Shown: positions 1 through 64,000 of the stretch, one piece after another
Layout of the letters: each line of letters begins with the position of its first letter
Numbering within the stretch: the first letter of the stretch is position 1
Assembly: GCF_036588685.1 (NCBI RefSeq)
Contig: NC_086373.1
Location: 99,696,001-99,760,000 of the forward strand
Source: Mytilus trossulus
Lineage: Eukaryota
Direction of reading: 5' to 3'
Length of the DNA stretch: 64,000 nt
The notes under the pieces: model-generated
The model's input: the letters and a program-made list of their open reading frames with translations, nothing else
What the model was told of the DNA's origin: nothing
Databases searched by the model: none
Position numbers and translations under genes: made by a program

Positions 1-560
1 TCCCATGATTGACAATTAGACTTGATAACCCCAAAACATAACAGTTGTTAATGCACCAAAAAAGGTCTTCAGCCAGTTGTTATCCCCTATTTTGACAACT
101 ACCCACTAGCTGTAAGACCTGATTTTATCGTTGACAACACAATGCCGGATCCTTTAAGAGCCATAACTACCTACCTCCAAGGAGAAGTCTTCTGTAATAA
201 TATCGGAATGCATCTCCCATGATTGACAATTAGAAAAAAACATAACAGTTGTTAATACACCAAGAACGTTCTTCAGTCAGTTGTTGTCCCCTATTTTAAC
301 TAGCCACTACCTCCATGGGGAAGCCTTGACTTCTCTTTAGTGTCCAGCTATGAGCACGGATTTGAATCGGATTGAGTATTTTGGGACATGCAAGGTCGTA
401 GCATATCAGCATTTGAACCTCTTCTTCCAAATTTGTCTCATTTAAAAGCAGAACTGCACCGGAAATGGCTACAGCTAAGACAACAGCAAATCCAACAATT
501 GACTAGATTAACGATATGCAGGATTGATCCCGTAGATAATGATTTATGATACGATTGGCG
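1..560 (+). pseudogene. Tc1/mariner (DD34E-type) transposase C-terminal relic with internal partial duplication
   Basis: Manual translation across stops and frameshifts gives LQPVVIPYFDNYPLAVRPDFIVDN...YLHGEALTSL*CPAMSTDLNRIEYF/WDMQGR...LKAELHRKWLQLRQQQIQQL. This matches the Tc1 motifs 'DNA.PH' (degenerate) and 'WPA.SPDLNPIEH.WD'. Bases 1-~95 are repeated at ~215-300. Confidence 0.85.
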
Positions 561-1079
561 TTTGGCACCTTACCAGAATTCACATGCATTGATTGATTGG
601 TGGTATCTAAAGCTTTTAACATAACTCAGAGCTATTTCATGGTTTTATTGGTGGGTAAAGCTTCAGTGCCTGGAGAAAACCCTTGTTGGAGTGCCAAGCG
701 AAAATCCCCAACAGAGGCAGGAAAGGCTAGAAGTTAATTGCAGTCAAATTCTTAATATCAGAGTTGACAGGTTAGTGACCCTGTAGACGAATTATGAACA
801 AATTCCATAAGGTATATAATCAGCAATAAAAGTTTCCGATATGACAAAATTTGAAACAATTCATCCTGAAAACTTACGACAGAACGTAAGCTACACAATT
901 TGCGTTCAACAAGTATGAACCTACGACAAGACTGAATCTTAGTCTATGCACATGTTTGTGTTCGCCCAAAACTATGTACAACTTGATAATAGACTTTCTG
1001 TTTTGAATTTTCTTCAGAGCTTGATATTTTTGTGATTTTATTTTTTTCTTAATATGGGTATCTGGAGACTTAGCTTTGA

Positions 1080-1278
1080 TCATATAGCACAGCATTGAAA
1101 ACACTCAGTGCATGTGAATCTATCCCATTTATTGGAAGAAGATTCCGCTTCAGGGTGGTTCTTTGATATTAGCATTTGTTTTATTCGAGAGTGCATCTCG
1201 GACTTCATGTCTATTGGTGTGACTTTCGTTTGGTCTCACTTTATCATTGGCATCCACATTTTCAAAGTAATGACGGAT
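1080..1278 (-). other. candidate (pseudo)terminal exon
   Basis: Pyrimidine-rich acceptor ttttctacactttactag. One frame reads IRHYFENVDANDKV...NIKEPP*. Another reads ...MIK*DQTKVTPIDMKSEMHSRIKQMLISKNHPEAESSSNKWDRFTCTECFQCCAI*. No homology recognised. Confidence 0.2.
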
Positions 1279-3714
1279 CTAGTAAAGTGTAGAAAATCGG
1301 TTGCTTCTACTGACAGAAGTAGAATAAGAGATTTTCTTAATTCAGATGATGAAAATGGTTTCATCAAAATAAGTATACATACAGATAAAGAAGTTCTATT
1401 GATATAAGAACGGAGAACAATCAAACATAAAGCTTCTACCAATATGACTGCCCGCCTTAACCAATTGAAATATCAAAACTATTTATGATAATCCTGGACG
1501 TCTGCCTTTATAACTTTAGGATATCATTTAAAATCAATGTGTGTGTATAACCACCCATCTATGCATGATGTTGGTAAATTATCTTGTTTTTTTTAAAAAG
1601 TAAACATGCGCAGTCCTGATCCTTTGTGGCTTGAGAAATGAATGTCTTGTAGTTCCCTTTTCCGATCTCATAATCTACAATCTAAAATATAAATAGTCAA
1701 GCGAAGATCCCTTTTCAAGTTGAATCTGGAAAGCGAAGACTATGTTTTTTAACAATCTTATATTTTTATTCATCAAATATTGCTTGTTACAAAAACTATC
1801 AAACAAGCTTCTCTTTACTTAACCTTGGTACACTCCACACACCATAAGGCCAATATTTTGTTTATGTACAGGCTTATAAGTTCTACAGAAAAAGATGTAT
1901 TTCTCCCACATAATTCCTTTGGTAATTATGCACCATTACTACAATATTTGCCAACAGATAAATATTGAATAAGTTATAAGTAGAGGATTTATTTCCGACT
2001 TCATAATCCAATCAAGTTTCAGAACGTTTCGACTGGTAGCTGCAGCACAGAAGATTCTTCTCCAACCAGAAGACGGACTCTTGCAGCCATATTTCAAATG
2101 AAGATTATGTGTAGAGGATATATTATACACCATTCCTTTATAGTTAATTTTCGGAAAGATTTTTTTTAAATGAAAACTATTTGCCACAAATACCCTAAAT
2201 CCTGCCACAGGAGCGTTAAGGGCATTTCAATCATAAATCCCAGGTGGAACAGATTTGTTAAAATTAGCATAGGACCTAAATCAGAGATTATTATTAAAAA
2301 TTGGTTTAAGAAAAAAAGGTCAAAATAGGAAAAGTCATAGACGATAAAAGACAAGTAGACTAAAAGAACCGGGAATTTACGTGAACGCTATTCTAGTATT
2401 AATTTGTAATGTCTTTCACAGAAAAACAGAATAAACGACGTACGGTAGGTTGACCCTAAAGACAGTTTTCTGCGAAAGATATTCTAGAAAAATCATCTTC
2501 TTTTAAATAGAAATAGGAGATGGATACCAAGTGGACTAAAAAACGAATGTTCTGTGAGAGATATTCTTGTATTAATCTGGGGTGTTTTTCACCTGTTTTA
2601 ATCTTAAATAGAAGTGTCTTTCACAGAAATAGAACATTGTCTATATATGCGTAATAAGTTATCTTTATTTTCAAATACTGCCACGATGATAATGTGTATA
2701 TATATCTTTTTAATTTGTAGCGTGTATTTGCTCGATTAGATCAACGCTTTATTTTGCTTGTCTGATTTGCTGTTATTTCAAACAAAAACAATAATCGTCC
2801 CCACGAATGGTATGACGCACATTGAAAAGTATATATACGGCATAAGCTGTAAAACAAATGTAGCAAAACACAAATAAAAACTAAGTAAGATATAAATTAC
2901 TATTCTAAATAATTGTGTTATTCAGTATCGATTCTCGCTTCCCAAGAATCAAAGGCCAAAGCAAGGTCTGGATAATAACAAAACTTGAGTACTAATGATC
3001 CACAGAAATAGACTTCTCTGCAATACAACAATTGATTTCACCATACAATTTACTTTAATGATATTTCGTTAACTTTGAAATAATTTCAAAGCTTTGTTAA
3101 CAAGAACATTAATTCAGGATGCAATCACACCGTGGTTTAGTACTTATTTTAAACCAATAGGATCTGTCTTGTAATGCCAACCATTACTGATATTTAAAAC
3201 GATCTGAAAACCATTGTCGAATTTACATCAAGCTAAAATTTAAATGTATCAACCAATTCGCAGGGGAACAAATTCATAATTAAAGTCGAAATTGAAACTT
3301 GATGAGAGTGTCAAATAATTGACATCTTAAGTAATCGAATAGACAAAGAAGGTTACCGAAACTTTCAAGTTCTGTAAGATCATTTACGGTTTTTTTCTAG
3401 GTTGATTAATGAAAACTAGATATAGCGTATAACTCATTTAAATTATATTGACCTTTAACAAAAAGTAGGATTCGTGTTTCGTGCGATCTCATTATTTGTT
3501 GCATTTCATTTTTTGGAATCGAATACTGCATGTTATTAACATCAAGAAGCGTACAGTTATTTTATCTTTGAAAATTATAAATCGACAAAATTATATTGTT
3601 TTCATTTATAAATATCAGGATATATAGGTTTCCAGCAATGGCATATTTTTATTATGAACAAAAGGAGATATGTGGTTTACTTCGATGTTCAAGTTTAATC
3701 TCATACTTTTTAGT

Positions 3715-4335
3715 TATATACTTTTTTGGATGTCTACGGAGTCAAACGTGCAGGGTTCGAACCAACAACATCAAAGCTGACAAGCTAGTAATACATGTAA
3801 CTGTAGATGAACTACCTATATCAATTGGCAACCGAGGCCACCACATTTTTTGGAGTCCCGAAAATAAAAGCTTATGATAGATCTTTATAAAGCTCTTTTC
3901 AAATGGGGACCAAAGAAGTGTCAGCAAATCCCGAATAAGATTTGATATTCATGTAATTTATTATAATTCCAGCCTCGAAGTTAGAGGTGATTAGATTAAA
4001 GCATACGGGATAAACCCCTGATACCAATCTTAACATTTGAACGCAATGTTTATTGCGTTTACTGAATATTTATAACTGGACATGACTGTCGATAAAAGTC
4101 TTGAAGGAATGAAATATTGCGTTAATTTGGGACCTACGTATATATTGATATCTATTGCTGGTGAATGTGGGATGCCTTAATTACAGCAATAATCAACAAG
4201 ATGAACTGTTGGGTTTTACGGAATGATTTGCTGTACTGTTGCAAATATTCTAAACGAAAGGGCAGAATATTACAATGACTCAAAGAAGGATATCTACAAC
4301 CACGGGACAGTTTTGACAAGGCAAGCAAAATGAGA
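3715..4335 (+). pseudogene. possible decayed secreted-protein gene fragment (weak Sushi/CCP-like traces)
   Basis: An acceptor is followed by hydrophobic IYFFGCLRSQTC. The same frame continues through several stops to ECGMP...CCTVANILNERAEYYNDSKKDIYNHGTVL. The resemblance to a Sushi domain is subjective. Confidence 0.15.
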
Positions 4336-5831
4336 AGAAATGAATTGCTACAAACTGTGGCCTCGGTGAAGGATTTTCATTCTTACTGACAGCATATCCA
4401 TGTATCGGAATAAATTTAAGGCATAATTGTTATAATAAACTTTCGTTTTTATTCTATTTATTATTCATAAGTCTGAGAACTATATGCTGATGAATGAATA
4501 TGTCACTTGGATTGATCAACTGTATTAATTTTATTTACTCATTCTATAAAAAGGTCCCGGCATTCACGATAGCAGGTGACAAATGGCTGATCTCTATTGA
4601 AGGGATCTTTTATGACATTTCATTATAAATATTTAGTTTAGTACAATCGATACAATGAAATCAAACGATGAAATATCTATAACGAATAATATAATAGAAA
4701 TAGAATAATCCTTAACAAAACACAACATCGTGTATAAATCAAGCGAAAATGTTTTATTATACGAGCCAAGTAACACTTTGATTAATGCAGCTAAAGCCCC
4801 TAAAGCACTCGCATCCTACATATATATGTGCGTGTTGGTAGGAGTTTTCTTCTAGATTCTAGTTTGATTTCACTGTCTGAGACAGTTTATAAATTACTGA
4901 CTACACATTTATATGTACGTGAGTTATGTGGTGGATGAAAATAAAGAGTACCTTGCAAGCATTTCACATCTAGATTATCTTAGAGCATTTTCATGTTTTC
5001 TTTTAAAAGATTTATTCTATGGGGATTACAGTGAGATAAGTTTGTATATTTTCCATCCTAAATTTACAGAAATTTACTGACCCTCGAGACCACAGAATGA
5101 CGTCATTTTAAGTCAATGTTTTGTTTATTTGCCGGTAATATGGATTTGTGTGTTCCCAATATTTATGGCGGTCTTCAGGGATTAATGACAATAAAACAAG
5201 TTCGTCTATTTAGTCGGAAGGGTAGGGTGCTATTGGTTAGCGTGGTATGTTGTATATTAACCAATATCTATGTTATTCATGTTATCCATTTCATGTGATA
5301 TAATATATTAGTCAGACATATGTCAGTTGTTGTCTATTCATGTGTTTTATCATTTAATTTTGCCATTTGATTAGAGACTTTCCGTTTTGAATTTTCCTCG
5401 GAGTTCCTTATTTTTGTAATTTTACTTTACATTTCTGTACATATAGTTTTAGAACATGGCTCTAAACATTTCAGTTTGAATTTGGTATCTATAAACTGTA
5501 TGCTTTCTATCAATTTTTTCTTGTGCTAAGCAATCAGAATCAAAATAATAATGTCGATAAAACAAATAGGTTTTCTAAAATATTGCAATGCATACAAAAC
5601 AAGTCATTTATCGGATTCTATGGTTTTCAGGTTTCGTATTTATAGTTTAATTTGGTATCTAGTTGGAAATACAATGTCAATGAATATTTCATTGGCACTA
5701 TTCCCGCTTAATTAATTTTTGACATTTTCCATAAAATTCATTTCTTGTTTTCTGTAACAGACGATCCCATGATATTATTCTGCACACAACTATACAAAAC
5801 TTCACATTCAATTAATTGATAATTTGACATG

Positions 5832-6019
5832 AATCGTAATTTACCGATAATCGCCGATTAGCAATGCCATTTTGGTTTATTGCAGGTACGATCAATCGTA
5901 ATTTACCGATAATCGCCGATTAGCAATGCCATTTTGGTTTATTGCAGGTACGATCAATCGTAATTTACCGATAATCGCCGATTAGCAATGCCATTTTGGT
6001 TTATTGCAGGTACGATCAA
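5832..6019. repeat. 62-bp unit x3, near-perfect tandem repeat
   Basis: aatcgtaatttaccgataatcgccgattagcaatgccattttggtttattgcaggtacgatc starts at 5832, 5894 and 5956. Confidence 0.95.
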
Positions 6020-6568
6020 ACGTAGATTACCGTTTAATAATATATACATCAATGTTGTGTTAACCAAAAAGTCATTTAATTGTGATGAAAAAAATTGCAC
6101 TGAAGTAAAAACACATTATAGCTGCATTACCATTAGTTATATCAGTGAATTTTTGTCATCCTCAGCGACGATTTATGCCCAGACAAAATTACCCCAGCGG
6201 ATTTTATAACTGATAATATGTCGCATTTCTCGTTAGTTATTTGGTATATGTGCAAAACAAAACACGCTTGAAGTCTCTCAAGGCAAAAATTACATCGGTT
6301 CGTTGTACTTTTTATTATAAATATGTACTTCTGATATAAATTTTGACAGTGTCTGTAACTTGTTAAGATTATTAGAAAAATCATGAAAGATTGACTTGTC
6401 ACTTATTATCTACAAAAAACAGGATAAATGATGTGTTGTAGCAGTTATTGTCAACAACTTGTTTTAAATGCCAAAAAAGACCATAAATCATACAACTAAC
6501 AACAATTCAATAAGGGGTGCAATTGTCCATACAAATCTGTTGTACTCGTACTTCGGATTGAAGCCATA

Positions 6569-6786
6569 TACTGTGGATGCATTATTATTCGTTGGATACC
6601 AATTTTCGTGGGTTATGTGGGTACATATGAGCTGCGAATTCAAATGTTCAACGAATAGTAAATATTTAAAAAAAAGGCTTTGTATGTATATATTTACAAA
6701 ACCACGAAATCTAATACCCACGAAAATGCAAGTTTTTCTGTATCCACGAAAATTGATACCCACGAAAATAAATAACTTTACAATAT
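6569..6786. mobile_element. degenerate TIR MITE (probably Tc1/mariner-derived, TA-flanked)
   Basis: Ends are tactgtgga... and ...tttacaata. Inverted subterminal motifs are taccaattttcgtgg / ccacgaaaattgata, with repeated ccacgaaa. Confidence 0.55.
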
Positions 6787-6944
6787 ATGAGAAGCTCGTG
6801 TTGCTCGGTGTTTAGTTTTCTATGTTGTGCTTTGTATACTTTTGTTTGACTTTTTGGTCGTTTTTCTGTCAGTTTATTTTTCGCCATGACATTGCCAGTT
6901 TGTTATCTACTTATAGGAGTTTGAATATCCCGTTCGTAGCTTCC

Positions 6945-6966
6945 GTCTCTCTCTCTCTCTCTCTCT
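6945..6966. repeat. (CT)n microsatellite
   Basis: Run of tc dinucleotides. Confidence 0.9.
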
Positions 6967-9820
6967 TTTCTTTTTTTAACTACTCATTTTGAAACTGTTT
7001 CTGTATAAATCTCAGATACTCAGAAATACACCTTAGAAAATCATTATTAGAAAGCGGCGTTATTCTACTTAATATGACATGACGATTGCGATGGCTATTA
7101 TCACATACATATCCATATTAAGCTACAATTTGCGCAGGTAATGCAAATCAAATTGTAAGCAGTCAATAAAAGTATACCGATAAGCCATTATAATGTTTTC
7201 CTCGTGCGACCGAGCTTATAACTCTAAATAAGCCTTGGAAAAAAGATATGGGCTGCTTATTTATTGAAATATAGTTGTTGCGACTAAAGACTGATTGACA
7301 TTCTTGATATACAATAATTATTTCAATATTCGACAATTTGTAAAAACTAACACTTGTAAAAAAAATATACCAAGCTTATAATCTTATACATTTAAAATCC
7401 GAAACGTCAATTATGATGGACTATGATCATATGATAACACTAGCAAAAGCATAAAACATCATATTTGACTAAATACAGCACAAACAATACACCTCCAACA
7501 AAAAAATATCGTTTATCTACAGAACACTAGTAATTGCAGCAAAGAATCATTGCATTATGAGTATTTCGAATAAAATAAAACGAATACGGAAAAAATTTAG
7601 GGTTTTTCTCCAGTATCATTGACATGGGTTGTATACCATATTTAGATCGAAAGAGAGGCATAAAATGACTAAGGCATAATAAAATCATAAGTCGAAGACA
7701 AAATGACAACGCCATAGAATTAAAACGAACAACAGCCTAAAGAAAACCAGGTTCAAACCACCATTGCAAATGGTCATTGTTATATTAAAGTTCGTTTTTG
7801 TGTGTGTTACTTTTTAGTGTTGTGTTTCTGTTGTGTCGTAGTTCTCCTCTTATATTTGATGTGTTTCCTTCAGTTTTAGTTTTTAACCCGGATTTGATTT
7901 TTCCTCAATCGTTTTTATGAATTTCGAACAGCGGTATACGACTGTTGCCTTTATATAAAAAGTATTGAACTAAACAAAAAGCAACTCGAAAAACTGTGGG
8001 AGGGGATGTCAGTTGTTTTGGTAGGTTCAGCAGATCCTGCTTAATATGTAAAATTTGAAAACATCGAGATTTCAGTCCGTATTCTTTATTGGTGAAGCTC
8101 AACGTATCTTAAAACCTCCGGACTAAAATAACAACTAAGGTACTCGTTGTAATGTTTAAAGTGAGTTATGATGGTCATATTCTGATAAAAAGAATCATTT
8201 CGTTTAAGAAAATTAAACAAGTGTGAGTTCAACCTATCATAAAAAAACTATTTTCAACAAACACTGTTCTTTAAAGCATCATTTTATTTAATGCCGTCAA
8301 ATATTAGGTGTTGTAAATGTTTCGACCAACGAGAAAGTAGATACCTTATCAATGCTAAGTCAAACGACAGTTGTTGTCCATTCCCTTAACGTGTTTTACC
8401 ATTTGATTTTGTATTTGATTAGGGACTTTCCGTTTTGAACTTTCCTAGTTCAGTAATTCTGTGATTTTACTTTTTTGTCCAATGACTTGACAATCGCATT
8501 CCTTAGGCATGATGTGCTGAACAATCGTTGCAAGTTTCTAAGAAGAAAATCATCTAAGACGAAAGAGCGTCTAATTTTCTTTTTTTTTTTCACCTTCATA
8601 ATCACATTCATTTTATTTTGTAAGTCATATTAGAACATATTCGAACGGTTTAATACTAGCTAATATTTCAATTCAATATATTGTTAATATATAGGTAAGA
8701 AATAATGACATATTGCAACTATGTGTGCTACTGAATACTAAGAAGAAACAAATTCAAAACAAATCTCGCTTTACAAATATATATATATATATTAATTTTC
8801 GAATAAACACACGTAACATATGTATTTAAGCAGATGAATATACTCTCAATGAAAAAAATGTGGAAAATGAATGAAAAAATATGTAATAATTTTCTTATAA
8901 AATACGTGAGTCTGGCAATAAGAGGCAAATAAACAAATATAAATACGTTCTTATTGCCAAATATCAACATAAACAATACCAAATCAGAAAAACTAAAACG
9001 CAAAACAAAACAAAAAATGAAAGAGAAAAGTTGGAAACGAAGTTAAACTTCCAAAACTGTTCTTTCTACGTTAACTCTACAATTTGTTTTGGTGGATAGA
9101 AAAAATTGGAATGCATACCCATTTTATTTGAAGAAAACTATTTGTCCTTCTTAAAATAAATGTAATTTTTGTATTATGGTGACTTGTGACATGTACTAAT
9201 CAATATAATACAATTGAAAAAATTGCATCGTAAATGTTGCACCCAGTCCATTGCCACTATAAGTCACATATTTGACAAATTTAGTAAGTTCATACAGTAA
9301 AACGGACTAACTGTTGATATTATATTTCTCAGTGAATTCATGTTTTAAATAAAATTGTTCAAATATTTAGATTAAATATATAAATAATTGTTATGTTGTA
9401 ACAAACCAACTGACGTCGTATATGAAATGAATATGTATATGTATATTGTTAACTTTCTTATGTGGATAGTCATAGTCAATAACTAAGCATGATTGAAATC
9501 AATGAATTTTTTCTTCAATTAAAAGAATACCAAAATGGTAATTAGACAAGCATTATACAAAGGACAATCAGAGATAAAAAGGGACTTAATTTAGGTTTCT
9601 CGATTGTTACAAAATATGCTTAGTCTATCTGCTGGAGTTTCGTTTGAAAATCTTCCAGTTTCCATTCGTAATGGTATTTTTTTTTATTATGAACTGAGCA
9701 CTTTGAATTTAACCAATTAGTGGTCGTGGATTTTCCTCACATCAGTATCACATAACATACTTTAAGGAGGGTGTATGATGGCCATTGATGACAAATGACA
9801 ATTGCAAGAGGTAAAAGAAG

Positions 9821-10858
9821 AGAAAAGAGGGACGAAAGATACCAAAGGGACAGTCAAACTCATAAATCTAAAACAAACTGACAACGCCATGGCTAAAAAT
9901 GAAAAAGACAAACAGAAAAACAATAGTACATATGACACAACATAGAAAACTAAAGAATAAACAACACGAACCCCACCAAAAACTAGGGGTGATCTCAGGT
10001 GCTCCGGAAGGGTAAGCAGATCCTGCTCCACATGCGGCACCCGTCGTGTTGCTTATGTGATTACAAATCCGGTAAATAGTCTAATTCGGTAGGTCAAATT
10101 CATGAAAGGGAAGGTGATTGTAGTTACGACGTAAGGAACAAATCCGATATCATTTGTGAAATGGTTATTCCATAACGGTCAACCAACTTTACGAAGGGAT
10201 GATTTCAACTTCACCATTTGGAACTCTTGATTTAATAACTTCCTTGTGAGCAGTAACCCTCTATCAAGAAAATCATGATAGGAAATGCAAGCACGGGAAT
10301 ATCGTATCAATTGAGAGATATATACCCCGTATGCAGGTGCTGCTGGAATGTTGCTACTTAGAAATGGAAAGTTCACAATTGGAAAGCTGAAATCATCTCT
10401 TTTGTCGTAAAGTTTTGTCTTCAACCGACCCTCATTGTCAATTTCTAGATGTAAGTCAACATATGAAGCTTACTTAACTGTATCTGTAGTATCCTTTATC
10501 TCCAATTCGATGGGATAGATGCGTTCCACATAGTCACCAAATTTTGAATTGTTTAGTGATAGAACGTCATCTATATAGCGGAAAGTAGAGTTAAAGGATA
10601 TTGCTAACTTCTTATCTTTCTTCCTAAGAAGTTCCTGCATGAAGTCAGCCTCATAATAATAAAGAAACAAGTCAGCAAGTAGAGGGGCACAGTTTGTTCC
10701 CATTGGGATGCCGACAGTCTGTTGAAAAACACGTCCTCCGAACGTAACAAATATGTTGTCAATCAAGAAATCAATCATCTTGATAATATCGGTTTCAGAG
10801 AATTTTTTGTTTGAATCAGAGTGATTCTTTACAAAGTAGGATTTATCCCTCCCTCCCT
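9821..10858 (-). mobile_element. 5'-truncated Penelope-like retroelement (RT C-half plus 3' tail), inactivated
   Basis: ORFs 10470-10778 and 10179-10424 are one frame broken by a TAA. Motifs are QTVGIPMGTNCAPLLADLFL, FRYIDDVL and KLYDKRDDFSFPIVNFP...YGVYISQLIRY. A frameshifting deletion follows LRK. No GIY-YIG is seen downstream of RT. The 3' tail recurs elsewhere (~6790-6950, 14260-14530, 31170-31478, 32930-33270, 43420-43545). Confidence 0.9.
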
Positions 10859-11722
10859 AACTGTAACTGTATCCTTAAATAAGTGCATTCAACCTTAAAA
10901 CTAAGCGTACAAAGTGAACAATTAACCCCTGTATGTGTAACTTCTTAAATCAGCGCTGATTTGAGAAGTGTCGATGAAAAGGAAACCACGCAATGGATTA
11001 ATCACTGACAAGAATAGTATACTCTCCTTTTGTGTTGCGTTCAATTATAGAGTTCATAAAACTGTAAATCATCTAAATATAATATAATAGTTCAAAGGTA
11101 AATATGTATAAAAAAAAATCTATAAAATTAAGTTATTTATTTTTTTCAAATTAAATGCATTGCACCTTTTTGTGCTCGGCAATATCTTGACGGATATCAT
11201 ACCTTTCGCTACCCCTCCCCCTTTTCTCTCATTCTCCCCATTTCTATTAATTAATTGGCTGATTGATTTGGGATAAAGAATTTGATTGGTTTGGGATGAA
11301 GAATAAAGAAACGTCAAGTTGGCTTTTTACACAGGTTTCACCAAGTAGCATTCGAACTGCTTAATATTTTTTTTAGACGAAGGTACTATTGCAGCTTTGT
11401 ACATTTCATGGCAACTTGTCCAATTTCAATTTAAACTAAATCTGTACATCCACAGTAAAGTAGGAAGAGCAGAAAGGAAAACCACTTAAATTAGTTTAAG
11501 AAATACGGGTGAATGACTTCGTGTTTCATTAAACTTTATCCAAAATGTTAGAGAAATGCAAAAGGAACAGAATAAACCTTTTCTATCATTTCTAATGAAC
11601 GAATAACATCCTTCAAAAAGTGGTCTAACTTTGTTTGTATTGAACTTTTTCTTCTCAACATCGTTATATCTCTATTCTATAATTAATGCTGATGTCAAAT
11701 CAATATAATTAATCCAGCTTAC

Positions 11723-11767
11723 CTTGTACTACCCACATGATGAGGGGAAGACAGCGTTGACATTCGC
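11723..11767 (-). other. candidate 45-nt internal exon
   Basis: Strong acceptor ttttctttcattctttcag| and strong donor AAG|gtaagc flank a GC-richer 45 nt. Open frames are ECQRCLPLIMWVVQ or RMSTLSSPHHVGST. Confidence 0.45.
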
Positions 11768-12364
11768 CTGAAAGAATGAAAGAAAACAGTGATGATGCAA
11801 GATCCATAACTCATGTTTAAAGTTTAAATCATAATCTTGTTTCTTACAGGTTTTACAACATCTGTGACAGAAATCTATTGATTTCATATCACAAAAGGCG
11901 ACAAACTTACTTCAAGTAATTAATCGAACTAATCAAATGACTTACATGTGCGGAAACACGTCTACATCCAACATATTGTGATATTATTTGTAAGCTTGTA
12001 ACCAAGGAATAACAACTCTAAAATAAATATCTTACTCTGTTATTGAAGTTGAGTTATATCCCTTTGCGTGTACACATTTCAGCGGGTGAAATTTCCAAAG
12101 ATACACATGTACATTCTACGACTAAAACATTTTTTTTTAAATTTTATCACAAAGGTTTACATGCCCTCAATCCTGTTTTTTATGTATCGATGCTTGTAGT
12201 TTTTCATATCCATGATCATTTTTACATGAATTATCTAATTGCAATAACACGTGGTTCTTTAATAAAGATTTCACAGACAGAATCTACCCCTATCCCCGTA
12301 ATCTACGTAATTACTATGTATTTGTTTTACGTTTTTTCTATTTTCGGATATACATATATATAAA

Positions 12365-12590
12365 TGGTCATTTTTATAAAATTCCTTGTTTCAAAACTAA
12401 GGATTTTCTTCTTATTCCGGGGAATATATTACCTTAGCCGTATTTGGCACAACTGTTTGGAGTTTTGGGTCCTCAATGCTCTTCAACTTTGTACTTGTTT
12501 GGCTTGATAACTATTTTGATCTGAGCGTCATGTAGAGACTAAACGAGCGTCTGGGGTATTAAATTATAATCCCTGTACTTTTTATACCTA
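12365..12590 (+). mobile_element. decayed copy of hammerhead-retrozyme-like repeat
   Basis: Same family as 21690-22260 in the opposite orientation. It reads gagcgtca...gactaaacgagcgtctgg, with the CTGATGA core deleted. Confidence 0.6.
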
Positions 12591-12611
12591 TATGCAAAAT
12601 TCGATAGTCCC

Positions 12612-13850
12612 ATACAAAGGCGTTCAGGAAAACAATGAAGCGTATACCAATTAAGAAATAATTCATGGGGGCTTGAATATATCGTGATTTTACCACGGGT
12701 TGGCCCTTTATGCAAAACATTTTACCCCTGAGCGATAGCGAGGGGTAAATATCGGCATTAAGGGACAACCGTGGTAAAATCACGATATATTCAAGCCCCC
12801 ATGAATTATTTCGATTCTAATAGGACAAATACGGCAATTCTTTTGGATCGAAGCGCCTTAGGTGAAGGCATTATTTGCCGTTCCCATAAATAAACGCACT
12901 TTTGAATTGACGTAAAAGAACAGAGCAAACTTTATAAATGGCATGCTTAAACTATTTACAATAACGTATTTAGATAGGTTTTGATGATTTTAAATTATAA
13001 CTTTACTATTTTGTTTTATATAGATGCAAACAATGGCTTATATAGCACATTTTTGCATCGTTTGTTTACGTTTCCTTGTTGTGATGATTTTGGCTTTCAC
13101 AAGCGTGTATTTTCCCGTAAAATGCTTATATTCTGACGTTAACGTTCTATGACGTCGGTAAGCTCATTCATAAAAAAACATTTGCCGTGGGAGTACGATT
13201 GGAACAGCCCATGCAATATATTCATATTTTACCACGGGTGTGTACTCAAAGCGTTTGAAGGACGTCATGTTAGAATAATACATAGCATAGATGTTGCTCT
13301 TTTATTTGATATGTAAGATCCTCAGGAAAACAAGTAAACGTATGTCAATGGCAATATTACATAGATCTTACCCTTTAATTTGGTATATAAGGCGCTTAGG
13401 AAAACAAGGAAGTGTAAATCAAAGACAACAATACATAGATGTTTCTATTCCATTTGATATATCGGAGCTCAGGAAAACAAGGAAGAGTCAATAATAACCT
13501 TACATAGATGTTTCCCGTGAACTTGGTATGAAAGGTCCTCAGGTAAACAAGTATAGGTATAGCAATGAAAATATGCAATATGTGACACTTTAATAAAATA
13601 ATCGTGATCTATCTTACCATATAATTATGTTTATATTAAATTTGGTATGTAAGGTGCACAGGAAAACAATGAAGCGTATATCAATGTAAACATTACAAAA
13701 ATCTCTATAATTTGGTATATAAGGCGCACAAAAAAAAACAAAAAACAAGGAAGCGTACGTATATCAATTTATCAATAATAACCTTACAAAGATGTTTCAA
13801 TTTGTTTTTGTCAATAAGGCTATGAGGAAAACAAGGAAGAGTACATATTT
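12612..13850. repeat. degenerate ~75-bp tandem array (caggaaaacaaggaag...catagatgtt) interrupted by a palindromic element
   Basis: The aggaaaacaa-anchored unit occurs at ~12626, 13324, 13398, 13471, 13541, 13660 and 13825. Confidence 0.75.
12652..13276. mobile_element. non-autonomous element with long terminal palindrome (Crypton-like architecture, tentative)
   Basis: Hairpin 12655-12812 (gaaataattcatgggggcttgaatatatcgtgattttaccacgg / ccgtggtaaaatcacgatatattcaagcccccatgaattatttc). A short inverted repeat attctaa...ttagaat bounds the body. It interrupts one tandem unit. Confidence 0.7.
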
Positions 13851-13864
13851 AATTACATGACATG

Positions 13865-14530
13865 ACAGAAAAGAAGCTATCGTTGTATTTTAACTTCACA
13901 TTCTTCTATATAGATGATGTCCTCTTACTAAATGATTAAAAGCTGGTGACTGCTGAACGCATCTATCAAATATAACTTTAAATGAAAGATACAACGAATA
14001 AAGTCAAGTCTGCCTCATATATTGACCTAAATCTAGACATAAACGAAACTTTATGACAATAGAAATGATTTCAGATATCCAATTGTGAACTTTTCATTTC
14101 CATATAGCACCATTTCAGCAACAGCTGCATATTGAGTATATATATCCAATTTAAAGCAAGAGTTCCAATTGGTGAATATCCGTTTAAATTAAATTTACGG
14201 ATCATATGACCAGTTGGTTGACAATTATGAAATATCTGTTTCACAGATGAACACAGGTATATTCCAATTCTTGTAACGTCAATCACGTTCTCTTTCCATT
14301 GAATGTGATCTATCGAATAAGTATTATCTCTAGGTTTTTACTTAAATGTGTATCACGTTAGGTACTTCCGGAGCATCAGAGATGAACCTGGTTTTGGTTT
14401 GGTTCATATTGCTCTTTTTCTATGTTGTGTTTCGTGTATTGTCATTTGTTTTTTCGTCGGTTTGTTTTTTGCCATGATATTTGTCTGATTGTTTTAGAAT
14501 TATAAGTTTGAATATCCTTTTTTATCCTTT
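13865..14530 (+). mobile_element. older decayed copy of the Penelope-like element
   Basis: Reads EKKLSLYFNFTFFYIDDVLLLN...KDTTNKVKSASYIDLNLDI...KLYDNRNDFRYPIVNF with stops, followed by the same 3' tail as 9821-10130. Confidence 0.8.
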
Positions 14531-15129
14531 ATGGTACATCCCAATAAATTACAAACAAGAGCATACAGTTCGTATTTCCTTTTTCTTTGTATTGCCCAGT
14601 GTTATTTTGATTCAATTTCTATTTTGTGCATGTTTTTGCAACAACAAAAATAAACGCATAATCTGTCAAGATATGTATTTTGATACAGCAGCGTTTCATG
14701 TAAATTGAAAAACATGTTTACACTTGCGTTCTTGGAGAAATTATTCAGAAATGATTAGCAGGAAAAGTGTGAATTTGCATTGCTATACGACGTGTCTCTG
14801 TATTTTGTACATCTAAAAGAGGGACGAAAGACACCAAAGGGACACTCGTGTATTTATTTTTGATGAATCTGTTATTGTTGCGGTTGGATAACGTGTTATA
14901 TCTTATTATAAAGTTGTCTTTCTATTCCAGCATTGTCTTAAAATTGTGAGGACGAGTATTGAGAAATTAATTTTATAAAGTTCCAGATTGCATGTTAGTT
15001 ACGAAAGCGCGTCAATGTTTATGATATCGTGTGGTGTCTGTCTTTGATGGAATATATTCGATGTTGTATCGACTATTATATTAGTTGTTTGTGCGTTTCT
15101 CTGTGATGAATGTTCTTCCGTGTGTTTGA

Positions 15130-15460
15130 GCTGTATTTCGGTCACGTAGTATTGTCATTTAAGCGATATTTTTTTAACATTGTGAAAAAGAAGGCGATTC
15201 GGCTAGCCATCAAACCAGGTTTAACCTTCACGATTATTATTAAAAGGTACTAACCAAGTCAGGTTATGGCAGTTGTTATCAAATAGTTCGTTTCTTTGTA
15301 TGTTAGTGTTTGTTTTTGTTGCGTTTCAGTTTTCTTGTTGTTCCTTTGTTTTCCGCTTTAAGTTGATGTATTTCCCTCGGTTCTAGTTTGTAAGCCGGAT
15401 GTGTTGTCTGTCATTCGATTTGTGACTTTTGAATACCGGTATACTACAGTTTCCTTTATT
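15130..15460 (+). mobile_element. decayed interspersed repeat, family of 29320-29797
   Basis: Contains ggctagccatcaaaccaggtttaacc...accaagtcagg and the tail ...ggtatactacagtttcctttattt. Confidence 0.6.
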
Positions 15461-16665
15461 TTTCATACTTTAAGAGTTATATTTCATTTAATGCTGATGT
15501 TTCATGTTTACCAGGGATGTTCACCTGTAACGTTAACATATGTAAATGTGTGAGTTACTGCTCTACAACAAACTGATTTTATTAGATAATTATTGAATAA
15601 AATTGTCTTTCGCAAAATAAGTGCAATAAATAAATGTTTATGCTCATGTACTAGACTTTATTTTTGCAATGTCATAGAAAGACGGAAACTGTGATGAAAC
15701 AAACACCAACATTGACGTTTTTAATCATTGCTCTGTCTTCGAAATGCCAATTTAGGACATGCATTGCTTGTCAAAACAATTTTATGAAATCAGCACTAAG
15801 GAATTAAATATTATTTCGTTGCATTTTTTTCCTAAAGAAAATTACTTTACTTTGAAATGTCAAAATAACAGAAATTTTATTGATTTTCTGGGGAATGCAA
15901 TTAGTGCTTTCAATTAAAGATTCACTTGTCTGAAAGCTAACTTTACAATTTAACAAAATAAACTCTCCGTATTAAATTGAACTTTATTTCAATATGGTTT
16001 ATGTGCAATTGATGTAATTCTTTGCAAAGCCATACACACTATGTTTTAACACATACGCCATATGTCTTTTTATTCGTTAGGTTTTGAATAGATAAGAATT
16101 GGTCAATAATGACGGGTACTCGTCGTTCCAACCTCATTAAAAACATGATAATTTGAGTCATAACAGCTTCTCATCTGGCATAAGAACACAGTTATTTCGT
16201 AGTGCATTTCTTTTAGACAATAAATGGAAATTTAATAGAATTCCACCTGAGCTTTTTCAATAATATTTTTACAGTGTGGTGTACTAATTTTTAGACAAAT
16301 TATATAAAAATTATAGAAAACTTCAACAATTATCTCTAACCCAAAATCCGGACAATTTCATGTTAATGTGGTCTTGAATTCTCTGACAGCTAGCAAAATG
16401 CTAATTATTAACGTTTTTTCTAGCTGGACCAAATTACTACTCTACTTAAAAACTACTGATCAAAATTGTTTAACAGTGTAGAACTTTATACAGTGTAGGG
16501 TTTTACAATGTAGCTTCATATTTGCTATTTGAGGAATCAAACATGAAGAAATATATTCGAAAAGGAAATTTAAGAAATGGCAACTAACAAAACGTCTACA
16601 ATGGGGACTGTAAAGGGACAACAACTGTGTTCCTGGACCATCCTGTTGAAAGCGCATATCGATAC

Positions 16666-16695
16666 CTGGCGGGGGTGGATGTGGTACAGCGGATT
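16666..16695 (-). other. candidate 30-nt exon (alternative donor at 16589)
   Basis: Acceptor ttttgtttattttag| then a GC-rich patch. Donor is CAG|gtatcg, or TTT|gttagt giving ESAVPHPPPPGIDMRFQQDGPGTQLLSLYSPHCRRF. Confidence 0.35.
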
Positions 16696-18199
16696 CTAAA
16701 ATAAACAAAAAATACCACTGTGTTTATCATACAAAAGGAGACCATTGCATGATAATTAATTTGCATAACATTGAGCTGTTGCAATGTTTCAACGCCTGTT
16801 GCATGATTATTATCAATGTTGACAACTGAAAGGCACCATGTCTGAGGTACTAATAATAAATTATGTTAATAATCTCAAGAACCAGTTGTGCGACATGACT
16901 GTGGTAATAAACAATATTGATAATATAGAACTCCTAAATGTTTATTACAATCAAGGTTAAAATTTTATTGATTATATCGTGAACTATTAGTCCAATCCGA
17001 GTTAGGTCATTAATTTTGTCGATAACACTGGAAAAAAAAATCAAATTGGATGTAACGCGTCTTATCATTGGCTGACAGTGTTTTGTCTATCAAATAATAG
17101 ACATAATTTAGTCATGTGACCGTGACTTCATCATCGTTTTTTCATGATTTGTTCATTTGAACTATCAGTCTTACAAGACTGATGGTAATAATTCACGTTG
17201 ATAAGACCAGTAGGTAACAGTCAACTTTGACTGAGGAAGTTATCCTGGGAACAGACAATTTAACAAGGCATGGGTAATTCCTTATGCTGATGATATTGGA
17301 ATAATGACAGTTCATTGTGACCACGGCTATTTTTTTGTCTTGGTGATCTCGGGAACTGCATGATAGTCGAACATGACCGTGGTGATTAATTCTTTGATTG
17401 ATCAAGATAAATAGTAAATAGTCCTTTTAGGATAAGGTAATTATTTCTCCTGGAGATATCTGGAATTGACAGTCCACTTTGCCGATTTTCATTATATCAA
17501 TTCATCATTACTGATATTATCTACCGTGAATGGTACTATTTTGACTTTATTGGTATAACTTAACCCGAATAATCTACGATTAATAATCGCTAATCTACAA
17601 AGAGACATCGATAACGGGAAGGGACTTAATTATTCGGGCTAGGCATAACTTAACATGCTTGAGAATTTAAGTCCTAAGGTAACCTATGTAAAGGAGTCTA
17701 AAAGTCAAGTATGACTTGGGGAGAAATAGAGACAGAAATAATCAAAACAAAAATGCATATGTCGAAGCTAATTCGACAATATAAAAGTAAAGAGATGAGG
17801 TTTGATAGCATGCAAGTGAGAAAAAGCGTCTACCAGATTATAAATACAAGCAACTATAGGTCACCATACGACCTTCAAAAAACGAATGGACCAGCAACAG
17901 CATACAAAAAACGTTCTATAAAACTAATTACTGCTCAATAGCAATCCCACAAAATAATAGTTGTTGATCTCTGGTGCACTTAAAGTGTAAACCCATCCTT
18001 CAACACATCTGACATCTGACACGTTAGTACACTTTCGGTTAGATATGTTCATCATCTGATTTAACAGTTCATAAATAGAGGACCGGACTTTTGGTTACGT
18101 CAATTGGCACATATCTTGCGTTATTTATGTCACAGATATTATATTATAATAAACCATATCGTGTATGCGTCCGTAAAAAAATGGATTCAATGATTTTAA

Positions 18200-18771
18200 A
18201 GGAGTAGGTCCGGTAAGGGCTGATTTTGGCCTCAAATTTCAGGTTCATCTGACGAAAGATTTTGGACAACACTTTTTATACACTTAAGGGTCTATCTCAG
18301 TTGATGCAATTAGTTCATGTGAAAGATGTTAACTGATTTAGTCATTAAAAACTCTCCGATTCAAGCTTAAATATGAAAAATCTATCAAATATGCCAACAA
18401 TTTTTACTTGTCAGATGTTTTTGTTAAAAATGAAAGTGTTTTCATACTCAACCTTTATATATGTAATGAATTATCATAAAATACAACTTACATTTCAGTA
18501 TTAAGAATGAACACAAATGCAGTCACTTTCATTTAAGAAGAAAACCGTCTAAAATTTAACTAAAATGCTAAAATTGTGAAGACTTCAATAATTTAGCATG
18601 ACTTCGTGAAGCTAGTAACCGATAAATGTGCATTGTATTGTTAAAAGCAGCCCATATTTATGTGGCAGACGCTTTCTTCTTTCCAATAAATAAATAAAAG
18701 TTTACATTTTAACAATTTTGTAAAACTACTATATTTTTGGGTCAAAAAGGAGTCTTACTGGACCTACTCCT
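18200..18771. mobile_element. Kolobok-like MITE
   Basis: TIR aggagtaggtccggtaag / cttactggacctactcct. Flanks are TTAA and TTAC (degenerate TTAA TSD). Confidence 0.8.
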
Positions 18772-20592
18772 TTACCACACAGAAACTCTTTGTTCAGCAG
18801 CTCCCTTGTAAATATCAGTCTTTTATCAAACAAATCATTATATGAAACGCTACTTTTGGAAAATCGTAAAGGTAGGGGGTATTCACTGCATATAATGGTT
18901 CTACTGGAATGTTGTTGTGTTGAAATGAATTATCACTGATATGGTCATAATCGTAAGAAAGCTGTTTACAAAACTTTGATTTTTTGAAATTCTAAGGTTT
19001 TTCTCTTTGTCTTTTTAATGTTAATGGAACATCGATAAACTATTGTTGTCAAATAGTCGTCTAGTTTATTTAAATTAAAACACCTTTATGTCATGTTCAA
19101 GATGTAAGTCGAGATATCAGATATACTTAACTGCATAAGTGATATCCTTTACTTTAAAGTTTGACAGAACAGATGTATTCAATAAAATCGGCAAACTTTG
19201 AATTTTTGAGTGAGAGTATGACAATGTTAAGTATTTAGAGTAATTAAACGGAGAATATTTGATTAAATTGTCAGGTCAAATCCTGAGTTAACGTTTGCAT
19301 TTAATTAATTCACAATTGTAGATTGCAATGCATTCCGGGTGGCTTTTCTAATAGGTACAACAGAATGATGTGATAAGTCCTTAATAATGGAAATTCATCT
19401 TATAACGAAACCTTACATTTACTCTAGTGTAAAAACACTGAAGCTACCCATAATTGTTTGAATTCTGAAAATTAAAAGCCATAAGCCAGATATTTTAAAA
19501 ACGGTCAAATAAGACATGATGTGTCATTATTATGAGCATTTCTTATTTAAACATTTTGTGCAGACGTTATTGACAAGGATATGCTGAGACTTTGAAATTT
19601 ACAAGCACCTGCAGATCATTTATAGTTGTTGATCATGTATTCCAAAATTGGTACTATGTGGTCGTTTTCCTTTGACAAAACAAGAAAACTATAACTATAC
19701 ACTGTAGTTGTCAATTTCAATTAGACTTGCAGTTGCACTATGCATTAGAATTAATAACACGCAGTTAAGAAGTGTGCTAAATTCGTAGTCAAAGGATTGA
19801 TAAGGATTTAATTTTGTTTCCATTCGTGTAAAAGCTTTTTACGATACCCATCAATTGACTTTTAACCTTAATATGACGTAGATTATTTTACTGTTTCCAA
19901 TGATATTGATAATGAATGATTATTAAGTTCTATTATTTTCTATAATTTGTCTACAATCTCTCAGAAAATAAATATAAAATGTCACTCTTTATTGAAATAT
20001 GTAATATCTCTCCTAATTTGACCTGATTTAATCAATTTATGTTTATAAAAGGAAACACATGATGGGACAAAAATAAACAGAACCTCTGGTAAAAGTCAAT
20101 AGTTTTATCTACAGAATGCATCACGTTTATCCATGCAATAGTACTATGAAAAAGAATCTAAAATACAAAAACGTGAATCAAAACCCACAAGTCAAAGAAT
20201 GACCGACAAAACCAGAATAGGAGATGATGGGATATAAATCAATATAAAACAAATCATCATTATGTCAACTTATGTCTTCACTGTAACATCATTCAATTCG
20301 TGGGTCCAATTTTTCTAGGTCTAAATGAGTTTACCATAGTCTATATAAAAAGAAAATGTGGTTTGATTGTCAGAGACCTAATGACGTGGAAATTAGCAAA
20401 ATCAATACCGCACAAAAGCTATAAAAGGTCCCGAAATCACGAATGTAATACAAATCAAACCAGAAAACTAACGGCCTGATTTATACCAAATCAATTTACG
20501 ATCAACAAATATGACATGTCAATTGAATTACAAATAAGTACATAGGAGAATGAACAAATATTTTAAAGATGTTTTAGATCAAATAATCTATA

Positions 20593-21265
20593 TAGAGAAT
20601 AATACATGGCAAAATCCGTATCATATGTCGTATCATCCCGTGACATCAATATCAGCCCAAAGGCCTTTAGGTCCGAGGGATGATATTGGTCGAGGGTGAT
20701 ACGGCATGTGATACGGATTTTGCCATGTATTATACGCTTTATCATATATTTCAACATAAAAGTATCATATTATATGAACTGTTTTCTGATCCATAGCACT
20801 GGGTTACCTTCAGTTCTACTTTTGTCTTGTTTCAAAGGCCTCAAAAGAACTGCTCAATTACTTATCCGATGCACCTTACAATTTGCGTGCTGTTGTTTTA
20901 AAAAAAAAATTGTTTATATTGTATTTGTTTGTGTGTTTTGTACTTTTTATAGTTGCATTTAGTGTGCCAAAAATATGAAAACTTGACCTTCGTGACATCA
21001 CATACAATATAGAAAACATACCAAATAATGACGTTATTAAAAAAAATGACCTATTTTGAGGAAATTTTTTCTTGAGCCAAAAAAGATAAAACTGACTTTA
21101 TGTAAAAAAAAAAAAAAAAAAAAAGTAGGGGTGTGATAAAAGGTAGGGGTGTGATAAAGGGTATGCGATAAAGGGTGATCATCAAAGTCGCGCGATATGG
21201 ATTAAACAGCAAGCTATTTATCACATATGCAAAACTACTGTATTTACTACTAAACATATGATAAA
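20593..21265. mobile_element. second long-palindrome element
   Basis: Hairpin 20599-20733 (ataatacatggcaaaatccgtatca / tgatacggattttgccatgtattat). A short inverted repeat tttatcatat...atatgataaa bounds the body. Confidence 0.7.
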
Positions 21266-21689
21266 TTGATATTACAAATAACATAAATTAAAACTGCGGT
21301 AGAAAATACATAACAATGCAATATCAAAAACAACTGCCGATATAGATTACATTTCTGATAGTCAGAGTAAATCTTAGATCAATAGCGTTACGAAGGGTAG
21401 ATGCATGGGCCAAAATTAATAAAAACTCTCTGAAACTCAATTTTGGACAAAAAACGATACACAAGAAAAATTAAGTTTCATATTATATTAATGTGGTCTT
21501 AACTACAACTTCTTCACTGCGCGTAGTAAAGATTTAGATGAATTGCCTTAGACATTTTTTACATGAAACGTTGAAAACAATATACAGTATGTGAATATAG
21601 TAAGATGCTTTGGTATAATAAGAAAGCACTTCAACGACGAAATTACAAAAAGGCATATTGGGTTCAGTATACTGCTTGAAGCAAATTAA

Positions 21690-22260
21690 CTCATCATACA
21701 TACCAGGATTGAAATTTTGTATTTGCGCCATAAAAAAAATCCAAACACCAGTGACGCTTGAATCAAATACCGGAAGGTCAAATAAATTGTGAAGTTAAAT
21801 AGCATTGAGGCTTAAAAATTCATGAAGGTTTAAGGTTTTGCCAAATACAGCTAAGGTAATTTATATTTCAGAGGGTTACAAACCTAACATTTTAAAAATT
21901 AAGTTATGTAAAAAGTTAATTTACAATTATGAGCATATCAATAATAATTTATTTCAACACAGAAGTGCTGACTACTGGGCTGGTGGTATAATCGGGGAAT
22001 ATATACTCCATCAGCAGGGGAATCGACTAAGCGTTGTAAATGAACTCGTGGAGATACCAGGATTGAAATTTTGTATTTGCACCAGACGCGAGTTATGTAT
22101 ACTAAAGACTCATCAGTGATGCTCGAATTAAAAACAGTAAAGAAGACCAAATAAAGTTGAGGAACATTGCGGCCCAAAAAATCATTAATGTTTTGCCAAA
22201 TATAGCAATGGTAATTTATTCTTGAGGAAGATAAACTTTAGTTTTTCAATAATTAAAAAC
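21690..22260 (-). mobile_element. tandem (~1.6 copies, 354-nt period) hammerhead retrozyme-like repeat, decayed
   Basis: ataccaggattgaaattttgtatttgc occurs at 21700 and 22054. The minus strand reads gagcatcaCTGATGAgtctttagtatacataactcgcgtctggt, a hammerhead core with mutated stem II and GAAA. Confidence 0.7.
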
Positions 22261-22537
22261 ATTTAATTTTTACCCCAAAATTCCAAAATGCACTTAATTA
22301 AAGCACAAACAAAACAATAATAAACCATATGCGTACGGTAGATCGAGCAACAATAGAAAACCACTATACAATATCGTATAATAAACAGCTCACAACAACT
22401 GAAAGTTCAAGTTGTTCAACCAACTGATACATGATTATGCAATCTTACGTTGTAATCTAAGTCAGTGAGTGACTACATGTCACAATATATAATTGAGGGT
22501 AAATTATATGGCCTTCCAAATACCGTTTCGATCCTTG

Positions 22538-22581
22538 ACATCACTGAAGAGACATTTATTGTCGAAATCTAGATCTGGTGT
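22538..22581 (+). ncRNA. minimal type I hammerhead ribozyme, core intact
   Basis: acatca-CTGAAGA-gac(atttatt)gtc-GAAA-tctaga-TC^-tggtgt. Stem I is 6 bp, stem II is 3 bp, stem/loop III is palindromic, and the triplet is AUC. Predicted cleavage is after C22575. Confidence 0.8.
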
Positions 22582-24299
22582 ACAAAAAAATAATTTTTGA
22601 CACCTTGTGTTTGTGGCATAACATCGTGGCCACAAGTTAATTGTTTTCTGTTTAGTATTAAATTTATATTAAGATCCATTTTGTTACATCTTGTGATCAA
22701 TTTTATTTGGCAATCGCCAATGGCAGTCAACAGGGTTAAAGAACATCAGTTGTTCGACCTGTTAGTCAAATGCGTCTTTTGGAAAATGTTGTTTGTGCTG
22801 TATTAAGACACTTCTACAACGAAATATGTTTTACATGCACACGTATAAAAATTGCGGTTTTTATCCAACGCAATCATAGGTTTGAACGTAGATTTCAATT
22901 TATACTTGTATATATATATAAATTAATGTATTTTTTTTTGCACAGAAGTACGTGACCTCGAGCAATGTCCAAAACAACGTGTCATACGTTACAATACATA
23001 ATTTTAAATAGAACATTTTAGTGTTGCTTCAAACTATAAAATAGTGAATTAATCTTTACTTAAAAGAAATATCAGTAACAATGTTTGCAAATGTCTTTTG
23101 ATCATTCAAGTCTTAAACGACACGATTTCAAACAGACAATCATGGAAAAAGTTAAGAAAGTAGGAACCAAAGAAACATAACTATAAAGAAAGATAGGATT
23201 AATAATAAAACTCAGGCAAAACTAATAAAAACACGAATGTTGTCTGGTATCTTTGGTGAGTTTGCTTTAAAAGCATTTCGATAATATTGACAAATCTTAC
23301 AAACAAGTTACAATTCGATTTGGTATAACCATAAAAAGATTTGGACAATTAATGCAGAGAATCGTGGGTCGAAGAAGAATAGACAATATTGCCATAATGC
23401 GAAAAATTATAAGAACAGATGAACAATATCCATTTAAAAATATTACAATTGAATATTGGGCATTAGAAATCCAACTAACAACGCTGCAGTGGTGAGCATG
23501 CTTCCTACTCCTCTAGTGGTTACCGTACATTAATTAAGACATGAAGACCGTACAATGGAATGTGGGTTGTTATTTATCCATAGTTACTTGAAAATAACTA
23601 ATCACAAATTTCATCAGAATGGTATTACTTTCTTTCAAAATGGTATATAACAATTAATCTTACCCATATTATTTTAATAATTTTCATTATATGAAATATT
23701 GACTGTCTACAGAAAAGATTTCTAAATGAAAAAGGTCCAATGCAGTTTTATTGCTTTTTCCCGGAAACTTCATCAAACAGCAAAATATAAACAGGATGGA
23801 ATGTAATAAAAGTACGGCCATTGACTTCCTTTGATGTTTAGTTACCCATCAACATTGTTTTGCCACCTATGAAATGTGTTTGATTAACCATAATATCGAT
23901 GAAACTTTTATTGGTTTTAATTATTAACCGGATTCCAAATTGAAACAAGGAAATTGTTCGTCTGAAATAGACTATGCAGACTATGCATCGTATGAACATC
24001 AGTGAACTTGTTGAATCATAGATGTATGGTTTTATATATCTATGGTTGAAACGTTCTTTCATTATTGGTCTTACGTTACACGCTAAAGAACATTGTGTAT
24101 ACATATCCACAAATGAAGATATATATGTAATTTACATTCAGTCAGATTTTGGTAAAAATATTTTTTTACATCGTTAGGTTACATATTTAGGAAGGAGAAT
24201 AATACGATATCCAAAAAGGTGGGGTATGCATGGTGGATCAACAATGAGGAAGGGTGGGAAATATGGATTCCCTCATCAAAAATAAAATCAGAGGATAGT

Positions 24300-24870
24300 A
24301 TGGAACAGGACAACATTGTTTTTTTTACTTTCATAAGCTCACCAGTGTCATGAGATATGATCATATATGCATCGATGTGACAGAAATTGAACCTATCAAA
24401 AGTGTTGAAATGGGGTATAGACCTAGTATGCTCATTTGAACTTCTGACAGTGGGTGGTAAAAAGGGATGCTGCAGAAGGACAAACAGTGTAGGAATGGTT
24501 CTTTGGTCGAATTGGTTTAACTCCCCGTTTCCGATTGGACGTGGAAGCGTTTATTAACGAACTGACGTCCACCTTAAACATTGGCTTTCTCAGCAGTTGA
24601 TGTGAACATACTTCTTTATTATACCCCAGGTATCAATTTATAAATGAAATAAGTTCACAATATTTTCACTTTTTTCAAATTGTAAGCGCTGAACTGTTGG
24701 ATCGGTCAATAGTTTCCAACTATTGGACCTCAATGAAACTATTTGACAGCAAGTGTCATTGTATTTCGTGGCATTTACAATGCAGCTATGGGACTGGAGG
24801 ATGCTGAAATGACCGCTGGAGTAACGACGTCGTTTTTTTCCTATTGTATCTAGGTTGACCACAGTGCAGA
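24300..24870 (-). pseudogene. possible decayed DNA-transposon ORF N-terminus
   Basis: GC-richer patch reading CIVNATKYND...IVSLRSNSWKLL...YVHINC*...TVRSS...FNFC with several stops. The family resemblance is from memory only. Confidence 0.2.
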
Positions 24871-25003
24871 ACGTAGCCTTAGCATTTCAGAAAAATTGAT
24901 GAAGTAAACGTTAAACAGTATGGTTGTGTTTCCGCTTTTTATATTACGTTAGTTAATTTATCCATTTATTGTCTGTTGTCCTTTTTGATGTAATAAAAAA
25001 AAA

Positions 25004-25132
25004 CTGACTGGATATTCGTGGAATAGTAAGTTTATTGTCCCCTCTGATACAACTATTGCCCTCGCCTACGCCTCATGGAAATAGTTGCACCTCGGGGACA
25101 ATAAACTTACTGTTCCACTAATCAGTCAATAA
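25004..25132. repeat. third long palindrome
   Basis: Outer arms gtggaatagtaagtttattgtcccc / ggggacaataaacttactgttccac, inner arms caactatt / aatagttg, loop ccctcgcctacgcctcatgg. Confidence 0.8.
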
Positions 25133-25271
25133 GTACACATTACCCGACGTCAAACGGTTGAAACCTTGAATAATATGTAATGTTAATGTATATGCATATG
25201 TGTATCTCAATCTGTGGTTAACTTGTAATTGCTTTGACTAACAAAATTAAATACTTTGTTTTACTAAAACA

Positions 25272-27044
25272 AACTAGAGGCTCTAAAGAGCCTGTGTCGC
25301 TCACCTTGGCATATGTGAATTAAACAAAGGAAGCAGATAGTTCATGACAAAATTGTGTTTAGGTGATTGTGATGTGTTTGTACATCTTCCTTTACTGAAC
25401 ATTCTTGCTGCTTACAATTATCATTATCTATAATGAACTTGTCCGTGTAGTTTCAGTGGAAAATGTTAGAAAAAATTTACAAATTTTATGAAAATTGTTG
25501 AAATTGATTATAAAGGACAATAAATTCTTAGGGGGTCAATTGACCATTTTGGTCATTTTGACTTATTTTTTAGTCTTAAATTGCTGTACATTATTGCTGA
25601 TTACAGGTTATCTCTATCTATAATAATATTCAAGATAATAACCCAAAACAGCAAAATTTCCTTAAAATTACCAACTTAGGGGCAGCAACCCAACAACGAG
25701 TTGTCCGATTCATCTAAAAATCAGGGCAGATAGATCTTGACCAGATGAACAGTTTTACATCTTGTCAGATTTGCTCTAAATGCTTTGGTTTTTGAGTTAT
25801 AAGCCAAAAACTACATTTTACCCCTATGTTCTATTTTTAGCCGTAGCGGCCATCTTGGTAAGTTTGCCCAGTCACAAAACACAATTTTAAAACTAAATAG
25901 CCTAATAATGATTCTGGCTATGTTTGGTAAAATTTGGCCCAGTAGTTTCAGAGGAGAAGATTTTTGTAAAAGTTAATTAAGATTTACGAAAAATTTATAA
26001 AAATTGACTATAAAGGGCAATAACTCCTAAAAGGGTCAACTGACCATTTTGGTCCTGTTGACTTATTTGTAAATCTTACTTTGTTGAACATTTTTGCTGT
26101 TTACATTTTATCTCTATCCATAATAATATTCAAGATAATATCCAAAAATAGCAAAAATCCTTAAAATTACCAATTCAGGGGCAGCCACCCAACAACGGGT
26201 TGTCCCATTCATCTTAAAATTTAGGGCAGATAGATCTTGACCAGATAAACAATTTTACCCCTTGTCAGATTTGCTCTAAATGCTTTGGTTTTTTAGTAAT
26301 AACCAAAAACTGCATTTAACCTCCATGTACTATTTTTAGCCGTGGCGGCCATCTTGGTTGCTTGGTCGGGTCAAAAACACAATTTTTAAAATAGATACAT
26401 CAATGATGATTGTGGCCAATTTTGGATTAATTTGGCCCAGTAGTTTCAGAGGAGAAGATTTTTGTAAAAGATCATGAAGATTTACGAAAAATGGTTACAA
26501 ATTGACTATAAAGGGCAATAACTCATAAAGGGGTCATCTGACCATTTTGGTCATGTTGACTTATTTGTAAATCTTACTTTGCTGAACATTATTGCTGTTT
26601 ACAGTTTATCTCCATCTATTATAATATTCAAGATAATAACCAAAAACAGTAAAATTTCCTTAAAATTACCAATTTCCAACAATGGGTTGTCTGATTCATC
26701 TGAAAATTTCAGGGCAGATAGATCTTGACCTGATAAACAATTTTACCCCATGTCAGATTTGCTCTAAATGCTTTGGTTTTTGGGTATTAAGCCAAAAACT
26801 GCATTTTACCCCTATGTTCTATTTTTAGCCATGGCAGCCATCTTGGTTGGTTGGCCGGGTCAAAAAACACAAATTTTAAACTAAATACATCAATGATGAT
26901 TGTGGCCCAGTTTGGTTGAATTTGGCCCAGTAGTTTCAGAGGAGAAGATTGTTGTTAAAGTTAACGACGGACGACGGACGACGGACGCCGGACGCCAAGT
27001 GATGAGAAAAGCTCACTTGGCCCTTCGGGCTAGGTGAGCTAAAA
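25272..27044 (+). mobile_element. Helentron-associated (HINE/pearl-like) element with three ~499-bp internal tandem repeats
   Basis: Starts aactagaggctctaaagagcctgtgtcgctcacc. Units begin at 25504, 26004 and 26502. A (GACG)-type microsatellite lies at ~26965-26995. The 3' hairpin agctcacttggcccttcgggctaggtgagct is followed by an A-run. Confidence 0.85.
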
Positions 27045-29319
27045 ATTACCATTTATATTTCTCAAATTGTTTAACACACTTTGGAATTTACATGTGTCTC
27101 AGGTTTCGTGTTGTACAGTTTCACGGTAAATGCATATGGATTGAAGAACTGATTTGATTGTTTCAATTAGCTTTTATGTGACTTTTTTGCTTCCTGTTAT
27201 AAATTTAACATTTATTTCAGGACTCACGCGAGGTTTAATTGTGACAAACGATTTTGAAAGAAAAAAACCCCAAATAAATGAAATTAAACAGCCCGATTGC
27301 TTAATTATCGATATAAAATTTCAACATTTTCATTCTCTCTTCTTATTTCTTTCATTTTTTTTTAAATCTGTGAAACTGCTTTAAGTGTTATTAACTGGTT
27401 ATAGTTTTACTGTTTTTTGGCGCTGACAGTAGATCTTTGATTGTTTCTGTTTAAATTATTAAGTTTAAACTAATAGAACTTTACATATTGTATAGATCTA
27501 GACCCGTTCGCACCATTCTGTTGTAGGCTGTTTTGAGTTGCAGTCTCTTTGGCTTTTACTACACATCTGTTTTTATTCATAAATAAGGTTCAATACAATC
27601 GATACAAACAATTACAAATATACCCCCTCTCTTCCAATAACAAAAACACTCATGGACAATCCAAACTTAAGACAACTGAACGGTGCATTTGGTTTTAAAC
27701 TAAATACTAGCAAGAAACTTCTCGGATCTTGATAAACAGAAAAGGCACAATTGTGACTTTCGAGATATTTAAAACCTTTGTTTAACGGAACTTGGTTTAG
27801 TTTTCAGTTATAGCTGGTACCATGGTCATATTGACATATTCCACTCTAAAGTATTTGCATTTCTAATAAAAAATCTCCATATCTATCATGTAATAAAAAC
27901 CTACTTGATTTCCTCCCTTTCATTTCCTGGCTAGGAGACTGTACTCTGCCTTAATCACGTTAAAATTGCCTTTAATACTACCGATCATTGACAGAAATTA
28001 ATAGACAATGCGGGAAAGGAAATAACGCTGTCTAAAAACATCAGTGAAGTCATCGATTCTCCAGAGAACAATGAATATAAATAAAACTTGTCAACACTGA
28101 TGCTAAGCAGTATAGTAAAATAAATGCTGCTGAAATTCCGTTAATTGCAGATATCCTTTTCTCCTCGAAGCTATTTCAATTCATTTTATTTTGTGTCACG
28201 CTTTCTGCACCTAAGAGACTATAGATATTTAACGAATGGTTATTATTTTCAATGTGTACATTTCTCTATTATGTTGCCCGAAACTAAATAAAGTTCAATG
28301 TCAAAACAAAAACAATCGTCAGAATTCAAATCTGATACGAACTTCAAAGCTTAGTTTCAACGTGCTACTATTTTTATATTTTTTTGTATAGTTTTCTGGA
28401 CTTGTCTTGATCTTACAGTCTTTTTTTCAACTAACAATGATTATGTATTTTATATGTCTGTATTTGACTTATGATTTTTGTATCATATCGGACTCGTAAA
28501 TTACAAGACTTGGTATAGTCTAAGTACCAGAATCCAAACTTATATGGAAAAGAAATAACTGAAGTAGAAACCCATCTAGTTGCTAGGCTTACAAATAAGA
28601 ACGTCATACACGCGTTTTGTTTCTTATAAGAACCATCATTTGCTCTCGAAACAAAAAAATTGGTATGCCAAACCGATTTATAACAGGCTAAAAAACTAAA
28701 GCTACTAAAAATTAAAAAAAAAAATGTGTTTAATCTTCCTCTATCTATGCCTTGGTGCAGAACATGTTTAGTCGGGATTTCGAGAAATTTCAACATTTTA
28801 TGAACAGTTATTAAAAGCAGATCGTTAATTTCATTCCAATGCAACTAATATCGTTTAGCCATTTATCTATTTTCATTTTAATTATTTATTACATAATACT
28901 ATGTTGATGGAAGTTTTTAACGACCTTGACTGGCTATACAGCCCTCGCACGGTCGTCTATATAATACTATAAATAATTTAATAAATTTCAAATAAAAATG
29001 GCTTTCACACTTTCTGGCCTTTATCATTCCCAATGAAAGTATATCCAGAGAAGTGCTTTGAATGAAACTAATTTATAAAGAGGCATTTTCACTTAAACTT
29101 ATATTTTCATGCGAATGAGCATCACTTACGGAATTCTACAACAGTTTTTTAGTGAACTTGCATCGAAAGGTTGGTGTCTCATTGATGTTTATTTCACATC
29201 TCTGTTCACATAAAGTCGGTGAAAAGCAAGGTTCAAAATTTTTTTTTTAATTTATTTGCTTATTACCTGTCTTTGATTAGATCTAACTTAGAGCATGTTC
29301 TCCAATTTATTTATATTAT

Positions 29320-29797
29320 AGTCCTGTAATGTTGTGTTGTCATTTTAATGTTATATTTCACATGGCCATAAAAGAGGGAGGTTTGGCATGCCACAAAACC
29401 AGGTTCAACCCACCATTTTGTCTTTAAAAATGTCCTGTACCAAGTCAGGAATATGGCAATTGTTAAACTATAGTTCGTTTCCCTTGTATGTTACATTTTA
29501 ACGTTGTGTCGTTTGTTTTCTCTTATTTTTGAGTGAAAATTCACATTACTATAAGACGTCTCACTGTACTTATCTATCCCAAATTCATGTATTTGGTTTT
29601 GATGGTATATTTGTTATTCTCGTAGGATTCTGTTTAATGCTTAGTCCGTTTCTGGGTGTGTTACATTTTAATGTTGTTTCGGTGTTCTCCTCTTATATTA
29701 AATGCGTTTCTCTCAGTTTTAGTTTGTTACCCCGATTTTTTTTTTGTCCATGGATTTATGAGTAATGAACAGCTGTATACTACTGTTGCCTTTATTT
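29320..29797 (+). mobile_element. interspersed repeat carrying a twister-like motif (29365-29457)
   Basis: The body matches 55870-56120 and 52630-52780 in reverse orientation and 7750-7955 in the same orientation. Motif: gccata-aaa-gagg-GAGGT-ttggcatgcca-caa-aaccaggtt-CAA-ccc-AC-cattttg..aaaaatg-t-cctgTACCAAGTcagg-aa-tatggc. Confidence 0.8.
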
Positions 29798-29969
29798 AGA
29801 ACCAGACAGATATGATAAATCTACAAATGTACAGATATCATACTTTACTTATATCAAAGATGAGGTTAGAAAATGGTCAGGTAAGATTAAAAGCCAAAAT
29901 CATGTGGCTGAGACGTTTATTGTAGATAATTATGCTTCGTATTTAAGTGGTATGGACATTAAACCAATG

Positions 29970-32900
29970 TTGGAAAAGAAAACACCTGCGTAATCATATA
30001 CATTTCTATTTTTCTGTGTTGAAAATAGTATCTCAATTTATTTCGGACGCAAATAAACTCATCAAAGACACCAGAATTGATTTTTTTTATTGCGCAAGAC
30101 TCATCAGTGACGCTCTAATAAAAAAGATAAAAGATTCAAATAAAGTACGAAGTTGAAGAGCATTGAGGACCAAAATTCCTAAAAGTTTTGTTAAATACAG
30201 TAAGGGTAATCAATGTATTCCTGAGTTCGAAAAGCCTTAGTAATTCTTGATCTTTTCTACTATTGATTCTCGTCATCTCAAGATGAACAACGACAGCAAA
30301 ACACATGTATTATAAAAGTTTTACATTTATCAACAACAAAATAAAATAATTCCTTATTAAAATAAGAAATGGAATTTAGTATAATAGTTATTCTTATTAC
30401 AAGATCTTAAAACAATTAAGCAACAAAGGTATACATCATGAAAAAAACACGCTAAATATGTGTGCCCGTTTTAGCTTTACATGGTTATTGAGTAAACATA
30501 CACATTCACGTTAAGTTGTTAGGGTACAGGTTTAATCGAATGCTCCGTATAGGGAAAGTACCACGATATGAACAAATGTAAGACCGCTTTCGACATTTCT
30601 TTAAGGGGAAAGCATTATCAAAACATGTTTATATTATAATATTATGTAGTGTTTAAGTAACTCATACAAGATCTTAAATCAAAAAATACATGATATATAA
30701 ACTTTGTTGGTAACAAAACAAATAATACAAAATGGCTAGATATGTGTTAGTAATTGCCTTTCACTTCTGATTTTCTACGAAATAGCTGCATGTGACTGAT
30801 TGTATGAACCAAGAGAACTTATTAATATGTTCTGTAGATTGTTAATAATAATGTATGTTGAAACATTTCATCATGATTTGTATTTTTTTTAAATGTAAAT
30901 TCCATCTGGCCAGGGAAGTCTTGTAATCGGAGAAGACGCTCATTGTCAATTGAAAACTCTGAAATGTACGTTAAAACTGCATTTATCTTTAAACACCGAG
31001 TTTCAAACATGAATGATTTATTTTTTAAATGAAAGAGTATTGCCCAACTTAAATAAGTTTCAAATCCATTTCCTCATATTCGGTCAGATTTAAATGGTTT
31101 AAATTAATAATCCGAATTGTACGATTTAAGATTTAAAATCGTTTTCTGTTATGACTGAAAAGTGTAAAAGAGAGACAGAAATTGAGGAACATTCAAAACT
31201 CATGATAAGTCGTAAAAGGAAACCGACAACGTCATGGCAAAAAAACCTTACACAAAATAATGAAAAGACGACCAAATTAACAAAACACTAGATAGAAAAA
31301 CCAAAGTTTGAGCAAGACGAACCAAAACATATATTTGTGGAACTCATGTGCTCCGGAAGGGCAATCGGATTCTGTTCCACATTTGATACTCGTCGTGGCG
31401 CTTCTGATGCAAGTACAAATCTGATGATAAATCACATTCGGTGATGTTTCAAATGAGGCGGGATTATGGTTAAGGTCATTGGACAAAAAAAAGAACACCT
31501 GCGCAATCATATACTATTCTATTTTTCTGTGTCGAAAACGGCATCTTAAATTTTTGAGAAGCAAACAAACTCATCATAGACATCAGGATTCAAATTTCGT
31601 ATATTGCGCAAGATTCATCAGTGACGATCGAATAAAAAAGAAAATTAAAAGGGCCATATAAAGTACATTAGTTGAAGAGCATCGAGGACCAAAAATTCTA
31701 AAATATTAACCAAATACAGCTAAGGTAAACTTTTCCTAAGTTAGGAAATCCTTAAACAGTATTTCGATCTTTTTTACTATTGATTCTCGTCATACAAAAG
31801 ATGAACAGCCACAATATGTAATTACAATAATCATATCTATCAAAACCCAAATAAAAACATTCCTATAAAAATGTGAAATGGAATTCAGTATAATTGTTAT
31901 TGTTATTACAATATATTAGAGCAATAAAGCAAAGGTTCACATAAAATAAAAATAAACTATTCTAAATAGGGATGTTCGTTTTGGTTTTACACATGTTTAA
32001 ATACGTATTCAAGTTCGGTTGTTAATGTGCAGTTTAAATCGAATGCCACGTATAGGAAGAGTGTCACGATCTCTGTAAATTTAAGATCCCTTCAACATTT
32101 CGTTGATGGGCATACACTATCAATACATGTTATATTCTACAAATAAGGGACGACATCAAAAGATAAATGAAGGATACAAAAATTCATTCAAAAAGTTTGG
32201 GGGTGGGGGGGTGGGGGTTGAACTGATGCAAGATTTGATTATCCTACATTGATTTTTACATATATCCATATGGGTAAATCAATTTTTCCCAAATTAAGTT
32301 AAGAGGGGGGTAGGGGGTCATTGAAAAAACTATGTGAATTAAGTTTTTTATCCTTCATTGAACTTTTGATGTCGTCCCTAATAATGTTGTGTATAATTTA
32401 CTCACATGCATAGGATCTTAAATCAAAAACTACATGATACACGTTGTATGTACCAAAACAAATATTCTAAAATGGCTAGATATGTATTAGTAAATGCCTT
32501 TAATTTCTGATGTTCTACAAGATAGCTGCACGTGACAGATTATATGAACCCAGAGAACTTATTATCATTTTTAGTATTTTGTTTATAATAATGTTCTGTT
32601 GAAATGTTACATTATAATTTGTAATTTTTTAAATGTAAATTCAATCTGGCCAGGGAAGTCCTGAATTCTGAGGAAACGTTAATTGTCAATTAAAAGCCAT
32701 GAAATGCACGTTAAACGATCATCTATCTTTAAACACCGAGTCTTTTACATGAATGATTTATTTTTTAAATGATAGAGTAATGCCAATTTTTAACAAAGTT
32801 TCAAATCCATTTCCTCGTATTCTGTTTAGATAAATTGTTTAAACAATAGTTTGAATTGTAGAATTTAAGCATTTAAAATACTTTTCTATAATGACTGCTA

Positions 32901-33270
32901 GGCTGCACTACACAGCAATTGAAATAAAACAAAGTACCAGAGGAAAATCCAAAACTCATCAATCGAAAAAGAAACTGACAACACAATGGCAAAAAAACCC
33001 TAAAGCAAAATGATGAAAAGACGATCAAGTCCACAAAAGCACTAGGTAGAAAACTAAAGTTTACGCAAGACGAACCAAAAAATACATCTGTGCGGAACTC
33101 GTGTGCTCCCGGAAGGGTAATCAGATCTTTCTCCGGTACTTGTCGTTCTGCTTATGCAAGTACAAATCCGATGATAAATCTCATTCGCTGATGTCTCAAA
33201 AGCTGACGTGAGAGTGGTAAAGATCATTGGAACATATCGATGGGCATCTGTGATGAAGATATTCTCTAAT
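29970..33270. repeat. diverged ~1.5-kb tandem duplication (29970-31478 / 31479-~33270)
   Basis: Colinear shared blocks include acacctgcg(t/c)aatcatata, ctggccagggaagtc and aaacaccgagt, plus the same retrozyme relic and Penelope-tail relic in both copies. Confidence 0.9.
32147..32378. mobile_element. PIF/Harbinger-type MITE
   Basis: TIR gggacgacatcaaaag..atgaaggata / tatccttcat..cttttgatgtcgtccc. TAA flanks both sides. The element is absent from the paralogous site (~30635) in the first duplicate. Confidence 0.85.
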
Positions 33271-33548
33271 AATTGTGAACCGTACTTCGAGAGGTAAAGA
33301 TACAGTCACTGATATATTCAAACTCATTATTCGATCACTTTCTCACTACGTCATGACAAAAAACGAAAAACAATCAAACTGGTAAAGTTATATGTTTATC
33401 CATCGTATTTCTAGGATTATAAAATTGAGAATTGAAATGGGAGTCAATGATATATTTAAACTCATTATTCGATCACTGACTCACTACGTCACGACAAAAA
33501 ACAAAAAAAAACCATCAGACTTAAACAACCAGATCAAACTGGTAAAGT

Positions 33549-33725
33549 TATATGTTTATCTGTCGTAATGCCATGATTATAAGATTAAAGCCATCGAATA
33601 TTAAACGTTATGTTTATCTGTCGTAATGCTATGATTATAAGATTAAAGCCATCGAATATTAAACGTTATGTTTATCTGTCGTAATGCTATGATTATAAGA
33701 TTAAAGCCATCGAATATTAAATGTT
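33549..33725. repeat. 58-bp unit x3 tandem repeat (preceded by a ~135-bp-period duplication 33310-33560)
   Basis: tatgtttatctgtcgtaatgctatgattataagattaaagccatcgaatattaaa repeated three times. Confidence 0.9.
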
Positions 33726-35359
33726 GTTGTATATGTCAATAATTGCGATTTTGATTTCTTTTTAATTGATAAAATAACGAAAGCCAAATATCATTTCATG
33801 CTGTGATATCCTGTATAACTCAGCACAACGAAGATGGTGCTTTGGCAGTAATAATTCATAATATATTTTGATAAGAACAAGCTTTAATAGAAAACTAATT
33901 AAGGCTTACTTGTAACAGTGGTTGGAAGATCGGCCAATCGAAGCACATAGTCCACGACTCATTGTTATGCCTGTCTAGTTGAAGATAACTATAACATCAG
34001 ACCTGTTTTCGCCTACGTAATCAGCTTAAAATCACTACTGTCAACAATATGTAATCACTTTTACCATTTACCCAAATTTAAATTAAATTAAATTATTCAT
34101 TAATTCGTATTATGTGTTTTTGTTTTCCAAGGTAACGCAGTTCCATTTCTGACGGGAAAACACACATGCTGTGCGTTAATTTCAGTAACAGTAAAGCACT
34201 TAAGTATGTTCTGTCTAATCTTTCATAAAGTTTTGTATTGAACTAAATGATGTTATACTATACACTGGAGGTTTTATTGAACAGAAACATGTCCAAGCAG
34301 AAAGATTTGACTTTTTACATTATCAAACTTATTTAGATTTTATTCATTTTAATATCATTTTCTTCTTAACATTGTCAAAGAACCGCCTCATTGACGTAAC
34401 ATGATAGTTGCATATTCCTTTCAGACTAGATTAGATTTTTACACATGCCACGTGTAAAAATCCTATATATGAGAGTTAATCAACTTAAAGCCAAGCACCA
34501 ATTTATCAAGGAAATGTCAAGATCTTTGCTTTATAAGGGACTTTGGTTAACTTGACCGCTACTACACAAAACCATAGAAAAAATAAATTATTCTTATTTG
34601 GAATTGAAAAAAAACCACTCTGTATAATAAATGTGAATAAACCACGTTGAGCAAACTATTAACATCCTTCAGAATTATTGTTACCTTTTACAGAGAGAAT
34701 ATTTCAATCTGAAAAATACGAGTCTTCGCAAATTATAATTATGCAAGTAAAGCTTGCTTTGGCTATAAACATATATAAGATAACTTAATACCAGCCATGT
34801 TGATTATACTGATTATTAATATGACTGTAAGCATTTACGAGAAGGTTTTTTTCTTTATCTGTTGATTGCTGAAACGCCTGAAACAACGTTTACGCCATTT
34901 TGATAATGAACAACATAAATTGCGTTCACGATTTACCGTTATCAGAATAGTTGCTGCTTCAGCTAAAGAGCAAATTAAGTATTGAACTATGATTTATCTG
35001 AAGACATTGCCCTAGGACATGGGTTTAATGATTCATAAAATGTATTGATTCATATCTATACCTTTACTCTGACAAATAAATCATAGTCCTTTCCATGTTC
35101 TAGTACAAAGGCGATGCCAAGCAGAAACTAAAACCTATAGATTTTTTTTTAATTACACGTACAAACTCACTAAACTTGTTGGAAATGCAACATCTTTAGT
35201 GATGAATATAAAACTAGATATTAACAGGATAACCATAATGAATCTACATGTTTCTCATAAACTGTTAAGTGGAAAGATATTTGTTTAAGTCCCGCGGATT
35301 AGTTTCAACCATATATTCCTAACGAGGTTTGGCAGCGTACAGCGCAAGTTCAGGTTTTA

Positions 35360-35627
35360 GGTGGTACCCAACACTTTCACTAACATTAATTTGGCTCGAT
35401 TAATTTTCATAAAATTTTTACTAAGTATTTCCTTTGACCCTTTTACAAAAATATAAAAATTTCAAAAATGTTTAACGAACCGTTTTGTCAGAAAAATTAC
35501 ACTGGTTATATAGCAGTTTGACAAACACCAATTTTGATCATTGATAAGCTTAATGTTCCCTCTACAACACAACGTAATTAATCAGTTGACTTTGCAGAGT
35601 TATCTCCCTGTAGTGTTAGGTGCCACC
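35360..35627. mobile_element. Kolobok-like MITE
   Basis: TIR ggtggtacccaacact / agtgttaggtgccacc, with TTTA on the left flank and TTAA on the right. Confidence 0.7.
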
Positions 35628-36289
35628 TTAATACACAGTTACATTTTGTCTCGTATTTTGACATGATGTGAGGAAAAACTTGGCAAAAATAAACCTGATG
35701 ATACAGGTACATTCATTTTTGTCAAATTAATGCAGCTTTTTGAATACTACCATTTTGAACGAGGTTTAAGGTGGGGTTTTTTTTCAAACCGACAAAGGTT
35801 GGTATATAAGTATTGTGCCAAAATCCGCCAGCCTTGAATTTGACAAAAACTACAAATTTATCTTTTACAAATGATTTTAAAAACTTTCAGAAAGGTACAA
35901 ACCAAATATATTGAAGTTCTTTATAGACATTAGACTAAATCTTAGACAAAAAATCTATTTTAAGTATTAATCATCAAGAAAATTAATTTCATATAGGCCT
36001 ACTTGCCGTGTATATCCTTTATGTGCCTATTCAGTCCATCAGAGCATATTCTATTCAATCCTAACTCTATTTTAAAATTTTACTCTTAAATTCAACGAGC
36101 TTTTTTTAGAAGGAATTTCATTTTAATAAAACAGTATTCGTGATACTCGGTTCCAAAATTCAAAAGACAACAGAAGTATATATATGCGGTTCACTGTTTA
36201 CAAATATTCATGCCCCAAAAGGATTGTGGATTTTGAGAAAGATATGCACGCCATTTGTATGTTGTATTGTTTATAAAACAATACAAAAC

Positions 36290-36895
36290 TAGACAAAGTG
36301 ATGCCCCGCACTCCACTCTAAAGTAACTGTAGATTTTTTTTGGTATTATTGTGTCTGGATGACACAAATTATGATCCTACAGATGCAAAGTGTTATTGTA
36401 AAATACACAAAGTTGAGCATGGGAGCACATAGTTCTAATGTTCACTGTAAATGGAATTATCCAGAAATGCTATGCACCTCTCATTCAAGTTTATACTCCA
36501 AAAATGACAACATTGAACTATTTTTCAAAAGAGCAAATATTAATAAAAATCATTCCTGACCTCCACAAGCACAACTTCAGTTGATGTACAAACAGCCAGC
36601 AGAGTGAAAACTGCCTAGCATACAAACTGTAGGAGAAGTTATCTGAATATTTTAATTTGTCTGTATGATATTCCTAATTTATTAATGTTTTCGTCTTGTA
36701 ATTGTTAATGTATTATTGTTATTCTTTTGTAGCACAATACGTAATAGATTGCTTTATCTTACAATTATATTTAATTATTATGCACCCATACTGGGAGGAC
36801 TAAAAGACGGAATGACAGACAGAAAGACAAGCAGAAGGTCGAACGGACAGGAATAAACAATATGTCCCAAAATTTTCAGTTACGGGGGCAAACAA
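36290..36895 (+). mobile_element. decayed HINE/pearl-like element
   Basis: Starts aaactag...gatgccccg, has a degenerate GACA/GACG microsatellite at 36805-36850 and a 3' hairpin tgtccc...gggggca. Confidence 0.45.
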
Positions 36896-37774
36896 GATAA
36901 AATCACAAAAAAATTGATCTGACACTGTTTTGCTTCACAGCTGTCAAACAATCTGAAAACGGACAAAAACTTCATTTAAGTTGATTTACGGATAAAGTTG
37001 AACAAGTTAACCAGTAAAGAATATGAAACTGAAACTGAGTCATGGTTTATTTCAATTTGAAGAAAAAGTAAATTAATAAAAATATCTTAACATCAAATTG
37101 TTGGGTAAAAACGCTAACAGATTTTCTATTTTCCGTTGTTATTGGTAAAGTGAAACTTATGATTGCAAGATAAATGACGCTTATTCGTTCCATCAGAATT
37201 ATCTGATGTTTCTTATTTGATTTATGTAATATGTTTCCATGGAATTATTCGGAAGCATTTGCCCTAGACGGTATAAGGTTTACTCAGAGTCAAGTACGTA
37301 AATTAATTGGAATCCACCTATCCTAGACACCTATATTGTGTGAACCAATCGAAAGGTCGGTTATATTAATCCATCACTTACAGGCATTACATACATCTTT
37401 GCATGTGCAGTAGATTAGTCACATACTTTTTTTGGAAATATAAAGCATATAAAAAAAGATTAGATTTGCATTAAAGAACTTTTATTTCAACTTTTCAATG
37501 AAAACAAAACAGCGAATAAGTAATATCTACTATAGGAGTCAATTGTTTTGTACATGTACACTTTGAAAAATAAAAAAATATTATGATAAGTAGCAAACAT
37601 AAGATGAAGCACAACAATCAAAGAGTTGTTCTTTTAACATATTGATCATTTTCTCGAGACAGTTTGTGACCCTGTTGTCTTATGTACATTTTCTCACTTT
37701 CCTATCATTTCTAATATGGAAAGTACACAATAGGAAAATTTTGAAAACTTATGTAAATGGAAAACAATGATTTG

Positions 37775-37950
37775 GTTTTTGTAACATTTATATATTTACT
37801 TTGTTTCATTGTAATATTAAACTCTGATAACATTGATCTTCTTAGCGTTTCTAATTTTACTTTGTTTAATTGTAATATTATAAAACTCTGAAAACATTGA
37901 TCTGTGTAACGTTTCTAATTGTACTTTGTTTTATTGTTATATCCAAACTA
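37775..37950. repeat. ~60-bp unit x3 degenerate tandem repeat
   Basis: tactttgttt.attgtaatatt..aaactctga.aacattgatc recurs. Confidence 0.75.
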
Positions 37951-38569
37951 GACTAATCAGGAAGTAGCAGCAATGAAACTTTACAGTAACCTGTTAAAGT
38001 TATCAGTTATTATAAAAACAAAATTCGTAATATGGCAGCAACACAGGATATAGAGATGAAACCTGAATAAATGACAATTCATGTCCGTACAGTCTATGAC
38101 GTTTTGCGCTAGAAAGGACTTTTTTTTATTTAATGACTAATCATATCGATGTTTTCTTGGAAATCTCAAAAATGAAATAATGCAATATAAGTATTTGCAA
38201 TCTGGAATTTTCTATACATGTTTTGGTTCATGATGACAAAAAAAAAGTTGTATTAAATGTAAGATTGGCAATGCATCCAGTAATGGTACAACCCATGTAA
38301 AACACGCTTCGATTACACCGCATATTGGTTGAATTTTTAATTTCTAGTTCATACAAATAAGTAATGGTACAAATATCAAAGTTGCGACTCCCTCGCATAA
38401 TGTAAATAAGTTCATGCTCTTTTATAGTTTCTTATGTTGTGTTTTCAAACGTTTTGTCACAGGCGAACCTAATGCAGCTTATTTCAAGGTCACTGTCATA
38501 TCTCATGGGGGTTAATGCAAGGCCATGAACAAACTTAAAGAAGGTTATTGCAAGGTCACGAGCGTATAT

Positions 38570-38726
38570 CATGTACGGATTCAGGGGGCCTGGGGGCGCC
38601 CGCTCCCCTTTCTTGGGAAACATTTGGGTAATTATATAGGGAATCACTGAAGCATGACTGGAGTCCCCCTCCCTTAAGGCCAGTCAGCCCCCCTCCCCCT
38701 TATAAAAAAGTCTGGATCCAACACTG
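38570..38726. mobile_element. small GC-rich TIR MITE inserted in a degenerate ttattgcaaggtca array (38480-38905)
   Basis: Ends catgtacggattcag / ctggatccaacactg, with TATAT on both flanks. Confidence 0.6.
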
Positions 38727-40755
38727 TATATAACTTATGAGGGTTATTGCAAGGTCAATATCATACCTGCTGAAGGTAATTGCAAGGTCACGATCGTATC
38801 TGAATGATTTTACAAGGTTACTAGCGTATTTGATTATTGCAAGGTCACCAGCATACCTGATAAACGTTATTGCAAGGTCTCCAGCGTATCCTATTTAGGT
38901 TATTTAGAAGCATGTTTTACCATATCATTTTTTTTTAACTACGCTCTACTTTTGTTATTCGGTTGTTTATTGAATTAGTATGATTAAGTGTTAAAATTCT
39001 GCAGTACGTGTTGATTATGAAGTTCATTCGTCAATATTGGTATAAAAATCAAAATCTTATGCAACATGTAACAGTCGCATATAATGGAGTATTTTAATAA
39101 ATTATAGAATACAATCTGTCGGCTTTTCCTCCTGGTTTTACCTTCAAAACCGTTAGCTTATTTTGAATTCGAAAAATTCATCTGATATTATTAGAATTGT
39201 TGGTAACGATATTCTTGTTTTCTTCTTTAATTATTGTATTCGTTATTTATATATTCGTAGGCAGAAACGTATCTGGAAGTTTACTATGAATCTTACCAAA
39301 AAGTCAGAAATATTAGTTATTATGTATCCCTTACAGAGTATAGATTATCATGTTATATCAGGTGTCTAAACGACCTAGGATAATTAATATTTCATAATAT
39401 AATATCTTACAGTTTAACTCATCCGTCTTAAGTTTCATTCACTAATCAATAACCGATCCTGTAACTTATGTTTTACATCACTGTTTCTTTTGAAGTGTGA
39501 TTTGAAATCTAAAGATGAATGTGCATGGTAAGAAGACCTTTGTTAACTTATGACATACCAACATGCACATCGGTAGTTCATCTAAGTTAGAGTCAATACA
39601 GAAAAGAAGAAGACTTCAAGGAAAGGTTCTTTCATTGCAAAGATATGACTGGCTGTGTAAGGAAAATAGAGATTTATTTTATAGGTGCTATGATTCTATG
39701 CATTCTATTTTTACTTAACTGTTTAATTTTGATTTCAACTTGACTAGAAATGATACGATGGACTAGCTCATTCAAAAGTCTCATCTAATACATATTGATT
39801 TGAATTCACTAATGAACTGTTGCTAAAACAGGTTAATTTTTGGCAGTTATTTGTAATGTTTCAAAAGATATTATTTATAAACACTCACTTCGTAAAAATC
39901 ACATTGAGATAAATTATGTAATTTAGAAGTCCGAAAATCGATCTTCTTTCTAGAAATGAAATTGGAAAACATCCTTATTACTTTGAAGTAAAGTAGAGTG
40001 TGGCTCTACAACTTGTTCGAAATTAAAGATCATTACACTAGGTGATTCAAACATGTCTTTTGATTAAGTTCAAGATTTGATATATACTTAAGGCTAACAA
40101 ATTCATTTGTCTGCCATTTAGCTACAAACTTCATATAAGTGGTTGACAACACAAAAAATGGTATTCTCATCTATAAATTTGAAGAAGAATGTCTATATGT
40201 GGCGCCATGGTCTGATATTATATAACATAGTTCGTAAACTCTGTAGAACACTTAATAAAACTTCGTCGTAATATAGTACATAACTAAATGTTTTACCAAA
40301 TTTAAAGACCCAATGCTTATATATATTACAGGATAATTTCCAATCAAATTGCCATCTACAACAAACGTTTGATTTAACGTGGATTGTCTATAAATCTAAA
40401 AAGCACCAGTCCATATTCAAGTGCAATAAAATTAGTCTACGGTCACTAATGACGTCAATACACAGCTAAATTATTCCTTGAAAGCATATGTAGAACTAAA
40501 GGAACAAACGCATCACTTACTAGTAATTTGTCCTAATTGAGGGAAAAAACTTGCTCATAATTCTATCATGTCTTAATTTGCTTTCGTCTTCACAAGTATC
40601 AATTCTGTTCAACTGAGATTGCTTAATTCTAAAACCTAATTTTATCAAATTAAGAAATATATAAATATTTACCATCGGAATCGCCCACGTTTATATACAA
40701 TTATAATACTCAGCATACCAGTCGTTTATGAAGCAAATCGATTTTGAAGTTATGT

Positions 40756-40885
40756 ATAAAATTGAGAATGGAAATGGGGAATATGTCAAAGAGACAACAA
40801 CCCGTCCAAAGAGCAGACAACAGCCGAGGGTCACCAATGGGTCTTTCGCAGCGAGAAAATCCCGCAACCGGAGGTGGCCCTTAAC
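40756..40885. mobile_element. fragment of abundant interspersed family (ataaaattgagaatggaaatggggaat...)
   Basis: Other copies at 56930-57066, 57476-57600 and 58670-59350; reverse copies at 55810-55866 and 60440-60975. Confidence 0.8.
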
Positions 40886-41459
40886 CTGTTTATAATGAAA
40901 CGTAACAGAAAGTAAGTATAAGAAACAGGAATATGTATGTTAAGTCACGTGACAACATGTCGAAATCGGATAAAACAATACAAAGTCAGTCGATTGAAAA
41001 GGATTTGAATATGATTAAGTAAACATTCTAATATAAGATTATGAAGGGTTTACTCCTGGTTTGCCCACTTTTAATTCTACCAATTATCTAATAGCAAAGA
41101 AAACAAAAAAGACAAAAGGTTTAATGAGCATACAATTGTATAGTCTGTTCCAACTTCGGTATATTGTTTATCAGTGTTTTCTTACTATATTTAAATATAT
41201 TTTTATTATGTTTTTTAGAAAAATGAAAAATAAATCAAATAGGTTTTCTCTCAATAATTTGATATCAATTCAATATTATCATTTAACATACAACTAAAGA
41301 CAAAACAATGACATTCAGTAATAAAAGTGTCTTCACAATTTATTAGTTTCTGAATGATTTTCATGATATAAATTCTGCAATACAAATTATCTTTTATTGA
41401 AAACATAATTTATATAATATATGAATCAAAGTTTATAAGTGCATTACATAGGGAATAAA

Positions 41460-42265
41460 TAGTTGACACAACATAGGTTTCTGACACAGAATGAATGTGG
41501 TCTAAGAACTAAAACTTAAAAACGTATATAAAAAAAAATTGTACATTTACCTATTATGGTCCAATATCCAAAATTTAAATACATGGTTAGATTCAGCATA
41601 TCATAGGACCCCAAGAATTTAAATTTTGATGAAATCAAATAATGTTCAATTTTAGACCCTTTAGACCTCAATGTAAACCAATTTGATAACCGGGCCCAAA
41701 TATTAAAAATCTAAATACATGGTTTAATTCAGCATATTGAATGAAGAACCCCATATATTCAATGTTTGTTGAATCATACAAACTTTAATTTAGACCCGGA
41801 TTTGGACCAACTTGAAAACTGGGCCCATAATAAAAAAAATCTAAGTACATGTTTTGATTCAGCATATCAAAGAACCCCCGGAATTCATTTTTTTGTTAAA
41901 ATCAAACTAAGTTTAATTTTGAACCCTTTTGACCTTAATTCCTAAACTGTTGGGACCAAAACTCCTAAAATCCATCCCAACCTCCCTTCTGTGGTCATTA
42001 ACCTTATGTTAAAGTTTCATAGATTTCTATTTACTTATACTAAAGTTATTGTGCAAAAAACAAGAAAAATGCTTATTTGGAACCTTTTTTTGGCCCTTAT
42101 TCCTAAACTGTTGGGACCAAAACTCCCAAAATGGATCCCAACCTTGCTTTTATGGTCATAAACCTTATATCAAAATTTCATAGATGTAAGTTCATTTTCA
42201 CTAAAGTTATTGTCCGAAAACCAAGAAAATGCTTCTTTTGGGCCCTTTTTGGCCCCTTATTTCTA
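41460..42265. mobile_element. HINE-like fragment with two internal satellite types (~125-bp and ~161-bp units)
   Basis: aaatacatggtt.gattcagcatat occurs three times. ttcctaaactgttgggaccaaaactc occurs at 41939 and 42100, with a third copy truncated. Confidence 0.65.
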
Positions 42266-43551
42266 AAGTTAATGAAGTTGTTAGTGAGTTTTACTGAAGT
42301 TTTTGAACAATGTATCCTTACTAAGCTGCTGATTTTGTTGTTTTTGAATAAGAACAAGCTACCTTTAAGCTAAGATACAGATTTACTGTTGAAATTGTGC
42401 ATTTGTTAAGCTGCAGTTGCATTTATATTCTATTTGTTACGACTAATTGCAATTTGGATATTTTATATATTAATTTCAGAACAGTGTATTTATTTAATTG
42501 ATAAAAATATCTATATTAATCTTTAATTCATTATTTTTCAGAATGTAACAATAATTAAAACTTTTTGTTGATAAGTTGTAAAAGTAATACACATTTTTGT
42601 CTATTTATACTTGTCAATTTCAATACATTGTCCCACACAAATTATATCAAATAAAAAATATCTTTGCACATTTTTCTTGAGTTAATAGCAGAATACAGTA
42701 TCTTTAATTAAAAAAAAATACAGGTAACATAAGAGGTATATTTAAATAAAAAAATATTTTCGCACATTTTCATTAATTTAATAGCGAAATATTGTATCAT
42801 TTATAAAAATGTACAGGTAAATTAAAAGGTAAAAATTATGACTATTATTCAGAAATAAACTATAATTGCTAAAACAACAATTCCCCCTATGTTTACATAT
42901 GCATGTAATTAAAAGTGGGCAAACCAGGATGACACCATTATGAAGACATTTTGTATATTAAAGACACGTGAGTCACTTGAGTCTTTTAGGTCATGTATGT
43001 GCATACAGGTATATGACGTTACAGCCTTTTTGTAAAAATCAGCAAGTAATTATATAGAATGTGACAACCTAACCAGCACATACTGAGGAAAAACAGGAAT
43101 ATAACATTTTATGAAATATTGCCTTTTCACATTTTATGAAATATAGATTAACATGCAACTTTATTTTTCATGAAAAATTGAAAGACATATAAATGATTGT
43201 CATTTATGTAATTACATAAAGATAAGTTAAATTTCATTCATTTGTCTTAGCACCATAGCATGTAGCATTTATACTATATCGATTATTGTCGCAAATTTCA
43301 AAAATAGCAATGTTTACTATGAAATGATATTCATGTCGATTTTCCATCCAACTTTTTTTTTTAATTACTTAAATCGTTTGTTTTTAAAACATCTGATATA
43401 CAAGATATGTAAGGAGCACAGACCACTCTCAGTAACATTACAGTTTGTTGCTTATTCTTAACTATATAAATTTCTATTACGTGTTTTATGTACTATTGTT
43501 TTATCCTCTTGTTTAGCTATGGCGTTGTCAGTTTATTTTCGACTTATAGTT

Positions 43552-44110
43552 ATAAAAAGAAGATGCGGTGTGATTGCCAATGATGCAACTCTTCACAAGA
43601 GACCAAATGGAACAGTAATAAAAAAAAAACTATAGGTCACATTACGGCCTTCAACAATGAGCAAAGGCCATAGTGAATAGTAAGCTTTAAAGGCATGAAA
43701 TCACAAATGTTAAACAATTCAAACGAGAATTAAAAAAAACCCGGCCTAATTTGTGAACAAACAAAAAAATGAACAAAAAAAAACCAATTAGGTAACACAG
43801 CAACAAACGACAACCACTGAATTACAGGTTAGCTCATGAATCGGGACAGGCATTTATACATACAGAATATGGCAGGGTTAAACATGTTAGCGGAATATTA
43901 ACCCTCCCCGGCTAACCGGAGACAGTGATGTAACAGAACAACATAAGAACGAACCATGAACATCTGTTGAAAAAGGCTTAACACATCAAACGGATACAAA
44001 TGTTTCTACTAAACACAGAGTGACATGGCCGGGTACTTGTACATTCCAACAACAAATAGACACTAAGTACAGATCTGAGAGTACTCCCATTTAATGACAA
44101 CTAGTTCAAC
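43552..44110 (-). mobile_element. interspersed repeat carrying a twister-like motif (43827-43918)
   Basis: Minus strand: ggttagc-cggg-GAGGG-ttaatattccgct-aacatgtt-TAA-ccct-GC-c...g-cctgTCCCGATTcatg-a-gctaacc. Related copies at 45750-46190, 20345-20520 and 17800-17900. Confidence 0.7.
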
Positions 44111-47100
44111 TGACAACTAAAACAATTTTTTAATTGAGTTTGAATGTACCTCTAGTATATTCGCCTCTCTTTTTCAGGTGTTGTTTGAAAAGACACATAT
44201 GCATGAAAAGATGACTACCGATATAATATATACGAATAAAAGCTTTAAAAGTTTTTTTTATACGAAATCTACTGCTAGTATTGTTTCAATAAGTTGTTGT
44301 AGTCTCCGGTATTAGGCATTGAGCGAATATGATTATTGACTATTGACAAATTGATGAATATATAAAATATTGTTATTGAGGAAAAACAGCCTAGGATTAC
44401 TGTTTGAATACAATGGATATTTGGTAAAGAGTCTTATATCAAAGGGATCAAATGAGCAGCTAACAGAAGTATGACATGATGTTGATTGATCCTTCATTAT
44501 AGTTAGTTATAACGTTTGACCTTATGAACTAATATTCCGTTACTGGACATTGATATTTTAATAGTAATAGATCTTACAGTCTAGACTAAACGCATTTATG
44601 AACAGGATGATATTCACCCGACTACTAATGGCGGTTAATAGCTTCCTCTTGGTATTCTACAGGGAACCAGTTTATGCTACAAGTTGAAATTTACACAAAC
44701 ATCATTAAATGTGAGAAAAGGATTGCAACCATTTATTGTAAATCGAATTATGTAAACCTGTTTTCCCAAGGGTTAAATTTGTTTGCGAAAAGTAAATTAC
44801 TGCAATATATAACTCCTTCTTGCATGCTGTGTCACTTGGCTAAGTTCGACCAACGGCTATGCATCTAATATAGAGTTAGCATATTGTTCACTGGTTCAGA
44901 GGATACTACAATACTTGAATTATTGGTCATACAAAACATTGCAAACATTTTTCAACGGTTTCCGACGGTGAAATTGCAATAGTAATGCGGATATTTCCTC
45001 TTTATATTAAATATTCATAATACGAAGTGGAATTGGTAAAAACAATTGAAAATATAACCAACCCTTAAAACTACTTCAAACTCTTCTAGCTGTGAAGCTT
45101 GGGATTTGACTGTAGTTACTATCATTAATAAATGGTATGGTATTGTTCTGTAGGGTGATTGATTCACAGCTTTTTGTATCTACATAATACTATTGATGAC
45201 AACGGTTTAATGGATTTAATTCCAAGTTTAGATCGAAATACAACCATTTGAAAATCTGAAAAACAATCACAATAAAACATCTAAAACAGTTAATTGTCTC
45301 TTGTTTTAAGCGTACTGTTTATGTAACACAAGTCGGTGGCAATTCGTTTGACAAAATTCTATCGTTTAATGAAATAATGAATATGACAAAAGCAATTTGT
45401 GATATTTATGTAACATGTGATTTGTTTTTCAGATACAATATAACGTCAATAAGTCAAGTACTTTAAACAGCATTATTTGAAAAAGAAATAGACGGATATT
45501 TTCCGTGATGTGTTTTTTACGGAAACTCTTAAATACCAATTCATTTTGTACTTTTAACTTTTGTGGTAGTCCTTCTAATGTTGCAGTGTAGGAAGAAATT
45601 ACTAAATGTTGCATAATCAACTTCTATATTTTTCTTCAAATTCTGCAACCTCAATTGTTTATACGCAGATCATGTTGTATTACTGGTTTTGGAATTATAA
45701 CTTATTTTTGTATACTTCACATACTGAGTAATTTCTATAGATATAAAAAAAAATGTGGTACGGTTGCAAATGAGACAACTCGCCATCATAGTCAAAATTT
45801 GTAAAATTTAACATTATAGGTCAAAGTACGACCTTCAACACGGAGCCTTGGCTAACACCGAACAACAAGCTATAAAGCCAAAAAGTTGACTAGTGTATAA
45901 TCATTCAAACAGGAAAACAATTGTCTAATCTATATAAAAAACGAGAAACAATTATGAACCACATCTACAAACTACAACCACTGAACATGAGATTCCTGAC
46001 TTAGGACAGGTGCATACAAATGCAGTAGGTTAAACTGTTTTAATAGGCACCAAACTTCACACAACCAAAACAATAGTGTAACATCACAACATAGAAAGAC
46101 ACTATAAAATATCAATTGAAATGGCTAAACTCGATCAAAGGACATATTAGCAAAACAAGTGAACATACATTGAACGAATAATGTTCATTCGGTATGAATG
46201 AGTCATACCTATTTTATCATTATAAAACCTTGATTCAGAGTGTTGTTGTGTTATATAACAACATTGCTAGATCTTGATATAGTGTCAATAACTCAAGGCG
46301 TTTGATTGTATGAACTATGTCAACGCTTATTTAACATATCAAGCATATTTTATATCAGATGAGTAAGAAATTAGCTACTGTTGTATGACTGAAGTCAACA
46401 TATATACAGACTGTACAGGCAGAATAAAGATGTAGTAGTGAAATTAGACTCTATTGCAGCAATTGTTGTAGGAATATGAACGGTTAATCGTTATTGAATA
46501 TCTGTAACAGATGAAAACGCTTATGTTTCTATTGTCGTATCCAAAATCTCAACTTTAATCAGCGAAAATTTTACTAACCATGACTAAGCGGTTGCCACAT
46601 GTTAAGCAGGATTCGAAACTATTCCAAAGCGCAAGACATCACACAGGTTACATGGTCCAAGGATAATCATTTGCATGCCTCTTAACCAGTAGGCTACTAC
46701 GACAAATTATTGCTGGGCATAAACATTATACATATTGCTGACAATTAGTATGCCATCATTTACCGATTTGTTCCGGAATAAAGAAAGATTTAAATTGATG
46801 TGGTGCCACGGTCATAAAGTAATCACTAAATGAAGGATTGCATGTTCTTCCATAATCATCTATCAAAATAAAACGGAAATTGAAGTCGGAACCATATTTA
46901 TTATCTATATATGAATATGAATCCAGCCTTATACTAAAAAGTAAAATAACAAACATACAGAACTCCAAGGAAAGTCCTCATCAAATGACAAAAACACAAA
47001 GCTCCCGCACTCAAGGTAAACACGCTACCATCAAGGCGTCAAGGTTATTAGAAAACCTGGTTTTAGAAAATTCTTACATAAATACCTTTTTATAAAAGTT

Positions 47101-47698
47101 GAATCTTTTTTGTGTATTTATTGAACAATGAAAGATACTTTAAAAATTTAGTTTTAAACGAAAACTTCAAATCATATGAATAATTTTAAATGCCATCCCA
47201 TAAATAATTCGCAAACATATGTCAATTTCTCAGATGTCAGAAGAAGATGAAATATATATTGTACCACCTGGCAAAAAGTTCTCTCATTTTTACAATTTGA
47301 AGTATACTGTTATATCAAAGATCAAGAATATAGTTTTAAGCTTTGATTGAACAAATTGGAAAGTCGAACAAAAATCATGATAGGAATCAACAGACATGAA
47401 TTAGTTGTTTTACTTGTAAATTGGGCAATAGAAATTCTCCAGTTTTTAGAATATATGAGAAACAAAATCTTGATCTGATTCTATTCCCATTACCTAGTAT
47501 TAAAGTATGCGATGATTTTTCAGTCGACTTAAAATCCACTGTTATTAATCGTCATCTATATGAAATTCTGGCTATATATATATTCAATAAATTCAAGCAC
47601 TTTGGCATTAAAACAAAATTGCAGAATTGATATTTCCAGAAATGCATCACTTTTTAAATTTTGCCATAAATAATCAGTGCATTGTCTCTGGTACTGGG

Positions 47699-48235
47699 AC
47701 TACAATATGCCACTTAACAATTTATTGAAATGACTAAACAATATGCCACTAAACAATTTATTGAAATGACTAAACGATATGCCACTAAACAATTTATTGA
47801 AATGACTAAACAATATGCCACTAAACAATTTATTGAAATGACAAAACAATATGCCACTAAACAATTTATTGAAATGACTTGAACAATATGCCACTAAACA
47901 ATTTATTGAAATGACTAAACAATCTGCCACTAAACAATTTATTGAAATGACTAAAAAATATGCCACTAAACAATTTATTAAAATGTCTAAACAATATGCC
48001 AATAAACAATTTATTGAAATGACTAAACAATATGCCACTAAACAATTTATTGAAATGACTAAACAATATGCCACTAAACAATTTATTGAAATGTCTAAAC
48101 AATATGCCACTAAACAATTTATTGAAATGACTTTAACAATATGCCACTAAACAATTTATTGAAATGACTAAACAATATGCCACTAAACAATTTATTGAAA
48201 TGACTTTAACAATATGGCCCTAAACAATTTATTAA
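47699..48235. repeat. 36-bp minisatellite, ~15 copies
   Basis: Unit acaatatgccactaaacaatttattgaaatgactaa is built from two actaaacaat-headed subunits. It explains the repetitive ORFs at 47700-48150. Confidence 0.95.
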
Positions 48236-51200
48236 ACTGCGTCGATTCTTCATCCAATATATTTTAAACAGTTGTCATCTCTTATATTGAATATAAAATC
48301 AATGGAATACACACTGTAATGTATTGAAAAAACGAGTAAAACCGATTCTTGTAATTAATGTTAATGCTAGAAGGGCCATAGGACCAACATAATTTAGATG
48401 TGGATTTGATAGCGCTCATTTCCCAACTGGTTTAGAATTAATTTCAGTAAAATAATGATACAATGCACATTCTTTTACCAAAGAACTATTACTTTTTATT
48501 ACCAGATTTATTTTTATGGTCCCAAACGTCACATAACTCTATATAAGACTATAGAAAAACGCCAATGAAAGTGTTCAAGGAAGATACATTTTTACACATA
48601 ATTACAGGATATTGGGAAAACTTAAAGATAAACTCGTCAAGGGAACACCTTAGTATTACAGGATGTTATCAAAACGTAAAGCTCAATTTGTCAAGGGAAC
48701 ACCTAAGCATTGTTTGTATACATGAAAACATAACATTATGCCGTTGTAAGACAAATATATTGCTAAAATGATGTATTTTAAAATGCAGATGCAATTAAAT
48801 CTTAAGGTTACATACTGTTTTCGTCAGTCTTTTCATTGGTTGTCTTTAGAGATTTACAAGTACATCATAAAATTTAGTTGCATTGCATAACTAATTGACA
48901 ACCTAGTCTATGATCATTAACAATGAACAAGAAAAACTAATAAAACGTATAAAACTTAGCAAAATGTCTAACTTTCTAAAACATGACTGTGCATCTTAAT
49001 CAATATATACCGAAGCTGCATACAATTGATTCTCTTTATCTCAAAGCTTTTTTCTCTAAAAATACCTTTTAAAAAAGTCATAGTTAAATGTCTAACTAAA
49101 TTGATAGCTTCACATTATCATAACCTCTGATAACTCAAACTTCCTGTTAATTCATTTTTTAAACCAGTTTAAACTACTTTGAGCTAGCGAGAGTAGACTA
49201 TGTATTACACAACGGAATAGAAAAAATATCGTAACATAGATACAAGGAGATTTGGTATGACAACACTCAATCCAAATGACATGTTTCATGTCAGATGTCT
49301 TATCAGCCCTGTGTTAATACAACCCCTCTAGATAGTCATCGGTACTTCTTGGAGTGACAGTACTAAAGCCTGGGTCTGAAAATTCATCCAATATGAAAAC
49401 TGTCATGTGATATTCTGATAATATTGCATCGATAGCCATGCAATAGCCCTATATTACATATATATACTTGTATTCTTTATTGTGGCGGCAGGCGCAATTG
49501 ACAAACGACATTTTCTCTCCATGAAAGTTCATAACAATATCTGTCTTCTTCTTCAAGGTTGAAATAATTATCTATTTTCAGTTTCTTCAAGGTCAAAAGT
49601 ATTGGTCTAATTTGTATTTTGTTAGACAGATTCGTCAATATTGTTTATGAATTTTATAAAGAATATAGTCTGAACTTTCTTGAAGCATGTAGGTTATCAT
49701 AGACGAAATAACTATCATAGATCAAGTTAAATAATTTCAATGAGTCTGGCTCTATTATTTCTATAACCGATAGAAAACAACACAAAATATGCTCACTAGA
49801 TGTTGTCAGATAAAGGAGGAGATAATAGTAAACATACACCAAACACATTTAACCTTTGGCAAGTATATGGACCTTAAACAAAACTGTTAAATGACGGATT
49901 TTCAACCAAGGTTAGCACGACCTGCTTGGCATGTGAAATCCGTTAAAATACCAAGAAAATAAGTAAGATCAGAAAATGTCAAATCGGTTAAACAAAACAT
50001 CATGAAAATATAAGAAAAGTGTCTATCTAAATAGGGTAGATCCAATATAGATTATTTTTGAATATATGCATTTACAGAAATTAAAAAAAATCTCTGATAG
50101 CTAATGGTAGAACCAGGCTTACAACTTTTCATTTATTATTAATCCCTTGTTTTGGTTCTTACCAATTGGGAATAACAATCAGTCGATAACGGAGAAACAA
50201 TACGAAAAAAGACAATATAAACAATAGCATAAACTCGATAACATTTCAATTATATCAACACCTTTGATCTGAAAATATGGCATTTTAACGGTCTATGAAT
50301 GCATATTTAAAAACATTTAATCAAATATTTAAAACAAAACAAAAATCTAAAACTCATATATGGGAGACTACATTGTTGAAAACCTCTGGATGATTTTATC
50401 TGTAAGAATTATAATACTAAATTAATGTCAAAGCTCTGTGTTGAAGGCTAATTGTTAAAGTTTTATACATTTTGACTTAGATGGAGAGTTGTCTCATTGG
50501 CGCGAACACATACGACATTTTCTTATTTATATAATCAGTACACTCACACAAAGTATGGAAACTTGATTTGAAAGTTAATATTTTTTGTTATGCTTATTCA
50601 ATACGTTGATACAATTTGAATGTTAACACATGTGTCATTGAAAAACATATCGTTTGCATCGTTCATTATATTGTGAACAATTCAATGTCTTAAATCTTTT
50701 AAAAAACACAAAATTATATATTATTTGATTTTGAGACTCGGAATTCTACGTTAGACAATAAATTGATTTATTTAGACAACATCTTTACAACACATGATGT
50801 AATTTCATTATTATTACCTATAATTATCTAGGACTAGTAAAACTCTATTCTAGAAAAGACTATCATGAGAAATGTTCTATCATACTTTAGGTCAATATCT
50901 AGTCCAGATCTTTTAGAATCTTGTGGCAGATGTTCAAAGAAGATAATGTTTTCACGTTAGATTGAGTAGTATATAAAATTATGACGATAGTTTGGTTCAA
51001 AGTGAATATTTCTTTTATTATCATAGCTCTTTATAGTGCTAAACATAAATTTCCCATTGTTCCTTTTAACTTGTTTTCTTCAACTTCTCTCTCATCTTTA
51101 TGAACAAAATTATATGATAAGAGACCAAAAGATTCAATCCAACAAAGGCAAAGCAACTCGATCAATCTAACTGAATTATATAGGAATTAAAGATTATGAC

Positions 51201-51827
51201 AAGTCACAAAGCAAAATCACATATATTTTTTATAATGTATTCTAAGATTCGTTGGTAAATTTTGTGTTAAATTTTGATTTCTGCTAATGTATTTATTTTT
51301 CATTTTCATACATATTGATTTTAGAATTTTGCTTGAAATTTGATTTGTTTTATTCTATGGGTGTTATCTAAGAAAGATGAATCGGATTTCTGATCGGAAT
51401 AACAAGATTGCACGACGAAGTAGATTAAAATGAAATAAAGCAAAACAATTTGGCTTCTAGATAACAATGCTAAGGTTTCATTTATGCAACTTCAGAACCA
51501 AATTGAAAATGAAATTATACCATGTAAGAAGGATATTTCTGTACAAATCTATTCAGATTCGTATTGTTGCACAACACCATTTGAAATATTAGGCAATTCT
51601 TATTGGAAAACACAGAATACGTTATTCGATTAGATCTTGTTTTTGTTTAAATTCTCTGATTTTATCTATTTTCGTCTTTCGTTCCGCGCGTTTCACATAT
51701 TTTTATATTCTCATTTCAATTTTAAAGCAATTTTAACTATCATGCGTTGGAAAAGAGAAGATATATAGTATTTCTATTTACAACTCAAATTATCTATATA
51801 ATTTAACTTGAGAAAACTAAATGCAAA

Positions 51828-52230
51828 AAAAAGTAAAATCACAAAAAATACTGAACTCCGAGGAAAAATTCAAAACGGAAAGTTTCTTATCAAATGGCAA
51901 AATCAAAAGATAAAACACATCAAACGAATGGAAAACAACTGTCATATTCCTAACTTGTTACAGGTATTTTCTTATGTAGAAAATAGTGGATTGAACCTTG
52001 TTTTATAGCGCTTAAACATTCTACTTGTATGACAGTCGAATCAAATTCCATTCTATTGACAATGACACGTGAACAAACAGATATAATAGGTAAAATTGTC
52101 AAAATAGGGGTACAGCAGTCATCAGTTTGTCCAAGGATTTGTATAGTTAACTATACAAATCCTTGGTTTGTCACAATCTCAATCAGAACACCAAAAAAAA
52201 AAACATTTAACAAAGAAGCACATACAAGTA
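51828..52230 (-). mobile_element. interspersed repeat (aaaagtaaaatcacaaaaatactgaactccgagg family) with twister-like motif 51937-52037
   Basis: Matches 61305-61560. Shorter fragments at 5320-5430, 8368-8475, 46935-47000 and 58045-58200. Confidence 0.8.
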
Positions 52231-55200
52231 CTTTGATTGTAACTATATAGTTCTTCTACTTTCTTAATGTTTATCAGACCATTTTAGTGATTTGTATTGT
52301 TTTTCTCTGTTTATCGTATTTTTTTGCACCAAACAATAGCATATTTGACAATATTTTGACAAAAGGGTAGGCATGTATCATTATAATTATTCATAAAATT
52401 TTATTGACATATATATATGTAATCTGTCTGCTGTGTAGTTCGTTGTATATTTTAAAATATGTTAACTATATTTTCACCAGGTTATAAAGGTTAAACTTTG
52501 GGATAGATAGTTCCTGTGTGTTTTTAGTTACAAGAAAGATCGAAGATCGGATCGTTTCTCAGGTTTTGAGTTCAATAACATTATGCATATTTTTGACTGC
52601 TTTTCTGTCCTTTACCTTACATCATATATAAAGGCAACATTAGACCAGTATACTGCTGTTCAAAAGTCATAAATCGATTGACAAAACCGGCTAACAAACT
52701 AAAACTGAGGGAAACGCATCAAATATAAGAGGGAAACAACGAAACATTTTAACAGTGCAACTGAAAAAAAACCGACTATGCAACTAATATTCCAAATTTG
52801 AGCTGTTTTACTTAAGGTTTTATCTATTATTGTAAACGTTTAAAGAGCTATGAATAAGTGTTGTCAATGATAGGTTTTCTATTGGAAAAAAAATGTATCT
52901 TTCTTTTAATAATATTCATGTTCTAGGAATTGTAATGGTTCATGTAAACTTTTGAGTTTGCCAATGATCATTATCTTTTTAACACGCAGTTGTTGTTTAC
53001 TTGTACGCAGTTGAGCTAAAAATGACACGAAATTGACTCTCGTGTAAATATACATGCATTTGCAATGGCATCAACACTATACCACATGTTGTCTCATACA
53101 AACAAACTAAAAAACATCCAAATAAGAGGTCTTACAAACTACTAACTTAGCAAAAAGAAGATACAAAATCTCACGTGAGAACCTGCAATAAAATCCAGCT
53201 TCAACTATACATCGATAAGAATACGTTATAAATTCGTATACGTAATTTTGCATACAAATCGAATCAATTGATCGAGAAAAAATAACTCAAACTTTGCCAA
53301 GTACGGAAATAACCTGAAAGATAATAAAAATATGTATAATGTCCCAGAAATAATTAAAGGCAATGTTTTTTTCGTGAATTTTAAGTTTAAACAGGCTGGC
53401 TATTTCAGATTGATTGATACCAATGTCCATTGCGTCAGTCAATCTTCAAACGCAACAGAAAAAGCTAAAAGAAGGAGATGGCCATTTCAATAGGAAATTG
53501 TTGCTAAAATTATGATCAGTTTCTATATTGAGAACGATCTTGACATGTATTGATGTAACAATGTCACAAACAGAAACTGTAATGGACCTAATCAATATGT
53601 CTCACACATTACAAATGTAGTAGATGTTTATCAACTCATTTTGTTATAACTGTTATGTTATCACTGGTATATTAGTCAACTAGCTATGTAATTTAAGGTC
53701 TGGTAATTAACAGAAGTTTTAATTTCCAAAATCACAACAAAATCTCGTCTGACATTTACGGTCTTTGTACGTTTGTTTTATTCTCTTATTGGACACACCA
53801 GTAGTTTCTCGAAAGGCGACAGGCAATAACAATAAATTAACACCTTTTCTCTCTATTTTGCTATCTTTTATTATTTATGAATATTTTTAGACATTCGTTA
53901 ATGTCTCCATTTTCTAACTGACATGTTCATTTGTGTATCGTTTGTTTTTAATTGTTTGTTTCCATTTGTACTGATCAAAACTGCGAATAGCGTCAAGGAG
54001 ATTTAATGTCATCATTGTCTCAAAAGCTGCCGTAGTTCCAATAATGGCGATTTACGCAATAGTCATAGTTTAAATTCTTATTTCAAGGTGTGAATAGTTT
54101 TTGATTTCATTCGTCAGAGTTTCATTAATATTTCCTTTGTTTTGTGACTTCAAAATTTTAGTTTACGTATTTAGTTCACAAAGTGTTTTTCGATAATCAT
54201 AACTGTCGCATCATTTTCAAACATTTATTTACGTCAATGTGTAAATTTGAACAATGAAATACAAATAGCCTTGGTGGGCAGCTTTCTTTTACAAAAACCG
54301 ATTTAACGTGAAAATAAAACCTATATGTAGATGACATGTTTCATTAAGTAAATAATCATGCTTCGTGTATGTATGTACCACTACGAAAATCATAACTGCC
54401 ATAGAAAAACTGCAATCAGTGTTCGTATGGAGGCATGTTTATTCTGGATAATGTCATAACTTTATACAGTACCAGCAACAAATGTCACAGAACTGGCACG
54501 TGGTCGTAATGAGTTTAATGATGCAAGTTTCAGCATCTGGAATTAGATGTGTATAAGATATTTTTTATTTTTTATGTTCTATTTTAGGTAACTATTTAAG
54601 AGAGAGTATGACCGTGATCTGTTTTCTTTAATTCTGTTTTAAGTTAATCGGATACAGTGATTTCAAAACGAAATATACGAGAGATTTGGTGCAATAACAA
54701 AAGTGAAAAAAATCTAAAGAGGGAAGAAAGAAAAAACTACAGAGGAAAGAAAAAAAGTACAGAGGACAAAAATAAAATTAAAAAAAACACGGTTCATTTT
54801 TCATTGAAATTGTGGCTAGTTTCTGGTAAAAATTCAGTCGCAGCATGAGGCTGTCTGACATGTTCTTTACAATGATCGGCTAATCACACATGTAACAAGC
54901 TTTATATATGATATATCGTCCATTGTCGAATCAAATTGTGAAGAGGCCCCAAATGTATGACATAAATACCTGTCAAATAAAAAAACAAACAAAAGAACAC
55001 ACACCGCAAATGACTCAGATTTCTCTTTCCAAGATATAACTTACAGAAGAAAATGTCCTGAGTATACCCCAAGTGAAAAATTTAAAACAGTGTTAGCTTA
55101 GCAACGAAAAAATTTTGGTAAAATACTTATTAATACCCATATTGATTGATGAGAAAACAGATGTGTGCAACGAAAAGTAAAATTATATTTCTTTGACAAA

Positions 55201-55544
55201 TATACCGTAACAAATTTGTAATAAACAATGTTCCTGTTCATTTCATTGAGGATTACTGTATCAAAAAGGCTGTGAAGAACGTTGATTACATAATAAAGGA
55301 ATGAGTTGGTGTTTAACACTACTTTCAGCATTCCAGACTATATCGTTTTTTATTGATAGATGTTACTGGAGTGACCGGAGAGAACAATCGACCATCGACA
55401 ATCTATTGAATAAGCCTGACTAGTAGGCCTTAAACCAACACTTGGAATCAAGATATTTAGAATTATTTCATCAATTTCAATATTGACAATACGTGATAAT
55501 TGAATTATAGTTATGTTACTACTAAAGAATATGTTTTAAACAAA

Positions 55545-56910
55545 ATAACAAAACGTTTGGAATCATCAAACACAAAAGTGCATTTAACATTATAGATTCA
55601 GCAAACTTAAAAGAGCATAAAACGTTTGGGATTATCAAACACATAAATGTATTTAACATTATAGGTTCAGCAAACTCAAAAGTGCATAAAACGTTTGGGA
55701 TTATCAAACACAAAAGTGCATAAAACGTTTGGGATTATCAAACACAAAAGTGCATAAAACATTATTGGGTCGGTAAACTCAGAAGAGCCTTTTTTTTTTT
55801 TTTTTTTTTTATTTGGTCGGGTTGTTGTCTCTTTGACACATTCCCCATTTCCATTCTCAATTTTATTAAATAAAAGCAACAGTAGTATACCGCTGTTCAA
55901 ACTCATAATTCAATGGACAAAAAAAGAATCGAGGTAACAAAATAAAACCGAGCATTAAATATAAGAGGAGAACAACGACACAACACTAAAATGTAACACA
56001 CACAGAAACGAACCAAGCATCAGACGAAATCCTACGAGAATAACAAATATAAAATCAAAACCAAATACATGAATTTGGGATAGAGAAGTACCGTGACACG
56101 TCTTATCGCAATGTGAATTAAAACGTTTGGGATAATCAAACACAAAAGTGCATTAAACACACACAGAAACGGACCAAGCATCAGACAAAATCACACGAGA
56201 ATAACAAATACAACATCAAAACCAAATACATGAATTTGGAATAAACAAGTACCGTGACACGTCTTATCGCAATGTAAATTAAAACGTTTGGGATCATCAA
56301 ACACATAAGTGCATAAAACATTACAAGGCCAGCAAACTCAAAAGGACATAAAACGTTTGGAATCATCAAACACAAAAGTGCATAAAACGTTTGGGATCAT
56401 CAAACACATAAGTGCATAAGACATTATAGGATCAACAAACTCAAAAGGACATAAAACGTTTGGGATCATTAAACACAAAAGTGCATAAAACACAAAAGAA
56501 CATGAAACGTTATAAGTTAAACAAACTCAAAAGAACATAAAAAGTTTGGGATCATCAAACACAAAAGTGCATAAAACGTTTGGGATCATCAAACACATAA
56601 GTGCATAAGACATTATAGGATCAACAAACTCAAAAGGACATAAAACGTTTGGGATCATTAAAAACAAAAATGCATAAAACACAAAAAAACATGAAACGTT
56701 ATAAGATAAACAAACTCAAAAGAACATAAAAAGTTTGGGATCATCAAACACAAAAGGGCATAAAACATTATAGGATCAGCAAACTCAAAAGAAAATAACA
56801 CATTTGGTATCATCAAACACATAAGTGCATAAAACATTACAGGGCCAGCAAACTCAAAAGAACATAAAGTTTGGGAACATTAAACACAAAAAAATAAACT
56901 TTTGGATCAT
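55545..56910. repeat. composite ~34-bp minisatellite array with embedded TE fragments
   Basis: Alternating units aaaacgtttgggatcatcaaacacaaaagtgcat and aaaacattataggatcagcaaactcaaaag, interrupted at 55790-56280. Confidence 0.9.
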
Positions 56911-59439
56911 CAACCTCGAAACAAATTAATAAAATTGAGAATAGAAATGGGGAATGTGTCAAAGATACAACAACCCGACAAAATAAAAAAACAACAACAG
57001 AAGGTCACCAACAGGTCTTCAATGTAGCGAGAAATTTCCGCACCCGGAGACGTCCTTCAGCTGGCTATTAAAATCAAGAAACCCAAAAGTACATACATGT
57101 ACAAACTTTGAATTATCAAACCCACAAGGATTTCAACAAAGCAGGAAACAACGTTAATTTTGGTCATTGGATTTTTACGTTCTTTGAGTATAAGTTCAAA
57201 AATTGGAAATAGGAATGAAACTTCATAAAGAAAAACTACAAAATCTAGTACTGTGTATTTTCCAAGTTTTAAAAGCTAACAGCTTTAACAGCCGTTTTAA
57301 GATATATCAAGACAAACAAAAAAACATTTTATTGGAGAGATAGCCATACAGAATTTACAATAGAGTTAATAGATAGAATTTCATAAAGTCATTGAAACCT
57401 ACAGAGATAAAGTAAATTTTTCTTATAAGGACATACTATCATAAATCTGACAGACGGTTTTGGAGCATATATCCTATAAAATTGAGAATGAGGAATATGT
57501 CAAAGAGACACCAACCCAACCATAGAACAGACAACAGCAGAAGGTCACCAACAGGTCTTTATTGTATCGAGAAATTCCCACACTCGGAGGCGTCCTTCAC
57601 CTATGCATCATTTAAACTATAAACATTAGAATTTCAAAGAACAAAGTAACATTTGGAGGTACCAACTTGGCAATCAGTAGCTTTTTTTCGAAAGACAGGA
57701 AAGCGAGTTCAAGATAAACACTAACATCTACATCAACATCGTACAAAGAAACTGAATAAATCATCTCCGGATAAATAGCAGTTAACATTTAAAAAACTGA
57801 TTTAGTCACCGAACATTGTTGGTGGGTCTTTGCCTAAAAAAGAATAGTGCGATAATTTGGATTTGTTTCAATCAAACTGTTCGTCTGTAAAACGCACATA
57901 TATGTTAAATACATGTTTGCAGATTCAGAGGTAGATGCAATATTTTATTATAGTCTCAATACCCGTAATACAGAGTATATACACAATATATTACAGACAT
58001 CATACAAATATAAAATATAAGCACATTCTTTTAATGTTTGGAAAAAAGTAAAATAACTAAAAGACCGAATTCCGTGGAAAACTTCAAATGGAAGGTCTCT
58101 AAGCAAATGGCATAACGAAAATTATCAAACACATCAGACGAATTGATAATATCGTCATAATCCTGACATGTATCATTTGATATTCTAGCAAGCATATTTT
58201 CCCTGTGTAATTTGCTATTAAAAATCGACAAACGGAATACAGATATCATAAACATTTGCCTAAATTTGACCACCATTTTAAAGATATATTATAGAAGTTT
58301 AACGGAATTATCTATAGAAATCTAAAACATGTGGGGATTAGCACAATGGATGTATTTAAAATGGTTAAAAAGCAACTATGGAAATACGTCAATAAGTAAT
58401 TTAATAATTTAAAGAAATACTAAAATGATATTCATTATTGAGATGTTCTGCAATGAAGAATTAAGTACAGCTAATTCTTGGCACTGCACGGTATCGTGTT
58501 TTACCTGTTCTATTTGTGACGATGTTTTATAAAACCTGCTATTAAGTACAACAACCGATTACTAGACTCCACGAGTCAAACAAGGTCAGTGACCAACAGG
58601 AATATGACAGGTATTTTTCACTTGGTTGGTTGATAACCGTGTTATGTTGTCGTTTTTTGTAGACTTAGAATAGAGAAAGAGACAACAACCCGATCAAAGA
58701 TAGGCCACAAAAGGGTCTCCAATGCTTAAATACATTCTGCACCCGAAGTCTTCGGCTTGTCCCTTAACAACAATGCTTACAAGTTCAGCAAAAAAGACAC
58801 CACATTACAATAAAAACCACACACAAAGACCAACATAGGATAAAGGTTCCACAAGTACTATAGACTCAAAATGTGGCGGTGTAAAACATTATGTGTGAGC
58901 TCAATCACCTCTCACACTTGTTAAATAAACACACACACACAGCAAAACGCACATCCATGTAGAGCAGAGTTTGATAGAAGTCCGAGTCCGATGTTAGAAT
59001 AGGTAACAGAAGGAATTAAGCAAAATGACAATGATAAATATTAATTTACAAAAGGCTTCTAGTATTTACAAACATATGCCAGTTCCAGAAATCAATTGAA
59101 CTGATTGAGAGATTTTGTCTTTATCATATGAAAATCAAGCAAATCCCTCCCATCATAAATCATACGAGAAAACACTTCCCCAATCAGGCCAACAACTTCT
59201 TTTAGAATAAATGTGTTTATTTTCGATGCAAAGACCCTATAATATTAATTCCAAAAGATACCATCTTTAATGACTTGAAAACAGTATCGTAACCATATCC
59301 CTTGTGTATGGTTCTGTTTAAATGTTTGGTTAGCTTTTTCAGGTGAATGACGACATTTTATTTTGGTGATTTGTATAGAATATTGCCATTAAAGCCGAGA
59401 TGTGAAATCTCTGCCATAAAATATGCCTACACGTTGATT

Positions 59440-61270
59440 TTTTTATAATTACCGATCTTTTTACACGATTCATTGCTATTGTTTGACTACTCTTTATATC
59501 TAAATCATTGCTGTTAATATACTCATCTTTATAATTGATTCATTGCTGTTCCATTTTACACTGTGTTACCGAATCATTTAAGTTTAAAGACAACTCCTTT
59601 TAATTGAATAACTGTTGTTTTGACTACTCTCTATTACTGATTATTTGCTGTTGACAGAAAAATCTTTATAACCTATTCATTGGTGTTTATAGACCACTAT
59701 TTATAAACGATTCATTGTTATTGATAGACAAATCTCTGTTACCGACTCTTTTATGTTGATAGACAATTCCGATTATGAACTGCTGCCAATAGACAACTCT
59801 TTGCTACCTATTCATTGCTGTTGACTATTCTGTATAACTGAGTAACTGCTGTTATTAGACTATTCTTTATATTCTATTCATTTTCGATGATAGACAATTC
59901 TGTTACCGATTATAAACTGATGTCACTAGACAACTCTTTGCTATCTATTCAATGATGTTGATAGACTATTCTTTATAACCGAGTAGTTACTGTTAATAGA
60001 CTATTCTTTATATTCTATTAATTTTTTGATGATAGACAATTCTGTTACCGATTATAAACTGCTGTCCACTCTTTGTTACCTTTTCATTCTTATCGTTTGA
60101 CCACTCTTTATAACCGATTAATTGATGTTGTAAGACAATTCTTTATAATATATTCATTGGTGTTGATAGACCACGATTGATAAACGATTCATTGCTGTTA
60201 ATATACTATCCTTTATTCCTATTCTATGCATTGTTGTTCATAGACAGTTCTGTAAGACTACTATCATATAATCAATTCATTACTGTTGTAAGATTTCTCT
60301 TTGTGTAACGAATTCATTGCCGAAGTTAGACTACTCTTTATATCTTATTCTTTGCTGCTGAAAAACAATTCTTTATATTCCATTCATTGGTGTTGTTAGA
60401 CAACTATTTATTACCGAGTCATTGCGGTTAATAAGCTATATTTGAAGTCTTCATAATCTGATCATTGGTGTCAGTATGATACCGGCTATGTTCTTCTCAG
60501 ACATTTTATAATGGTATGTCTAGAGCTGGCATGTCAGGAATTGCTAGTAGTCCTTTATTTATGTACTTGTCATTGTAATATGACTAAGTATTTGACATCG
60601 GACTCGGACTTCTTTTGAAATTACTTTGCTGTGATTATTGCTTTTTTTCCCCCTTTAATTTACATTGGTTAGAGGTATAGTGGAGGTTGAAACATCACAA
60701 AACATGTTTAACCCCGCCGCATTTTTTGCAAGATGCCTCTGGCCTTTGTAAGTCTTGTATGTTTTTTAAATTTAGTTCATTTATATGTTTTTGAGGTTAG
60801 TGCGACGTTCATTTTCCCTGAACTAGTACACATTTTTATTTTGAGTGAGGTGCTTCTCCGGGTGCGGGAATATCTCGCTGCGTTGGAGGCCCATCAATAA
60901 CCATCGTTTTTCATCTACTTTTTGATTGGGTTGTTTGTCTTTTTCATATATTAAACATTGCCATTCTAAAATGTAATTCTTTGTTACCTATTCATTGCTG
61001 TTGATAGACAATTCGCTGTTATCGACTCGTTGCTTTTGATAAACTACTTTTTAACCGATTTATTGCTGTAGATAGACACTCTTTTTTTTTACCGATGCAT
61101 TGTTATTAATATACTATTCTATATAACTGACATTGCTATTGATATCATTTGACAATTCTTTGTTACCGAATCATTTTAGTTTATATACAATTCTTTGTAA
61201 TTGATTCGCTGTTGTTGAAAGATAACTCTTTATGACTCTTTTGTATAACTGATACAATTTTTTTAGACAA
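59440..61270. repeat. highly degenerate ~35-40-bp minisatellite split by an interspersed-repeat insertion (60440-60975)
   Basis: Recurrent gatagacaattct..ttaccgattcattgctgtt on both sides of the insertion. Confidence 0.8.
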
Positions 61271-61304
61271 CTTTTTGTGACACACATCGTTGTACATATA
61301 ATGG

Positions 61305-61775
61305 AAAAAGTAAAAACACAAAAATACTAAACTCAAAGGAAAATTCAAAAAGGAAAATCAAAAATCAAAAGGTAAAATCAAAAGTCAAAACACATAAAAC
61401 GAATGAATAACAACTGTCATATTCCTGACTTGGTACAGGCATTTTCTAATGTAGAAAATGGTGGATTGAACCTGGTTTTATAGCTAGCTAAACCTCTCAC
61501 TTTTATGACAGTCGCATCATATTCCATTACATTGTCAACGATGAATGAACAAAACAATGTGATACGACTGTAATACAAGTGAGAGGTTTACCGGTATAAA
61601 ACCAAGTTCAATCCATCATTTTCTACATTTAAAAATGCTTGTACCATTTCAGGAATGTGGCAGTTGTTGTCCATTCGTTTGATGTGTTTTATCGTTTGAT
61701 TTTGTCATTTGATTGGGAAATTTCCATTTAGTTTAGAATTTTCCTCGGAGATCAGTATTTTTGTGATTTTACTTT
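61305..61775. mobile_element. two copies of the same family in inverted, head-to-head arrangement
   Basis: 61305-61515 is the diverged reverse complement of 61565-61775. Confidence 0.85.
61411..61513 (-). ncRNA. best-preserved twister-like (P5-type permuted) structured RNA motif
   Basis: gactgtcata-aaa-gtga-GAGGT-ttagctagcta-taa-aaccaggtt-CAA-tcc-AC-cattttcta(cat)tagaaaatg-cctgTACCAAGTcagg-aa-tatgacagtt. The P5, P3 and P4 helices and both pseudoknot pairings can be drawn. Confidence 0.55.
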
Positions 61776-62464
61776 TCAAAGAGTAACTCATATACAACCT
61801 TGCTATACTTAAATAATTCCACTAGGTTATGTCTCATGTGGAAATGAGTGTTAATAGACGATAAGGTGTATCGATTCATTGTTTTGATAGACAACTCTTT
61901 TGTAATATTAATTGTTGTAATATATTTGAAAAGTATTTGGAAAAGAGTTGATTTATCAGATCTGTATGAAAAACACGAAAACAAGACCAAAAAAATCCAC
62001 AAAGCACCGATCAAATAGAACTCGCAGCTACAAATCAAAAAAACAGTATCAACTAGTAAATAATGTTAACCAACATTAAAACGTCATCAGTCAGTAAATA
62101 TCCAACGGATTTTAAATAATGACGTCATAAACAGTCTGAATGAGACGTGACCTAGTGCAGTACCAAAATATACATTAAAAGTATCGGCAAGGTGTGAGAT
62201 AATAAATGTTGACTATTTTTAACAAAACATACTTGGCCATGTTTTAATCCTAATTTTTATTGGATTTCTACCGAATTGTAGTACCTTAGAATTTAGTTAA
62301 GATTTTAGTAAGTATACTTTTTGTATAGAGAAATTGAAAAATCCAAGTACAATTTCATTTTTTATTTTTAATATTCAAAGACAAAAGACTAAGTTTCATC
62401 CAATATTGATGTAATTTGATAGAGCTTTGTCCAGATCATGGTAGAATGTGTAAATTATTCAAGT

Positions 62465-62612
62465 AAGTCGTAAGGTGTAGGGTTCCTGTCCATGATATTA
62501 TAACATACACCATATAACTTTTGATCCTTTTCTAACATTAAGTCGTAAGGTGTAGGTTTCCTGTCCAAGATATTATAACATACATCATATAACTTTTGAT
62601 CCTTTTCTAACA
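62465..62612. repeat. 75-bp tandem duplication
   Basis: aagtcgtaaggtgtagg.ttcctgtcc...gatccttttctaaca at 62465 and 62540. Confidence 0.9.
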
Positions 62613-62717
62613 CTTACTTATATTATCGATTGACAAGTAATAAAGTTTCAGAAATGATTATGTTTATCAGAATCCAATATGTTTATATATGTTTATAAAC
62701 TATATAATTCCACATAC

Positions 62718-62824
62718 AAGAGTCCATTGTTGAACGACAGGTATTGCTCGCGAAGAAAACATTAAAACAGAAATTGAAGCCTTGACAATGACAACATAGC
62801 TTCATAATTACAGTCTTCAAAATA
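62718..62824 (-). other. candidate 107-nt exon
   Basis: Acceptor tttgaattacag| and donor |gtatgt. Open frame ILKTVIMKLCCHCQGFNFCFNVFFASNTCRSTMDS is phase-compatible with 63608-63705. Confidence 0.3.
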
Positions 62825-63607
62825 CTGTAATTCAAATAGTACACATTGAAGTTTATGTCCCCCCTCGCATACCCCCTCTCCCTCTCTGTCTTTTTTTGGT
62901 CCTCTTGTGCGTCCGAGACATACACCTTCAACAACTTTCCAATTTTCTGACACGCAATTTTATTCATTTTTGTCACATATTATTTTTCTATTCCAATTGA
63001 TTTTTGTGTAATATAAATGTACAAGTATTTTATTGATGTTATTTTCATTTCAAAATGGCCTTTTATTTTATTTTTGACATTTACGTAATATTCAAAATGA
63101 CTCGTCCGTGCATCTTTATATGGATGTTGATTTATCTAGTCGCCTTACTTTAAAATTAAATCCAATTAATTTAAGTTGAAATTAGCACAAAATTATACAC
63201 GAACGACAGGATAACTTTTATTTTATATTTATACGACATGTTTTCAATTTATAATTGGATTTTGATTATCTCCTGTTATAAATCTTTTCTAGAAAGCATT
63301 TCAAGTTTTTATTTTGTCTTCAATGATATCAAAAATTAACCGAAAAAGGTGTTATCTTGTGTCTTGTTGATAAACAACACATATCTTAAGTTTTAGAATG
63401 TAACGTTCGGTTCATGCTCTACTATGGTATCCTAGAAAGTATGTCACATTTTGTCATTTAGTTATGGCTGACTTGAAAACGTAGCAAATCTATAGTTTCA
63501 TTATGTGCTCATAGAAATAGAAAGCATGCATAATATTGAGTTTCGTTATATGTTCATGTTAATCTAGATATATCATTTATCTATATTTAATGTAAACAAA
63601 CACATAC

Positions 63608-63705
63608 CTGTAATTTTCGTTTGCCGCTAAAGAGCGCCTCCTATGTTCCGAAATGACTTTTAAATTCTCCAGCAACATGGTATGAGCTTTATCTCCGTGT
63701 TTCAT
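63608..63705 (-). other. candidate exon
   Basis: MKHGDKAHTMLLENLKVISEHRRRSLAANENY followed by a good donor CAG|gtatgt. Confidence 0.25.
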
Positions 63706-64000
63706 TCTGACAACTGACAGTTCTCCTAAATACGGTCACCAGGTATGTTAGATATACAAATCCTACGCATCATTACTACATGGAATATGTTTCCAATTAA
63801 CACTCACAATTGTAGTCCAAATTTCAATATGAATTTTCTCCAAATAGACAATTTAAAACAATCCTTCTTGCGTCGCTGACTGCAAATAGATTTCATAATC
63901 AGTGCAGAATATACTGTCACTGATGAATTTCGTCAAACCAGACATTCGTTTCACTAATAACTTCAAATGACTGGAATCTGTTTTCAATATCAGAACATAA

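What the first reader, a model, noticed from the sequence alone, without database searches (positions are those of the whole stretch)
29365..29457. Same twister-like motif in a different repeat family, with compensatory changes
Seen: the flanks are unrelated to the 61.4-kb family but the core is retained. The enclosing helix is now gccata/tatggc. P2 is ccc:g(a)gg versus tcc:g(t)ga, a C-G/T-A swap with the same bulge. GAGGT:TACC and AC:GT are kept. In the copy at 51937-52037 (-), the P3 closing pair changes from C-G to T-A on both sides. Inference: selection acts on the RNA structure, and the module is shared between families.
Basis: partly seen in the sequence, partly recalled or inferred. Interest (0 to 1): 0.75.

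Follow-up and report, generated by a model that had tools for sequence, protein, structure and literature searches.

The report
Twister ribozyme in Naiad retrotransposon tails
This mussel-type repeat is the tail end of a Naiad jumping gene, and it carries a fold with the layout of a twister self-cutting RNA that likely cuts the element's transcript and is predicted to switch on only when two copies pair up, which would fill the gap left by reports that Naiads lack the usual hammerhead ribozyme.

Summary
The motif is real. At 29365-29457 (+) all twister core pairs are intact in type-P5 order, except that stem P1 is missing; predicted cut 29406^29407. It lies in the 3' end of a 5'-truncated Naiad (Penelope-like retroelement). 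The 61.4-kb family matches the published Naiad_Mgal 3' end. A metagenome copy of the 29.4-kb family abuts a GIY-YIG+RT frame. Read by eye, 7 of 52 published Naiad 3' ends (mussels, clams, a box jelly, a comb jelly) carry the same fold, with paired changes in P2, P3, P4, P5 and both pseudoknots. Where P1 should be, all seven carry two self-complementary palindromes; the second also pairs with the T1 strand. Best reading: an element-encoded twister, likely held off as a monomer and switched on as a dimer, like Penelope hammerheads. Against: Rfam finds no twister; mussel copies alone show no T1, T2 or P4 covariation; the P3 swap at 52 kb is private to a dead copy; one RNA run shows no read ends at the cut. 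No cleavage was tested. Searches found no paper linking Naiads and twisters. New variant of a known kind; interest 0.72.

The parts
29297..29796 (+). 5'-truncated 3' end of a Naiad-type Penelope-like element (family B)
   Evidence: 89% identical over 514 nt to L028:1216-1726, whose 3' end abuts a GIY-YIG+RT frame; sharp 3' terminus at L028 1719-1721 in laid reads and contigs
29365..29457 (+). Type-P5 twister-like RNA lacking P1; enclosing helix P5 at 29365-29370 and 29452-29457
29374..29382 (+). P2 3' strand (29374-29377, bulge at 29375), G-A (29378-29379; G is the inferred general base), T1 3' strand GGU (29380-29382)
   Evidence: roles inferred from the twister model
29384..29393 (+). Palindrome 1, a perfect 10-mer with no loop; predicted intermolecular duplex
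   Evidence: -19.2 kcal/mol as dimer against -1.1 as monomer; 11 of 500 shuffles as stable
29397..29405 (+). Palindrome 2 (AACC-A-GGUU); its 5' half is also complementary to the T1 3' strand; predicted off-switch in the monomer and P1 substitute in the dimer
   Evidence: it tracks the T1 strand in published consensuses (by eye)
29406..29413 (+). Predicted cut C29406^A29407; A-A; P2 5' strand 29409-29411; T2 5' strand 29412-29413
   Evidence: position inferred from the twister model; no read ends pile up at the matching place of L028
29414..29449 (+). P3 hairpin (29414-29432), P4 (29434-29437 with 29446-29449) and the 8-nt loop L4 holding T1 (29439-29441) and T2 (29444-29445)
   Evidence: (P4 pair probability 1.0)
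61307..61545 (-). Family A (Naiad_Mgal-type) 3' end with intact core at 61418-61510
   Evidence: 3 differences in about 100 nt from the Naiad_Mgal consensus, by eye
61556..61776 (+). Second family A copy, head to head with the first (inverted 5'-truncated pair, typical of Penelope-like elements); T2 damaged
51828..52065 (-). Decayed family A copy; catalytic G and T1 broken; carries the private P3 T-A pair
15146..15461 (+). Old family-B-like copy with decayed core at about 15186-15270
   Evidence: E 0.0004
43825..43922 (-). Probable decayed copy from a further family (T1 CCC/GGG, palindrome 2 AACAUGUU); similar weak relics at 45984-46077 (-) and 60668-60740 (+)
   Evidence: (E 0.027, 0.14, 0.14; weak)

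Best explanation
The motif sits in the 3' end of Naiad Penelope-like retroelements, has the twister core in type-P5 order with two palindromes in place of stem P1, and is likely a self-cleaving ribozyme that is predicted to be off as a monomer and on as a dimer. Shown: location in Naiad 3' ends, the conserved core residues, paired changes across families, two loop-less palindromes, and complementarity of palindrome 2 to the T1 strand. Inferred: in one copy, palindrome 2 pairs with the T1 strand and blocks the pseudoknot. In a tandem transcript (upstream pseudo-LTR plus downstream 3' end) the two copies pair through both palindromes, which frees T1, supplies P1 in trans and cuts both at N^AA. 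That would release a unit-length RNA with 5'-OH and cyclic-phosphate ends for ligation to a circle and reverse transcription, while lone copies in host transcripts stay largely uncut. The window copy is a passive, truncated insertion that still has an intact core.
For: Core residues and all T1, T2 and P4 pairs are present in the finding's copy in the register described for twister: invariant G-C, U.A, three T1 pairs plus A.A. Chance: 3 hits in 300 shuffles. A model built from mussel copies finds the clam-type locus L040 (E 0.0014) and none of 25 chance loci; L040 has a 4-bp P2, T2 CC/GG and a changed P4. Published consensuses read by eye: 7 of 52 Naiad 3' ends carry the fold; T1 is ACC/GGU, CAC/GUG or CGA/UCG; T2 is AC/GU, CC/GG or GC/GC; every P5 differs. 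All seven have two palindromes of differing sequence, and palindrome 2 changes with the T1 strand (GGUU/AACC, GUGUU/AACAC, AUCG/CGAU). The blocker pairing has probability 0.31-0.89 in 7 of 7 folded copies. L028: this 3' end joins a Naiad 5' start and an 860-aa frame with N-terminal GIY-YIG, CxC, DKA and RT; L040 joins a Naiad_Scon-like start. P1 is dispensable and P2 flaws are tolerated in twisters. Penelope hammerheads with palindromic stems are thought to cleave as dimers.
Against: No cleavage assay. Rfam gives no twister match on the window (E<=1), the finding (E<=10) or L040 (E<=10). In one RNA run, 3,400 reads lay on both strands with no start or end pile-up and none on the ORF. P2 in mussels is only 2-3 bp with a bulge and is never predicted to form in 6 of 7 folds. 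Removing the palindromes freed the T1 strand in only 2 of 7 copies, not in the finding's own (pseudoknots not modelled). The third T1 pair is U.U in Mphi, Scon, Mmer and L040. Dimer stability beats shuffles only modestly (11-70 of 500 in 9 copies, 202 and 235 in 2 copies with a mutated palindrome). The relics at 43.8 and 60.7 kb keep palindrome 2 with a weaker blocker. The cross-phylum comparison was by eye, not computed. L028 may be a chimeric contig.
Confidence: 0.6

Rival explanations
1. It is an active twister that cleaves as a monomer (a natural P1-less twister); the palindromes serve another job, such as dimerising or packaging the element RNA or binding the RT protein.
For: Twisters lacking P1 cleave at almost wild-type rate. 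A similar palindrome also sits in a different, non-twister motif in 11 other Naiad 3' ends (by eye), so palindromes may be a general Naiad signal. Freeing the palindromes opened T1 in only 2 of 7 folds.
Against: Palindrome 2 changes together with the T1 strand across phyla and is predicted to sequester it. It lies directly 5' of the cut, in the P1 slot.
Confidence: 0.22
2. The fold descends from a twister but in mussels no longer cuts, or cuts only with protein help; it is kept as a structural signal for reverse transcription.
For: Short bulged P2, with C.C at its base in a large part of family B; no read-end pile-up; no Rfam match.
Against: The catalytic G and A-A and the loop residues are kept in all 7 consensuses. 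Changes there abolish or reduce activity, while P2 flaws do not. Ordinary RNA-seq of mostly lone, decayed copies is a weak test.
Confidence: 0.13
3. The pattern is DNA-level hairpins and palindromes made by template switching in a repeat, and the twister likeness is coincidence.
For: Penelope-like insertions make inverted repeats (window 61.3-61.8 kb). The P3 swap at 52 kb could be such an event. Among mussel copies only P5, P2 and palindrome 1 covary.
Against: Hairpin-making processes do not explain paired changes in two pseudoknots across phyla, a fixed 8-nt loop, or a fixed sense orientation in 3' ends. The chance rate is 0.01 per window.
Confidence: 0.05

Closest known systems
Twister ribozyme, type P5 (Roth et al. 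2014, recalled; features read in PMC5408937 passages and PMC11662667 sections 4, 32, 35)
   Same: Order of elements, P2, P4, optional P3 and P5, 8-nt L4, pseudoknots T1 and T2, catalytic G and N^AA
   Different: No P1, two palindromes instead; non-standard T1 and T2 letters; 3-nt P2 strand with bulge in mussels; not detected by Rfam 15
Dimer-acting minimal hammerheads of Penelope-like elements (PMC6765202 section 11; the Lunse et al. 2017 paper itself was not held)
   Same: Ribozyme in the pseudo-LTR of a Penelope-like element, with a palindrome in place of a stable stem, thought to need two copies
   Different: Different ribozyme class; two palindromes; an apparent built-in blocker of the active fold
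T-variant twisters of Schistosoma Perere-3 (PMC8501958, abstract and outline only)
   Same: Twister variant with altered P1 tied to a retrotransposon
   Different: Those lie at the 5' end of a non-LTR element and take part of P1 from the target-site duplication; these lie in the 3' end or pseudo-LTR of Naiads
Naiad clade of Penelope-like elements (PMC8557442: passages, section 6, supplement searches and part 1)
   Same: 5' truncation, partial tandems, inverted 5' pair, N-terminal GIY-YIG, CxC, DKA; family A matches Naiad_Mgal
   Different: The paper reports no canonical hammerhead and never mentions twister (0 occurrences in the main text); family B was not found among its consensuses (2 motif searches)

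Membership tests
Twister ribozyme | P4 with closing G-C, U.A and 8-nt L4 | tested here: met
   register
Twister ribozyme | Pseudoknot T1 (three pairs plus A.A) | tested here: met
   3 of 3 pairs in the finding's copy; covaries in Mley and Movir-1 by eye; third pair U.U in clams, Mphi and L040
Twister ribozyme | Pseudoknot T2 (two pairs) | tested here: met
   AC/GU here, CC/GG in L040, GC/GC in Mley and Movir-1
Twister ribozyme | Stem P2 | tested here: inconclusive
   3 bp with bulge here; mismatched base pair in 4 of 6 family B copies; 4 bp in L040 and in clam, box jelly and comb jelly consensuses
Twister ribozyme | Catalytic G (general base) and A-A after the cut | tested here: met
   kept in 7 of 7 consensuses by eye
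Twister ribozyme | Stem P1 in cis | tested here: not met
   no pairing between the strands flanking T1 and the cut; two palindromes instead. P1 is in the consensus but dispensable for activity, so this is filed as a variant, not a canonical member
Twister ribozyme | Match to Rfam twister covariance models | tested here: not met
Twister ribozyme | Site-specific self-cleavage | not testable with these tools
   needs an assay; one RNA run showed no end pile-up
Naiad Penelope-like element | N-terminal GIY-YIG before RT, with CxC and DKA motifs | tested here: met
   in L028, not in the window copy, which is truncated: PF01541 at residues 138-226, PF00078 weak at 753-856; CxC and DKA seen in the translation; criteria
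Naiad Penelope-like element | 5' truncation, fixed 3' end, partial tandem and inverted 5' copy | tested here: met
   (3' segment mostly one to two orders of magnitude deeper than the ORF, sharp end); inverted pair at 61.3-61.8 kb
Naiad Penelope-like element | RT falls in the Naiad clade on a tree | not tested
   no tree built; the published proteins were not available as tool sequences
SECIS element of selenoprotein Naiads | Lies at, or within about 21 nt after, the stop codon of a UGA-containing frame | tested here: not met
   SECIS is reported only for Scon, Mmer and two spider families, next to the stop; this motif lies near the 3' terminus and also in non-selenoprotein Naiads

The most novel reading that the evidence does not exclude
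The first naturally dimer-gated twister: an animal-wide, P1-less type-P5 twister in Naiad retroelements, from comb jellies to clams, whose two palindromes act as a copy counter, so that only tandem element transcripts are cut and circularised while thousands of lone copies in host RNAs stay silent. Naiads would then swap between ribozyme classes (twister, an undescribed pseudoknot motif, rearranged hammerheads) at one slot.
Probability: 0.45. Interest if true: 0.85.

Novelty: new variant of a known kind. Interest (0 to 1): 0.72.

Why it matters
Craig et al. concluded that Naiads, among the most abundant repeats of bivalve genomes, lack canonical hammerheads, and suggested hammerheads might simply parasitise Penelope-like elements. 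A different ribozyme class in the same slot points the other way: cleavage is needed, and the class is interchangeable. It gives an easy experimental handle on the unresolved Penelope transposition mechanism (tandem transcript to circle). It would add a twister architecture that Rfam misses, with thousands of copies per mussel genome. If dimer-gated, it is a natural two-copy RNA switch useful for synthetic biology.

Tried and rejected
No genome is held for the window, so no genome-wide consensuses or copy counts could be built. Rfam: no twister on the window, the finding or L040. Viral-contig scans gave only chance hits or nothing. 21 of 28 metagenome hits and 18 of 20 genome-contig hits were chance matches and were dropped. 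No plasmid match. The look-up of sequencing runs listed no holder on record as RNA (not evidence either way). Laid reads showed no end pile-up. The rest of the L028 contig could not be fetched, so its ORF is not directly tied to a downstream twister. Earlier scan findings: none in 4 look-ups. The supplement of PMC11662667, which predicts twisters in unnamed bivalves, was unreadable and may list some of these. Rejected: SECIS (wrong place, also in non-selenoprotein families); microRNA mir-2013 (26 bits against gathering 70, caused by the inverted junction at 61.5 kb); alternative P2 registers for mussels (they break T2); the 52-kb P3 swap as evidence of selection. Literature: 'Naiad'+'twister' 0 papers; 'twister'+'ribozyme'+'Mytilus' 2 listings, both on hammerhead retrozymes or RNA circles; the listings showed no such report. 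The library lacks most subscription papers.

Full report
1. Observation. The window is AT-rich (27-36% GC) repeat-rich eukaryotic DNA with no genome held. The stretch 29365-29457 reads as described. Related cores lie at 61418-61510 (-), 61569-61661 (+), 51937-52037 (-) and, decayed, 15186-15270 (+). Between the 29.4-kb family (B) and the 61.4-kb family (A), blastn aligns only the ~100-nt core. Parsed against the twister layout, the finding's copy has P2 3 of 3 pairs with a bulge, T1 3 of 3, T2 2 of 2, P4 4 of 4, G-A before T1 and C^AA. A core descriptor, written after seeing the motif, hit 8 places in 339,141 bases (2 in the window, 6 of 50 loci), all real copies; it missed three damaged or truncated real loci, and gave 3 hits in 300 window shuffles. 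The P3 T-A closing pair occurs in 1 of 11 parsed copies, a copy with a broken core, and is absent from the published family consensus. The P2 closing pair is C-G in only 2 of 6 family B copies (mixed in reads). On 10 mussel-type copies, 8 of 26 pairs change on both sides, all in P5, P2 and palindrome 1, none in T1, T2 or P4 (related copies, so the shuffle figures are not probabilities).

2. What it is. A metagenome scan gave 28 loci, 7 of them real copies. In L028 the family B segment (888-1720) is followed at once by a conserved element start and an 860-aa frame with N-terminal GIY-YIG and then RT, with the CxC and DKA motifs that Craig et al. give as Naiad diagnostics. The contig has bacterial-looking sequence upstream and may be chimeric. 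Laid contigs cover the 3' segment mostly one to two orders of magnitude deeper than the ORF and end sharply at 1719-1721, as expected for 5'-truncated retrocopies. The head-to-head pair at 61.3-61.8 kb is the inverted 5' arrangement typical of these elements. The family A core differs from the Naiad_Mgal 3' end at 3 of about 100 positions (by eye), which points to a Mytilus-type mussel (inference). A second scan gave L040, a clam-type copy followed by a Naiad_Scon-like start, and L039, a truncated copy of another family. A covariance model built from mussel copies alone finds L040 (30 bits, E 0.0014) and none of 25 chance loci.

3. Published consensuses. I read the last 400-490 nt of 52 of the 54 Naiad consensuses in the supplement of PMC8557442 by eye (Smim and Cmel not seen; motifs further upstream would be missed). 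Seven carry the fold: Mgal, Bpla, Mphi, Scon, Mmer (5 of 11 bivalve families), Movir-1 (box jelly) and Mley (comb jelly). P5 differs in each. P2 is 4 bp in Scon, Mmer, Movir-1 and Mley, and 3 bp with a bulge in mussels (U-A base pair in Mgal and Bpla, C-G in Mphi). T1 is ACC/GGU, CAC/GUG or CGA/UCG, with a U.U third pair in Mphi, Scon and Mmer. T2 is AC/GU, CC/GG or GC/GC. P4 changes on both sides. The G-A, the N^AA and the U and A-A of the loop do not change. These match the features described for twister structures and the positions most sensitive in a large cleavage screen, whereas P1 and P2 flaws are tolerated. Rfam 15 does not detect any of this, probably because P1 is missing and the pseudoknot letters differ (inference).

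4. The P1 slot. No copy has P1 in cis. All seven consensuses have two palindromes there, with no loop or a 1-nt loop. The central four letters of palindrome 1 take eight different self-complementary forms across copies and consensuses; an ordinary loop would be self-complementary about 1 time in 16 (my arithmetic). The segment folds at 0 to -1.8 kcal/mol alone and -8 to -19 as a dimer, though only modestly better than shuffles. Palindrome 2 is also complementary to the T1 3' strand and changes with it across phyla. This blocker has probability 0.31-0.89 in 7 of 7 folded copies, but removing the palindromes freed T1 in only 2 of 7, not in the finding's copy, where the strand pairs elsewhere; pseudoknots are not modelled. 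Weak relics at 43.8 and 60.7 kb keep palindrome 2 with a poorer blocker.

5. Mechanism. Likely (about 0.8): a self-cleaving twister variant encoded by the element, cutting about 390 nt (family B) or 160 nt (family A) before the 3' end. Less sure (about 0.6 overall): off as a monomer, on when the pseudo-LTR copy and the 3' copy of a tandem transcript pair, which would release unit-length RNA for ligation and reverse transcription. This parallels the dimer model for Penelope hammerheads and the circles shown for mussel hammerhead retrozymes. None of this was assayed. The one RNA run laid on L028 (about 6% of the run) gave 3,400 reads on both strands, none on the ORF and no end pile-up. That fits passive transcription of lone, decayed copies and gives no support for cleavage.

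6. Known and new. Twisters, P1-less activity, retrotransposon-linked twister variants (PMC8501958, abstract) and Naiads are known. Craig et al. searched Naiads for hammerheads only and report that canonical ones are lacking; 'twister' does not occur in their main text. Searches for Naiad+twister and Mytilus+twister found no report. PMC11662667 predicts type-P1 twisters in unnamed bivalves; its supplement could not be read and may bear on novelty. Papers seen: PMC8557442 (passages, section 6, supplement searches and part 1), PMC11662667 (abstract, sections 4, 32, 35, passages), PMC5408937, PMC10085705 and PMC7229834 (passages), PMC6765202 (passages, second part of section 11), PMC8501958 (abstract, outline), bioRxiv 10.64898/2026.07.22.740005 (first fifth). 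Verdict: new variant of a known kind; interest 0.72.

Noticed in passing
window 9950-10050 (-), in the Naiad-like RT fragment 9822-10860; decayed relatives near 14365-14521, 31185-31442, 32931-33187: A second conserved structured motif at Naiad 3' ends (helix, perfect palindrome, hairpin, probable pseudoknot), with no Rfam match. By eye it also stands in 11 of 52 published Naiad 3' ends (oysters, ark shell, pearl oyster, acorn worms, Clytia), never together with the twister in the parts seen. It may be an undescribed or HDV-like ribozyme filling the same slot.
   Followed up: partly
L028 1108-1160; L025 3-50; L027 and L024 upstream of the core: A type I hammerhead relic lies about 150 nt upstream of the twister in family B, with its core damaged differently in each copy seen, while the twister core beside it is intact; possibly a hammerhead replaced by a twister.
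   Followed up: partly
window 22050-22300 (-), 30050-30250 (-), 31560-31750 (-): Decayed hammerhead-bearing (retrozyme or Penelope-type) repeat fragments
   Followed up: no
PMC8557442 supplement, nematode Naiads (Nbra-1 to -3, Hcon, Hpol, Asuum) and Octopus Naiads: Hammerhead core halves separated by long inserts, or in reversed order, at the 3' ends; could be rearranged or dimeric hammerheads missed by standard descriptors
   Followed up: no
window 55867-56320 (-) and 7770-7957 (+), 52624-52762 (-): Shorter family B 3' fragments without the core; the one at 56 kb has a 161-bp tandem duplication and abuts a 34/69-bp satellite array
   Followed up: no
L040 (561-nt scaffold of a bacterial draft genome) and L039 (MAG contig): Both look like mollusc retroelement DNA contaminating prokaryote assemblies
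   Followed up: partly
window 25501-26964, 41916-42267, 47702-48236, 59400-61230: Tandem arrays with 498-, 161-, 36- and 35-bp units; unrelated to the finding
   Followed up: no

Follow-up and report, generated by a model that had tools for sequence, protein, structure and literature searches.

The window, the whole stretch of 64,000 nucleotides of Mytilus trossulus DNA that was analysed (contig NC_086373.1, positions 99,696,001 to 99,760,000), has a GC content of 27-36% and is full of dispersed and tandem repeats. On its minus strand, positions 43827-43917 hold a decayed type-P5 twister-like motif of a repeat family that we call family A. The motif was recognised by our covariance model R1 (46.7 bits, E 1e-10) and examined pair by pair. 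The 5' arm of P5 (43911-43917) pairs with 43827-43833 at 7 of 7 positions. The segment 43902-43910 carries the P2 partner strand, the catalytic G 43906 and A 43905 and the T1 partner GGG (43904-43902), as given by the pair check and by the Twister-P5 alignment of an intact relative. The slot of P1 (43881-43901) contains, by its sequence and by the contigs of sequencing runs, a decayed palindrome 1 and an intact palindrome 2 (43888-43881). The predicted cleavage site between U 43880 and A 43879, the P2 strand and the T2 dinucleotide GC lie within 43872-43880 and were placed by sequence and by homology to the Rfam model. P4/L4 (43835-43850) bears three substitutions at 43842, 43840 and 43836, which were seen in the pair check and in the run contigs. 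The minus-strand motif is followed by the family A 3' tail of about 270 nt (43554-43826), which matches the metagenome loci L003 and L007 at 77% and has thousands of related contigs. The labels P1-P5, T1, T2 and L4 and the catalytic roles follow the usual nomenclature; they were placed by the Rfam alignments of the intact relative L002 and of the phage locus L021.

A reading made from the sequence alone had located copies near 43827, 60670 and 45995, and all three are present there. For the first copy it had proposed a canonical core. The UAA (43880-43878), the GC and the T1 pseudoknot (TCCC with GAGGG, 3 of 3 pairs) hold and the catalytic G-A is in place, whereas the 4-nt P2 forms only 3 of its 4 pairs. 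P4 had been called mutated, which is correct (3 of 4 pairs), but the larger damage sits in L4 at 43842 and 43840. Through the P4/L4 substitutions, an invariant A, one P4 pair and the C-G pair of T2 are lost. The break in T2, where 1 of 2 pairs is left, had been overlooked.

Contigs of four runs were aligned to 43560-44080 at 80% likeness, which gave 12,406, 17,005, 24,722 and 2,121 family A contigs. The window letters at 43874 and 43894-43899 are minority states among these contigs. In run X1, the positions 43894 and 43897-43899 read otherwise in more than 90% of the depth, and the family majority restores an 8-nt palindrome 1 at 43899-43892. At 43840 and 43842, which few contigs span, the window letters are in the minority as well. 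One X1 contig is identical to 43862-43972. An intact core with a shorter P5 arm was read in loose contig ends at 43828 (287, 422, 435 and 57 contigs) and at 43856. The 7-bp P5 that had been quoted for the 43827 copy is therefore not that of the family majority, which in the contigs of all four runs has a shorter arm without the 4-nt insertion of this copy, as judged from the few contigs that cross this place. The longer arm may be a trait of a subfamily.

An Rfam scan of the 43827 copy alone returned no twister. No match to a reverse transcriptase (RT) was found beside the family A copy of the window or in L003, L007 and L014, all of which are short or truncated pieces. Since no RT was found beside family A copies, the assignment of this family to the Naiad elements described below rests on the shared motif and the layout of the tail, by which family A likely sits at the 3' end of Naiad elements. 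Upstream of the family A twister in L007, at about 3900-3935 (plus strand), a short hairpin stands between a box C-like and a box D-like word; the same hairpin is found decayed in the window at about 43955-43990 (minus strand). We presume that it resembles a kink-turn motif.

The copy near 60670 belongs to a second family, family B, and covers 60667-60744 on the plus strand (R1 48.8 bits), with the predicted site between 60709 and 60710 by sequence. The deletion of P4 that had been claimed for it is borne out, P4/L4 being gone entirely, and UAA-CCCC-GC is there. Its P5 has 10 bp and P3 is present, and one G of T1' and palindrome 1 are damaged. It is embedded in the 3' UTR and tail (pseudo-LTR) of a predicted selenoprotein Naiad at 60492-60981 (plus strand), which is 70-72% alike to the metagenome loci L002, L006, L010 and L013. 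On the minus strand, an inverted family B fragment at 58847-59440 was identified by tblastn, blastn and R1. It contains an RT C-terminus at 59223-59408 (tblastn 57% over 65 aa, E 2e-11), a partly deleted SECIS region and a very decayed twister at 58847-58925 (R1 18.3 bits). Family B in the window thus is an inverted pair at 58847-60981, whose minus-strand member is the RT end and whose plus-strand member comprises the 3' UTR and tail. The plus-strand piece is surrounded by a 35-bp array. Minisatellites of 35 bp, 36 bp and 17/34 bp and a tandem repeat of about 500 bp were noted at 59420-61233, 47632-48277, 55530-56896 and 25376-26964, and a perfect 44-nt inverted repeat with a 70-nt spacer at 12655-12812.

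The copy near 45995 (45984-46072, minus strand, R1 35.0 bits) is intermediate. Its tail is family-A-like and scores 137 against the family A locus L003, compared with a background of 15-28. P4/L4 is retained with one change, as had been stated, but the register is not the canonical one: the 3-nt P2 strand and the AC at T2 are those of a divergent variant. The partners of P2 and T1 are broken. Four copies of the divergent variant itself were found. Two of them pass the full descriptor introduced below: 61413-61512 (minus strand, R1 34.7 bits), which has a 12-bp P5, and 29362-29460 (plus strand, R1 32.5 bits), which has another palindrome 1. The former resembles, by eye, the 3' end of the published Naiad_Mgal and gave a weak Rfam match to twister-P1 (18.5 bits, E 0.1). 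The copies at 51938-52036 (minus strand, R1 33.2 bits) and 61567-61664 (plus strand, R1 19.3 bits) are decayed, and the latter is inverted relative to 61413-61512 (inverted repeats I2/I3).

The model R1 was built from 8 canonical metagenome copies only. After the named copies, the variant copies and the very decayed copy at 58847, the next-best match in the window had 10.6 bits, which is background. The sequence-only reading had regarded the canonical copies as a bridge from the divergent variant to the twister, and this bridge is real, because the canonical-only model retrieves variant copies at 32-35 bits. The window has 5 matches to the P4 core where 0.12 would be expected, and none of 100 shuffled windows reached 5. 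The 18-mer on the P1 side alone is weak, with 2 matches in the window and 2 of 100 shuffles reaching that number. A strict descriptor consisting of the twister invariants and the pairings was passed by seven metagenome loci and by the two variant copies of the window, and in none of 100 shuffled windows. The three named copies all fail this full descriptor. We conclude that they are fossils and very likely inactive.

For younger copies, we used contaminants in public metagenomes and the run contigs. The search pattern for the metagenomes fixed the stretch around UAA, including the A-A, and the first four letters of P4; the other 12 of 16 letters of P4/L4 and all pseudoknot partners were free to vary. 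The scan yielded 14 loci, 11 of which are repeats like those of the window; L004, L005 and L009 are GC-rich, have no P4 and were dropped as unrelated. The exact 16-nt P4/L4 core is found in 9 of the 11 window-like loci, while one locus has a G.U wobble and one is decayed. Young copies hence keep P4 and the complementarity of the pseudoknots, which is the outcome on which the earlier proposal had been staked. The A-A at the cleavage site (fixed by the pattern for the loci), the G-A in front of T1' and the AAG in L4 are kept in the seven loci and the two variant copies that pass the descriptor. The P5 stem has 10-12 bp in L002, L006, L010, L013 and the window copy at 61413, and 4-6 bp in the other four.

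A scoring with the twister covariance models had also been proposed. A 181-nt stretch of L002 matched the Rfam Twister-P5 model with E 0.0037, but its 23.4 bits are below the gathering score of 37.6, and the alignment skipped the P1 part (21 nt). Rfam scans at full length found SECIS elements and no twister in the 11 loci and no twister in the window. As a control, viral sequences were analysed. Ten viral loci share a 17-nt P4/L4 core pattern, and five of them (L016, L020, L021, L024 and L025, near 1501-1517) look by eye like phage type-P1 twisters, with an identical 17-nt P4/L4 core. The motif of L021 scored 54.5 bits (E 5e-12) and also missed its gathering score of 67.2; at gathering level, Rfam reported tRNAs only in the ten viral loci. 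The first pattern had no match in the viral scan, and a viral scan with the Naiad protein gave 8 pattern matches, none of which was confirmed. Three loci found with a two-gap pattern were rejected since they have no P4 partner and are unlike the window and the Naiad protein.

The sole locus of the GTDB scan, L015, was a chance match without P4, and its genome has no match to the model. Among 401 genomes of the same order, one match was obtained, L029, a piece of the variant family on a contig in a bacterial bin, where a variant twister, whose P5 has 11 bp, comes after an RT end. In L003, L011, L013 and L029, fragments of animal Naiads adjoin sequence of bacterial appearance or lie in a bacterial bin (G223:C552), which is host contamination in public assemblies. 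The copies in L003 (767, minus strand) and L008 (about 1556, plus strand) start at palindrome 2, some 9-11 nt before the predicted cut. This clustering of starts may be a selection effect, because the search pattern required that stretch.

We then asked whether the stems covary. With the 8 canonical copies alone covariation was not significant, as 86 of 500 shuffles reached the paired fraction and 118 of 500 the score. With 15 copies including the variants, 88% of the cells are paired, and both partners change in 18 of 27 pairs; none of 500 shuffles reached this, and slid controls paired at 34-40%. The pair count of this alignment leans towards structure, because it was made to fit the nested stems and its copies are related to one another. 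Pair counts from a further fitted alignment, A3, which contains 4 chance hits, were set aside. The paired fraction was 81.5% for P2, 96.4% for P4, 85.7% for T1 and 96.4% for T2, and P5 has changes on both sides in all 10 columns of the fitted alignment. The model does not include the two pseudoknots. In T1, one pair is G-C in 7 copies and U-A in 4; in T2, one pair is G.U in 9 copies and A-U in 5, the T2 changes being one-sided only. RNAalifold favoured a stem of the off state described below over the twister register of P2.

These data bear on the possibility that the twister likeness arose by chance in AT-rich mobile repeats. Rfam finds no twister in the window or in the 43827 copy, and a looser descriptor was passed in 8 of 100 shuffled windows. 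Against this stand the strict descriptor with its empty shuffles, a core that recurs letter for letter in a phage twister, the compensatory changes across families and the Twister-P5 match of L002. A chance origin is already largely refuted and is very improbable.

The sequence-only reading had missed the element that carries the fold, and also the palindromes that replace the absent P1. In L002, L006 and L010, an open reading frame of more than 1000 codons precedes the twister fold, and in L013 and L029 an RT end lies upstream. The family B protein has a GIY-YIG region at its N-terminus and an RT at its C-terminus, together with the CxC and DKA motifs. In the available text of Craig et al. 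(2021, PMC8557442), GIY-YIG, CxC, DKA and RT are the diagnostic features of Naiads, a clade of Penelope-like retrotransposons. The protein has 65 homologues, many of which are annotated with PF01541 or PF00078. A Pfam search with the family B protein itself gave no significant match, and a PDB sequence search with the Naiad protein gave 0 matches. Four in-frame UGA codons stand opposite a cysteine that is conserved in 54 of 54, 51 of 57, 56 of 57 and 61 of 63 ungapped homologues, respectively. A SECIS-like hairpin is found behind the stop codon in 5 loci, for example in L006 at 469-533 (minus strand), with 25.9-32.3 bits to SECIS_1, short of the gathering score of 35. Family B is accordingly a predicted selenoprotein Naiad of the mussel type.

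The predicted cut lies 356-360 nt past the stop codon and about 283 nt before the end of the tail. The ends of the L006 and L010 contigs overlap by 77 and 93 nt, respectively, and the tail is directly followed by the 5' UTR. Since these contigs close on themselves and the tail adjoins the 5' UTR, head-to-tail units of about 4.0 kb exist.

The P1 helix is absent from the fold. A P1 stem cannot be formed by the 21-24 nt that separate T1' from the cleavage site, and on their own these nucleotides barely fold (0 to -1.8 kcal/mol). Two palindromes occupy this slot instead. Of 14 copies, 9 have a perfect palindrome 1 of 8 nt or more, in 7 different sequences; it has 6 nt in 2 further copies and is missing in 3. 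Among random 14-mers of the window, 4.3% contain a palindrome of at least 8 nt. Palindrome 2 was fixed by the search pattern in the loci; in the variant copies and in seven published consensus sequences given in the supplement to PMC8557442 it differs and stays self-complementary. The complementarity runs through the centre of the palindromes, which is needless for a hairpin loop and needed for a duplex of two copies. Because the palindromes vary in sequence and yet keep their self-complementarity, a cleavage gated by dimerisation, as in the Penelope hammerheads, is suggested.

Folding energies were calculated for monomers and duplexes. In 5 of 5 copies tested, the active-like nested fold was 4.8-7.8 kcal/mol less stable than the best fold of the monomer. 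In this best fold, T1' and the bases that follow it pair with the AA of the cleavage site in families A and B. Homoduplexes of the palindromes had -15 to -19 and -8 to -9 kcal/mol. These energies speak for plausibility only, because both pseudoknots and the kissing geometry were left out of the calculation, and the pseudoknots alone could activate a monomer.

Taken together, our results suggest that the named stretches are decayed 3' ends of repeats with a P1-less, circularly permuted (type-P5) twister fold. Intact family B copies end Naiad elements, as family A copies likely do too, and the fold is predicted to be self-cleaving, likely as a dimer paired by the palindromes. We give this reading a probability of about 0.6. 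The RNA would be cleaved between the U and the AA by the usual acid-base chemistry of the twister G and A. A lone copy may adopt an off state in which the cleavage site is buried, and two copies in a tandem read-through transcript may pair through their palindromes and so fold the active core; these two steps are put forward with more reserve than the chemistry. The cut would release an RNA of unit length that could be ligated into a circle and then reverse-transcribed. In such a circle the single copy would stay uncut and would be copied into DNA with its cleavage site whole. A dimer gate would explain why genomic copies have uncut cleavage sites. Several features of this proposal have precedents in the accessible text of earlier reports. 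P1 is dispensable in twisters and a G.U in the short pseudoknot is tolerated (PMC11662667), cleavage takes place between N and A with any base in front of the scissile A (PMC11662667, PMC8501958), and the Penelope hammerheads with palindromic loops were proposed to act as dimers (PMC4209133).

The same dispensability of P1 in natural twisters (PMC11662667), together with the P1-less variants described for Schistosoma RTE elements in the accessible part of PMC8501958, lends weight to an ordinary monomeric P1-less twister that cleaves alone. The palindromes would then serve the pairing of RNAs for a dimeric RT complex or act as an endonuclease signal at the DNA level. The off state is also just 5-8 kcal/mol more stable before the pseudoknots are counted. 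However, the genomic copies are uncut and flanked on both sides, which is harder to account for with an efficient monomer without re-ligation, and the centres of the palindromes stay self-complementary where a hairpin loop has no need of it. We consider a solitary ribozyme of this kind rather unlikely.

A twister-derived fold might also have lost its catalysis and persist as a protein-binding or reverse-transcription signal in the Naiad RNA. The Rfam scores below threshold and the consensus fold in the off state fit such a signal. So does the Poseidon element, for which insertion in vitro did not need the hammerhead, cleavage occurred only with protein and RNA-seq showed no ends at the site, as far as the accessible text of PMC11167929 goes. 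On the other hand, the catalytic G-A and the A-A of the cleavage site are kept in 9 of 9 sequences that pass the descriptor and in 7 of 7 published consensus sequences with the fold, while the stems change freely. A purely non-catalytic role is improbable on these grounds, and we retain the self-cleaving, palindrome-paired twister as the preferred reading.

The main text of Craig et al. (2021, PMC8557442) describes Naiads as lacking canonical hammerheads, and the word twister is absent from it. We compared by eye 22 of the 54 3' ends in its supplement. The same type-P5 fold was seen in 7 of the 22: Mgal, Bpla, Mphi, Scon, Mmer, Movir-1 and one Clytia consensus, which precedes Amil and is presumably Chem-4. 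In these seven consensus sequences from mussels, clams and cnidarians, P2, P4, P5, T1 and T2 differ and keep their pairing. T2 is CC with GG in the clam sequences, a change on both sides, and the cnidarians have A-U as the middle pair of T1. Another conserved motif that bears palindromes was seen in 8 of the 22 ends (CGi, Sglo, Olur, Tgra, Pmar, Skow-2, Pfla-1 and Pfla-2), where it occupies the place of the twister in Naiads of oyster, ark shell, pearl oyster and hemichordates. Neither motif was seen in the remaining 7 of the 22 (Amil, Aacu, Anas, Mcor, Sdum, Smim and Dst-1).

The window also has this second motif. An RT fragment of another Naiad-like family, found by sequence searches at 10179-10856 (minus strand), has a tail without a twister and with a different structured motif at about 9940-10050 (minus strand), which contains two palindromes; weaker copies lie near 31355 and 33111. 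The motif at about 9940-10050 had no meaningful match in Rfam and is a candidate for an undescribed ribozyme. A second and more decayed RT fragment was noted at 13862-14296 (plus strand), inverted relative to that at 10179-10856 (10104-10620, minus strand). Extended to the clade, it is possible, with odds somewhat short of even, that in many Naiads from cnidarians to bivalves a permuted twister without P1 is present and active only as a dimer joined by two palindromic duplexes, and that the second motif of others may be an undescribed class of ribozyme. As part of this wider proposal, the Naiad twister would be the first natural dimer-gated twister, convergent with the dimeric Penelope hammerheads.

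In the available text of PMC8557442, the lack of hammerheads in Naiads, which are very abundant, served as an argument that the ribozymes of Penelope-like elements may be mere passengers. That Naiads of cnidarians and bivalves have a different ribozyme class at the same position, with the same design of a missing helix plus palindromes, speaks for selection on self-cleavage. The fold offers small constructs and implies that a large set of animal twisters has been missed by the Rfam models, and family B adds a retrotransposon of the mussel type that encodes a putative selenoprotein.

It is already known that twisters exist and can be permuted at P5, that RTE elements carry twisters and that Penelope-like elements carry hammerheads. 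What is new here is the predicted P1-less type-P5 twister fold in the 3' repeats of Naiads, which in the window is marked by dead copies. In the accessible text of the literature searched, including PMC7761336, PMC13725137, PMC6765202 and a retrozyme preprint of 2026, no link of twisters to Naiads or other Penelope-like elements was found, although the bivalve candidates of CHiTA (PMC11662667) may include some. No dimeric twister was found by title, in a search with incomplete coverage of subscription papers.

Compared with the type-P5 twister of Rfam (RF02684, clan CL00120), the Naiad fold has the same opening in P5 and the same order P2'-GA-T1'-...-NAA-P2-T2-P3-P4/L4. The L4 sequence, both pseudoknots and the positions of the catalytic G and A are also the same. 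In contrast to RF02684, it has no P1 and carries two palindromes there, its score is below gathering, and families A and B have a G.U pair in T2. Family B agrees with the Naiad clade, as the accessible text of PMC8557442 describes it, in its length of about 4 kb, in the GIY-YIG, CxC, DKA and RT modules and in the head-to-tail and inverted arrangements. Its selenocysteine codons are placed as in the clam and spider Naiads, with a SECIS past the stop. In that text only Naiads of clams and spiders are given as selenoproteins, and none of the four from mussels is listed among them; judged by its sequence, family B is one.

The nearest parallels come from two other groups of retrotransposons, each taken from the available portion of the source. 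The hammerheads in the pseudo-LTRs of Penelope elements (Cervera and de la Pena 2014, PMC4209133) are likewise ribozymes of a terminal repeat in which a helix is missing and a palindrome provides for pairing in tandem. They belong to another ribozyme class, and their palindromic loop has 2-4 nt compared with the two palindromes of 8-12 nt found here. The T-variant twisters of the Schistosoma RTE element Perere-3 (Liu et al. 2021, PMC8501958) are also borne by a retrotransposon, have a relaxed or absent P1 and accept any base in front of the scissile A. They are of type P1 and lie at the 5' end of their element, whose insertions start at the cut, whereas the fold of the Naiads is of type P5, lies in the 3' repeat, is present whole in the DNA and belongs to another class of element.

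Follow-up and report, generated by a model that had tools for sequence, protein, structure and literature searches.

The window analysed here, a 64,000-nucleotide stretch of the Mytilus trossulus genome, is AT-rich animal DNA that contains no open reading frame of at least 150 amino acids. Near its end, self-BLAST reveals two copies of one repeat arranged head to head, at 61305-61553 on the minus strand and at 61556-61776 on the plus strand. A preliminary description had given the range 61468-61602 for palindromic segments in place of P1. The palindromic segments are indeed there; the range is not a single element, however, and spans the spacers of both copies. In a profile search, the window yields nine copies of a twister-like motif at E values up to 0.022, plus one fragment; six of the nine were already in the alignment on which the profile was trained. 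The copies and their neighbors are as follows:

61305..61553, minus strand: 3' end (pLTR region) of a Naiad element, 5'-truncated, Naiad_Mgal type, the least decayed copy, delimited by self-BLAST extent and consensus comparison; spacer-bearing part 61411-61512
61556..61776, plus strand: second, more decayed copy; palindrome 1 TACCGGTA at 61589-61596, palindrome 2 broken (61600-61608); spacer-bearing part 61567-61666
29365..29462, plus strand: copy of another subfamily; core intact, both palindromes intact (TGGCATGCCA and AACCAGGTT)
51936..52036, minus strand: decayed copy with AGCGCT; box and palindrome 2 broken
15182..15275, plus strand: decayed copy; both palindromes retained, box and P4 damaged
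43825..43916, minus strand: copy of the GAGGG/4-bp-P2 subfamily; palindrome 2 AACATGTT intact
60674..60737, plus strand: decayed copy without P4; palindrome 2 intact
45989..46061, minus strand: decayed copy
58868..58922, minus strand: decayed partial copy with TGAGCTCA at 58896
59223..59408, minus strand: broken C-terminus of a Naiad-type reverse transcriptase (RT) ORF (tblastn with P0002: 58% over 65 aa, E = 1.7e-13), with an in-frame stop, about 310 nt upstream of the copy with the 58896 palindrome
9957..10056, minus strand: a different, uncatalogued motif with two palindromes, with a Naiad-type RT remnant upstream of it (10188-10844, minus); fold z = -3.18

The plus-strand member of the head-to-head pair has an altered L4 and, because of this change, has lost T2. 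Its fold scores z = -1.27, and it is probably dead. A MITE with terminal inverted repeats was considered for 61305-61776 and excluded: the arms are two 5'-truncated Naiad 3' ends, and their palindromes differ. Rfam matches to miRNA families at 61469-61608 merely reflect the head-to-head inverted copies. Elsewhere, the window holds arrays of ~35-nt units from three separate families and a ~500-nt tandem repeat (59420-61240, 55530-56910, 47630-48280, and 25376-26964), as well as a MITE-like, perfect 44-nt inverted repeat with arms 70 nt apart (12655-12812).

Sequence comparison places the motif in the 3' end of Naiad Penelope-like elements (PLEs), which makes the analogy to Penelope drawn in the preliminary description stronger than was first supposed. 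Specifically, positions 61412-61514 differ, by eye, from the 3' end of the Naiad_Mgal consensus at only 2 of 103 bases, both unpaired. (Consensus names are assigned from file order in the supplement of PMC8557442.) The motif is present in five of the 25 Naiad consensus 3' ends viewed, of 54 listed: Mgal, Bpla, Mphi, Scon, and Mmer, all from bivalves. A metagenome scan, using a pattern that fixed the core and left the spacer free, returned 19 loci, and in eight of them the C-terminus of an RT ORF lies ~320 nt upstream of the motif on the same strand. Longer relatives of this ORF are RTs that stop after the thumb region. The protein P0002 carries RT motifs like those in the Naiad alignment rows and ends after the thumb with no C-terminal GIY-YIG; P0007 gives a weak match to Pfam RVT_1 (E = 0.013). 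Neither the window nor the metagenome loci contain a full-length ORF that would include the N-terminal GIY-YIG, CxC, and DKA motifs of Naiads. Naiad insertions are described as partial tandems with inverted copies (PMC8557442). The window copy, in addition to matching Naiad_Mgal, resembles the Naiad clade of Craig et al. 2021 (PMC8557442) in its 5' truncation and its inverted neighbor: 61305-61553 (minus) lies beside 61556-61776 (plus). The copies of this pair are 78% alike and their palindromes differ, so they may stem from more than one insertion event. The same article describes Naiads as lacking canonical hammerheads, and a term search of its main text does not return the word "twister."

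Several other features of Naiad elements came to light. Two Naiad-type RT remnants in the window, at 10188-10844 (minus) and 13859-14189 (plus), are inverted and ~3 kb apart, a typical PLE arrangement. Between the ORF end and the twister, SECIS-like matches occur in two metagenome loci (L009, 777-841, minus, 30.9 bits; L010, 614-678, minus, 28 bits; cut-off 35), and a deleted SECIS remnant may, by eye, lie near window positions 59130-59170. Craig et al. list SECIS elements only for spider and clam Naiads. Hammerhead-like core words can be seen by eye near the 3' ends of Naiad_Amil, Movir-2, Plae, Obim, Smim, and Ppla in File S5 of PMC8557442. In four of these six, GAAA precedes CUGANGA, which looks, by eye, like a permuted hammerhead.

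The motif itself is organized in the same order on the sense strand of each intact copy: P5, P2', GAGG(G/T), a spacer of mostly 21-23 nt, NAA, P2, T2, P3, P4/L4, and P5'. This order is that of the Rfam type-P5 twister consensus line, with the termini in P5. The parts of the least decayed copy, all on the minus strand, are as follows:

61410..61515, minus strand: whole type-P5 twister-like motif; P5 pairs 61504-61515 with 61410-61421
61492..61500, minus strand: 3' strand of P2 (61497-61500, with one bulged base) and GAGGU box (61492-61496), assigned by a P2 register test and T1 counts; the box contains a putative general-base G, then the 3' strand of T1
61481..61490, minus strand: palindrome 1 TAGCTAGCTA, where the 3' strand of P1 would sit
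61469..61477, minus strand: palindrome 2 AACCAGGTT, with one unpaired central base, where the 5' strand of P1 would sit, directly 5' of the predicted cut
61466..61468, minus strand: N^AA site, with the cut predicted between 61468 and 61467 from position relative to Rfam twister consensus lines
61424..61465, minus strand: 5' strand of P2 (61463-61465), T2 (61461-61462), P3 (61440-61460), and P4/L4 (61424-61439), assigned by a partial Rfam match and pair counts

The twister fold is very probably real. In the least decayed copy, the P5 duplex is predicted at -16.9 kcal/mol, a value that none of 300 shuffles equaled, and the whole fold scores z = -3.99. Among 20 aligned copies, 91% of 240 cells in T1, T2, P3, and P4 are paired, and double-sided changes in the core number 27, against 10.7 in shuffled controls and at most 8 in slid controls. 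T1, which joins L4 to the box, is paired in 95% of cells; its first, variable pair is G-C in ten copies and U-A in the other ten, and U-U in three consensi (Mphi, Scon, and Mmer). T2 is paired in 85% of cells and by eye changes from AC/GU to CC/GG in Scon and Mmer, although part of it was fixed by the search pattern in the metagenome loci. An extra G-C pair in P4, the A's at the cut, and the G and A in the box are kept in the copies and in all five consensi; in the metagenome loci these bases were partly fixed by the pattern, and P4 pairing counts for little there because the pattern largely fixed P4. By eye, P4 and T2 show two-sided changes among the Naiad consensi, and across the five twister-bearing consensi such changes extend to P2 and P5. 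Of 21 copies, whose stem sequences are unrelated, 15 have a P5 duplex better than at least 99% of shuffles. All four P2 pairs form in 8 of the 24 copies and in two of the consensi, Scon and Mmer. In the Naiad_Mgal-type subgroup, to which the 61305..61553 copy belongs, P2 consists of two pairs, a bulge, and one pair, with a 5' strand of 3 nt; a review of twisters suggests that P2 length is critical (PMC5408937). Families from mussels and clams alike retain the bases found at positions that are catalytic in the Rfam consensus lines. We judge it probable that the motif self-cleaves.

Standard models do miss the motif, as had been anticipated: Rfam ribozyme families give no match in the whole window at the gathering cut-off or at E values up to 5. 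A search with the hammerhead family likewise gives no match, and the fold is twister-like. Below the cut-offs, the best scores are 18.5 bits, for a partial match of twister-P1 to 61417-61465 (cut-off 67.2), and 19.4 bits, for metagenome locus L020 against type-P5 twister RF02684 of clan CL00120 (cut-off 37.6). These weak matches, together with the covariation in T1, P3, and P5, back the twister identity in the preliminary description. The motif shares with RF02684 the succession of P2', GAGGG-like box, ~20-nt spacer, NAA, P2, T2, and P4/L4, both pseudoknots, and the conserved L1 and L4 positions. It differs in having two palindromes in place of the P1 hairpin, an L4 that ends in GU or GG with compensation in T2, a long P3 and P5, and, in one subgroup, the 3-bp bulged P2. 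One metagenome locus, L008, carries instead a type-P1 twister (75-138, plus), which scores 40.9 bits (E = 2e-6), short of the cut-off. Its P4/L4 is identical in sequence to that of the Naiad motif, but its host repeat is different; it is possibly a relative of the donor. In L019 and L022, an L009-type twister follows upstream sequence that resembles the Mgal-type family, and their 3' ends are possibly chimeric. Scans of viral sequences gave five matches to a 17-base pattern, none in a twister context, and none to the full pattern; a single bacterial match from the genome scan was discarded, as the structure was absent.

To count palindromes, we used 24 copies with distinct spacers, nine from the window and 15 from the metagenome loci. 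L008 was excluded as a type-P1 twister, and L017, L018, and L023 were left out for their identical spacers. No ordinary P1 pairing had been evident at first sight, and the counts agree: 22 of the 24 copies have zero or one of four possible pairs, G-U allowed. Palindrome 1, of at least 6 nt, occurs in 17 copies, against 4.1 expected from mononucleotide shuffles of each spacer; two of these, one in L024 and one in the 43906 copy, consist only of A and T and could have arisen by chance. Palindrome 2, with 8 paired nt, occurs in 16 copies (0.8 expected). Both occur in 13 (0.14 expected); related copies are not independent, and these counts are therefore not p-values. Both also occur in all five twister-bearing consensi. 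In the order Mgal, Bpla, Mphi, Scon, and Mmer, palindrome 1 reads TAGCTAGCTA, GGCGCC, TGATGCATCA, TGGAGCGCTCCA, and GGTGCGCACC, and palindrome 2 reads AACCAGGTT, AATCTGATT, AACCTGGTT, AACCAGGTT, and AACCGGTT. Thus, P1 has been replaced by two palindromes of varying sequence, as the preliminary description proposed, and palindromy is conserved among genomic copies.

Details of that description fared variously. Its six first palindromes all lie where it placed them on the plus strand. Within the window, both palindromes are intact in only four of nine copies, one of the four with an AT-only first palindrome; palindrome 2 is broken in the 61589, 52007, and 58896 copies. A GAGG(G/T) box precedes the palindromes in intact copies, as claimed, but no longer does so in the 15201 and 52007 copies. 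Many of the copies without palindromes are visibly decayed elsewhere too. Sequencing reads aligned to the least decayed copy contain a 2-base deletion at 61485, with loose ends at 61484, giving a shorter palindrome, TAGCGCTA. About 40-50% of the aligned reads show C/T variation at the N of the N^AA site.

A double palindrome recurs in a second Naiad motif, exemplified by window positions 9957-10056, where Rfam ribozyme families give no match at E values up to 10. A decayed half lies at about 33122 (minus). By eye, the second motif is present in 10 of the 25 Naiad consensi viewed, and one more was found by search, for a total of 11, in the same place as the twister; hosts of the ten are oysters, an ark clam, a pearl oyster, hemichordates, and Clytia. 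A stem of 6 bp surrounds its two palindromes, and the remainder comprises a covarying, pseudoknot-like interaction, a hairpin, and a stem that closes the structure. The palindromes, of 10 nt and 6-8 nt, vary in sequence, and in three consensi they contain, by eye, a sense-strand G-U pair. We consider this structure a candidate new ribozyme class. The fact that a double palindrome is common to two different Naiad folds strengthens the case for RNA-RNA pairing; it fits either a gate on cleavage or another need of the element.

What, then, do the palindromes pair with? In 14 of 23 copies (the 24-copy set less L012, which has a long insertion), the outer arms fix the axis of palindrome 1, and in 11 of these 14 the central 4 nt are self-complementary. 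Five different centers occur, GATC, GCGC, CTAG, CCGG, and CATG, with TGCA in Naiad_Mphi. The chance of a self-complementary center is 1/16 per independent change. Predicted energies for intact palindrome 1 are 0 to -1.5 kcal/mol as hairpins and -12.5 to -19.6 kcal/mol as homoduplexes; for intact palindrome 2, 0.0 and about -5 to -9 kcal/mol. At 61481..61490 the two values are 0.0 and -15.6 kcal/mol, and at 61469..61477 they are 0.0 and -8.2 kcal/mol. Among the eight variants compared, the homoduplex is in every case better than every heteroduplex. With centers self-complementary and hairpins near 0 kcal/mol, pairing between two RNAs is favored over two hairpins. Pairing between molecules, one of the two readings first offered, is thus well supported by inference from center palindromy and duplex energies, and we regard it as probable that the palindromes pair between copies. 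The other, a two-hairpin form, fares poorly: the loop centers are themselves palindromic, and the hairpins are not predicted to be stable.

Geometry constrains how such pairing could occur. In a toy model of two A-form helices, which covers parallel axes only, the loops were linked in every case at 8+8 bp or more; at 6+6 bp, 2 of 28 allowed geometries left them unlinked, and at 4-5 bp per helix about half did. It would therefore be hard for folded copies to pair both palindromes over their whole length; either only the middles would pair, or pairing would take place during folding or after cleavage.

Precedent for such pairing comes from other PLEs. Minimal type I hammerheads occupy the same position, the pLTR, in the same class of element (Cervera and de la Pena 2014, PMC4209133; Lunse et al. 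2017, via PMC6765202), and those with a palindromic loop 3 are reported to work as dimers (PMC4209133, PMC6765202). Like the Naiad motif, they are described as having an unstable palindromic helix just 5' of the cut (PMC4209133). Dimer-dependent cleavage has been proposed or shown for them in these reports; for the Naiad twister, it is predicted from center palindromy and energies. The ribozyme class differs, as does the architecture. The hammerheads, as reported, use one short palindromic loop and exchange strands, whereas the Naiad twister has two palindromes of 6-12 nt. As these lie in series with no linker before the cut, pairing of each palindrome with its own kind would return each strand to its own core, and the geometry fits two unswapped cores bridged by side-by-side helices. 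Our verdict is that the Naiad motif combines the fold of a type-P5 twister with what would be the mode of action of a dimeric PLE ribozyme. A further comparison is provided by the T-variant twisters of Schistosoma Perere-3 (Liu et al. 2021, PMC8501958). They, too, have a weak or missing P1 inside a retrotransposon and are reported active in vitro. Unlike the Naiad motif, they occupy the 5' end of their host, which is an APE-type non-LTR element, and the degradation of their P1 is attributed to a 5' strand supplied by the target site. Neither "dimer" nor "Penelope" appears as a word in the main text of that article.

The notion that we advance, at what we judge to be even odds, is a dimer-gated type-P5 twister: palindromes replace P1, and pairing with a second copy would switch on cleavage at N^AA. 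A lone copy would be poorly active, because the G's of the box, needed for pseudoknot T1, would be bound up with the spacer, blocking T1. Consistent with this step, the G's of the box are predicted by nested folding to pair with the spacer region in 10 of the 11 copies folded (probability 0.69-1.0; the eleventh has lost the box), although this self-inhibiting stem may be overstated because the folding program cannot form T1 or T2. Two copies could meet within one partial-tandem transcript or through separate transcripts of the same family. Each copy's palindrome 1 would pair with its counterpart in the other copy, as would its palindrome 2 through the middle bases. Partner pairing would free the box and hold the two former P1 strands together, with cores not exchanged. 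The cut would trim or monomerize the element RNA, the role proposed for dimeric hammerheads of other PLEs. Palindrome 1 differs between families and would serve as a self-recognition code.

That the dimer gates cleavage is the part of this proposal on which we are evenly divided. The palindromes may instead serve RNA dimerization without gating, because P1 is dispensable in vitro and full pairing is topologically strained. Specifically, a twister without P1 is reported to cleave at an almost wild-type rate (PMC5408937), and loss of P1 alone therefore does not force a dimer. The short, bulged P2 of the Naiad_Mgal-type subgroup also counts against the proposal. The strongest rival, which we deem somewhat unlikely, builds on this point: the P1-less twister would cleave as a monomer, and the palindromes would dimerize the element RNA for another step, for instance, joining two templates for reverse transcription or template switching, or loading on a protein dimer. 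Template switching would give tandem and inverted insertions, as Naiad insertions are described to be (PMC8557442); a PLE protein is predicted to be dimeric (PMC11167929); and the second motif, unrelated-looking and at the same position in 11 consensi, also has, by eye, two variable palindromes. Nonetheless, the palindromes lie exactly in the P1 slot beside the cut, like the palindromic helix III described in PLE hammerheads (PMC4209133), and box sequestration is predicted in the monomer; both speak against this rival.

An improbable alternative is a twister-derived fold that does not cleave alone or at all, and instead functions as a protein-binding or protein-assisted RNA structure. The anole PLE hammerhead is reported to cleave only with the element's protein (PMC11167929), and minimal PLE hammerheads are described as weak in vitro (PMC4209133). 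Three raw RNA runs, which cover both strands about equally, show no pile-up of read ends at the predicted cut, a weak test with fragmented libraries and mostly decayed copies; the index of sequencing runs lists no RNA run with the motif. Genomic copies retain ~160 nt downstream of the predicted cut, and this stretch therefore belongs to the template that is reverse transcribed. The retention would, we infer, be explained by a distal copy that stays uncut or by a circle formed through ligation. Against this alternative, the nucleotides at catalytic positions are kept across mussel and clam families, and protein assistance is in any case compatible with a dimeric gate.

Quite improbable is the idea that the palindromes act as DNA or cDNA, as a cruciform or protein site, or that they arose by mutation as a side effect of reverse transcription. 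A perfect palindrome is identical on its two strands, and sequence alone therefore cannot separate RNA from cDNA. However, the sequence varies freely, contrary to a sequence-specific DNA site, and the arms are too short for a cruciform. Moreover, the defects in imperfect palindromes are, by eye, G-U on the sense strand and would be C-A on the other; they occur in the Naiad_Bpla flank and, for the second motif, in Sglo, Pfla-2, one Clytia consensus, and window positions 10028-10037. Finally, two small intramolecular hairpins standing in for P1 in a monomeric twister are very improbable: each palindrome can formally fold back, a few at -1.1 to -1.5 kcal/mol, yet most such hairpins are predicted at 0.0 kcal/mol, and a hairpin loop has no reason for the self-complementarity seen in 11 of 14 copies with five different centers.

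We speculate, while rating the idea as rather unlikely, that at least two unrelated Naiad folds, the twister and the second motif with its possible new class of self-cleavage, use the same device, that cleavage occurs only in family-specific dimers with palindrome 1 as a barcode, and that the pairs template the tandem and inverted insertions. The openly accessible literature searched contains no description of the motif, and no natural dimer-dependent twister was found in it.

From the side of the elements, a twister in the hammerhead slot of PLEs fills a gap for part of the Naiad clade. From the side of ribozyme annotation, Rfam undercounts twisters in animal genomes; in one DNA run, 80,014 contigs fall on a 271-nt stretch of this locus. 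If dimer gating is true, the Naiad motif would be a naturally occurring twister that depends on a dimer and takes the role that dimeric hammerheads have in other PLEs, and two ribozyme classes would have converged on palindrome-mediated dimerization. An RNA of ~105 nt is well suited to asking why PLE ribozymes need partners.

Follow-up and report, generated by a model that had tools for sequence, protein, structure and literature searches.

The repeat at positions 61305-61553 of the window (the whole 64-kb stretch of Mytilus trossulus DNA described here) raises the question of which kind of mobile element it belongs to and whether the RNA of its minus strand folds as a ribozyme. An original prediction, made from the letters of the sequence, had read this strand as a circularly permuted twister ribozyme at the core of SINE-like, non-autonomous retroelements. 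Here we present a description of the module, of the retroelement that carries it and of its counterparts in distant relatives, together with an evaluation of RNA reads and of the role that the module might have. All analyses were performed on natural copies.

Organization of the module

All helices and both pseudoknots of the original prediction were found on the minus strand between 61411 and 61513. Read from 61513 to 61412, this strand is composed of gactgtcata, aaa, g(t)ga, GAGGT, t, tagctagcta, taa, aaccaggtt and c^aa (with ^ marking the predicted cut), followed by tcc, ac, c-attttcta/tagaaaat-g, cctg[taccaagt]cagg, aa and tatgacagtt. The features are listed below in the order of the minus strand, after the copy as a whole and before its older neighbor on the plus strand.

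61305-61553 (-): whole copy, a 5'-truncated Naiad tail that ends at the fixed 3' end of the family (...ACTTTTT)
61504-61513 (-): P5, 5' strand gactgtcata, partner of 61412-61421
61497-61500 (-): P2, 3' strand G(U)GA with one bulged nucleotide, partner of UCC at 61463-61465
61492-61496 (-): GAGGU, i.e., GA and the T1 strand; the G is the presumed catalytic guanine
61481-61490 (-): palindrome 1 (UAGCUAGCUA), occupying the start of the would-be P1 3' strand
61469-61477 (-): palindrome 2 (AACC-A-GGUU), the last base of which precedes the cleavage-site nucleotide
61466-61468 (-): predicted cleavage site C61468^A61467 A61466; N^AA stands immediately 5' of P2 in all representatives
61463-61465 (-): P2, 5' strand UCC
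61461-61462 (-): T2 strand AC, partner of GU at 61429-61428
61440-61460 (-): P3 hairpin of 9 bp (C-AUUUUCUA ... UAGAAAAU-G)
61424-61439 (-): P4 CCUG/CAGG, cctg[TACCAAGT]cagg
61435-61428 (-): 8-nt loop of P4, UACCAAGU
61412-61421 (-): P5, 3' strand uaugacaguu (tatgacagtt)
61556-61776 (+): older, diverged tail copy (82-86% identity), head-to-head with the above; module at 61561-61669

Both pseudoknots of the window copy are complementary (T1 = ACC:GGU, T2 = AC:GU), and its P2 has three base pairs only, with U61499 of the 3' strand bulged. The predicted fold of the module has an energy of -31.3 kcal/mol, which is below that of 200 out of 200 dinucleotide shuffles (z = -3.4).

At the Rfam gathering cut-offs no match was found in the window, and a permissive Rfam scan of the whole 64 kb yielded no ribozyme, including no hammerhead at E values up to 10. 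A local permissive scan aligned P2, P3 and P4 of the window copy to RF03160 (twister-P1) with 18.5 bits (E = 0.39; cut-off 67.2 bits). Genome-wide, the highest score against RF02684 (Twister-P5, clan CL00120; cut-off 37.6 bits) was 24.9 bits among the 79 candidates scored, of about 26,700. Matches to MIR2630, MIR7725 and mir-2013 are artefacts of the head-to-head pair; the MIR2630-like hairpin appears because the copies at 61305-61553 and 61556-61776 are inverted relative to each other.

Host element

In a first look at the 1.3-Gb genome, a 116-nt stretch of the repeat had more than 1800 candidate copies, and the top 40 were 98-100% identical. The 3' ends of the copies coincide sharply at a point about 100 nt past the module and their 5' ends are scattered, which indicates 5'-truncated retrotransposition and not a SINE. 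Long copies often form tandems that repeat every 4277 bp, each unit with an intact 1016-aa ORF. The product of this ORF carries an N-terminal GIY-YIG domain (PF01541) at residues 143-233 (E = 5e-7) and a weak C-terminal match to RVT_1 at residues 785-867 (E = 0.04), and its homologues match both PF01541 and PF00078.

Naiads are Penelope-like elements defined by an N-terminal endonuclease, the motifs CxC and DKA (instead of DKG) and units of 3.4-4.4 kb (Craig et al. 2021, PMC8557442); they form partial tandems and have inverted, 5'-truncated neighbors, they dominate bivalve genomes, and canonical hammerhead ribozymes are missing from them (PMC8557442). In the present element C448/C450 (CxC) and D575-K576-A577 (DKA) show no variation among 15 aligned relatives, the 4277-bp units form partial tandems (pseudo-LTRs), and the window contains a head-to-head pair. 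The main element is thus an autonomous Naiad of 4.28 kb with tandem pseudo-LTRs, and the module occupies the interval 140-245 nt upstream of its 3' end. At the tandem locus L059, about 1 kb separates the module from the preceding ORF and about 200 nt from the following one; neither a hammerhead nor any other ribozyme family matched the full tandem unit of this locus at E values up to 10.

Because the long copies have an intact ORF for GIY-YIG endonuclease and reverse transcriptase, the repeats are dead, 5'-truncated tails of an autonomous Naiad-type Penelope-like element. The view of the repeats as SINE-like, non-autonomous retrozymes is not upheld for this family, the short copies being 5' truncations of the 4.28-kb element with its intact ORF. 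The window copy itself represents such a tail, inserted recently, truncated at its 5' end and dead. It is 100% identical to many other copies and lies within 2 nt of the older one (61553-61556). Since the two arms of this head-to-head pair differ in age, they do not stem from a single inverted insertion event, and the pair may have arisen by insertion beside an existing copy.

Occurrence in distant relatives

Since a single young family offers no covariation among its copies, distant relatives were examined. Metagenome contigs scanned on the basis of protein sequence provided 80 loci encoding Naiad relatives (32-97% identity), and an HMM search (nhmmer) followed by a covariance model built from diverse modules located the module in 19 of them. 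These 19 loci, with 32-75% protein identity, all have their matches on the ORF strand. The module lies 180-860 nt past the ORF match, except inside long split matches in L085, L109 and L113, and L101 and L083 have a second module at the contig start, in the upstream pseudo-LTR, and hence modules at both ends. The module is thus always on the coding strand and 3' of the ORF, and in tandem or pseudo-LTR copies it also stands ahead of the next ORF. Of the 30 relatives with tails of at least 700 nt, 17 gave no match in the model search (R1); one of them, L126, was subsequently assigned a Twister-P5 by Rfam, so that 16 of the 30 are without a detected module. A strict text descriptor recovered the module in close relatives only and gave false matches inside ORFs; a twister-like pattern that it returned in the 3' UTR tandem repeats (loop TGTTAAGT with GAAAC) is not trusted.

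The Rfam models, proposed at the outset as a check of the twister reading, gave a divided answer: the window copy stays below every twister cut-off, but two distant relatives pass that of Twister-P5. The scores against RF02684, with the protein identity to the main family, are as follows.

L142: 38.8 bits, above the cut-off; 32% identity
L126: 38.6 bits, above the cut-off; 33% identity
L144: 35.3 bits, just below the cut-off; 32% identity

P3 is absent from all three. The GA-T1 and N^AA bases of the Naiad modules align to GAG and UAA of RF02684 (UAA in L142 and L126).

Covariation

Two alignments were evaluated, each against shuffles and against a control in which the pairing partners were slid by 1-3 columns.

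A5 (model-fitted, 29 distinct rows): paired 84.2%, shuffled 59.5%, slid partners 34-45%; covariation score 0.49 observed, 0.16 shuffled
A4 (MAFFT only, 12 families): paired 83%, shuffled 66.5%, slid partners 31-45%; covariation score 0.49 observed, 0.19 shuffled

None of 500 shuffles reached the observed values in A5 or in A4, counts that are not to be taken as probabilities because the sequences are related and A5 leans to the structure of the model; the slid-partner control and the MAFFT-only alignment A4 address the concerns about kinship and model bias. In A5, 23 of the 25 pairs are altered on both sides. The covariation called for in the original prediction is thus present across Naiad families, with both controls in its favor.

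Across the 15 family representatives P2, P3, P4, P5, T1 and T2 all covary. P5 has a different sequence in each family and is always paired (5-17 bp), with seven of seven pairs changed on both sides. P2 occurs in twelve sequence versions, all of them paired, either as 3 bp with a bulge or as 4 bp; versions found elsewhere than in the window copy include G(A)GG/CCC, G(C)GG/CCC, GGGG/CCCC, GGCA/UGCC, GACA/UGUC and UGCA/UGCA. There are four versions of P4 (CCUG/CAGG, ACCG/CGGU, ACUG/CAGU and CAGG/CCUG). The proportion of paired cells in A5 and A4 is 96-97% for P2 and 95-98% for P4. P3 varies in length with covarying pairs and is missing in the clade of L142, L144 and L126.

The pseudoknots change in the same manner. 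T1 joins loop positions 2-4 with the three bases after GA and has five Watson-Crick versions (ACC:GGU, CCC:GGG, CCU:AGG, UCU:AGA and CAC:GUG), besides GCC:GGU with one G.U pair and UCC:GGU with U.U as the third pair in four related families. T2 joins loop positions 7-8 with the two bases after P2, as AC:GU, CC:GG or GC:GU; in canonical twisters it is GC:GC. The departures of the window copy from the canonical pseudoknots had been regarded as compensatory, and the paired T1 and T2 variants of the other families bear this out. The GA before T1, the N^AA and the loop U and AAG (loop form U-N-N-N-A-A-G-N) are present in 15 of 15 representatives. The loop U and AAG are also invariant in A4; among the matches to the covariance model, hardly any variation occurs in them, in the GA or in the AA that follows the predicted cut.

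A twister-class fold has therefore been retained by compensatory change in families that share about one third of their protein residues. The reading as a twister with the order of type P5 is supported by this covariation and by the Twister-P5 matches in distant relatives. That the resemblance might be a chance feature of the repeat is rejected as exceedingly improbable: the low score of the window copy in a single twister model and the lack of any match in it at gathering level would agree with chance, but not the covariation in all helices and both pseudoknots, the above-cut-off Rfam matches in distant relatives, or the conserved position and strand relative to the ORF.

Palindromes in the place of P1

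The P1 of permuted twisters takes the form of a hairpin that connects the T1 strand to the cut site. A P1 hairpin in cis was sought at the corresponding place of the module and rejected, because the bases there are not complementary. This region contains palindromes instead. Palindrome 1 is perfect, 6-10 nt long and begins 1-3 nt past T1 in 15 of 15 representatives, with a sequence that differs by family (GGGCGCCC, GAGAUCUC, UGGGCCCA, GGUGCACC and others). Palindrome 2, present in 12 of the 15, has arms of 3-5 nt around a center of 0-1 nt and ends just before N-1 of the cut; its versions include AACAUGUU, AAACGUUU, AAUC-U-GAUU and AGUC-A-GACU. These 12 representatives thus have two perfect palindromes, each with p = 0.0003-0.017 relative to shuffles of its own linker. 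The three representatives that lack P3 keep palindrome 1 and have an imperfect palindrome 2.

Hairpins formed by the single palindromes were rejected, since even the central dinucleotides are self-complementary, a property that fits an intermolecular duplex better. According to RNAcofold, dimerization would gain 8-17 kcal/mol over two separate monomers, and the predicted pairs between molecules fall in the palindromes. The palindromy and this energy prediction together suggest that the palindromes take the place of P1 and would serve for pairing between molecules. A switch in which the T1 strand might pair with the 5' arm of palindrome 2 is conceivable, but such pairing is not consistent across families.

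Two published findings are relevant here. P1 is phylogenetically conserved yet dispensable for twister cleavage in vitro (PMC5408937), and hammerheads whose helix III is a single pair capped by a palindromic tetraloop are inefficient as monomers and efficient as dimers (PMC7229834).

RNA reads and ends of insertions

Four RNA runs with the same species label were mapped to L059:1200-5950. Both module regions of this locus were covered by approximately 30-80 reads in both orientations, and coverage of the ORF was almost nil. Most reads were 95-99% alike and continued into unlike sequence, which indicates diverged copies within other transcripts as their main source; with such an origin, and from both strands, they say little about transcripts of the real element.

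Reads of all four runs cross the predicted cleavage site. In run X20, 12 molecule ends were located at L059:1421 (neighboring depth 58), the predicted first A after the cut and one of ten listed pile-up places. The chance of such a coincidence is roughly 3-7% by our own estimate, given the few listed places and roughly 300-600 covered positions. No pile of ends was present at this position in the other three runs. The original prediction had expected matching ends or circular junctions in RNA-seq data; ends at the predicted base were thus obtained from one run and not from three, which is a weak hint of cleavage, and no circular junctions were found in the reads of the four runs. In X20 and X21, 8 of 39 and 15 of 45 molecules, respectively, start in the T-rich tail past the module at L059:1515 (5792 by the repeat), which may mark a boundary of similarity between families.

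In a biased sample of copies, none starts at the predicted cut site. Inserted copies retain the whole module and about 100 nt beyond it, so that the usual template of insertion was not cut at the 3' module; this argues against a simple role of the module in forming the 3' end. For the hammerhead of a canonical Penelope-like element, protein is needed for cutting in vitro, no RNA-seq ends occur at the site, and hammerhead mutants are without effect on insertion in vitro (PMC11167929).

Comparison with known ribozymes

The module shares with the type-P5 twister (RF02684) the succession of P5, P2 3' strand, GA and T1, N^AA, P2 5' strand, T2, an optional P3 and P4 with a U-N-N-N-A-A-G-N loop, as well as both pseudoknots. 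It differs in having two perfect palindromes instead of the P1 hairpin and, in the family of the window copy, by T1 = ACC:GGU, T2 = AC:GU and the bulged P2. The engineered mini-twister likewise has no P1 and cleaves at almost wild-type rate (PMC5408937), whereas the Naiad form is natural, widespread and provided with added palindromes.

Minimal dimeric hammerheads of Penelope-like elements and amphibian retrozymes are small self-cleaving motifs that, like the putatively self-cleaving Naiad module, stand in the repeated terminal region of a Penelope-like element. In both cases the helix beside the cut site is weakened and carries a palindrome through which two motifs could pair (PMC7229834), and RNA-seq evidence of cleavage is weak or absent (PMC11167929). 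The hammerheads belong to another ribozyme class, however, and have one palindromic tetraloop where the Naiad module has two palindromes. Twister variants with an altered or truncated P1 have been recruited by other retrotransposons, namely Perere-3 and RTE (PMC8501958; PMC7761336). In these LINE-like elements the twister is 5'-terminal, and the target-site duplication supplies the remainder of P1 (PMC8501958), in contrast to a type-P5 module with palindromes near the 3' end of a Penelope-like element.

Literature searches on twister in combination with Penelope-like, GIY-YIG or bivalve yielded no paper describing the module, in agreement with the earlier statement that it was undescribed in bivalves. 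Many eukaryotic twisters were reportedly collected by Roth et al. in 2014, without a link to Penelope-like elements. Twister is not mentioned in the paper that introduced the Naiads (PMC8557442). We regard the module as an undescribed form of a known class, twister, and the Naiad as a new host for it; its self-cleavage is predicted.

Proposed role and alternatives

The probable explanation is that Naiad tails contain a P1-less, circularly permuted type-P5 twister module whose RNA would cleave itself and pair as a dimer. The conserved G and A have catalytic roles in established twister structures. Cutting would occur between C61468 and A61467, with the guanine of GAGGU and the adenine 3' of the scissile bond acting as in known twisters. 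The palindromes would bind their counterparts in a second module, either in the other pseudo-LTR or in a second RNA, and this pairing would favor cutting in dimers. Unit-length RNA could thereby be released from tandem transcripts, so that the module would do the job proposed for the hammerhead of other Penelope-like elements. A role of circular unit RNA in making the partial tandems is speculation. The stricter model of an obligate dimer, in which the twister would be active only when two modules pair (those of the pseudo-LTRs or of two RNAs), is put forward tentatively on the basis of the modeled pairing; we regard it as possible and not as the expected outcome.

In an alternative reading, the twister fold might be present by descent, with cutting lost or marginal, and serve in the 3' region as a structured RNA handle, be it a recognition site at which the reverse transcriptase or endonuclease starts copying or an element for RNA dimerization. 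We consider this rather unlikely. Its merits are that non-LTR-type reverse transcriptases recognize their RNA in the region where the module stands, about 100 nt from the 3' end, that insertions with the whole module and tail imply uncut RNA as template, that RNA reads cross the predicted site, and that the canonical hammerhead could be mutated without effect on insertion in vitro and leaves no RNA-seq ends at its site (PMC11167929). However, GA, AA, loop U and AAG are found in all 15 representatives, although protein identity falls as low as 32-39% among them, a mere protein handle would need neither the catalytic bases nor both pseudoknots, and one run does have a pile of ends at the predicted base.

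Retrozymes of the kind envisaged in the original prediction, i.e., SINE-like, non-autonomous twister elements spreading as small circular RNAs, are much less probable still. Hammerhead retrozymes do exist in mussels (PMC7229834), the hammerhead type has been proposed to derive from Penelope-like elements (bioRxiv 10.64898/2026.07.22.740005), and the present module is very abundant, mostly in short copies. These short copies are nevertheless truncations of one element with an intact ORF and share its 3' end, short tandem arrays of the module did not occur in the sampled loci, and circular junctions were absent from the reads.

The preferred reading, that of a self-cleaving twister module, bears on a feature of the whole group. 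The hammerhead is a hallmark of Penelope-like elements, and its absence from Naiads has been taken as a hint of a dispensable or parasitic ribozyme (PMC8557442). If Naiads carry a twister in its place, self-cleaving RNA would be a general feature of these elements, provided by two unrelated classes; one place filled twice in this way would point to a real function. The twin palindromes would then make this the first twister in nature that is built for pairwise action and would offer a simple handle for probing dimer-dependent processing. If the obligate dimer is true, RNA processing would be tied to the tandem and inverted insertion structures of Penelope-like elements, and perhaps to circularization and rolling reverse transcription as well, the hammerhead having been exchanged for a twister with the dimer principle kept. 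The module also accounts for thousands of twister-like matches in mollusc genomes, which are retroelement tails.

Further copies and associated elements

The covariance model detected eight module copies from at least four families in the 64-kb window. Besides the head-to-head pair, these are the following.

15173-15278 (+): module copy
29356-29465 (+): module copy, near intact
43820-43925 (-): module copy with GAGGG and a mutated loop
45981-46077 (-): module copy with T1 CCU and GAAGU
51933-52042 (-): module copy
60662-60748 (+): module copy without P4

These six copies represent at least three other Naiad families, and most are decayed; more than 1500 genomic candidates belong to the family of the copy at 29356. 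At G000:C58:65657-71735, another intact Naiad family was observed, with a 1000-aa open frame and a tandem period of 3370 bp. The 3' UTR of the main element (L059:4790-5412, again at 9067-9689) contains degenerate tandem repeats of about 105 and about 255 nt, some stretches of which are similar to the module (…TTGAACCACACCATT…CTGTTAAGTCTGG) and could be ancient internal duplications of it.

Several Naiad relatives have SECIS_1-like elements (27-32 bits; cut-off 35) located 250-350 nt upstream of the module, which fits the selenoprotein-encoding Naiads of clams and spiders (PMC8557442). Their positions are as follows.

L091:3720-3786: SECIS_1-like
L082:3095-3159: SECIS_1-like
L099:3207-3269: SECIS_1-like
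L113:2146-2208: SECIS_1-like
L090:3318-3385: SECIS_1-like
L116:2319-2380: SECIS_1-like
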